64,000 nt of DNA from Macrostomum lignano (GCA_002269645.1 NIVC01001050.1:59683-123682); one strand, 5' to 3'. Shown: positions 1 through 64,000, numbered from the stretch's first letter. A program made the numbers and translations. The notes: generated by a model not told the origin, from the sequence alone.

Positions 1-1306
1 ATGCACTGTGTATAATCCCACAGTACTGAAACACTTGCCAAATACGAGTTCAAAAAACTGAAGTTCCACTTCGATTGTACTAATTCTGCGTCAGATTTAA
101 ACGCAGAGTACAGTGTAGCCAGGCGTACAGACAGGACTGTACAGGCAGGCAATGTGCAGACAGGCAATATATGTACAGGCTGGTCGGGAATCTCACCCAG
201 CGGGGGGCCGGGGGGTTTGGGGTGGGTGTGCAGTTGAATGATCTAAGTTTATTCCGCGGTGCGGCCGAGGCGCGGCCCCGGTCTGCCGCGGAAAAGCCAG
301 GGGACATTGTAACACTCTGGCCTGAGGGGCTGCTGCGAATCTATTGTGCAAAAATATGCATTCGAAATCAACCTCTAAAAGATGCTTGTTGCAGTTTGCC
401 TGCCGCACTAAATAGGCAAGCCCCCCCCCCGAGACTCTAAAAAGTCTATTGCGGCTTGCTTTCCTGTGTGCTATGGTTGCATTTCATAAACAGAAATTTG
501 GTTGGCAGTCTACCCGCAGCTCAGATAAGATAGCAAGTGCAGTGCTTTGGCCCTATTCATGCCAATTCATGGGGCAGGATAAGTTAAAGAGTACTCTTCT
601 TATCTTAGCCTTATATTATTTTTCCAGTCTCATCCTGGTAAAAAAAACACAGCTTGAAAAGTTCAATTTGCAAAGGAAATAACATCGTTAAGAGTATATA
701 GAGTTATATTTTGCAGATACCAATATCAATGTCATTCGAATTATGAAACTTTTGATAAAACCCTAGAGGAGTTTTATCGCTTTAAATGCCAGAAAGATAC
801 AATAACGAGGTTATTTTTAATAGACAATCGATTTAGGCATCGATATTTTTGGAATATAACGATACCTAGCCTATGACAATATCAACAGTTCATAAGTAGA
901 ATGTAAAAGTAGGTAAGAAAATTGAATTACAGAAATCATGCATGCATAGAAAGTGCTGTGCACTCAAATACAGCTAACTGTACAAAAGCATGAAGTAGCT
1001 ACTCGCTTTTTGAAAATGAAATGACTGAAGATAAACAGAGCATGTAGATGTGCTGTTGTTGAAAGCCATGACCATGAAACAAGATAAATTGAGAATAAAC
1101 AGATTATTAGTACATCCACTACGGACATTAAGGCTAAAGCCAGTGCTAAATATTCAATGACGCAGTGAAAAAAAGTTAAATTTTTGTGTCAGTTCAAGTT
1201 GCGAACGTTTCACAAATAAGCCTATTCAATGCAGTATACACGCTTCATGGTGGTGTGTTCGATAGATTTGTACAGAACGCACAGTAGAAGTTTAGAAGCG
1301 GATAAA

Positions 1307-2757
1307 TCAGTAGCTGAAGCTCTGAGGCCGAGACACTTGTCGCAGAGTGCGCTTGAATCGCGTCATCTCCTCCATCGACCGTTCGCCAAATCGGTAAATT
1401 CGCTTCTTCTTTCCTTTGCCAGCGTTCAGGTACTCGAAGAAACCTTCTGTTCTTTCTCGCCGGACCCTGTCGAATGTATTTTATGTACGAAATTAATTTA
1501 AAACATCAAACAGGTGTTAAAGTAACTTTGGAATTTCAGTACTCACCGCATTGCCCTAGCAAAAGTGTCATAGTTTCCCTTCTTGTTTCCCTTAATCTTC
1601 TGCCACAGAAGTCCCATTGTCTCCGTGTCGAGGGTCTTGAAGTGTCGAGCTTCGGAAGTCACTTCGCGACCATTTTCGTCACAGAAGGTGAGAATCCGCT
1701 GCAGGTCTCTAGACTTGTCGCCGTAGGATGAATTCAGCAGGATAACTAGAATCACCTCGTGCACTTTCAGCTTTGATGACATGTCGTCTGGTTTGCTTCC
1801 ACGCTTTTCTGCAGGATTTAAGGTGGTTAAATACGAGTATAAGCTATATCAACTGAGATTGTTTGAGTACGTCTGGTTCAGGCAACTACCCAACACATAC
1901 CAATCACTTCGCGAACATAGGCGGCCATGCGCTGAATCTCCTGCTCGCGGTCAAGCGAAACCGATGTGCTGCCGATCGTTGACTCGCCGTCCTCAGAGCC
2001 GAACGTGAATCGGGTGTCGACACTTTCAGCCGGGCTGATCAAATCGAAGGCTGGCGTATCTACCACCGGCTTTACTGTCGACGGCTCGCACTGCGGCAGG
2101 CTGTCTGTAGACACATCGGCAGGCTGCGATAGTCTAATTTCAGCTTGGGTCTGCTTCCCGTTTTCGAAGCCTTTACCCAACTCGGATGAACTGTTGTCAC
2201 CTTTGTAGAATTGACCCATCAGATTAATTGTAGGAATGGGCTTCTCAAAAGACTGATCGCTTTGTTTTTGCGTCCGGATTAGTGTCACAGTGACTGGCGG
2301 TGCCGGATTCTTAGTAGGCTGTAACAGGAAAGCCACCAATTGATGCGTTTAAGCAACTGACTCATTTTAGATTAGCAGTTTTTTAAACTAACTACTGAGC
2401 TAAGGACTCATTTTTTGTTCTTACGTGAACTTGCGGCAGGTCTGGAACTGCGCTAACGGTCACGGACACGTCTGAGGCGCTGTACTCGTTCAGCAAATCA
2501 GCCAGAATTGTCTCGTCGCTGCTGACGCTGGACTCCATTGTCTGAGGCACAACGTTGGACATCTCCGCGAGTAGAACTACGCTCGGATCCTCAGCATAGG
2601 TCTGAGGCGCTGTTGAAGCTATGCTAGGACCAGGAAGGACCTCTTGTCCAAGGTCCAGCTGCTCTGGCACGCTTGTCACATTGAGATTCGGATCAGTGAT
2701 CGACAATTCATCGACTTCCATGAATTCGAAATCTTGAAGCCTAGTCTCAGGGTCCAT
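1307..2757 (-). CDS. Divergent ETS-domain transcription factor, paralog A (~390 aa; exons 2757-2425, 2318-1901, 1808-1547, 1466-1307)
   Basis: Four exons join with canonical GT-AG ends and matching phases (0, 1, 2). The C-terminal part VHEVILVIL...ILTFCDENG...HFKTLDTETMGLLWQKIKGNKKGNYDTFARAMR|VRR...KKRIYRFGERS follows the ETS fold pattern (LWxFL...IxW...FK...VARLWG.RK...NYxKLSRAxR...RxxYxF). The N-terminal two-thirds is acidic and S/T/P-rich. An AG at 2761-2760 just before the ATG suggests an upstream non-coding exon. Confidence 0.8.
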
Positions 2758-5015
2758 AACTGTTGTTTGCTAGTTTTTTCTGTGTTTATGATTTGTATAT
2801 TTGGATTTGTAGCAGAGACTCTGCTTCTAGTGCTAATTTTGAAGCAGACGGGCGGCATGCTGCGAGGCTTTTTCTAAGAAATCGTCTGAGCAACAACCCC
2901 TCTACCTCAGCAGCAACCCCATGCCTTCTACTGTACAATAAGTGTACAAGTCTGGACATGGAACTGAAGGAGAGAATTGAAGTTCCCTTCTGCGATCTAT
3001 TTTTAGCACAGGAGCTTTCCGCGGAATTCCCGAGGACAAGCCAGTGTTTGCAGACAGACGGACGGAAAAGTCTCATTTGATTACTTTCAATAGTAAAATA
3101 GGAAAGCTAGAGAATTTTGTGATGAATTTAACAAGAATGAAACAAACATTCGAAACTTTCTATACACTTTTTTATTATGATTTTCAGATTCGTACGTACA
3201 TAAAATCCTCAATAGCTTTCCTTTCAATCGTATGGGGGCAAATAGGTTCGAAAAAAAGTACGAAATCATGGGCTTCTGAGTTATTGAGACAGATGTCACT
3301 CAATGTACCGTGATTTCCTTGATCGGAGGTCAAGCCAGGGGCCCAGAGTTTGTGTTTCATTCTGATTTTTTGGCACAGAATCACCAGATAACGATAATGG
3401 TCGAACATTTTCCGTAAATTTAATAAATGCAAACTACCTTTTTTGTTAAGAGCTTTCAGAAGTGCAACGATCGAAAAGCATTGGCGGTGCTGCTAGCAGC
3501 CATTGTCAAGCCCGCCTGTTTTGACAGTCGTTCGGACGCGGCTATTCGTCTCCGGAGTGTTCAAGGCGGATCCCAGGGGTGCTGAACAGACTGGGCAACG
3601 GTCTGGTGACCTATCGAGGGTCTCGGCTGAAATGGGCGCAAAGCTCACACGTGCCCCTAGCCCGTCTTTTCCTAGGAGTCTACAGGAAGTCAAGTCAGGA
3701 TGGCCACCTCGGCTGCTGAGGCTTTTGAAGCAACGGCGCAACATGTGGCCGACGCCAAAGTTTCTTCACGTGGCAACATTTGCGTCAATTACATCCTGGG
3801 ACTGACTATAAAAAGGCCAAGATCCAGCTGCAAAAGTGTGGGGCGCGATTGACTCCATCTGGACTGACTGTTTTGTGGAGAGTGTACTCGTATCTACATC
3901 AGCAATGAGTCCTGCAGTTTCTCCAGCAGTTTCAGACGATTAGTGTTCCTTTTCTGAGCCGCCCGTACTGCTCTTATTTTTCATTGATTTATTAGCTTGT
4001 GCTTGAAGAGGCCGCAGACTGAAAAGATCATAAGACTGAGAGGTAAAAACTCAAAACGAATTAGTCTAACCTACGCTCTGCTACGAGTACAATCTCACCG
4101 AAATGGATGTGAGCGAATAATTGGGTTCGGAAAAAAGGTTTCTGCACACGCCAAACCAGTTTTTCTGAGTCTAAAATACAAGCTAAAAATGCAGTTGTGT
4201 TTTCTATGGACTTGGCAAAAATTTGCATTTTTGCACAGCGCAAAATGGCATTACGCAGTAGACAATCTTTTAATTCTTTAGAAAATGTTCTTAAAATTTT
4301 GTGTTTAGTTTTGCAACACTGTTTCCGTTTGCAACCACAAAACCATCCCGAATTCTTGGAATTGAAGTCACTACTTGCGATTGCTAAAATATTGAAAACT
4401 TCTTATCGCGTTTATGCAGTTTTCTTTTGGCCAATGACCCAAATATCTTTTTTTGATATCTACCCTCGTATAATTAGCTCGCAAGTCGCAAAGTAGTGAG
4501 TTAGATGAAATTTCAAGGTAAACAATTTGCTGCTTGCGTTGCGATGTGGCAATAAAATGTTACCGTGTCTAAAAGAAGAAAAGGGCAGAATAATGCAAAC
4601 ATAAATGGCTCGAGTTTATACTGTTTTTTCATTGAAGTTAAGAATAGTAGTACCGTATGACTAATTTAGCAAAGTGCTAGAGTTATTGCTGCCGCCCCAT
4701 TTTTCAGTTTATAGTGTATAGTTATCGATCCATACTTGGCTCTGGACAGTCTTGGCCGGAGCTATGTACACTCAATTTAGTGAACAGGGTGGGTATGTGC
4801 GCCTTACCCCAGCACTCCAGGACCAGGAAAGTACTTATCAAGCAGCGAGGAGAGGAGAGAGAGAGAGAGCGAAATCTCTCACCCTCAACCACCCCTCCAA
4901 CCTCATCCAAGGCCAGACTATCTCTCCACAAAACCCCGTGACTGTGGTACTGTAAACAGGGCAGTTGAAACCGAAAGAAACGCTTTCTCCAACTCTGTCA
5001 AAGCAAGCAGAAGAC

Positions 5016-8000
5016 ATGTCTGACATGGACAGTGTCGAATTCATGGAAGTTGACGGTCAGGAGTAAGTAAAAAGCTTTTAAATTCTTATTTAATTTTTTA
5101 CAGTACTCTTTCACTGACTTTTATTCTACCGATATGATCTAATACTTTTGTCTTTATTCGATTTATTCAATGATTTAAAGCAAATTTGAAGTCTCATTAG
5201 TTTACTTTACTTAGTTTACTTAGTTTACTTTGCCATATAAGATGCTGGTTTTGATTTAAATATTGCTTACAGAGTATGTTAAACTTCGTTCTTATTCAAT
5301 CAATACACCCACAATTTAAAAACCATCTTTCAGCCTTCAGGAGCAAGGTCTGTCCTTGCCAGATTTGGACATATTGAAGCCATCTGAAGATGTTCGTGGC
5401 CGACTTCCAGGCTGGAATATCCCAGCTACTACGACGTTTTCAGCGTCGCCAGGGAAAATATCGCTTTTTCCTCAAAAGCAGGCCGTTGTCGAGGAGTGTG
5501 AGAAGATCCTGCTACCGCCAGGCCCTAGTGAATCGCGGAGGCAGCAGACGAACGAGCCAGTCTGCCCGCAGGAGTTCTGTCCTGAGGAGCTTGATGACCT
5601 GGCTATGGGTGCTGACAGCGCCGCCCCAGGCCTGGAAGGATTTGACTATCTTCTGGACGAAGAAGACGTGAACGTCTTGCCAGTCCTATCGGCGGCTGAC
5701 GTCGAAGCAGCATTACCAGGCGCTATTCTGGGCGATGCAGAGTCAGAGGATGTGTTCGCCCCTAGCGTGCCGTCCCTACAGCCTGCAGGTACAGAAATAT
5801 ATCTGTCACCTCTGAATCGGCGCGAGCGTCGACCGACTATCACTCTGATGCTCACAGCGAAAGAGGAGTCGCTCGGCTGCCCCTCAACTGGGGAAATTGA
5901 GCAGGACATTTATCATGAGTTGATGGATGACAGCTGCGGGATTTCCAGTGATGTGGCTTGTGAGCACAGCTTCTCACCTGCTCCGTAAGTGGAATTTTGA
6001 GTGCTAAGTTTATACTTTTAAAAACTTGGAATGAGCCAAGAAAGTCAAGTTTAGATTAACAATGCAAGTTTGAAGAAAAGGTTGAGCCGTTTTTTCTGAA
6101 ATCTATCTCACACATACATACATACAGACAACTCATTTTTAGTATATAGGAAATTGTCCATAAAACTGACAGGTCACCATCGATTGGAGAAAGCCAAGCG
6201 TATTGTGACACGGCCAAATATATTCTCGATCTGCATCGGGAGCTCTCCCGGGGTGAGAAGACTATCTCTTCGTTTTCGTTCTGATGACTATAAACCATAA
6301 ATAGCTTAACAATGATGCTATATCTGACTTTTTCGACCCGCACTCTAAACAGACGTGCCGCTGTCGAAGAAGAAGCCGATGCTTCACGAATTCCTCGGCT
6401 ACATTCTACACAGGGGAGCCGAGGACTCGAAGCTTTCCACGTTAAGAACTGCCATTTTCTTCTGCGAAGAAGATGGCAAGCGCGCAGACCCGGGGCAACC
6501 GCGGCAGTATTTTCGCGTCGCAGACTTTTCGGCCGTCTCTGAGGTCTGGAAGAGAATAAAGTGCAATTCTTCCAGCGACTGCACAAAGAATATGAAAAGA
6601 GCGATGCGGTGAGTTTCAAAAGCTTGGAGGCCGAATAATGGGGGTGGGGTACAAATGTGCTGGCTGCAGTTTGTCATTGTCTCTCAGTCTCAAGTCCTAA
6701 CCCACTGTCACCATCACGGTCCGCTAACTAGAGAGCATCTACCGACTAAAGTAGGTAAAAATATAAAGAATAAGACCTCAAATAGGTCTTGTAAAGAAAC
6801 CCGCCATCTTTAAAAAGATGCAGACTCTATTGTAAATATTTTTGGGCAAGATTTGAATGCAGTGTGCTTCACTGGCGAAAAACGAAATAAAAAAACGGCA
6901 TTTAGTCTTGGCAACGCGCACTGAGAAAAAGAGGGTAGGGGGTGAGGCAGAAAGAGACAGCACTGTACTGTACGTACTGGAGTCGCTTCAAGGGTTGAGG
7001 TGGTCGTCGTTTCCCGCGGGACGGCCAGTGGAGGGGTTGTCGTATTTCCAAGAAATTTTCTGCCACTGCACTTTTATCGCGACTGTCATGCCAGCGAGTG
7101 TGTTTACGCTTTTTGATTTCATTGCAATGGCAAAGCTGCTAGCAAAATGCAGAGGGGTTTGGCCAACGGAAAGAGCCGAGCTGCCTTACTATAAACCATG
7201 AGCTATTTCATTGCATTTGCATTCGCTTTGCGACTCATGCCCAATAGTCGCTGACAATACAAGGCAGGTTTATTTGACTAGTGTTCTGCTTGTGCTAACG
7301 ATAAAAAATATTGTATATGCTTATCGATTGCTCTTGCTATTTACCAAGTACAGCTTTAGGTAGAAAAACGGGAAACTTTGTTTCTTAGAAAGCTTTGTAA
7401 ACTCCATGGATGACTTGGCTTTACGTGAAAATTAAAACTGCCAAGATAGGACGATAGCTTATTTTGGTATCAATATTGACGATCTAAATAGGAATTCGGA
7501 CAATCAAAACGGGACTCCATAGAGATTTAAGCCATGGCCACAGGTCACACCCTAGTCATGGACTTAGCAGTTTAGCAAAGTCTACTTAGGGAGGCTTGGC
7601 CATAGACTATAACTTTAGACATTCAAAATATGGGAAAAGCCATTCATACAAGGGTTGTGTATCCCAAGCAGCCCGAGTCTGTGGCCTGGCTTGAATGTCT
7701 ATGGCGTCCCGTTTTGATTGTCCGAATTCCCATTTAGATCGTCAAAAAACGATAGCAGATAGCGCAGTTATTTTTGCGCTTAAAAATGAAGTATTCGTCT
7801 CTGGGTTGTGTATTTCTTGCTCAAAGTCTCGTCTTCTCTTCAAAGACTTTTTAAGTTTCCGACTCAACTCACTCATTCATGGATGTAAATGTGATTCACT
7901 TTCGTAACACGACGCATTTTCAAATGAATTTATTTTGCAGAATGTCGACGACCAACGATCGGCATTACTTTATTAATCTGTCTCAGAAATTGCACCGAAT

Positions 8001-8070
8001 GCAGGTGTTCCGCTTCGGCGAACGAAGCCTGGAACACTTCAAGAAGGTGTTCCCAACCGCCTACCAGTGA
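5016..8070 (+). CDS. Divergent ETS-domain transcription factor, paralog B (~387 aa; exons 5016-5062, 5334-5984, 6173-6252, 6353-6608, 7941-8070)
   Basis: Five exons join in frame (phases 2, 2, 1, 2). The ETS-like region reads LHEFLGYIL...IFFCEEDG...YFRVADFSAVSEVWKRIKCNSSSDCTKNMKRAMR|MST...QVFRFGERS. It shares with paralog A the N-terminal EFMEVD motif, the RAMR phase-2 intron (ATG CG|GTGAG) and the (Y/F)RFGERS end. Confidence 0.8.
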
Positions 8071-11000
8071 TTCCGGCGAGTGATATTTTTGGATTTTCAG
8101 TTAACACGAACTGTGCCCTAGTTCGTGTGTTTGTTTATCTATTAATGTATACCTGCACTATGTAATTAAATCTTACTCGCTAATCTATTTATTTGGACTT
8201 TAGCCATGTTAAAAGTGTCAATACACAAGTATATATACATGCTTCATGTACTGTATAATTTTCATAACCCCCTATGAGATTCAGCCTCTGATTAGTAAGT
8301 GTTTAAACCGAGTGACGTATCTAGTTTTTGTTATACTAGTTGTATTGCAGGTTTAAAAGTTTTATTATTATACTTAGCAGGCTTATTGTTAGCAAAAAAT
8401 AGGGTCACGTCTCGTAGTACACTCGAAGTAGGTACATTGTATATAGTTGGTAAAGCGTAATTTTTGAAAAATTTAACTCCTACGTTTTAGCAAGATTGCA
8501 ATCGTTTTTGTTTGTGATTTTGTGAATTTAAGGTAATTTTACAAGTCATTTTTGCGTCAATTAGTGTTCGAATATTTCCTGTGCTGTATAAACTCTTAGT
8601 CTATGAAACAATACAGGTTCAGAAGTCATTGCATTGTATTTAGCTTGATGATGATACTTTTCACTCATTTTTTATTTTCTATCGTACTTTATTATGCGAC
8701 AATAAAGACGAACAATGGATGCTACTAACTTGTTAGTAGTAGGTCAGATTCATGGGGTTCACTCATACATAGTATAAGCCATATATAGTTGTTTTTCCTT
8801 AAGTTACTTCGTAAAATCGTAGATATGAATACATAAAAGAGAATTAAAAAATAGATCGGAGCTACTTTCACTTCAGACAATATAACTTATCTTGCAGCGA
8901 ATTTATCATGCTCGACACTTTTGTAATAGTAAGACGACCACAAAATTCAAACAAAAATTACTGTAGTTACAAACCTTTTTCAGGGCTTCTATGAGAGATT
9001 GAAGATCAGCAATAACTATATATTTGATCACATGACTGTTTATAAGCTGCTGAAACTATGAAACGACGCGGCGCATGAAGTATATCTTAACTTTTTCATC
9101 GCAACTTTTGTTCTGCTTTAATTTAACAGCGAATATTAATAAGCAGCTTCACATAAAAATTATGCACTACATGTAGTCTTATTACTTGGTCCGGAAGTTG
9201 TAGGATGATTTGTTGTAAAGATTAGCAAAATTGGTAGTCAGGCGACAGGCGCGTGCACAGCTACAACAATTTAATGTACATGTATTAATTGTCAAACTCT
9301 GCTCGAATTGGCTCGAACAGCTTGAGGTTGACGGCATCTCGATCGCGCCGACATCCTGCAGCTCCACTTAGGTGACGGTTTACGAACAGCATATAATGTC
9401 ACACCAATCTAATATCAGCTTGAAAAAACATTTTATGTGTCTGCTTGCGTAAGTATAATTGTTCATATTTTAACCGTTTCGGTAGCTACAGGTTTACTGC
9501 CTGTGCAGTACTATAGCTACTAACAGTAGTAAGCTGGATTTTCGAAAAGTGCGTTTGCCAAATTATATAAAAACTTTGAGTTTTGAAGCTTGGTGAAACA
9601 TATAAAACCTTTTTCTTTGCTTTTAGTCTGTATCCCTTTGTGTAATTTGGTTAAATAATTGATAGCGCATTTTATGTACCCCCAAGCTTAATGTACTGAA
9701 CTCTTGTGTCTTCTACAGTGCAGTACTACATGTAACGAGACTTCTTTACTTTTTTAACTCTGATGATAATATTTCTGGGCATCGCCAATGTATCGTAAAA
9801 TTGCTATGTGAACTTTTATCTGTTAATAAAGAATAGAATAAATATACTCGCTTTCATAAATTTGCTCTGACACCGAGTGAGTTTCTTTGCTGATTACTCA
9901 AAAATGAGGCAAATTCTACGTTGCAAACTATAGTAGGTTTAAATACATAAAACAAGCTTGAGTGCCTTTACTGTGCTCACTGCTGCTAGTAGTATGTACG
10001 AGCTCTCACAGAAAGGTTGCTAGAAGGTTGTTTAATGGTGGGTTACTAACGTTGGCCTACAACGTTGAAAAAACCGTACAAAAGCGGTTCAAAATTGATG
10101 TAATTTAAATTTTAAAGAAACACCAAATTTCAATGATTGGAAAAACGTTGCACCAACATAATAAGTGGCACGATCCGGGCTAGTCCATCGTCCTATGCAA
10201 GTGTCAACCTGTTGTGTTGTCAGCGACTTTAGTTGGCTGAGGCCACGTCTGCCACGCTTAGTCGTTCATGTACTATATATACCCATAGCCGGTGCAGGAA
10301 CTGCTGCCACTGATGCAGACGCTTTGAAAGGGCATATACATGCATGCAGTACATGCATACGGTGAATTAAATGTTTGTTGAAGGTTACGAATTCAAGCAT
10401 CACACACCTGCGGTTTATCTATATGAATTCATTTGAATGCTAAAACATCTACCAATTGCCATAGGAATACCAAGCCATTTTTCACTCCGTCGAACTATAT
10501 GTACAGTTTACCAAGAGGGAATTCGACCCCCCTGACATTTTTGCTGCGCCGAAACAGAGCAATTCGATTCGTGGACCGTCGAGATATTCAACGATTTTAC
10601 CAGGTCGGATTTTCCTATAAAGCCCTAGTGTATTTAGGTACACCCCTGTGCGCCAATATTAGCACCGCGCCTCAGTGCAGCCTTGCCAAGCCTTTAAACT
10701 TTATCAGCCCGTCGACCACATGTGTCTGCATCAGCTCTGACTTCGTTGGTCACACTGGCTTTCTCCCAGGCGGAGCTTCTGGACCTTCAGAGATGGCACC
10801 AGGAGACTGTAGACACGTTGTTGCGAATTTCTGGAGTGTCGCTCGACAGTGGGCAAATCACAACTGCCGGACATCCTCAGCTAGTCTCTCAAATACACCT
10901 ACAAATACATCTAGTATAGCTTCTACTGCAGGGGCTTGAACCTCCCTGAGTCCCTAATTACCTTCTTTGAAAATCTCCATGTGAGCCGCTATAACGCCTT

Positions 11001-11078
11001 GATTATTCCATTTTCGTAGTGAGAATCAGTAGTTACTCTCGTAAATTAAATTTCTTGTCCAGTCGTACAGTCGCCAAT

Positions 11079-11222
11079 CAAATACATGTACTTTTAGGGG
11101 CACCAAATAAATGTACTTTTAGGGGCACCAAATACATGTACTTTTAGGGGGCACCAAATGCATGTAATTTTAGGGGGCACTAAATACATGTACTTTTAGG
11201 AGCACCAAATACATGTACTTTT
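11079..11222. repeat. Minisatellite, ~25-27 bp unit AAATACATGTACTTTTAGGGGCACC, ~5.5 copies
   Basis: Tandem copies are directly visible, with variable G-run length. Confidence 0.9.
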
Positions 11223-11863
11223 GAAATCCGATTGGGTGATGCACCGCGGCGCCACCCATCGACATTTGCAGCTGCCATTAAAAACAGATTCAAAATGTAA
11301 CTGCAAGTTAAAATGACGTCATTTACGCTGCTATGAGTGTCCATGTACTCAACGACTACAAGTAGCTCAAAAATGCTGTAATTGGAATGAATATGAGCAA
11401 TTTTCTTGTCACTTATTTGGGACTGACGGATTGTAGCCCGAATAATATGCTAAGACCACTGCAGTTGATTTATATAGACGCTCACCGATTCTCATGCAAG
11501 ATATAAAATAATTGCTGCTCATTGACGTCAGTTTTGCACATGCAGCGACGCGTAGCCATAACACCATTCGGCTTATTAAGAAGATCGTGAGAACGCAGAA
11601 AGACTCGGTGAATTTGGAGCTGTTAGTAACTGTTTTGGTGCATGTGTAGAATATGCTCTTCAGTCAGCTTGATTGACAGCATATTTAACTGTTTTAATAA
11701 AGCACAGCACATAGCTGCATCCAAATTTATTTATATGCTTGAACACTGCAGCTGTACTGACTAGCTTTAGCCAGTCAAATCCAGCTTCTAACTTGAGTTA
11801 AAAGCTAGCCTGAGTAGATCTGTAGTGAGGGCAATTGCAGACCACTGTTACAGGTAAGACTGG

Positions 11864-14800
11864 ATGGCGACGGCCGTCCACCATGACAGACGTGACGCCG
11901 GCTACGCCTGGGTCGTGCTGAGCGCCTCACTGCTAGTCCAGTTCCTGGTTATGGGCCTCACCCTCTCGATCGGAGTTCTGTACGTGGAGTGGCAGGATTA
12001 CTTTAACAAGGACTCGCTCGTATCCTGGATCGCTTCAATGAGCAACAGTTTGGTATTTATATTTGGTGAGTTTTTTAGCAAGCTTTTTACTTACCTTTTA
12101 ATTGTCTGTTCAACTAATGATAGTAGCTTGGCGTATCATTTTAAAAATTGACTGCCACTTGTTGATGCTTCCGATTATACAATGCAGTACAATAAGTTCT
12201 TTCCTTGATAGTCGGTCGTTATCATTTTTATTAGTAGCTTTTTTGGAGCGATCCGATTTTAGTCCTTGGAATCGGGGCCATGCGAGCTCGTATCTAATAA
12301 GTCCAGTGCTTCGATGATTTGGAGATTTTCTCTCCGAAGTTTTCAACGGGAAGTTTTTTCCCGTAGCAACGTTTCCCCACCAAGATTCTCCCGCCAGTTT
12401 CGGCGACCTTCTAGCGCTCCCCTGAATCCACGTTGCGCGGAATCTCAGGCAGAAAAAATTTGTGCGGAACAAAGTCTCATGCGACTGCTCAAACTGAATC
12501 AAATCGGGTCATTCGACCAGGGGATTCAGTCAGATGGCTCGATAACTTACTCGACCAGTTTAATGCAATCGTTACTCTCTGAGTAAGGGGTGTTAGACGC
12601 GCCGGAGGGTGCCGCTGTACATATCGCTGTACTTTGGCGGGGGGTTGAGGTGTGGGGTGTTGGCCGCGCCGGCCAGCTTAAAGCCTCTGCACCCGGCCCG
12701 GCTTGGCTCCGCCGCCATTTCTCAATTTTTTTATCTCTTTTTTACGAACCAATAAATATTAACTCGTTTAAACTAATAAATAAATGCCTCGCTTGATCCA
12801 CTGGGATCTGTTTTCTCGGCCGCTGCCTGCTTTTCGCAACTGACTTTGTCTCGTTTGGCTCCTTCCGGCGTGTTTAATCAATACCTTGATCAGGCCACTC
12901 GATCAGTTTACCAAAACGTTGATCAGGTGACTCCATTAATCAATCAGATAAAGCGACAGAAAATTGTTTAAAATATATCACAATGCATTCATATCGAGTC
13001 AACAATCTTTTTATAGCATCAATTTCGATATAAATCCTTTCATAGCAGCTGAAATTTATTGTGACTAATATAGAAGAGCAGAAATAGCAATCTTAAGAAA
13101 AAAATTTCTCACGCCAATTCAGGGCCCCTGTCAACATTTCTGGCATCAATGTTTGGCTGCCGAGTTGTAATCTTTGCCGGAAGCCTAATCTCAACTACCG
13201 GAATGATTATTAGCTTTTTCTGCACGCAGACCTATCAGCTGATTCTGTCCTACGGAGTGCTTGTTGGTGAGCATAAGGGTGCTCGTGGGCACTATTTTCA
13301 CTAGCCATTTCTTAAGTTAAATATCAGACCAAGACACATCCTTCTTTGCAGGTATTGGCAGCAGTCTAATGTACATCCCTGCCGTAACAGTGGTACCAGA
13401 CTGGTTCTCCAAGTACAAGAATATGGCAGCCGGCATCTCAGTAATTGGGGCCAGCGTCGGCAGCATCTGCTACCCGCCACTGCTCACCGCAGTTATTGCT
13501 GAGTACACTTGGCGCGGTAGCATGCTCATCCTGGCTGGCATGCACCTACAAGTGGCTTTTCTGGCCATTCTGCTGAGAAGCGGCGACTTTGCAGACGACG
13601 ACTACGACGACAGTGGCACAGCTGACGACGAGGGCATCAATGGTAGCGTTGTTGAAGAACCGGCGATGGACAACTCAGCGGCCACGCTACGAACCATCTC
13701 GGCTACTAGTCTGGCGATGACTCCGGCGACTGTGGCGCCGAGACGTCGCAAGCGAAGCATCTGGGCTAAGCGCCGGCGCTCGATTCGCGGCATGACTCTC
13801 ATTCAGTTCCAGTCGTCTGCGGTTGGCGCCAATCGTCGACGAGGAACGGCGTCCATCGGCCTGACGCCCAGCCAGATCGAACGATTGCGACGGATGATGC
13901 GCGAGAATGCCGGCTTTCAAGATGATGAAGAGAACCAGATCGAGGAGGGAAGCGAGCAGGAGGCGGCTACGTCACCTCGGGCCGATTCGGCAATGAAGTA
14001 TAAAAATTTGTGAGCCATTTTTGCAATATAGTTTTTTTTATGTATTACTGAGTACGCCCTGGAGAGGCAGCTGGATGCTGCTCATGCGGCCATGCTGCGT
14101 GCTGCTTCTGGAGCTCGCAGCGGCCCTGGCATCGAGACGAATGCCGCGCTCTACGAGAAGGCAAGCCTGACGCGGCCTTCTGACCTGCTGCGCGCGCGGT
14201 GACTCCAACTGGCTGGCCACGTCATCTGGTCGAACGTCGCTGCCGCAAGCCGCTGCATGACGTTCTGTTGCGTCAGACCGCGTAGGCGATGCGGAAGGGC
14301 GAAATTTCTCATATTTGTTGAAGACAATACAAGGTCTGCCAGCCAGACAAACAGAATCGATGCCACACGGCATAAGTCCTCGAATTTTCTTTGATAATTT
14401 CATTCGCGTGTAATTTCAGCGCAGACAATCGCGAATCGGTGCGAGAGCAACAACCGACAGAGAGGACAGACAGCAGGTCGCAGAATGATGTGGCGGCCTC
14501 TATCGCTGCAAGCGACGAGGAAGAAGATGAGAAATCGGCACCAAGCTGCCAGTGCGTCGGAGTCGAATTACTGAAGCATCCCAGCTTCTACGCCTTCCTA
14601 TTGGCCGACATGCTTTGGAACATCGGCATGTTCATGATGTACAGCGTCGGACCAGACTTCGCCGTGTCTGTCGGCGTCAGTAAGACGAACGCAGCTTTAC
14701 TAGTGACCATGGCGAGCGCCTGCGGTACAGCCGGTCAGCTGCTGATAGGCCCTATTGATGCCTGCTGGCACCCGAACACCCTGCTTCTGTTCGCCATCAG

Positions 14801-15877
14801 CATCTTTGGCACTGCGCCCTTCATACTACTGTTTGCCCGGGCTAGCAGTAGCTTCGCCCTGCTGAGTGTGTGGATGTCCATCTACGGCCTGTGGTCCGGC
14901 CTTCAAAACGGTGTGCTACCTGTGGTGCATAGCGATTACTACGAGAGCAGCGGGATTCAGGTGAAGCAGTGTAACTTTTTTACACTATTGTACCGGTAGT
15001 TATTATTTTTCATACTAGCTGATGCCGGGAAATGATGTTGAAAGCAATGAAATTGTCTCATCTCCAAGCAATTAGACAATATCTTGGAGGCACACATTTA
15101 GGTTTAAAACAATTTTTAGTATATGGATTGAATCGTATAATTATATTTTTGAACAACTAGAGTAGGACTTCTCCCTCTCAGTTGAAGGTATACTCCTATC
15201 TCCTTACTATACATTTTCTAATCAAATATTGTATAAGACGATTTCTAACAAACGTAACGTAAATGTAAAGATACATTTATTCTCAATTAAGTGTTAAAAG
15301 ACGGCGAACTTCATATCTCGAATTACTATTTTACAGCGAATTGCATGATTCGCGAGTGTAGAGCCATTCTATTCAAGGTTTACATTGGTCAAACCTTTTC
15401 GGCATCATTCCACAGGGCTCAGCGTTCGGTTACGTGATGCTCTCGGACGGACTCGGCGGGCTGGTGGCGCCTCTGCTGGCATCCGGCATCTACACCGCCT
15501 CGGGCAGCTACAGTCCCGCATTTTATATAGGCTCTACCACGTCATTCACCGCGGCGGCCATCTGCCTAGTTGTCTACCTACTCGATCGTCGACGCCGCGA
15601 AGGCAACTGCTGCTGCTGCAGCTGTTGCCGCAGGAGCGACCGAGTCGACATCATGATGATGAGTGAATCGGACGGCGTCGAAGATGGCGACGCGGACAGC
15701 GAAGTGATTTTGACGCGAGATCGCTACGGCGACGTTGTGGTGTTCACCGCCGCCGTCAGCAACACAGTCGTCATGGTGAAGGATGGCATTGCGCAGACGG
15801 AGCTCAGCCAGGTGAACATGTCGCCTAAATTGAAGCTGGAGTTTAGCAAGCACCGGTGGAGGCGACGGAGACCATAG
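11864..15877 (+). CDS. SLC16/monocarboxylate-transporter-family MFS permease (~668 aa; exons 11864-12065, 13123-13266, 13352-14009, 14420-14960, 15416-15877)
   Basis: Family motifs are present: DAGYAWVV (TM1), FGCRVV (loop 2-3) and WFSKYKNMAAGI (loop 4-5, the WF.KxR.xAxG motif). There are about 12 hydrophobic segments and a large central cytoplasmic loop. All junctions are GT-AG and phase-consistent (1, 1, 2, 0). Confidence 0.9.
14050..14340 (+). mobile_element. Degenerate 3' fragment of a non-LTR retrotransposon (RTE/L2-like ORF2 C-terminus) in MCT intron 3
   Basis: Translates as ERQLDAAHAAMLRAAS...TNAALYEKASLTRPSDLLRAR*LQLAGHVI, matching the post-RT pattern L..F...LR.I...N..LY...P....R.RRL.xAGHV.R. 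It contains an in-frame stop. Confidence 0.7.
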
Positions 15878-16459
15878 GAAAGACCTAAAGGGCGATTGAC
15901 GACGGAGAAAACTGACAAAGCTATAGGTTTAAAGTAGTTTTTCCTTAACGCTCTGAACGCAGTGGCTACAATTCTTGCTTAGAATTTTCGGGCAACACCA
16001 ATTTGGCATTGAGAAAATTTAATTAAAAGCTTACTTCTAAGCTTAACTTACAAACAAATGTTATTTGGCGTTAATTACATGTGTACGATGAGCGTAGAAG
16101 TATATGCAAACCAACACCTTACTTGCTGTAAAAAGCTTCCTAAATCGTTGATAAAAAGCTCATTTATTTTGAAATCTTTGAATCAATTGAAACCATAATT
16201 AACAAGAGTCAATGTTTTAATACGAGCGTAATGTCATTCGGGCTCGTTTCACGCTACTTTCAGTAACTTGGTTGCTACAGACTTCATCTAAATCTTTTTT
16301 TACATCGAGGATGAAAATATTTTGAGTTGATTTTTTTGAAATGTTGAAAATAAGCCGCTTTTACGATTGACCCAAGATACCGTCTAACAGTTCATTAGTA
16401 GCATGCCAGAATTGCTGAGGCTGCAAAGTTAAAGGGTGCTGCAAATACAATTTGACTTA

Positions 16460-17010
16460 CTAGACTTAACTGCAATGGGCTCCGGGCATCCGGATACAGT
16501 GGGAAGGCGTCACCACCCATTCCGCTAACCCCTGCTGCGGTGTCGCGCTGGGAGATCCGGTGGTGCCGGTCCACGAGGTGGATGGTTGCTCATTCCGGTA
16601 GCCCCTTAGGTAGCGGACGAGCTGGCAGAAATTCTCGGGCCTGAAAACTTCGGAGAGGTCCGGGTTTGGGCCGACGTAGGTAAGCCTGGAGTAAAGGCGG
16701 AGCATTCACAGATAAAGTGCTCCTCATTCTCAACACCAGAGAGGCAGAAGGACATTCTTCGCCACGGATTTTTCCGTGGAGGTGGCGATGTCTGGCAAAG
16801 CAGCCGGTGAGGGTCATCGCCACCGCCCTGAGGTCCCTGCGGTTGAGTCCAAGCAGGACCCTGCGGAGGGCGGGGGAAGGACAGGGGACAGCCGCGCGGG
16901 ATTTCCGGCAGTCGGGGCCGTCAGACCACCTCTCCCTGTGGTTTGAAGCCATCCGCTGGTTGATCCAAGTGGTGAAAACTTCGACAGTGCTGCAAAATCG
17001 CAGCAACAAA
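16460..17010 (-). mobile_element. Degenerate 3' end of a non-LTR retrotransposon (R1/LOA/I-group type) with C-terminal CCHC zinc knuckle
   Basis: The minus strand reads W...CRKSR...[23 protein letters not shown]..., then after a frameshift [21 protein letters not shown]. This matches the typical LLxLxRxDLR...LTGH...L..HL...C..C...E..EH..CxC end of these ORF2 proteins. It is followed by a 3'UTR-like stretch. Confidence 0.7.
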
Positions 17011-19620
17011 AATTCCTGTCAGCAAGTCCCTTGTGCTCATCATCAGGGATGAAAGTGATGATATATGTAAACACAGAGGTGAATCCTCTCTGCTCAATCC
17101 AAACCAATGTACCGGGTCTGTTGCTCAAACCTCCACCCTGCATGGCAAAAAGTCTGTAGACTTTGGCCTCATTAGCCTGAGTGCCCTAGCTGCCTCTGAG
17201 CTAGGGGAGTATTGAGCCAATTTGGCTTAGCCAAACTCTTCATCAAATCATCATGATAATTTCACTGACTCCGGGAACAAGAGTAACCAGAGCATCAAAT
17301 CTTTGATCCCAGGACTGACTCCGCCTCAACAGTGCTCGCCTCTAGGTACAATACTTCGGATTGGCAAAGCAGTAAAGATAAAGAGATAGATGTAGAGAAA
17401 TAGGAGAGACTGTGCAGTCTGCAACCGAATTCCCTCATAGTATCAATATCAGCTGAGGCAAAAGGACTCGAGATATCGAGTCCGCATCCTACAGCTTCTT
17501 AGTGTAGTTTTCCGAGTTCTACAAGTATTGCTCAAATCCTTTTACTGTGCTTAATCGCTGCACATGCACATCAGCTTATAAGAAAGACGATCAGATTCAA
17601 ATTACATGGCTTTATGGCTAAAGCAATTCTTTAATATGTGCAGCCAAAACCATTATAAATTGAATAAAGATTTTCGGACTGATTGCAATTGCTGATGCCT
17701 TGGCTTCAGTTATTTTTAGCTATATTCTGTTTTGAAAAATACAAAAACCGCACTAATACTAACGTAAATACATAGGAGATGCCTGTACTATTATCCACTG
17801 GAAAAGAAATGATCACTTTTCGACCTTTTGACCGGAAGTAGGTGAGAGCGGAGAGGCTGTTGAGGGGGACAGACATAGATGGCCCAAAAGATATTACACG
17901 AGACAGAATACACGTGGAAGTAAAAGAAGACGACGTGCCCATTATCATCTGAGAAAAAGATCGGGATGCAATCGATGTGAGCCCATAAGGGAAACAGCTC
18001 GAACTGAGGGCGGGAACAGCTCGGACAGGCAAGGAAACAGGATAGTGAAAACGGCAAGGAGAATGAAACAGGCTTGAGCAGAGAATAATACACATAATAC
18101 AGTGCAACGGCCCCACGTTTGACAGAGATTTGAGAGATCGATGCGCCCTGAATGGGGCATTTTTGACTGATTGAGCGAGAAACCTCGGGATCAGATTTCG
18201 GCCAAAGCCTGTAGTTGCTACCCAAGCTATCTTGCTCTCTCTGTCTGTCTGTCTGGTCTGCCCTTCGCCTCCAACGAAGTGTGAAATTGATCCCTGAATG
18301 CTCTCTCGCAATGCCCACCCTGTGCCACGGCTGCATAACCTTAAGCCTCATCTGTCCATCTCTCAAGTCCACAGCTGTAGAGCATCGAAATTGGTTAGAA
18401 AAGAGAGTTTATAACAGTAACAAATTTGATAAGAAAGGACGGTTAAATGGCCTGCCGATTTTGCCGAAATAAACAGTTTGATTATTCATGGCAATTATTA
18501 GGGAAACAACAGCGACTGTGGTGCTGCTTCCGCCTGGGGGGGGGGCAGCGTGCTGCTGGCCGGGATTAGCGGAGATGCACTTTTACTAACCACGTTAGCG
18601 CGCCAGAAAACTGGGAAACTTGTTTTAAAACGCGTCGCTGTTGCGGACAATTTCTAGCGTAGAAAATGGGAAAAATTCAGAAAATTTAGCAGCGGCAAAA
18701 ATGACAGAAATAGCTCGTAGATAGGCTTTTACCACAGGCTGTTTTCCCGTTTTGTCGAGTGTAATTTAACAAGCAGGAGGCTCGTCGTTACAAGCCTGCC
18801 ATTTCTCTCCAAATGAAGCAGGTGTGCTTCTCAGGCGTTTGTTGAAAATAAAACTACAGCTTGAACTGCCTCTCTTTTTTACCAGGATGTTAAGCTCCAT
18901 ATCAGTAGCAGATGCTTATATTGTCGCATACGCATTGACGAGTAGTCAGCAGGATGTAATAGTGATTTGAGTTCTTGCACTCAGCATCCGTATGAGCATT
19001 TGCTTTTTTGTACTAATTAAGCTAGATAAATTAACAGGATGCTACGAGAAACTAAAGACTAGAAAGGAAGCAGCTGCTTAGGTAATCAACAGGTTAGACA
19101 GTGCAATTTGGAAGACAAATCACCAATCGTTTGAGAAATACGATAGCAAAGCAAACCGTGAATTTTGCTACAAGCTCTCAGATTTGTGTAAACAAGAGAA
19201 ATTAGTCTGTGTGAAAACTGGCGAGACAAAAATAGAATGAATGAGTCAAATCTAAAACTAATAAATAAAAATAAAATAAATGGACGAAAAAAATAATTAG
19301 CGATAAAAATATGGTACATTATAACAAAGCTTAAGTCGTTGATCATTGTTGATAGCTTCTAATAAAGTGAATGAAAATAAATAGCTGAGCCACAACGATA
19401 AGAACTTAAACTTAATGATTCATAAGAGGTGAAAATTTTATAGCGTCAAGACGAATAATAGCAGAAAATTAATAGCAATGGATGACTTCTACATCGCACG
19501 ACATGCTTTGATTGAACTGAAAACTGCCAATATACTCGTAAAAATTGGTTTCCACTTTTTAGACAACCTCTGTATTTGTTCGGCCTTCTAATCCGGTCAC
19601 ACCCAGATTTTTCTGGCAAA

Positions 19621-32357
<12,737 letters not shown>

Positions 32358-35300
32358 TTTGGTAGACCGGTGCAACACTAGCCAAGTTAATCAGTAAGCG
32401 CTGTATAGGTAGACTGTTGGATTTTCACAAACAATGCAGACATTATATATCCCTTTTAATCCTCGTTATTAAGTGAGGCGGAGGGGAGGTGCGCGGACGA
32501 CCCACCACCGGGTTGGACTTGAGCGGGAAAGAACCGCGCTACCAGAAGCGAATGGCGACAGACAATGGAGCTTGGGGTGGGCTTAAACAGTCTGTGCGGC
32601 TTAAAATAAGCACTGTGCAGAGTTGAGTTGCACCTGGCGCCTCTACTTCCAGCGTCTACTTTAGGCCTGCCTGTCGTTTCAACAACGCCGTGAAGCGTGG
32701 GAACGTCGAATTATGGTTGGCTGATTGTCTCCCTTCGGGGTAGGCAATCTTGACAGCTGCAGTGTTTGAGATGGCTTTTGGCTATGTACAGTAGTTACCG
32801 TGCGTAGGCGGGAGCGAAATCTTGAGAGCAGGAAGAGAGTCCTTCGGGTAAAGCAAGCCAGGAGTGATACAGAAAGAGAAAAGATGGAGCTCCTGCTGTG
32901 TGCTTTGCGCTGACTGTCTGAGAAAGTCTTGGGCCTACAATTTCGTTGGGGCCGCCAACTTAGAGCGAATTTTTCTATGCAGTGTCAGATTTAACAGTAA
33001 TAAGGCAACCATGGAGACTAAGAGAAGAAGGGATTCGAACGCTGTCTGCTGTAGAGTTCTGGTGCGAGGGCGTGAGGCGCGAGTATGAAAAGCTTGCGTT
33101 TGCGTGGGCACGGCCACAATGAAGCAAGCTGGCCAGCGAATGAGATCGGAGGGGGGCAGAGGTGGGTGAGAGAAAGAACGGGACTGATGAAGAGAGAGAG
33201 AGAGCTAGGTAGTGGCCATTCCATGAACTTCCCGATAAATAATTTTTTCTTCAAAAATGAATGAAATTTCCGGGTGAGTAGTGAAAGTGATGCTGCATTC
33301 AGGTTCAAGCAGCTGAGGTCACTATACGAGTATGTCACTGTGAAATCAGGCAGATATGAAAAAAATCAACGCTCACAAGTCTAATAGTGTTCTTTTGACA
33401 AGAGGCCTAGTGGGAAGCAGTGTGCAGCTGGAAGAGTGATTTTGCGTCATCTCGCTCGTTTCAATTCAAATATTTCTGTTCTCGGGTTTAGAAACATTGC
33501 TGCTCAAAGTGTTTGGAGCGCGAAAAGGCTCAGGTTCTGAAGTGTCTGCAGTGAGTTGCAAGCGAGTCTGCAAAGTAGTTAAAGCAACGACGTAATACCC
33601 TTTCCCTGCTACTCATGCTCAATCCCAGCCAACGGCCAGTTAAAACTTGTCGGAGTGCTTCTGCGGGGGTTCTTCAACAGATTCTTAAGTGCTACAGCAA
33701 CAAGACGCGCAAAGCAACGTTGCCGACTGGTCTGGTTGAGCTGGCTGAAGAAGTGAAAGCAAAGCCGCCCGTGCTCAACCAGTCGATTTTTCTGTATCGA
33801 TGGGTGCTCGTCCCAATCTTTGGACTGGCCTTTAGTCCGCGCGGTTGTCGCAGAAATGGCTGAAAATAATTGAATCGGCACGAGCAAGCATGCAGAGGGA
33901 CCAGCTCTGTATTTGCCAGACTCCGCAAACCCAGACTCCAGACTCAGTGAGAGCTGCTACAGCCTTGGAATTAAATACAAAAGTGCCATTCCGAAAACTG
34001 TCTTCGATTACTCTCGCCTCAACGCCCTGGCACTTCTGGCTCGAATATTGACTTGATCAATTTTCCAGTTGCTTCCAGTTAAAAAAATGTCTTGCTTAAG
34101 TTGCCGAAAATGGAAAACAAACTTACCATGAGAATTGGAGTAGCACATGCTATGATATGATAAGTGCCGAGCTGAAATCACAGCATACTGATGACACTGA
34201 TGAGGTGCAGAGATGTCAGTCCAATCAAAATATTTAGACGCAGTAGCAAGTTTTAATGCTAAAAATTCATAGCCATCTATATAAGTAGTTACTATATATA
34301 AGTAGTTATATATATAGTCGTTCTGTCCGCAGAAATTGTAGGGAAAATGATCGAGCAGTGTTTGGACAGAGCTCTCTTGAGAATTGACACTTCGGTTGGA
34401 TTCAAGCGTTATTATCAACGCTTGATAATAATCAATAAAAACTGCGAAAAATGTGTGTTAAAGTGCACTAGCAGTACTAGTATGGGTGCAGTCTAACACT
34501 ATAGCCGTCAATGCCAAGACTTATTTGATTTCACTGTTACTTCTTAAATGCACAAATTCTAAAAAATCGTTCCTATCAACATAGCCTTTTTATAGTAGGC
34601 TTTGAATTCCACACGAGGCAGTAACTATCAGTACTAACAGTAGCACTAACAGTAGTAAATATCTGTTATATAGTACACAACTAAAAGAAAAATGACGAAG
34701 AAACACAAAATCCAGTAAATCTTGTGTTTAACAGTTTCCCTCTGGTGCAAGTTAGAAAGCAATTTAATTTACCTTAACCAGAAAAGTTTAGAAGTTACCG
34801 CTTACCCTTGTTTCAAATGCACTGTTCGATTCATTTCTTCTAAAAAAATCTTTCGTCGGTTGATTGATGAACCTCAGTTAAACAAGAGCTAAAATTTTTA
34901 GCTCAAAGTTTATTGATTACACCGGTGCAGTGCGTGGGCCAATACAGTTAATAATTAATTTAGCTACCTATAGCATTATTACGCCAGTTTCCAGTCGCTA
35001 ATTTACCGCCTAAACCGCCAGAGGCGCTCTCGTGTTTTTGTAGCATTTCTATAATTGGATCTTTAGGGTAGCAGAGAACTTCTGAGCTTGGAGCTTTGAC
35101 AAGCCCGGTAAGGGACCTCTGGCTAAAGACCTGGACTGTAGCCACGCAGGGCCTACAGAAGAACCTTTAACAATCGGGAGTATGAAGAATGTCTGATGTC
35201 TTGGATGGCTTTCCAATCCAGGCAATCAAGAGGTCTATGTAGTCGGCTAAAGTCCGACGGAATGAAACAACGGTTTGAGTTGAGAGAGGGGAGACCGGGA

Positions 35301-36237
35301 CAGTGGAAGAGGAACGGGCAAAGGAACAATTCAATAAAAGGAATGTGCTAGAAGCGAAACGCACGCCTAAACGAACAGAATTGCCGGACTGACCCTTACA
35401 CTTGTTCCCTTTACTGACCAAGTAAAGAGAACATTACTCTGGGCAGGTTAATTATGAGTCCTACTATAGTAAAGAAGCCCACACGATCTCCTCTAGCACC
35501 CGACTAAAATATTTTCAAATCTGTTGGCCCAAACAACAGCTCTCTTTCTGTTGTGCAAGAGAGCACTCAATTATAACCTCCATAAATGGCGACCCCAACA
35601 CAGTTGAGTCACATTGAACTAAAACGCTGGGTTGAGGGAAGGCGGGCTTGCTTTGCAAGCCTCTCTGTCCTCTCTACCCCCCGTCAAAGCGGAGTCGACC
35701 TAGAGACGGGGTAAATCAGGAGAGAGAGGCGAGAGGCCAATCTAGTCCAGGTATGTACGTCTTGCTCTACCCCAATCTCTACAGAACTCTGTATAACGAG
35801 CACAAGCGTTGGCAGTACAGGGGAGACCAGCGACACGTACCCACGGTCCTCGGACCAATGACTTGCCAGTCGCGCGTCTACTTCGCGACAAGGGAAATCC
35901 TGGCTGCTGAGCGCACAGCTAAAGCGCTAGAGTCGAGAGCTTGACGGGTCAGCACAAACCTTCTCTCGAGTGGTCTCACTCTCGCGAGTCTGTTATTTAA
36001 ACTTTCATAAGACCTGGAAGACTGAGAATATACACAGAGACATGTAAGAAAAGAAAAATCCATTTTAGGTTGCTAAGCCTGTGTACACAAAGCTGTTTAA
36101 TCTCTTTGTAGTCAAGCGAGCCTCAGGCACAAAAGGGTCCTATTCAGGTGATATCCAAAATGCAATCTATACCAAATTAGTTGTTTAAAACAACCAGATT
36201 TTGTTCAAGTAGTCTAAAGACGCCACCCGAAGATAGA

Positions 36238-39200
36238 ATGCCTGGCTACACTTATTTCTTCGTGGACAGCGTGCCGAAGCAGTGCATCTGCCCGATCTGC
36301 AAGCTGCCGATGCAGGCTCCAGTAGTTTTGACCTCCTGTCAGCACGTGTTCTGCGACTCCTGTCTACGACCGAGGCATAGACGAGGTCACAGGTGAGTAG
36401 ATTTATTGTGCTCTGCTGTCTAGATCATGTAGAGACGATAGCAGGAAAATTTCCTATTATATTTCAGTCACAATCGTGCATCACTGGACCTGGACTCGAG
36501 CCTGATGTGCCCATTGGATGAACAACGAGTGGATAGTAGGAATGTAAGACTGAGAATCATATCGCTGTTCAAAGTGAGCAACAATCGCCCCTTAGACTGC
36601 CTATAGGAATTGCCCCATGAGTAACCAAGAATCGCCCCAGAGTGACAGAGTGACCTGAAATCGTTCTTTAGAGACCTATAATCGCCTCTCTGAGTTACCA
36701 GGAATTACCTCTCAATGTCTTTTTAATTAGTCAAATGTTTGCGCCGACAGTAACCGCCAAAGACACTCTATTAGGTAATTTCCAATCAATTCACCAGGTG
36801 AAAAGCAGCGTTGAACTGAGCAACCAAATTGAAAACTGCATGGTTCGATGTCCACAGGAGCCTCAAGGCTGTCGCTGGGTTGACATCGTCCGAAATGTGC
36901 CGGTGAGTAACGCATGATATGGTGAGAGAGTGGTGAATGTCCAAGGACGGTGCCTTCATGACATTTTCCCCTGATCATTCAGGATTCAGTTATCACAATC
37001 AGTGTTATCACCATCCAAAAAGCAGCAAAAGGTACATACAATTTCAACAGCAGCAAGAAACACTGCCATAAAGGTAAAAAAGAGAGCAGCGTCACTTTCG
37101 AAGGGACCTTCGGAGCCTACAACATGAAAACTGATACTTTATAGAAATTCTTTGGAGTCCTCGGGTCTTTCTTCGTGTGCCATTGGAAATGCATGGTAAA
37201 TATCTAAAGGTACTCATATCGTACACAGATAACTACAGATAGGAATTCGTCATTGAAGCGTTAAGCCTACGTCTATGAAAAAATGTAGTTTTTTGTCTCG
37301 GATTGATTCCTTTATTGCTGCACTCAACAGATTTTATGGCCTGATTGAGTTGAGATACTTGCTATTTTGATCTGAGCGTGGGTAGCTTATTGTCAGCGAT
37401 GAATTTCATGCAATTTATTGCGCATCAGAAATGCAGAACCATTCCCATATTGCATTGTTCACGTCCAAACTGCATTCACGACTCCCTGTTCCCAGAGCCC
37501 ACATGCGGCCTCTCCTCTCTATCCATCCGTCCCTCGGGTCCTTTGAAACTTCACAATGGCAATCATCCCATCTCTCCCCTCTCCCCTCTATTCCCTCTTA
37601 TTTCCTCTCTCATCTTCTTTACACTGAGTGTTTCAATCACTTCTCCTATTCTTTCTTAATATCCAGTGGAATTCAACTTAAATTCATCTTCAACGAGTCC
37701 AAATGTTTGCTAAGCAGTTCTTACGAACAACCCCGACCTGCCTTTATGATAATTCTATGGACAAACTCGCGGCTAAAAGTTACTGGATACGATCTTATTA
37801 TTTAGTTCTCTTTACTCTCTTGCCTCCTCTCTTTGCATGTACATGCTACATACACTCGCTCCATTGTGAAGTACCGTGTGTACGCTTAATTATCTTGCCT
37901 TCACTTCGTCTCTTCAAGTGTCTGTTTCTCTTCTCTTTGCTTGTGCATTTACTACCCAACATTTTTATTCCGTATTTTTTGCCGCGGTGAGAGTCTTAAT
38001 ATCCCAGAACTAAAATCCATAAACTGCTGTGCCGATAACAAATCCTGATGCTTGATTCTGGTGCCAATAAATACTTGACTCTGGTGCAATGACTCTGGCG
38101 CCAATAGTTGTTTGATTCTGGCGCCAATAGTTGTTTGACTCTGGCGCCAATCGATGTTTGACTCTGGCACTAATAGTTGTTTGACTCTGGCGCCCAATAG
38201 TTGTTTGACTCTGTAGCCCAATAGATGTTTAACTCTGGCGCCAAAAATGTTTGACTCTGGCGCCAATAGATGTTTAAAAATCTGGCGCTAATAGATGTTT
38301 GACTCTGGCGCCAATAGATGTTTGACTCTGGCGCTAATAGATGTTTCACTCTGACGCCAATAGATGTTTGACTCTGGCGCCAAAAGATGTTTGACTCTGG
38401 CGCCAATAGATGTTTGACTCTGGCGCTAATAGATGTTTGACTCTGGCGCCAATAGATGTTTGACTCTGGCGCTAATAGATGTTTGACTCTGGCGCCAATA
38501 GATGTTTGACTCTGACGCCAATAGTTGTTTGACTCTGGCGCTAATAGTTGTTGGACTCTGGAGCTCAAAAGATGTTTGACTCTGGCGCCAATAGATGTTT
38601 AGACTCTGGCGCCAATAGATCTTTGACTCTGGCGCCAATAGATGTTTAACTCTGGCGCCAAAAAATATTTGACTCTGGCGCCAATAGATGTTTGGACTCT
38701 GGCGCCAATAGATGTTTGGACTCTGGCGCCAATAGATGTTTGACTCTGGCGCCAATAGTTGTTTGACTCTGGCGCCAATAGTTGTTTGACTCTGGAACCA
38801 ATAGTTGTTTGATTCTGGCGCCAAAAAATGTTTGACTCCGGCGCCAATAGATGTTTGGACTCTGCCGCCAATAGATGTTTGGACTCTGGCGCCAATAGAT
38901 GTTTGACTCTGGCGCCAATAGTTGTTTGACTCTGGCGCCAATAGTTGTTTGACTCTGAAACCAATAGATATTTGACTCTGGCGCCAACAGTTGTTTGACT
39001 CTAGCAACAATAGATGTTTGACTCTGGCGCTAATAGATGTTTGACTCTGGCGCTAAAACTTGTTTGACTCTGGCGCCAATAGTTGTTTGACTTTGGCGCC
39101 AATAGATGTTAGAATCTGGCGCCAATAGTTGTTTGACTCTGGCGCCAATAGTTGTTTGACTCTGGCGCCAATAGTTGTTTGACTCTGGCGCCAATAGATG

Positions 39201-42200
39201 TTTGGACTCTGGCGCCAATAGATGTTTGGACTCTGGCGCTAATAGATGTTTGAATCTGGCGCCAATAGTTGTTTGGACTCTGGCGCCAATAGATGTTAGA
39301 ATCTGGCGCCAATAGTTGTTTGACTCTGGCGCCAATAGTTGTTTGACTCTGGCGCCAATAGTTGTTTGACTCTGGCGCCAATAGTTGTTTGACTCTGGCG
39401 CCAATAGTTGTTAGACTTTGCCAACATGCTTTTGCTCCAAAGGTTTTTTTTGTTTTTTGAGGCAAACCTCGTAGGCATAAAGTCAGACTCATGAAACCCG
39501 ACACACCCCAGAGCGCTCCTATTCAAACATCAATATTTCCCAACCTAAACGTGCAACCCGAGGACGCAAACTAATCCTCGGTCTGGAACTGTAGTCACGA
39601 TTGCAATCGTATTCACTCTGCTCAAACCGGCTTGCAGAGCCACCTGGAGACTTGCCGCTACGTGGCGGTGCTCTGCCCCCAGGACTGCGGGGACATGGTG
39701 TGCAGAGCGTTTCTCAAGGAGCACGTCGATCATGCCTGCTCAAGGAGGCGACGCCAGTGTCAGTTCTGTAGGAACAGCTTCAGCGCTGAGGAATACCCAG
39801 TGAGGATGCCTGTTATAAGATCGTGAATCTCAAATCTCAGATCCTGAATCCCAAATTTCAGATCCTGAATCCCAAATTTCAGATCCTGAATCCCAAATCT
39901 CAGATCCTGAATCCCAAATCTCAGATCCTGAATCCCAAATCTCAGATCCTGAATCCCAAATCTCAGATCCTGAATCCCAAATCTCAGATCCTGAATCCCA
40001 AATTTCAGATCCTGAATCCCAAATCTCAGATCCTGAATCCCAAATCTCAGATCCTGAATCCCAAATCTCAGATCCTGAATCCCAAATCTCAGATCCTGAA
40101 TCCCAAATCTCAGATCCTGAATCCCAAGTCTCAGATCCTGAATCCCAAATCTCAGATCCTGAATCCCAAATATCAGATCCTGAATCCCAAATCTCAGATC
40201 CTGAACCCCAAATCTCATATCCTGAATCCCAAATCTCAGATCCTGAATCCCAAATCTCAGATCCTGAATCTCAAATCTCAGATCCTGAATCCCAAATCTC
40301 AGATCCTGAATCCCAAATTTCAGATCCTAAATCCCAAATATCAGATCCTGAATCCAAAATCTCAGATCCTAAATCCCAAATCTCAGATCCTGAATCTCAA
40401 ATCTCAGATCCTGAATCCCAAATCTCAGATCCTGAATCCCAAATCTCAGATCCTGAACCCCAAATCTCAGATCCTGAATCTCAAATCTCAGATCCTGAAT
40501 CTCAAATCTCAGATCCTGAATCTCAAATCTCAGATCCTGAATACTTAATCTAAAATTCTCTTCGAAACGAAAAAAATCTCTCATTGGAATGCCAACTTTC
40601 AATCGAATCCCAAGTCTTGAGTAGTATAGTTAGTATAGCCCGCACAGGTAACCAGCCCTACACCTTGTAAAAAACTGGCTTTCAGAAGCACGAAGGCACC
40701 TGTCCAGACGAGCAGGTGTGGTGCGAGAACAAGTGCGGCCTGCGGATTCCGCGGAGGAAGCTGGCCAGGCACGCTGAGCACGATTGCGTCAAGCGGGAGG
40801 TCGGCTGCAGCTTCTGCCGGAAGCGGTTCCTGTTCGACACGCTGCAGGTTGGTTTGTGATGGCTGCTGCTGTGGTCCTGGGTTCGAACTTCAGTCACACC
40901 TACATAAGCCGCTATTCATAAATTAGCAATTAAAATACTCGATCCTGCTCGAGGAAACCAAATCCTGACAAAAAAGTCATAGAAGAAAAATAGTTCATCC
41001 CAACCTCACAGATATCATAGATCCCATCCCTAAAGCCATAGATCCCATCCCTAAAGCCATAGATCCCATCCCTAAAACCATAGATCCCATCCCTAAAGCC
41101 ATAGATCCAATCTCTAAAGCAATGGATCTCACCCCTAAAGCCATAGATCCCATCTCTAAAGCAATGGATCTCACCCCTAAAGCCATAGATCCCATCTCTA
41201 AAGCAATGGATCTCACCCCTAAAGCCATAGATCCCATTCCTAAAGCCGTAGATCCCAACCCTAAAGCCATAGATCCCATCTCTAAAACCATAGATCCCAT
41301 CTCTAAAGTCATAGATCCCATTTCTAAAGCCATAGATCTCATCCCTAAAGCCATAGAGCTCAGTATAAAGATATTCCCAATACTAATAATCCTTCAACCC
41401 AAATTGCCAACACCCACAGACTCATATTCAGCAGTGCACACTGAAAGGTGTGACCACTCCAGTTTCTGGTCAGCAAAGCCACAGTAGCAATCATCAGCAG
41501 CATCAGCAACAGCAGCAGCCGCAGTACAACACTTCGACATCAACGTCAAATTCCTCATCAAACGACGCGGCCATTCTCAGCGCAGTGGGCAAGACCTCCT
41601 CAGGAACTGGCACCAGTCCCTTGGCGGTGACCCCGGAGTCCACGCTGGACAAGCCCGACAGCGGCGGGGTGAACCCGCAGTTCAACAGCCAGCGAAGGCA
41701 GCAGCCGGAAGCCTCAGCCGAGGCACCGCCACCCGTGCCGAGGAGGGCGGCCTCCGCTGAATGTCTTGACGGTGGCAGAGTCCGAGGAGCGCCTCCGATC
41801 GACTGTCCGTTGAAATGGTGCGGCTGCCAGTTCAAGGTGAGAGGCTTGCATAATCCTAAGGGATTAGTGATAGAGATTTAGAAGTGTGAGGATCTAGTGC
41901 TACGATGTACACTAACACAGGTCTAGATGGTTCCGGATCAAGAGGTGCAGAACTGAGCCTCTGATCCAGAGGTTCAGTAACTGCTAGTTTGCAGGTGGTT
42001 TCGACTACTACGCAATACTCGTACGTAAGGATTCGTACGAGACACACGCCCACATGGACTTTTGCACGGAATGGAACCAAGGGTCAAGAATTTGGATCGA
42101 GAGAAAAGATACCTAGAGATTCGAGATTGAAGAGAATGTCCCTCTCGACAATGCATTTGAAAGCGAATTTCTAACTTTTGCGCAAATTGTACACAATGTT

Positions 42201-42907
42201 GAAGTGTTTCGTCCTCCTCGATTCATTCTATTGCGATTCCCCCAACCCCCCCCCCCCCGAACTTTAAGGGCGATCGAGCCTCCGTCGATCGGCACCAGCG
42301 CGACCCGGCGGCGTCGGCGCATCACGTGACCTTGCTGGCCGAACTGGCTCGAGCCCAGCGCCGGGAGTTGGACTCGTTGAAGCGCCAGCTGCGTCACCTG
42401 CCGCTGGTGCACTCTGGTCGCCTGGTCTGGCGGGTGGACAATTACGCCGAGAAGCTGGCAGACTCGACTTCCAACCGAGAGCTGGAGTTCTGCAGCGTGC
42501 CGTTCTACACTGGCAGACCGGGCTATCGGCTGCAGGCCTCCGCCTTTCTCAACGGAAACGGCAGCGGCGCAGGTCGCTACCTGTCGCTCTACGTGAAGCT
42601 GCTACCTGGGGAGTTCGATCCCATTCTGGACTGGCCGTTCGTTCGACCGATTCGAATGCGACTGCTGGATCAGAGGGACGGGTCGGCTGGATCGCGGCGT
42701 CACCTGGAGGAGAGTTTCACCCCGGATCCCAGCTGGCGGCATTTCAAACGGCCAGGCAGGGATGCTTCGGCCGCGTTCGGTTTTGGATTTCCGAAGTTCG
42801 CGGCACACGAACTGCTGCGGCCAGAGGGCGGCTCGGATGAGTGCTGCTACCTGCGCGACAATGTCATCTTCCTGGAGATCGAGGTTCTGCCTGATGCGGC
42901 AGAGTGA
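36238..42907 (+). CDS. TRAF4: TNF receptor-associated factor 4-like (~571 aa; exons 36238-36392, 36468-36543, 36798-36902, 39638-39799, 40686-40847, 41420-41836, 42269-42907)
   Basis: It starts MPGYTYFF (TRAF4 MPGFDYKF) and has a RING (CPIC...CQHVFCDSC...CPLD). The zinc finger CENKCGLRIPRRKLARHAEHDC...FLFDTLQ resembles TRAF4 CENKCGARMMRRLLAQH...FVFDTIQ. The MATH domain contains GYRLQASAFLNGNGSG, as in TRAF4. All junctions are GT-AG and in phase. Confidence 0.92.
38040..39420. repeat. Minisatellite, 22-23 bp unit TGGCGCCAATAG(A/T)TGTTTGACTC, ~60 copies, TRAF4 intron 3
   Basis: Directly visible. Each unit carries the palindrome TGGCGCCA. Confidence 0.95.
39824..40545. repeat. Minisatellite, 21 bp unit TCAGATCCTGAATCCCAAATC, ~34 copies, TRAF4 intron 4
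   Basis: Directly visible and highly homogeneous. Confidence 0.95.
41014..41358. repeat. Minisatellite, 21 bp unit CCCTAAAGCCATAGATCCCAT, ~16 copies, TRAF4 intron 5
   Basis: Directly visible. Confidence 0.95.
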
Positions 42908-42989
42908 TCGACTGGAGCTGACTGAAGATTTTTTGAGCCTGGTGTCCGGTTTAGAGGCAGACTGGCGATCAAATCCGGTTTATAGAGAC

Positions 42990-43490
42990 ACTGACACCCA
43001 ATGTAGAGCCCTCTGACACTCAATGTAGAGCCCCTAACACCCAATGTAGAGCCCCAAGACACCCAATGTAGATCCCCTGACACCCAATGCAGAGCCCCCT
43101 GACACCCAACGCAGAGCCCCCTGACACCCAATGTAGAGCCTCCTGACACCTGATGTAGATCAGAGCCCCTGGCAACTGATGTAGAGCCCCTTGACCCCTG
43201 ATGTAGAGCCCCCTGATACCTGATGTGGAGCCCCCTGGTACCTGATGTGGAGCCCTTGACACCTGATGTTGAGCCCCTTGACCCCTGATGTAGAGCCCCT
43301 TGATACCTGATGTGGAGCCCCCTGATACCTGATTACCTGATGTGGAGCCCTTGACACCTGATGTAGAGCCCCTGGCACCTGATGTACATGCAGAGTCCCT
43401 GACACCCACTTTAGAGTACCTTACACTCACTGTAGAGTACCTGACATTCAATGTAGAGTACCTGACACCAGATGCAGGGCACGTGACATC
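42990..43490. repeat. Degenerate minisatellite, ~21-22 bp unit GACACC(C/T)(A/G)ATGTAGAGCCCCT, downstream of the TRAF4 stop
   Basis: Directly visible. Confidence 0.9.
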
Positions 43491-44194
43491 CACTTGGCAC
43501 CCCTGATTTACTTCTTATTCACTTCCGGTCTCAGGACAGATCTAATCCCTTTTACTCTCTCATTTCCTCTGGCTGACGACAGGCCCAGAGGCCTGATATC
43601 GATTTGAAATCTGTCGCTTTATCTGAAACAATATTTTCATACAAAACCAATTTCATAGAATTGGCCTAAATTTTATTATCAACATTTATTTGTGTCTTCT
43701 CAGCACTCGGGGTGCTTACTCGTATTTTGGAAGTTGAAGACTTTGGTATAGTCAATGAGTATTTGCACGAGTATTCGGTCCTGTCCATAGACCATAGACA
43801 CCGGCAGTGTACCTGTCCAAGCCTTGAAAGTTGAACTTGGCAATATGCTTTTCTATTTTCATTGTTTCTACGAGTATAAGTAGTAATTTTGAGTAGTATG
43901 TTTCTTTTTGAGTGTATTATTCTTTGTTAAAATATCTTATAGTCTAAGCGAAAATATTTGTAGATGTGTAGTGATCCCTAGTGTCTAATTTGCTCAAATC
44001 TATTTTGTTTTGTACTTTTTGAATCATCATAACAAATATTCAATTTTTATGATCAACCAATTTACAGTGTAGCAATGTTGGAATAAATTACTAAGGACTG
44101 TAACAGCAGTTTTAACAGGACCTGTAGATATGGAAGTAACCTGCACTTGGTGAACACTTTCTTTATTTTATTATGGCACCTTGGCTGCCTCAAT

Positions 44195-44672
44195 TGCATC
44201 TGCCTCAGCTTCATCTTTCTCAGCTTCATCTGTCTCAGCTGCATCTGTCTCAGCTTTATCTGCCTCAGCTTCATCTGCCTCAGCTGCATCTGTCTCAGCT
44301 TTATCTGCCTCAGCTTCATCTGCCTCAAGTGCATCTGCCTCAGCTTCATCTGCCTCAAGTGCATCTGCCTCAGCTTCATCTGTCTCAGCTGCATCTGTCT
44401 CAGCTTCATCTGCTTCAGCTGCATCTGTCTCAGCTGCATCTGTCTCAGCTTCATCTGCCTCAGCTGCATCTGCTTTGGTATAGTCGAGTCGAGCTGCATC
44501 TGCCTCAGCTTCATCTGCCTCAGCTTCATCTTTCTCAGCTTCATCTGTCTCAGCTGCATCTGTCTCAGCTTTATCTGTCTCAGCTTCATCTGTCTCAGCT
44601 TCATCTGCCTCAGCTGCATCTGCCTCAGCTGCATCTGCTTTGGTATAGTCGAGTCGAGCTGCATCTGCCTCA
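44195..44672. repeat. Minisatellite, 15 bp unit TCAGCT(T/G)CATCTG(C/T)C, with a duplicated interruption (TTTGGTATAGTCGAGTCGAG at ~44473 and ~44640)
   Basis: Directly visible. Confidence 0.95.
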
Positions 44673-45251
44673 TCTACGGTGTAATTATTCTAAAAATCTA
44701 ATTATAATAATTATTCTATTTTTCTTTTCTGATATTTTTGTTCCTTTGAGATGAAATCGTCAATCCTCGCATCTATAAAAGGAATAATCCTGATGTAAAA
44801 CGCTTAATCCGCAAATCACAGTCGCATCTGTGACGGAAAACACCTTCAATTTTGTCCAGATTTTCCCAATCAGACCTAAGCAGATTGTCTTTGCCAATCA
44901 TTTCCTTGGGAAGGAAAATTCCAAAGAATAAAGTAATCCATTTGGCGTTTTTTTCCAAATGAAATGCTCAAAACGACGTGGGCAACCAATTATCACCTTG
45001 TAATCAGCGGATTAACAGGAGGAAAGCTGCTTTGCGCTGAAAAGATTTACTCCGCGAAAAAATTGCTATATAAAGGGCCTCTCGAATCTTTGCTGGACAT
45101 TTTCGCTGCAGATTTTGACACTGGCTACCGATAAACTGTTGGAGACCCAACTGGCCTGTTGAAGCTATACAACGGTTTTTAGCGTTATTAAAGAGTTGTA
45201 GAAATCTTTTTTTAATTGTTTAAACTAGTAAAACAACTTAAAAAATACATC

Positions 45252-46919
45252 ATGACTGCTAACGATACGGTTACCGAACTGGAGACTGCTTTTGAGCACC
45301 TACCAGCTCTGATCGACTCTGATCCCATTGTTTTCTATCCCTACGTGAGTCTGACTTCCCTCGCCATGGTCATTGGGTTTTTAGGCAATATCGCCATTTT
45401 TATTACCCTGTTGGCTCGGCCCGATGTGCAGAAGGTTGGCCGGGAGTTCATGGCCAACATGTGCTTGGCTGATCTGTGCGTCACTGGACTGGCCGATCCT
45501 CTGTGCATCGTTGGTGAGTTGCTGTTGCTATTGAACAGTGTATGTATAGGGTCAGAATTAACTGGCTGTCGTGTCCTATCTGCTCGAATCTCAGTTGATC
45601 TCAGTCTTAGGTGGGCCAACGATACACCATCCCTGGAGTCTTGGGTCTTAGGTGGGCCAACGATACACCATCCCTGGAGTCTTGGGTCTTAGGCGGGCCA
45701 ACGATACACCATCCCTGGCGTCTTGGGTCTTAGGTGGGCCAACGATACACCATCCCTGGCGTCTTGGGTCTTAGGCGGGTCAATGATGCATCGCTGGAGT
45801 CTTAGGGGTTTGATGGGTCAATGGTACATTGCTGGAGGCCTGTATTTTAGGTGGGTCAATGATGCATCACTGGAGTCTTGAGTCTTAGGCGGGTCAATGA
45901 TGCATCGCTGGAGTCGTGGGTCTTAGGCTATCCAAGACACGTCACTGGAGCTAGTTTTGGGTCTTTTGTGGGTCAAGGATACATCCATCAAGTCTTAAGT
46001 CTGGTAGGTCCAAGAAGACACGTCGCTGGAGTCACAATAACACACTGACATAGTACCTGAGACGCAGTCGAAACGAAGCTACTTGAATGTAAAAAGCGTC
46101 TCCGTTTCCCCTCCAGCTGCCATTAAAGGCGAAAAATATCTGACTGAGAGACCTGAACTTTGCACTCTGGTCGCTTCGCTGTGCCTGACAGCCTGCTTCT
46201 GCGCCTTCTTCAGTCTGGGCTGCATCACCGCATCCAGAACGGTATTCATCTGTCACAACCGAATGTACAAGAGCCTATTCAGCCGACGAAAGGCCATTGT
46301 GCAGTGCTGCCTGTGCTGGGTGCTGAGCCTGACAGCAGAGGCTGGTAACTTTCTCGGTTGGGGCGGCCATTTCTACGATCGGAAAAGCGAGAGCTGCGCT
46401 TGGCAGAGAACGGCGTCCTCGTCGTACACATTCTTTGTCGGCGTCGGTCTGATCTCTTTCCCGCTGACTCTGATGCTGGCCGCTAATATAAAAGTCCTAG
46501 TCAAGGTTCACTCTACAAAGCTTCGCCTTCTCGCCGCCGTCACGTCTCATCTGGACAAGCCAACGCCTCGACCAAGCGCTGTCTGGCGAGAGACAGCACG
46601 AGCTTGCCGAACATTGCTGGCTATGATCGTAGCCTTCTGCGTCTGCTGGATACCCTACACTGTTGTCATTCTGGTGGACGTCAGCAACACTGTGGTTCCG
46701 CCTCGGGTTCACCTGTTCGTAACTTGGCTGGCTCACCTGCATTCGGCTGTCATCATCTTGGTGCACCTGAGCAATCGGCAAATCCGGCTGGCAGTGATCC
46801 AAACCATCTTCTGCCAGCGCGACAAAGGATCGCCTAAGGCCAACACCGCGACTACCAAGTGCACAAACAACAGCAAAGCTACTAACCAGACCACCTCTAC
46901 CACCGATAACAAGATCTGA
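45252..46919 (+). CDS. Class A (rhodopsin-family) GPCR, melatonin-receptor-like orphan (~354 aa; exons 45252-45513, 46117-46919)
   Basis: Seven hydrophobic segments: TM1 GN, TM2 NMCLADL, TM3 end ASRTVFICH (compare melatonin receptor NRYCYICH), ECL2 YDRKSESC, TM6 FCVCWIPY. The phase-1 intron is G|GTGAG...CAG|CT. Confidence 0.85.
45600..46035. repeat. Minisatellite, ~41 bp unit TCTTAGGTGGGCCAACGATACACCATCCCTGGAGTCTTGGG, 4 near-perfect copies then degenerate, in the GPCR intron
   Basis: Directly visible. Confidence 0.9.
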
Positions 46920-47796
46920 TCGACACTCCATGAATCAAGATTGAAACAAGGCTATTGGATTTATTAACTAATTGAGCGGACAGTCGGAACACTCTGATTA
47001 ATAGCTAACGGTAACCCCCCAAAAATCTATTTAAAAAACTTTTTGTCGAACACTGTGTTTAAATGGAATATTTTGAAAAATTTTTGCGTTTTAGCGACAA
47101 ATAGTCTAGCAAGCCAATATCCCCCCAGATCTTTTACTGGGGGGGACATGTCCCCCCTGTCCCCCCGTTGGCGACGCCCCTGACAACAGAGCTTTGGTAA
47201 TAATACCCTTATAATCAAATATCCATTATTGTTGTTGGACTCAAAATACGTTTTAAATTTTAAAAGCACTCTTCTGATATTTTCTTCATAGTGCACAATT
47301 CTCGCATCTTATCTTGCGTTTGCGTGTATTGTCAAATGTTCAAAAGAGTTAACCAGTTTATGTCTGAGCCGAAAAAGTAATATTTTCAAAATCTAAATAC
47401 TCAAGCAATTTGCGTAGCACCCGACATTTTCGGGTGAAAATATTATAAAGCACACAGTACGCTACTAGCAGTAGGCTCATGCACATTTTTAGCTGTGTTG
47501 TCAAAAGCAATCGATAAATATAAGCGGTCCATCTACTCTACTTAAAAGTCGGCATGCAAATGCTAAATAGAAGCCGCTAAAAACGTTTAGACAAAATTAT
47601 TTACAAAAAGTCTACTATTTAAGTTGCCAAGATAGTAAATTCAAAACCAGCATGACACACCTGATTGACTGACGAAAATCGTTAAATATCGCGAGATCAA
47701 TAGTAAACGTACAAGCTATTTAGAAACAATCTTTAAAAGTTACACAGGGACAAATTCATACCGTCGAGATGCGTTGTTAATGACTCGATATCAATT

Positions 47797-50700
47797 TTAT
47801 ACCACTGTGGACTTTCTCGGTTCGTAATAGTAATTATCGTACTCGGATTCGTAGGCGCTGTACTGCATGCTCGGATCGCTCGGGTACTCGACGCTGGTGG
47901 CCAGAGAGCTGCTGCTGATGCAGCCGGGCAGGATGTAGCGCTGCAGCTCCGGCGGCAGGACGCTGCGCATTTTGCCGTGACGAGCCACGAACCGTTGGAA
48001 ACTTTGCGGCAGTCCGCGCGCCTGCCCATTAATGACGCCGTTTCGTGCGGCCAAGTCGGCCGCGTCGGCGTCGGCGCCTAGCTCCAGGGTAGCCGCGGCG
48101 GCGGCGACCGCCGACGCGTTGGCGACTGCGGCCTGCAGCTGATCGAGGCTCGATGCCCGTCGCAGGGCGCAATCTGGCGATGTTCCGTTGACAGCAACGG
48201 CCGACTGGTGCTGCAGCGGCTGTTGATGATGCATTCGGAAGCGAGGCTGACCCGGGGTCGAGTTCTGACCTCGACTGGCCCGGTCGAGCGAGCCGAACAT
48301 GGACAGGCCGCTGGATGGCCGAGTCCGATCGTGCGAGTTGCCCCGCTGAAGCGGCACTGGCAGCGCCTGCTGCTTCCCCTGCTGCTCTGTGGGCTGCATC
48401 GGAGCTAACAGCGCCGCAAGAGTCTGCCGGTGGCACAGCCGGTCGGGCACCTCGCCCTCGGATAAGTCTGCTCCGTCCGGCATGCAGAAGTCGCGCCGGA
48501 AGACGCTGCTAATTCGACGTGCCTCCGCGGCGATGCGCTCGTGAAAGCTGTCTTCCATGCCGCTGCCGATAGCAAACGGCAGACCGGCAGCTCGCAGCCG
48601 CTGCGGGAAGTCGGACTCGTCGGTCATGTTGTCGTAGTCGGACTTCTTGGATGCCGGCGTCGAAGTTGTGTCGTTCGGCGTCAGCGAGGAAGCTTGATGC
48701 GGCGGCTGCAACAGCCGGCCGAAGCCGTTCTGAAAGCCACCCCGGTGGCCGCTGTACCCGTTGTAGCCAAAGCTGCGCCTGAGCCCTGGCACATCTTCCG
48801 CCTCAGAGTGCGTTTCGTACGCGCTCGACGGAACATCGCACGAATAGCCAGCCTCCTCTTCATCTTCGTCATCCTCGGCTCTAGTTTCGTAGCCGTACTC
48901 GTCGAAGTCGGTGTCTCCGCCGTTGTCATATTCTCCAGTTTTCTGCCTGGGCTGGCGCGGTCTCGGAGCTGGCAATCTACGTCCGGCGTTCAATGGCGTC
49001 AGCAGGACTTCTCCGTCGCTTACTCTGCCAAGATCTTCGCTAGAGATGGCCACGCTTGTGGTGGAAGTCGGCGGTAAAAAGCCAAAGTTCGGCAGGCCAA
49101 CCGGCGCCACTTGCGGCAGCCGACGCTGCGCGGGTACCGGCGTCGGCGGCTCCGACCCGGGTGGAGGGTACGATGCCGTGACCGGAGGCTCGCAGTAGGA
49201 CGGGTCCGCGTCGGAGAGGGCGGCAGCGGCTGCCTCTTGTGGCCAGGCGCGCATCAGTGCTGCCTCTGGCTCTCCTGGTTCAATGTTTTTGGAGTTCATT
49301 GAACTATTAAATAACCGTTTCTTTACACACTATAATTTAAATAAAAAGGTAAGGTCATACCTGCATTGCAGTTCCCTCTAAATCGACTGTCACTACCGAT
49401 GTCGTTTGCCGCAGTTGCCGCTGTCGGTGTCTGCAGAGACGGCGGCGCCGACGGTCTGTACGCCTGCGGCACGTATTGGAAAAAGTTGGTGCAGTCCTCG
49501 TCGATGTCGCTCACCAGAACGTCGCTTATCTCGCCGTCGTCGCTCTGCAGGCCGCGAAGTGCATCCAGGTCTGTGTCGCAGCCGCCATCGCGACCGCCGC
49601 GACCGCTGACTCCTCCATCTGTGTTGTCATCCTCGTCACCGCTGGTCAGACACCCACCAATGGAGTCGGAGACCAGTGAAAGCAGCGAGTCGCCAACAGC
49701 CGCACCGCCAGACGCTACTCCGCCGATGCCACTACTTGAAGTCGTCGGTGGAGCTACTGGCGCCAGTCGGAACGCTCCGCTGCGTTCCTTGGCCAATCGA
49801 AACAGTACTGGAGGCACAGTAGAGCCGCTGCATGTGTTCGTCGTTTCCCAGCCAGTATTGGCGGCTGCGTTTGAACGCTGCGAGGGTTCTGCGCTGGTTG
49901 ATGTCGCGGACGCTGTAGAGATCGGTGCCTCAATTGGTGGAAGCGACAAAGTGGCCCCAGCCGTGTCTGATGGCGGTGAAGTCTTCAAGCCTCCAGCGCC
50001 GCAACGGCTTCCTCCAGAGGAGTCACTCAGCCGACTGGCTGGCGACAAGATCGGAGGACTCGGGCGGGTATACTCGGGGAAGTCTAGGTGACGGGCACTG
50101 GGCGTGCTGCGCTGGCTACCTTCGGCTGATGGGCTTGCTGAGGTGCGAGACTTTCCAGAAGCGCGAGCTGCGGCTACTGGCGGAGGAGGCCGGTATTGGT
50201 GCTGAGGCTGAGACTGGTGATGTCCACTGGTGTCGGAGTTCGATCGCGTCATGCTGGTGCTATGACCGTGACTGCCACGTGGAGGTCGCGGCGGAGGCGG
50301 CACGGGAGCCGATGACTTCACAGCCGCCATCTCCATGAAGATGTTGGCGCTACTCTCAGCCATAGAATCGTACTCAGTGTCAGTGTACAGCGGGTTTCTG
50401 TGGCTCACCGGCCCCGGCATCTCAGCAGAGGCGGTAGCCGAAGCGCTGACTGCAGCGGCGTTGTCCGTAGCCTCGGTTGCTACTTCATCTTCGTCAGAGG
50501 TGACAATCTGATCGAGCGTGTCACCCGGCGGATGCCTAGCCGCCGACTGAAAGGCGGCACTCTCGTGCATGAGGAAACTGCTCAGGGATGACCTACTGGC
50601 AACGGTGTCGCTAATTCTTCGAGGCCTCTGCGGCTTCTGCTGGTGAGGCTGCGGTTGAATCTGAGGCTGAAGTTGAGGTGGCGGAGGCGGCGGTGGCAGA

Positions 50701-53700
50701 GTCGGCGTCTGCGTTTCAGCAGCGACCACGCTCCGTGTGTGCGTCTCGGGTATCGGCTTGAGGCCGGAACCGCTGCCGCAGTGGGCAGAGTAAATGTTAT
50801 TGGAGACTCCGGCCTGTAGCACTGAGAAAGCTTCTTGTGGCGACTCTAGCGGGCTATTTTGTCGGCGGCTCGGGTGATGATGGTGTTGCTGACTGCCTTG
50901 ATGCTGACGGAAGCCCGTGGAATTTACAGTCACTTGAGAATTTCGGCTAGAGGACGTGGCCGGTCGGCCCTCGCGCAGCACCATGGCGCGAACTCGCAAG
51001 CCGTCAACGTTGTGCGACGAATGCTCGGTAAAGTCGAACTGCTGCTGAGCCACCCGGTGCACACGTTCGGACACTAGGATCTGTCCGGGACCGGCCGCTG
51101 AGGCCAGCACTTTCGAAATAGATGCTGCCTGGCCCCAGATGTCGAAAACTGGCCTGGAGCCGCCGACCACGCCGCAGAAGCCGGGTCCGAGGTCGATGCC
51201 AACCCGCATACGGATGCGATCCTCGTACAGTGTGGCGTTGAGTTCAGCCACCCTGCGGCGCATCAGCTGGGCCAGCTGAACCAGACCGGTGAGGTGGAAC
51301 AGCTTGCTGGCCGGGTTGTCCTGCAGTTGCGGATTCATGCCAACAGCTACTACATAGTTTTCCCCAACTGTGCGCACTTTGACGAGCTCCTGGTGTCGGT
51401 CGGCACGTTGAATTAGCTCGTCCAGCTCGCAGATGACGTCATTGAGCACCCGGATGCTCTCCTGGACAAGCAGGGGAGCCTCAGTGCCAGGAGCTGGCTG
51501 CCAATCCGGTAGATTGGCCCACAGGATGCCCAGCAGCTGGTACTCTTGGGCGTACAGATCCTGTGTTGGCGAGAGACGTTAGGGGAGGGCATCAAAAGAG
51601 CACACAAAGGCGCACGGATATGCAGGCAAAAATCCACAGGATGTACAGACGGCCCTGACTTTCTCATTGGCAGGCATTTCTCACTCTGTGACCTGGGGCT
51701 TTGGCCCTCATGGGCGATTTTTCGTGCCAAACGTCAGGTAAATTTTTTCACGAGCCTCAAATTTGTGTGGCCCAGGTACTTTGGTGCCTGGAGTCAAACG
51801 CCTTAACCCCTGAGCTTCTCTGTCAGTAAAAACGGTTTTCTAGCTTTTTGCTAAATTCCTACGCACTCCACATCCCTCTGGCTCCCTGCTGCACAGGTCG
51901 AAACTCGAAGGCTTTCCCGGCTTCAGCCCAGCATACTCCCAACTGGGGAACCGAAGTTATGACTGCTACCGAAACCGCGCGCGTCAAACTCCCAAATCCC
52001 CCAGCCATAGTGAAGTTTTCTCCTCTCCAGCTAGCTCTGATGACTCACCCAAGCTCGAATGCGGGCACGCGAGGCACGCGCGGATATGCATATATTGATG
52101 AGGAATCGGGCAAGTTTTTCCTATAGTTCCGCGTCGCTTTTTTCGGCTTCATTCCCTGCGCAACAACCGGTGGCAAACCCCCACCGGCACTCGGTGGCAG
52201 GGGCAGGCTTTGGCTTTGGCATGCCCCATCCATCAAGGCATTCGGTAAGGTTTGCTGGGCCAGAGTGGATGAGGGGAGGGCATTTCGGGCCTCTAGTGCG
52301 ACGCTTCGTCGTTGCGCGTCGGAGTATTGCTTATAATAATGCGTGGCCTGGCAACTGACCTCGAGTCTGTGCAACCCTCTCTATCTGTGTCTCTTATTCT
52401 ATCAATATACACTACATGCCAAGTTTCCTATGTAAATATGAATAAGCTGTCTATGAATAAATTTGTCAGAAAAAATCGAGCTCCTATTTTTCTGGTGAAT
52501 TGCACTTGACGTTACACTCGAATAGGATATTTCTATCATTGCTGAAGTTGGGAGCTATCAGCTGATTTTAATAGATTAGATTAATTAAGTGAAACCCGCT
52601 ACCAGCTGTACTCACCACAGGATTTCGATAAGTCGTATCCGTGAAATGCAGCGCAACGTGCTGCGGCAGCAGATTTTTCAGCAAACAGCAACTGGCCTCC
52701 TTCACCAGGAACATGTCGTGCTGGTTCTCGGCGGACTGAAAAAATATTTGTTAAAAATGAAAGAGAATGATTCGATTTGGGCTGTACGAGGGTTGTAAGT
52801 CTGCTAAGTAGAAACGTTGATTTTTCTATTAAAAAGAAAATCTTTGCAAAATCCTCAATTAAAACACAACAGAATTGTGTTTTGAATTTTGAATTTACCA
52901 CAGGAGAAGCAAATATGTGATTCATTTGCTATTCAGGATCGGCAAACTCCGGCCCACAAAGCTTTTCTATCCGGCCCTCGGGTCCTTTGAAACTTCACAA
53001 TGGCAATCTGGGCCGCTCAGGGTTTGTGTCGCTTCTCAGCTCCCTACTCTCTAATCTCCTCCCTCTCCTCTCCTATTCCATCTTCTAATGGGCAGATGTG
53101 CAACCGACAGCTCGAGCCCGAGTAAATCTGAAGGTTGCGTACGGCTGTTCAGTCCAAAGAACCCCTAGAATTTCTCCAGCTAATGCTGGCACCCATTTTA
53201 CAGCTGGGTAAACTGAAGCAATGCAGAGTTAAGTGCCTTGCTCAAGAAGTCAAGGACTATAGATTGTTACGAGTAGGTCGAGAATGAAACCCCGGACCTT
53301 TCAGTCTCAATTCCGTCGCTCTAGCCACTAGGCTAAAACTCTAGGCTATAATGGAAGCTCACCTGCGACTTCCACTGGAACTCCTGTCGCTGGGCGAACT
53401 CGTGAAACCGAGAGTGCACGAAGATCAAGATGGAGAAAGCGGTCAGGCAGACGAGGCCCCAGACAAAGGTTGGCACAGGGCCAGCTGACATGTCGTGAGC
53501 GGAGGCGGCCAGACCGGACAGACTCGCCAGCCCTCTGACATCGGAGTCAACCAGCGAGAACAGCGGACGATGCGTGACAGCTACAGTCAGGCCGAAGGTG
53601 GTGGACACGGCCACGAGCAGGAACAACTTGATGAAGGAGGGCAGCGATGCGAACACAGCCACCAAGATCAGGCAGAGGGTGCCAGACAGGTAAATGAAGT

Positions 53701-56700
53701 CCGGCAGCGGGCACTGCAGCTCCAGTGAGTTGTCCGAGTCCTGCAGAATCGGGCCGTACGTGGTCCTGTTGCCCACTGTCGAACGGCAGCAGAACTGAAA
53801 ACCGATGCCAAATAATCAATAAATTCGGTTGACAATCCTAAAACCAGCTCCAGCCCAAGCCCGACAGCACTAAACGCCAGCTCAGCTCACCACATTGGCC
53901 TGCGATACGGCGTACACAAACAGAACCGAAGTAATGATGACAACCACTCGTATGACGAATGAGCTCTGAATGTTGAATTCCAGGCACTGTCGATTGGAAA
54001 TTGGTTGTTTTCACAATTACTGCATTGTGTACAGTGAATGTAGATTCTTTCACGCGTGACTTAATAATCACCAATGAAATTGTTCAATTAATCTCTGAAT
54101 AGTTGATAGGGCGCATAAATATCTACAAGGTAATAGATTAAAGTAACTGCCATTCAATATCTCATAGCCCAGTGGTCCAACTCGGCGCTCTGATGTGCCA
54201 GCGGCCCAGGCTCGATTTCAAGTGCAGTCACATTAATTTGGGGCTGAATTGGAATCTCGGCTTGGCTCTGCTCGTGCAATTAACACCTTTGAAGGCCAAC
54301 CCTAAGGACAGTGAAGTGTACATGACTAACGGTAAATAAAGTTAGGGCCGCTGTACACTCTTGTGTGAGTGTGTGCCTGTGCGTATGACTGCGTACGTAT
54401 CCGCGCGCTTGTGACATAACAAGCCATCCGTTCAAGGCCTTCAAATCTGGGACAAGATAGGTGCATGGAGCGGTTCATTGGAGTCAAACTCAAACTTGAT
54501 TTGAATTTGCTCACCTTAAGCCTGGCAGCCAGCAACACCATGAGCATCATGCCAATCCAGGTGAACGCAATCATGAATAGCAGCAATAGCAGCATGGTTC
54601 TAAAATGGGGAAGGGTTCATTAATAATTAATTAAAACAGCTTTTAACAGCATCTCTACATTTGAATCGGTAAGTTGGAATTTTCTCCGCGAAGAGCTCAC
54701 CTGGGCAGCACTGAAGCCTGAAGGCTGGCGCTAATTAGCAAAATGAAAAGGGCCGCTAGCATTGCCGCTCCGAATGTGTGATCCTCCTGTCTGTGGTACT
54801 GGAATTGTTTGTTTGAGTTTTCAGTTGCAATGTATTTAGCGAATAAATTCCAAGCAAAATGAATGACATCATTTCGTCGTTTCTTTGTACTGTTTAGGGC
54901 GAGACAGATTCAAACGATTATTTTATTCGGTTGTTATGCAGTTGCTGTGGGGTTGCTAAGCGGTTGCTATACGGTTGCTATGCGGTTACTATGCGGTTGC
55001 TATATTGTTGCTATGCAGTTGCCATACGGTTGCTATGCGGTTGCGATGCGGTTGCGATGCGGTTGCTATGCTGTTGCTTTGAGGTTGCTGAGATAGCTGT
55101 TTCTATCTCATTACTGTTTACGAGTTACGTAGTTACAATGCGGTTGGTACACGGTTGCTATGCGGTTGCTATGCTGATTGCTTTTTCATTACGTTTCTCG
55201 CTTGCTGTACAGTTGCTACGCGGTTGCTACGCCGATGCTTTGTGATTGCTATGCGGTCGCTATGCGGTTGCTATGCTATTTCTACGCAGTTGCTATGCGA
55301 TTTGCTAAGCTGTTGTCAAGACTGAATTTCGAATTCTTAAACAAAAGCTATAACCAAACTTTCGGTTCGAGTTCAACTTAAGCACTCCTGCTCACCTCAT
55401 TCTCTTTAGCCTGAGTTGAGAACTTCAGCGTCACCGGGTTCATGCTGGTTCGGCAGCGCCTCAGCACGGTTGTTGAGGCGCCGCTAGCAGCTACTTGACC
55501 ACCGCAGCCTGAAGAGGTCGACGAAGTCTTGACGCTGCCCAGGCGGGTGAGTTCGGTGCCTTTGAACGAAGCCGCGTGCCCGTTCCCAATGAGAGGACTG
55601 GAGCTGCCACCGGAACTCCTGCTGCGAGGGTGGGTTCGAATATGTACTTTTACAATTTGTTCGAATACATTTTCCACGAGTTGTTAGGATTCTTACATTT
55701 TTCCTGAGGGCTGGCACTTCAGAAGTTCCTCGGTCAGCTTCTGAAAGATTTGTTAACATTTAAACTTGTGAAGTTTTTACACAAATTGATAGATAGAGGC
55801 CAGCAGATCGAATTTAAGATGAGTTGGGTCAACTGACCTCCCCTATAGATAATTATATTGGGGTCAACTGACCTTCGCAATAGTTAACTAAATTGAAAGT
55901 GAAGTGACCTCTCCTTTAGGTTATTATCTTGGGGTTCAAATGACCTCCCCTATAGATTATTAGATTGGGGTCAACTGACCTCCCTTTAGAAAATTCGATT
56001 GGGGGGTCTACTGACCTCCCCTATAGATTATTAGATTGGGGGTCAATAATTAGATTGACCTACCCCATAGATTTTTAGGTTCGGGGTCCCCTAAAAATGG
56101 AGTCAGCTAAACTTCGCAATGGAAGTTCGATTAGAGGGTTGGTCAACTGACCACTCTATTGACGATTTTCACTGAAAATTCAACTGACCAGCTGTCAGAG
56201 TAGTCAATCAGCTGATTACTCAGCTTTGCTAAAAAAACTTGATCAAGTGCTTGCAGCCCGGTAATTACCATTCGCTGAGCCTGGTTGACTTTAGTCTCGC
56301 CAATGTACTGGAACGGCGATTCGCACTGGTGATTGGCGAACTGGCTCAACCGTCTGAGTCCTTCGGTCCGCTCCCCGTCGTCCAGATGATGCTGCTGTCT
56401 CGAGCTGCTCTTGGATGACTGCAATAGAAGAAGACATTGTAGGAAGAAATTTTAGCTCCAATAGTTTCCCCGAAGGTTGCTATGCGGTTGCTATGCGGTT
56501 GCTATGCGGTTGCTACGCGGTTGCTACGCGGTTGTATGTTGTTGCTATCCGATCACTCTTCGGTTACTATGCGGTTTCTATGCGGTTTCTATGCGGTTGC
56601 TATGCGGTTGCTATGCCGTTTTTTGCGGTTGCTATGTGGTGCTATGCCGTTGTTTTGTGGTTGTATGTTGTTACTATCCGATCACTCTGCGGTTACTATG

Positions 56701-59700
56701 CGGTTTCTATGCGGTTGCTATGCGGTTGCTATGCCGTTTTTTTGCGGTTGCTATGTGGTTGCTATGCCGTTGTTTTGCGGTTGTATGTTGTTACTATCCG
56801 ATCACTCTGCGGTTACTATGCGGTTTCTATGCGGTTTCAATGCGGTTACTATGCGGTTGTTATGTTGTTGTTCTGCTCTTGCTGGCATTGCTATGCGGTC
56901 GCTGTGGTTGCTATATGGTTGCTATGCTATTTCTTGACTTTATAGTGTAAATCGACTCATTATACCTAGTTCCCGTTACTAGGTATCTCGCCGAACTTAA
57001 AAAAATCAGTGGGCAACCCTTCATCTTCTCTCTGCTCCAACTCACGGACATGAGCTGCCGCGGCCGAACAATCACGGTCTCCAGTTTAGTTCGAACGCCG
57101 CCGTTCGCGCCCGGCCGATCCAGCAGGGGCCCGGGTTCGACTCTCAGGTCGGCGTCCGCCAGCTCCAGGTAGGTCGACTTAGACAGAAGAATGCGCCTGG
57201 TAGAGGAGAGGCTGACTGGTGAGGCTTGCGCTTCGAACTCACCCTTGCAATGAATTTAAGAATCTCACCTTTGATTCTGGATCAAGGGCTTTCAAAATCC
57301 CTCTGACCAAAATTGAAAAACAGAGATAAGTTTTGAGATCTCACGCCTTAGATAACCTTGGGTGTCTCTCACTCTGAGATGAATTTAGAAATCTCACCCT
57401 GAGAATAATTTAGAAATCTCACCCTGGGATTAATTGAGAAATCTCACTCTTGAGATAAACTTAGAAATCTCACCCTGAGAAGAATTTAGAAATCTCACCC
57501 TTGAGATAAACTTAGAAATCTCACCCTGGGAAGAATTTAGAAATCTCACCCCTGAGATTAATTGCGAAATCTCACCCCTGAGATTAAATTAGAAATCTCA
57601 CCCTGAGAAGAATTTAGAAATCTCACCCTTGAGATAAACTTAGAAATCTCACCCTGGGAAGAATTTAGAAATCTCACCCCTGAGATTAATTGCGAAATCT
57701 CACCCCTGAGATTAAATTAGAAATCTCACCCTGAGAAGAATTTAGAAATCTCACCCTTGAGATAAACTTAGAAATCTCACCCTTGAGATAAACCTAGAAA
57801 TCTCACTCTTGAGATAAAATTAGAAATCTCACCCTGAGAAGAATTTAGAAATCTCACCCTTGAGATAAACTTAGAAATCTCACCCTGAGAATAATTTAGA
57901 AATCTCACCCTTGAGATAAACTTAGAAATCTCACCCTGAGAAGAATTTAGAAATTTGCTATTCTCACCCTGAGATAAATCTAGAACTATCACTGAGGAAT
58001 ATCTAAATTCCACTTTCTAAACTTAATTCAATTCGCCCAGCTGTAGACTGTATGACAGCTCACCCAGGCGGGCAGGCTTGCAGGAGGCGCCTGGCTATGA
58101 CCACTTGCTCGCCCATGACGTCATAGGTGAGCCGGCATTTGCCCAGCAGGGCGGCGTAAGCTACGCCCGAGTTGATGCCCACTCTGGCCTCCAGGGGCAG
58201 CTGTGAGCACTCGGAGAGATTCCTGCAAAATTGGGGGGGGGCGGAGTCGAACCATGGATCAAGGCTCAAGAGTCACCTGGGAGGTAAGTTGCGAATGCAC
58301 TAAAGATTCGGCCTGTTTTACACAGAATATTCATAAAGCTTGCAGTGATTAAACTGCAGAGCAAATATCAAGTCCGAAGCCTAGGGATCATCTGATCCCC
58401 GTACAAGCTGATGGCTCATATCCTGTATATACAACCCAGACCTGTAATGGATTCCGATTCATTAACCCCAACCCCGGTCCATGCAGCAGGTGCGTGGAAA
58501 AGCCTTAACTACAAGTCTGTAACATCTGCTGTGCAGTCAGTAGGATTAAGCTAAACAGGCCTGGATTACACAGGATTAATCCTGCCGCAATTAAAACTCG
58601 CCCAATATTCGAGACTGACAATCCTCAAGCCTTCCCCTAGAAGCAGATAGCTATTGCCAGCGGCGGCACTCTGTATACATAGTTAGAAATAGTAACTGTG
58701 TCTTATCAAGTATAGCCATATGCCTGAAATAAGTTCCTAGGCTTTCTTTTACAAGCCGAATCAGTTTTGGGATGGTGAAGGAAAGAAAGAGGCTGAGGGC
58801 AATGCGTTGAGTGTGGAGTTTTGGGGTAAAAAATCCATAGTGGAGAGGCTGGGGAGCTGCTTGTGGCTGTGCTGGTTGCAGCCGTCTTTTGCTTGGAATA
58901 TCGAACGGTGCGGAACTTGTTGCTTCTCCTTGGTTGCCCCTGCATTGCTTGCTCTGCTCTTTTCCCTCCTCTCACTCTCATCTCTCCCCTCATCTCTCCC
59001 TCTCATCTCTGCCCTCATCTCTCTCCTCATCTCTCCCCTCATCTCTCCCTCTCATCTCTGCCCTCATCTCTCTCCTCATCTCTCCCCTCATCTCTCCCTC
59101 TCATCTCTCCCTCTCATCTCTCCCTCTCATCTCTCCCTCTCATTTCCCCCTCTCATTTCTCCCTCTCATCTCTCCTTCTCATCCCTTCCCCAATCTCTCC
59201 TTCTCTTTTCTCCGTCACATCCCTTTCCTAATCTCTCAATCTCATCAATCCCAATGATCTCCTTCTCATCTCTCTCTCGCGTCTCTCCCTCCCGCAGTAG
59301 CTGCCGCCAGCTCACCCGATCATTTCCAGCAGAACCTGGCCAAAGCGGACAGCCAGAGTGGTGTGCTCGGTGCACTCGTGCGGGAACCCGATGGCGGCAG
59401 TGTACTCGTCGCCCTGGATTCGAACTCGGAACGCTTGATGCTCCTGCAAATGGATTATCGGGCTGGCTTTGAGTGCTCCTGTGCTCTCTGAGAGATGCTG
59501 TGTTGTCTCCCTGCTTTTCTCCACTCTCCCTCCCTTCATCTCTCCCGCTCTCCCTTCATCTCTCTGCTCTCGCTTTATCTCTCTGCTCTTCCTTAATCTC
59601 TCTACTCTCCCTTCATTCATCTCTTCGCTGTCCCTCCTCAATCTCTGTGCAATTTTGATTTACTTAGACCCAAAAAGTACGGCTCATGATTTCTCAAACT

Positions 59701-62700
59701 CAGCTAGCATAATTGACGCAAATCTTTAGCCATGTTGCATTTGCAAAAACCCATTCTGCACTGGCCAATTCATGCAAAAAAACTTTCTATTCAAGTTTCT
59801 AAAGAACCTCCCACAGCACACAACACCCAGTCAGCCCCTCGGCAATTTGGATGACTCATCGCTGCTGCACTTCAAGCGGTCACTACCGCGCACAGACATA
59901 CGCAGGCAAATGCCATTTGCAATTTCTCTCTAAACCCTTTATTTGCTAAGCTGTCTTCGATATCTGCATACAACTGGCGAGATGAACTGCCGACAACCCT
60001 CCGGTTATTAATCCATGTTTAGCATCGATTTATTACTGACTGTGACAGCTTCCACTGCCGTCTTTAGCTCTGTTTTCTGGCAAACAGTATTGTATCCTGC
60101 AGTGTTTTGTCACTTACGTAGGCTAATTGGTCCAGCCGACAGAACACCTGATTCATCAGCTTCACCGCGTCTGAGGCTGGGAAGCTGGCCGGGAACTTGG
60201 TGAGGCCAGAGATGCTGGCGCACATCAGGCTGCGGGGCGGTTGGTTGCTCCTGTGTGAGCGGTTTGTCTCAGTGTCTGGTCTAGTGTCTTAGTGTCTGAT
60301 CTAGCGTTTGTCTTAGTGTCTGCCTTAGTGTCTGTCTTAGTGTCTGATCTAGTGTCTGTCTTAGTGTCTGATCTAGTGTCTGTCTTAGTGTCTGATCTAG
60401 TGTCTTAGTGTCTGTCTTAGTGTCTGATCTAGTGTCTTAGTGTCTGATCTAGCGTTTGTCTTAGTGTCTGTCTTAGTGTCTGTCTTAGTGTCTGATCTAG
60501 CGTTTGTCTTAGTGCCTGATCTAGTGTCTTAGTGTCTGTCTTAGTGTCTGATCTAGTGTCTTAGTGTCTGTCTTAGTGTCTGATCTAGTGTCTTAGTTTC
60601 TGTCTTAGTGTCTGATCTAGTGTCTTAGTGTCTGTTCTAGCGTTTGTCTTAGTGTCTGTCTTAGTGTCTGATCTAGTGTCTTAGTGCCTGATCTAGTGTC
60701 TGATCTAGTGTCTTAGTGTCTGATCTAGTGTCTTAGTGTCTGATCTAGCGTTTGTCTTAGTGTCTGTCTTAGTGTCTGTCTTAGTGTCTGATCTAGCGTT
60801 TGTCTTAGTGTCTGTCTTAGTGTCTAATTTAGTGTCCTAGTTCCTGTCATAGAGTCTGATTTAGTGTAGTTTTGTCTGTCTTAGTGACTGTCTTAGTGAC
60901 TGTCTTAGTGCCTGTCTTAGTAACTGTCTTAGTGACTGTCTTAGTGCCTGTCTTAGTGTCTGTCTTAGTGTCTGGTTTAGTGTCTGGTTTAGTGTCTTAG
61001 TTCCTGTCTTAATGCTTGTTTTAGTGTCTGTCTCGTCGCCTGTCTGACTGTCTTCTTGTCTATCTACCCGTCTGTCTTTCTTTCCGCCCAAGCTCCCTGT
61101 CCCCTTGAAGTCCATCACCCAGAGTCCCAACCTCATGTACGGTGTCTGGTTGACCTGGGCCACCTTCCAGCCGAAGTTGCCATGCAGACAGTCGGCCCGC
61201 ATGTCGTCCGTCAGGTCGGAAGGCACCACAGACTGCACCAGGCGTTCCTGTGGGAAGAGAAATGCACTGAGGTTGCGGTCTTGTTGCTATGGGGGGTTTG
61301 GGGGGCTCTCTGGGGCTGGTAAGGCAACACATGACGCTTGAAGTGAAGCGAACAGCAGTGCTGGTGCGCCATACCTCTTCACGGAGCCTGCAGTTTGGAC
61401 AGTCATCGGCTAGACTTTTATAGCTAATTGCAGCCTCAGCAGTGCGGAGACTTAGAAATTCCAATAATTTATAGCATAGCCTTGAATCTGCAGCCATACG
61501 CAGGTCCCAACTCGAAATTTTATAACTGAAATTCCAACTAGCAAATTGGCCTTTCAGTTTCTCAGCCATGGTTACTCTATCCTGAAACCCATTCCTTAGA
61601 TTGAAGAAATCCTAAACTACCTTGGAGCATTCAGAACCATAGCCTATACCAGCTTAAGTCTCTATCTTCAATATTATGATCCCAAATCCCCGTTCTACAT
61701 TATGATCCCAAATCCCTATTCTACATTATGATCCCAAATCCCTGCTCTACATTATGATCCCAAATCCCCGTTGTACATTATGATCCCAAATCCCTGTTCT
61801 ACATTATGATTCCAAATTCCTATTCTACATTATAATCTAAAATCCCTATTCTACATTATGATCCCAAATCCCTGTTCTACATTATGATTCCAAATTCCTA
61901 TTCTACATTATAATCTAAAATCCCTATTCTACATTATGATCCCAAATCCCTATTCTACATTATGATCCCAAATTCTTATTCTACATTATGATCCCAAACT
62001 CTTATTCTACATTATGATCCCAAATTTCTATTCTACATTATGATCCCAAATTCCTATTCTACATTATGATCCCAAATCCCTATTCTACATTATGATCCCA
62101 AATTCTTATTCTACAATATGATCCCAAATTCCTATTCTACATTATGATCCCAAATTCCTATTCTACATTATGATCCCAAATTCCTATTCAACATTATGAT
62201 CCCAAATCCCCGTTGTACATTATGATCCCAAATCCCCGTTGTACATTATGATCCCAAATCCCTGTTCTACATTATGATCCCAAATCCCTGTTCTACATTA
62301 TGATCCCAAATCCCTATTCTACATTATGATCCCAAATCCCTATTCTACATTATGATCCCAAATCCCTATTCTACATTATGATCCCAAATTCTTATTTTAC
62401 ATTATGATCCCAAATTCTTATTCTAAATTATGATCCCAAATTCCTATTCTACATTATGATCCCAAATTCCTATTCTACATTATGATCCCAAATCCATGTT
62501 CTACATTATGATCCCAAATCCCCGTTGTACATTATGATCCCAAATCCCCGTTCTACATTATGATTCCAAATTCCTATTCTACATTATGATCCCAAATCCC
62601 TGTTCTACATTATGATCCCAAATCCCCGTTCTACATTATGATCCCAAATCCCAATTCTACATTATAATCTAAAATCCCTATTCTACATTATGATCCCAAA

Positions 62701-64000
62701 TCCCTGTTCTACATTATGATCCCAAATCCCTGTTCTACATTATAATCCCGAATCCCCGTTCTACATTCTAATCCCAAATCCCCATTCTATATTCCAATCC
62801 CAAATCCTAAATCTACATTATAATCCCAAACCCCAATCCACTTCATGATCCAAGAATTTATTAATTTAAATTGACTCACTCAGTCGGCACATCGAACTAT
62901 CCAGTGTCACGATGTACTTTAAACGTAAAAGCCAACAAATAATTTGAAATCCAATCCATTCTGAGATGCAATGCCCAAATAACTGAAAAAAGATTTCTCT
63001 TTTTGTAGGAGACGAGATTTCGACGTCATATCAGCTGCGGACCGCTGGTCAGATCCCTTCTCCCATGAGACACGACGAAAATTGTCCCCAAAGTACCGCT
63101 GCACCAGACTCTCAGCTGCATCATTGCGAACTCAAAATCTAGAGAGACAGATTCTATCCCCTGTCTGATTAGGAGGAAACAGATTTATCCTCATTTGTAA
63201 AGTGCAACCCCCTTGGAGACGAAATGTACTTTTAGACACATCGGTTCCTCATCAATCCCTTACTAGCTTGCTCCCGTTCAATCAATCTTGCACTCCCACT
63301 GGGGGATGAGAAAATCCCCTTTTTCTTTAGGGAAAAAAGTTTGAAAGTCTGACTTAACAGCCGAATTTTTGTCACCTTTATTTGCTCTATGCTTTCTGCT
63401 GCTTTTTCTGGCTGTACTCTTGTAGGAGAAACAATTAATGCTGTTTATAAGAGATACAAGATAATCCCATTATTGATAAAGTTTATGGAATAGCGTATAG
63501 TGTAATAATTCCCATTTCCAGATCCCCAAGATTCCCGATTCTATAATTTTAATGTCTAGATCCTCAAATTCATAATCCCTATAATCAAGTCCTAAATTTC
63601 ATAATTCCCATAGCCAGATCCCCAATTTCATAATTCCCATATCCAAATCCCCAATTTCATAATTCCCATATCCAAATCCCCAATTTCATAATTCCCATTT
63701 CCAAATACCAAATTTCATAATTCCCATATCCAAATCCCAAATTTCATAATTCCCATATCCAAATCCTCATTTTCATAATTCCCATATCCAAATCCCCAAT
63801 TTCGTAATTCCCAAATCCAAATTCCCAATTTCACGATTCCCATATCCAAATCCCCAATTTCACAATTCCCATATCCAAATCCCCAATTCCATAATTCTGC
63901 CTAGCAACTAGCTCACCAGCTTGTAGGTCTCGTCCTCCAACTGCAGCTGATTGGCGATGCAGGCCTTGGTTTCCAGGAAACTGCGGCGCAACAGGCTGTC
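47797..64000 (-). CDS. Transmembrane adenylyl-cyclase-like protein, predicted catalytically impaired; 5' part outside the window (>1,890 aa visible; exons 64000-63917, 61247-61132, 60229-60118, 59443-59316, 58222-58064, 57196-57046, 56418-56269, 55740-55697, 55621-55396, 54798-54701, 54599-54515, 53986-53891, 53794-53363, 52735-52616, 51560-49361, 49274-47797)
   Basis: Sixteen phase-consistent GT-AG exons give the class III tmAC order: RRSFLETKACI...ERLVQSVVP (post-TM6 coiled coil), C1a (SLMCASISG...RVRIQGDEY...RVGINSG...YDVMG), C1b (MNPVTLKF), six TM helices, LLKNLLPQHVA, C2a (VLNDVICELDEL...KVRTVG...RVGIDLG...FDIWG), then a long low-complexity tail. The last acceptor (49274) is chosen to keep the frame and is the least certain junction. 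Confidence 0.85.
52935..53010 (+). mobile_element. Probable end of a non-autonomous hAT/Charlie-like element; a 34-bp core is shared with 37531-37564
   Basis: CAGGATCGGCAAACTCCGGCCC resembles hAT MITE termini (CAGGGGTCGGCAAACT.CGGCCC). CCCTCGGGTCCTTTGAAACTTCACAATGGCAATC occurs identically at 37531 and 52975. Confidence 0.45.
53060..53335 (-). mobile_element. tRNA-derived CORE-SINE (MIR-like core)
   Basis: The minus strand has an A box TAGCCTAGTGGCTAGAGCG and a B-box-like GGTTTCATTCT. These are followed by CTTGAGCAAGGCACTTAACTCTGCATTGCTTCAGTTTACCCAGCTGTAAAATGGG, which aligns by eye to the MIR core CTTGGGCAAGTTACTTAACCTCTCTGTGCCTCAGTTTCCTCATCTGTAAAATGGG. Confidence 0.75.
54165..54413 (+). mobile_element. 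tRNA-derived SINE, copy 2 (same family as 24086-24335)
   Basis: A box TAGCCCAGTGG and B-box-like GGCTCGATTTC. The body aligns to the reverse complement of 24086-24335. Confidence 0.75.
54925..55310. repeat. Degenerate 11-bp tandem repeat TATGCGGTTGC (array 1, cyclase intron)
   Basis: Directly visible. Confidence 0.9.
55800..56160. repeat. Degenerate ~41-bp tandem repeat GGGTCAACTGACCTCCCCTATAGATTATTAGATT..
   Basis: About 7 diverged copies are visible. Confidence 0.75.
56474..56930. repeat. 11-bp tandem repeat TATGCGGTTGC (array 2) with higher-order ~120-bp duplications
   Basis: Directly visible. The interruption TATCCGATCACTCT recurs three times. Confidence 0.9.
57370..57980. repeat. Minisatellite, ~24-25 bp unit AGAAATCTCACCCTGAGAAGAATTT
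   Basis: Directly visible. Confidence 0.95.
58970..59180. repeat. Pyrimidine-rich tandem repeat (CTCATCTCTCC)n
   Basis: Directly visible. Confidence 0.9.
60270..61030. repeat. 10-bp-based tandem repeat (TTAGTGTCTG / CTAGTGTCTG..)n
   Basis: Directly visible. Confidence 0.95.
61676..62850. repeat. Minisatellite, 27 bp unit TTCTACATTATGATCCCAAATCCCT(A/G), ~43 copies
   Basis: Directly visible. Confidence 0.95.
63590..63895. repeat. Minisatellite, 25 bp unit CATAATTCCCATATCCAAATCCCCAATTT-like, ~12 copies
   Basis: Directly visible. Confidence 0.9.

What the first reader, a model, noticed from the sequence alone, without database searches (positions are those of the whole stretch)
51060..61247. 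Candidate pseudo-adenylyl cyclase: key catalytic residues substituted in an intact, fully spliceable gene
Seen in sequence: C1a reads YM-S-L-M-C-A-S-I-S-G where canonical tmACs have S-I-L-F-A-D-I, so the first Mg2+-binding Asp (ACV D396) is Ser. The second Asp is kept (RIQGD). C2a reads DIWG-QAASISKV where the canon is DIWG-NTVNVASR, so the catalytic Asn (ACII N1025) is Ser and the transition-state Arg (R1029) is Val. The adenine-specifying Lys of KIKTIG is Arg (KVRTVG). Established knowledge: these residues are required for class III cyclase catalysis. The gene nevertheless keeps 16 in-frame exons with no stops, both C domains and the six M2 helices, which points to selection on a non-enzymatic role. 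Inference: it may be a membrane pseudoenzyme acting as a dominant-negative partner, G-protein or nucleotide sensor, or scaffold. Caveat: a Lys one residue before the lost Arg might partly compensate.
Basis: partly seen in the sequence, partly recalled or inferred. Interest (0 to 1): 0.85.

Follow-up and report, generated by a model that had tools for sequence, protein, structure and literature searches.

The report
Flatworm adenylyl cyclase lacking catalytic residues
A membrane adenylyl cyclase gene of the flatworm Macrostomum lignano (rutabaga/AC1 type) has lost most of the residues needed to make cAMP, yet it is transcribed, intact in two genomic copies and under purifying selection, so it is probably a natural "dead enzyme" kept for a non-catalytic job.

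Summary
The gene lies on the minus strand. It is Macrostomum lignano BOX15_Mlig003700g1 (PAA72950.1 / A0A267FGN4, 2225 aa), auto-named "adenylate cyclase". These seven positions are 96-99% invariant in the relatives, and no other animal sequence in the set has more than two changes.

The gene runs from beyond the window end (the M1 exon is outside) to a stop at 47797, with a 1025-aa tail.

It is not a decaying pseudogene. All splice sites are canonical, and the GenBank model is RNA-seq-derived. A second locus (g2) differs by 27 synonymous and 10 non-synonymous changes (dN/dS 0.12, p=1e-9).

The catalytic domains are about 28% identical to AC1/rutabaga orthologues, which share 70-75% with each other. 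The M2 membrane domain keeps normal orthologue-level identity (36% vs 40%), and a C-terminal AYESEYDNY motif is retained.

Best reading: a selected pseudo-cyclase derived from the AC1/rutabaga lineage. Inactivity and its actual role are untested. No orthologue from another species was found, so the age of the loss is unknown.

The parts
63917..64000 (-). Coding exon 2 (3' 84 nt). It encodes the post-M1 helical/coiled-coil segment DSLLRRSFLETKACIANQLQLEDETYKL. The exon starts 66 nt beyond the window end.
   Evidence: Donor CTG|GTGAGC. Upstream part seen in locus L002. Weak Pfam AC_N match.
61132..61247 (-). Coding exon 3: ERLVQSVVPSDLTDDM...QTPYM(S), the lead-in to C1a.
   Evidence: Acceptor CCCACAG|GAA, donor AG|GTTGGG. 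Aligns to AC5/AC8 'erlllsvlprhva'.
60118..60229 (-). Coding exon 4: C1a first metal-binding motif, SLMCASISGLTKF. The Ser replacing Asp396 is codon AGC at 60216-60214 (P0151 S406).
59316..59443 (-). Coding exon 5: EHQAFRVRIQGDEYTAAIGFP. The second metal Asp (D440 equivalent, P0151 D450) is retained at 59410-59408.
58064..58222 (-). Coding exon 6: RVGINSGVAYAALLG...YDVMGEQVVIARRL. The R484 equivalent is Val, but this position is variable in relatives. The forskolin-pocket motif WS is MG, and the near-invariant Asn of 'LAN' is Arg.
57046..57196 (-). Coding exon 7: end of C1a (RILLSKSTYLELADADLRVEPG...).
55396..56418 (-). Coding exons 8-10 (56418-56269, 55740-55697, 55621-55396): C1b linker. Exon 10 has a tandem NAGNAG acceptor, giving ...SGK-IR-SSGG or ...SGK-M-SSGG.
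   Evidence: The two variants are seen in P0151 vs P0155/P0001.
53363..54798 (-). Coding exons 11-14 (54798-54701, 54599-54515, 53986-53891, 53794-53363): M2 membrane domain, TM7-TM12, followed by the FQWKSQ cyclase-transducing helix.
   Evidence: The exon 13 acceptor was corrected to 53986 to match the annotated 'CLEFNIQ'. M2 is 36% identical to AC1-like orthologues, with BLAST E values from 1e-26 to 1e-42.
52616..52735 (-). Coding exon 15: second helical domain, SAENQHDMFLVKEASCCLLKNLLPQHVALHFTDTTYRNPV.
49361..51560 (-). Coding exon 16: the whole C2a domain (51560-50961) plus the first 533 aa of a low-complexity tail. Key codons: K938→R at 51374-51372, D1018 kept at 51143-51141, N1025→S at 51122-51120, R1029→V at 51110-51108, K1065→D at 51005-51003.
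   Evidence: Pfam Guanylate_cyc 4.5e-23. PDB AC8 2.5e-26..
47797..49274 (-). Final coding exon 17: the remaining 491 aa of the tail, ending ...ISSSSLATSVEYPSDPSMQYSAYESEYDNYYYEPRKSTVV* (stop TAA at 47799-47797). The C-terminal motif is conserved in spiralian AC1-like proteins.
   Evidence: Phase-1 splice GCAG|GTATGA ... AACCAG|GA. The junction is confirmed by the annotated proteins P0151 and P0001. Motif alignment.

Best explanation
This is the Macrostomum lignano member of the AC1/rutabaga-type (Ca2+/calmodulin-responsive) membrane adenylyl cyclase orthogroup. It keeps the full 6TM-C1-6TM-C2 architecture and a long C-terminal tail.

Its catalytic centre has been dismantled:
- One of the two Mg2+-binding Asp residues of C1 is Ser.
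- In C2 the ribose/transition-state Asn and Arg are Ser and Val, the gamma-phosphate Lys is Asp, and the adenine Lys is Arg.

The protein is therefore most likely unable, or nearly unable, to make cAMP. This is an inference from sequence and from mutagenesis of mammalian ACs.

The gene is nevertheless transcribed, correctly spliced, present in two near-identical loci and under purifying selection (shown here). Constraint has shifted. The catalytic domains evolved about 2.5 times further than in orthologues. The M2 membrane domain, the helical transducer segments and a C-terminal AYESEYDNY motif are kept at or near orthologue level.

The most likely mode of action (inferred, not shown) is a non-catalytic membrane signalling protein. 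It would still form the C1-C2 pseudo-dimer and the TM bundle, and it would act through protein-protein or ligand interactions. Candidate mechanisms are titrating Gs-alpha or other AC regulators, or joining AC-containing complexes, as the engineered dead AC6 D426A does.
For: Identity:
- My spliced model is 100% identical over 1885 aa to PAA72950.1 / A0A267FGN4 of M. lignano.
- Pfam finds AC_N plus two Guanylate_cyc domains.

Catalytic residues:
- The HMMER alignments to AC8, AC5 and AC9 structures are gap-free at the motifs.
- Across 139 relatives the signature is DD|KDNRK, against SD|RDSVD here.
- The definition of the key residues comes from Table 1 of PMC6005667.
- A single Asp→Ala in the AC6 core is described as rendering it catalytically inactive and dominant-negative (PMC5540275).

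No rescue:
- No other AC-like exon or canonical motif occurs in any frame of the window.
- The pseudo-symmetric site is also incomplete: N and E at the metal positions of C2, V at the Asn position of C1.

Expression and splicing:
- The GenBank annotation of Mlig_3_7 is built from RNA-seq/StringTie transcripts (PMC5730564), and it equals my splice-consensus model.

Selection:
- g1 vs g2 shows 27 synonymous and 10 non-synonymous differences, dN/dS 0.12, binomial p=1.4e-9. For aa 1-1201 alone dN/dS is 0.15, p=0.001.
- CDS divergence is 0.55% against about 3.1% in introns.

Shifted constraint:
- C1a is 27.6% and C2a 29.1% identical to 11 AC1-like orthologues, which share 74.6% and 69.2% with each other. 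M2 is 36.4% against 39.8%.
- M2-only BLAST is bimodal and picks the AC1-like/rutabaga group.
- The tail motif is shared with Owenia, Tubulanus, Haliotis and Octopus AC1-like proteins.
- Half (44 of 88) of the columns at least 90% conserved in relatives are kept, mostly Gly and core residues, so the fold is probably retained.
Against: - No enzyme assay exists. Some bacterial class III cyclases with non-canonical residues are reported to be active (my recollection, not checked here).
- K938→R is conservative. D440 and D1018 persist, and a Lys sits next to the lost Arg.
- The selection signal covers only the very recent past (dS 0.016). It has no power for the catalytic domains alone (2 synonymous, 2 non-synonymous differences).
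- No orthologue from another Macrostomum species or other flatworm was found. It is therefore unknown how old the loss is, and whether M. lignano also has a canonical AC1-like paralogue.
- Expression is inferred from the annotation method. I did not see reads, and no expression data for Mlig003700 were found.
- The g2 locus carries a 1-bp deletion in the tail exon. This is probably an assembly error, because P0155 from the older assembly has g2-type substitutions and is in frame. That explanation is not proven.
- The proposed mode of action is analogy only.
Confidence: 0.7

Rival explanations
1. It is still an adenylyl (or other nucleotidyl) cyclase that works with an unorthodox active site. 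One route is Ser406/Asp450 plus the neighbouring Lys. Another is a role-swapped second site, where C2 now offers Glu ('GENY') and C1 offers Arg ('IARR').
For: - D440, D1018 and an Arg at the K938 position are retained.
- A Lys precedes the lost Arg1029.
- The pseudo-symmetric site has gained an acidic residue in C2, which is E in only 1 of 139 relatives. It also has an Arg at the R1029-equivalent position of C1, seen in only 8 of 139.
- Purifying selection is compatible with an enzyme.
Against: - Five of seven near-invariant catalytic positions are changed at once, a combination seen in none of the other animal tmACs sampled.
- The second site lacks one metal ligand (Asn) and the ribose-binding Asn (Val), so neither site is complete.
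- The catalytic domains as a whole have lost half of their highly conserved columns, while M2 has not diverged more than usual. This is the opposite of what constraint on catalysis predicts (PMC9552081).
Confidence: 0.15
2. It is a redundant duplicate drifting towards a pseudogene. The intact frame would reflect only the youth of the decay.
For: - M. lignano is a recent polyploid with much gene redundancy (PMC5730564).
- The catalytic domains are extremely diverged.
- The g2 copy shows a 1-bp deletion in the tail exon.
Against: - The 28% identity in the catalytic domains implies a long history since the loss of constraint on catalysis. Even so, 2225 codons remain open, and all 15 introns in the window keep GT-AG.
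- The synonymous to non-synonymous ratio of 27:10 differs from the neutral 1:3 expectation at p=1e-9.
- Exons are about 5 times less diverged than introns.
- M2 and the tail motif are conserved at orthologue level.
- The gene model derives from transcripts.
Confidence: 0.06
3. The substitutions are artefacts of assembly, annotation or mis-splicing, and the real mRNA encodes canonical motifs.
For: Mlig_3_7 is a PacBio-based, repeat-rich and redundant assembly. Some predicted isoforms (P0001, P0155) contain mis-modelled exons.
Against: - The same motifs occur in two independent loci (window and L001) and in proteins predicted from the older ML2 assembly (P0155, P0158).
- The substitutions lie inside exons, away from the junctions.
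- No alternative exon with canonical motifs exists in the window.
Confidence: 0.02

Closest known systems
AC1 / rutabaga-type Ca2+/calmodulin-responsive transmembrane adenylyl cyclases of protostomes (e.g. Drosophila rutabaga; 'adenylate cyclase type 1-like' of Tubulanus, Haliotis, Octopus, Owenia, Lottia)
   Same: - Same architecture: N-terminus, 6TM, C1, 6TM, C2, long tail.
- These proteins are the best hits for C2, M1 and above all M2 (E values from 1e-26 to 1e-42).
- They share the C-terminal IS.SS..SDP..AYESEYDNY motif and the 'CLEF(D/N)' loop after TM8.
   Different: - All of them carry the canonical DD|KDNRK catalytic signature, and their catalytic domains are 70-75% identical to each other.
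- The M. lignano protein has SD|RDSVD and only about 28% identity there.
- Ca2+/CaM regulation was not examined.
Engineered catalytically inactive AC6 (Asp426→Ala, 'AC6mut')
   Same: It is a full-length tmAC with a metal-binding Asp removed. It has biological effects without making cAMP, and its authors suggest it acts as a dominant negative for Gs-alpha (PMC5540275). This is the best functional analogy.
   Different: It is a laboratory point mutant of an otherwise canonical enzyme. The flatworm protein is natural, carries five substitutions and has a broadly remodelled catalytic core.
Naturally half-degenerate class III cyclase domains (the C2 domain of every tmAC; the sGC beta subunit; the forskolin pseudo-site)
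   Same: The flatworm C1 motif 'CASISG' looks like a C2-type 'FASIPNF' motif. In effect both halves now resemble the non-metal-binding partner (residue table in PMC6005667).
   Different: In those cases the partner domain supplies the missing residues, so one complete site remains. Here neither of the two possible sites is complete.
Mastigamoeba balamuthi 'putative adenylate guanylate cyclase' (P0118, EP00727_P013246)
   Same: It is the only other protein among the 139 relatives with a multiply degenerate C2 signature (A-E-T-Q-E), and it is even more diverged.
   Different: It is an amoebozoan protein and keeps both C1 Asp residues. It is unrelated in lineage, so this is independent degeneration.

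Membership tests
Transmembrane (class IIIa) adenylyl cyclase family | Architecture: N-terminus, 6 TM helices, C1 cyclase-homology domain, 6 TM helices, C2 cyclase-homology domain | tested here: met
   - Pfam finds two Guanylate_cyc stretches (2.6e-51) and AC_N.
- PDB hits are AC8 at 1.8e-39 (C1) and 2.5e-26 (C2).
- Six M2 helices were located.
- M1 is in exon 1 outside the window.
Transmembrane (class IIIa) adenylyl cyclase family | Two metal-binding Asp residues in C1 (AC5 D396, D440) | tested here: not met
   Ser406 and Asp450. The first position is D in 131/133 relatives.
Transmembrane (class IIIa) adenylyl cyclase family | Transition-state/ribose Asn and Arg in C2 (AC2 N1025, R1029) | tested here: not met
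   Ser1147 and Val1151. Relatives have N in 138/139 and R in 136/139.
Transmembrane (class IIIa) adenylyl cyclase family | Adenine-specifying Lys-Asp pair in C2 (K938, D1018) | tested here: inconclusive
   Arg1063 and Asp1140. Lys is found in 138/139 relatives. Arg is conservative, but its effect is unknown.
Transmembrane (class IIIa) adenylyl cyclase family | Gamma-phosphate Lys in C2 (K1065) | tested here: not met
   Asp1186, against K in 133/137 relatives.
Transmembrane (class IIIa) adenylyl cyclase family | Converts ATP to cAMP | not testable with these tools
   This needs an enzyme assay of the recombinant protein.
AC1 / rutabaga orthogroup | Isoform-specific membrane domains and tail | tested here: met
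   - M2 is 36.4% identical, against 39.8% among orthologues.
- M2-only BLAST separates about 15 AC1-like/rutabaga proteins (1e-26 to 1e-42) from all the others.
- The AYESEYDNY tail motif is shared.
AC1 / rutabaga orthogroup | Ca2+/calmodulin stimulation (CaM-binding site in C1b) | not tested
   The C1b region is low-complexity and poorly alignable, so no attempt was made.
Pseudoenzyme (general definition) | Homologue of an active enzyme that lacks key catalytic residues | tested here: met
Pseudoenzyme (general definition) | Expressed and maintained by selection (not a pseudogene) | tested here: met
   dN/dS is 0.12, p=1.4e-9. Exons are more conserved than introns. The annotation is transcript-derived, which is indirect evidence for expression.
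Pseudoenzyme (general definition) | Demonstrated lack of catalytic activity together with a demonstrated other function | not testable with these tools
   Requires biochemistry and genetics in M. lignano.

The most novel reading that the evidence does not exclude
The gene could be a natural separation-of-function variant of a membrane adenylyl cyclase. Evolution has discarded cAMP synthesis but kept the 12-helix membrane domain, the transducer helices and a conserved tail motif under selection. That would imply that the tmAC membrane anchor and tail have an autonomous, cAMP-independent function, as a receptor, an interaction hub or a regulator of other ACs or G proteins. If so, it is the first natural pseudo-tmAC described in an animal, and it sits in a flatworm that can be made transgenic and subjected to RNAi.
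Probability: 0.3. Interest if true: 0.75.

Novelty: new variant of a known kind. Interest (0 to 1): 0.55.

Why it matters
Across tmAC isoforms the catalytic domains are normally the only conserved part. The role of the membrane domains, about 35% of the protein, is an acknowledged open question (PMC9552081, PMC12414865).

This gene inverts that pattern. Its catalytic core is remodelled and lacks essential residues. Its M2 domain and a tail motif remain at orthologue-level conservation, and the gene is under purifying selection.

If the protein is indeed inactive, it offers a natural handle on cAMP-independent functions of adenylyl cyclases in an animal where transgenesis and RNAi work. So far such functions are known mainly from engineered AC6 mutants.

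There is also a practical point. Databases currently name the protein 'adenylate cyclase', and that label is probably a functional over-annotation.

The finding rests on one species and on sequence inference only, so it is a good lead rather than a result.

Tried and rejected
1. The search for homologous proteins was run three times: with C2 alone, with the full model and with the core. The word index returned only the species' own proteins and two weak bacterial-type hits. No orthologues from other flatworms could be obtained this way.

I used the single-exon C2 domain instead.

3. AlphaFold2 on the C2 exon as a single sequence gave mean pLDDT 43. The model is unusable, so no fold search was run. 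A C1·C2 heterodimer model could not be submitted under the input rules.

4. Role-swapped active site: considered and rejected, because the second site is also incomplete.

5. Alternative or mutually exclusive exon restoring FADI or NxxxR: none found by tblastn or motif scan in six frames.

6. R484→Val as further evidence of inactivity: rejected, because that position is Arg in only 33 of 139 relatives.

7. Literature: there were no papers using 'pseudocyclase' or similar terms. No paper mentions Mlig003700. No hit was found in the supplements of two M. lignano expression papers.

8. A trematode AC among the hits (Opisthorchis, P0104) turned out to be AC9-like. It says nothing about the flatworm AC1 lineage.

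Full report
**What is there**

The finding lies in a eukaryotic, intron-rich, repeat-rich gene on the minus strand. The open frames in the interval match the Pfam adenylate/guanylate cyclase catalytic domain. They also match solved mammalian AC8, AC9 and AC5 structures: E=2.5e-26 for C2 and 1.8e-39 for C1.

I built a splice model by hand from the three minus-strand frames. All 15 introns inside the window are GT-AG, most with GTGAG donors, and the phases are compatible.

The model is 100% identical over its 1885 residues to GenBank PAA72950.1 / UniProt A0A267FGN4. This is 'hypothetical protein BOX15_Mlig003700g1', auto-named 'adenylate cyclase', 2225 aa, from the flatworm Macrostomum lignano, contig NIVC01001050.1. 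Two small differences remain. One is a NAGNAG acceptor at exon 10. The other is an exon 13 acceptor that should be 53986 rather than my first choice of 53965.

The GenBank annotation of this assembly was made from RNA-seq-guided transcript assemblies, not ab initio prediction (PMC5730564). The junctions are therefore indirectly transcript-supported.

**Extent of the gene**

- Upstream, 61247 is the start of coding exon 3.
- Exon 2 is at 64000-63917 and is cut by the window end.
- Exon 1 (N-terminus and M1, 312 aa) lies outside the window.
- Downstream, the C2 exon runs on to 49361. After an 86-nt intron, a last exon reaches the stop at 47797. This gives a 1025-aa low-complexity tail with no Pfam domain.

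**The observation**

All residue calls are correct.
- C1 reads MSLMCASISGLT where AC5 and AC8 read VSILFADIEGFT, so D396 is Ser.
- RIQGDEY keeps D440.
- C2 reads KVRTVG (K938→R) and FDIWGQAASISKV against YDIWGNTVNVASR. D1018 is kept, N1025 is Ser and R1029 is Val.
- The alignments have no gaps at these motifs.
- I add K1065→Asp (NVDG for NVKG).

These eight positions are the accepted catalytic set (Table 1 of PMC6005667).

I extracted C1 and C2 from the 150 best representatives of a full HMMER scan of 1.8 billion proteins and aligned them. Among 139 relatives, the seven positions D396, D440, K938, D1018, N1025, R1029 and K1065 are each conserved in 96-99% of sequences. The flatworm protein is the only animal sequence with more than two changes. 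Its signature is SD|RDSVD against DD|KDNRK. The only other multiply degenerate protein is from the amoebozoan Mastigamoeba.

The eighth residue, R484, is Val here. That position is Arg in only 33 of 139 relatives, so I do not count it.

**Could something rescue catalysis?**

- No other cyclase-like exon and no canonical 'ADIxGFT' or 'DIWG..VN.ASR' motif exists in any frame of the window.
- The pseudo-symmetric second site has an unusual Glu in C2 (GENY) and an Arg in C1 (IARR). It still has Asn at the other metal position and Val at the ribose-Asn position, so it is incomplete too.
- A Lys replaces the usually conserved Ser just before the lost Arg. It does not address the loss of D396, N1025 and K1065.
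- Replacing a single Asp in the catalytic core of AC6 (Asp426→Ala) is described as rendering that enzyme catalytically inactive (PMC5540275).

**Pseudogene or selected gene?**

A second locus, BOX15_Mlig003700g2 (PAA60032.1, contig NIVC01002201.1, locus L001), carries the same gene.
- Exon-by-exon alignment gives 31 substitutions in the 5679 coding bases within the window.
- Over the whole CDS there are 27 synonymous and 10 non-synonymous differences: dS 0.016, dN 0.002, dN/dS 0.12. The binomial probability under neutrality is 1.4e-9.
- For residues 1-1201 (N-terminus to C2) the ratio is 0.15, p=0.001.
- Introns differ by about 3.1% in gap-free blocks, against 0.55% for the CDS.
- All copies, including proteins predicted from the older ML2 assembly, keep the degenerate motifs.
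- g2 has a 1-bp deletion in the tail exon. P0155, which carries g2-type substitutions, is in frame there, so an assembly error is likely.

The test reaches back only to the recent duplication, and it has no power for the catalytic domains alone (2 synonymous, 2 non-synonymous differences).

**What kind of cyclase it derives from**

The best non-self hits are only 26-31% identical in C2. All the named top hits are AC1-like, AC8 or 'Ca2+/calmodulin-responsive (rutabaga)' cyclases of insects, molluscs, a nemertean, an annelid and a spider.

The membrane domain settles the assignment. A BLAST with M2 alone is bimodal. About 15 AC1-like/rutabaga proteins score E values from 1e-26 to 1e-42, and everything else is far weaker. 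The last 45 residues carry a motif, IS.SS...SDP...AYESEYDNY, shared with the AC1-like proteins of Owenia, Tubulanus, Haliotis and Octopus.

**The striking pattern**

I compared the protein domain by domain with 11 AC1-like/rutabaga orthologues.

| Domain | Mlig vs orthologues | Orthologues among themselves | Ratio |
|---|---|---|---|
| C1a | 27.6% | 74.6% | 0.37 |
| C2a | 29.1% | 69.2% | 0.42 |
| M2 | 36.4% | 39.8% | 0.91 |
| M1 | 25% | 37% | 0.68 |
| Helical segments | 32% and 36% | 70% and 62% | 0.45 and 0.58 |

Overall, the catalytic domains are 27% identical (median) to the 139 relatives, which share a median of 53% with one another. Of the 88 columns that are at least 90% conserved in relatives, the protein keeps 44. 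These are mostly glycines and core residues, which suggests the fold survives.

A general fast clock in flatworms cannot explain a domain-specific acceleration. The usual rule is that only the catalytic domains of tmACs are conserved (PMC9552081). That rule is reversed here.

**Most likely mechanism**

Shown here:
- The gene is a tmAC orthologue with a dismantled active site.
- It is intact, its model is transcript-derived, and it is under purifying selection.
- Constraint is concentrated on M2, the tail motif and the fold.

Inferred:
- It cannot make cAMP at a useful rate, and it acts non-catalytically.

The closest functional precedent is the engineered AC6 D426A. It has cAMP-independent effects, and its authors think it competes for Gs-alpha as a dominant negative. 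The best-kept stretch of C2 is LNDVICELDEL (LNEIIADFDEL in canonical ACs). From my recollection of the Gs-alpha·C1·C2 structures, this stretch is part of the Gs-alpha groove. That is a lead, not a test.

The alternatives are a receptor or interaction-hub role of the TM bundle, which is an open question for all tmACs (PMC12414865).

**Novelty**

The protein is already in databases, but only as an automatically named 'adenylate cyclase'. I found no paper on it, nor any paper describing a natural pseudo-tmAC. I rate it a new variant of a known kind, a pseudoenzyme member of the tmAC family.

It rests on one species, and neither inactivity nor function has been tested. Interest is 0.55.

**Limits**

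- No orthologue from another flatworm could be retrieved with the tools.
- The single-sequence AlphaFold model was unusable.
- No expression values were found.
- It remains unknown whether M. lignano also has a canonical AC1-like gene. None of the top representatives shows closer M2 similarity than those of other phyla, which argues against a recent duplicate.

Noticed in passing
window 45216-46919 (+): A rhodopsin-family GPCR gene (Pfam 7tm_1, 1.8e-22) lies convergent to the cyclase-like gene. It ends about 880 bp from the cyclase stop codon. The first exon-like ORF at 45216-45692 has no Pfam hit but looks like TM1-2. Whether the adjacency means anything is unknown.
   Followed up: partly
window 54924-55315, 55826-56046, 56475-56927, 57367-57954, 58964-59291, 60265-61033, 61673-62834, 63560-63897: Most large introns of the gene are filled with mini- and microsatellite arrays (periods 11, 13, 24-36 and 51 nt, with up to 65 copies). 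The arrays differ in length between the g1 and g2 loci. For example, the intron at 63916-61248 is 2669 nt in g1 and 1725 nt in g2, while the flanking exons are nearly identical.
   Followed up: partly
L001 about 22150 (corresponds to window about 49425), tail exon: The g2 copy has a 1-bp deletion (GACACCGACAG to GACA-CGACAG). It truncates the annotated g2 protein to 1738 aa. A protein from the older assembly with g2-type substitutions (P0155) is in frame there, so this is probably an assembly error. A real frameshift removing the last roughly 500 aa of the tail in one copy is not excluded.
   Followed up: partly
window 55621-55616 (exon 10 acceptor): A tandem NAGNAG acceptor (CGCAG|CAG|GAG) is present. 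Database proteins show both products (…SGK-IR-SSGG… and …SGK-M-SSGG…), suggesting alternative 3-nt splicing or alternative modelling.
   Followed up: no
window 29274-31004 (+): An intronless 576-aa ORF encodes an AMP-binding enzyme of the acyl-CoA synthetase/luciferase type (Pfam AMP-binding 6.6e-51 plus AMP-binding_C).
   Followed up: no
window about 41450-42907 (+): A TRAF-like gene. Its last exon encodes a MATH domain (1.9e-32). The annotated 571-aa product also has RING and zf-TRAF domains.
   Followed up: no
window 13369-15877 (+): Three exon-like ORFs with Major Facilitator Superfamily matches. This is probably one multi-exon MFS transporter gene.
   Followed up: no
P0118 (Mastigamoeba balamuthi EP00727_P013246), not in the window: This 2280-aa amoebozoan tmAC-like protein keeps both C1 Asp residues, but its C2 catalytic set is entirely replaced (K→A, D→E, N→T, R→Q, K→E). 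It appears to be an independent case of a degenerate two-domain cyclase.
   Followed up: no
L002 6317-6319 vs L001 (exon 1, outside the window): There is a 3-bp (one Gly codon) in-frame indel between the g1 and g2 copies, in the Gly/Arg-rich N-terminal region (GGRGGGRS vs GGRGGRS).
   Followed up: no
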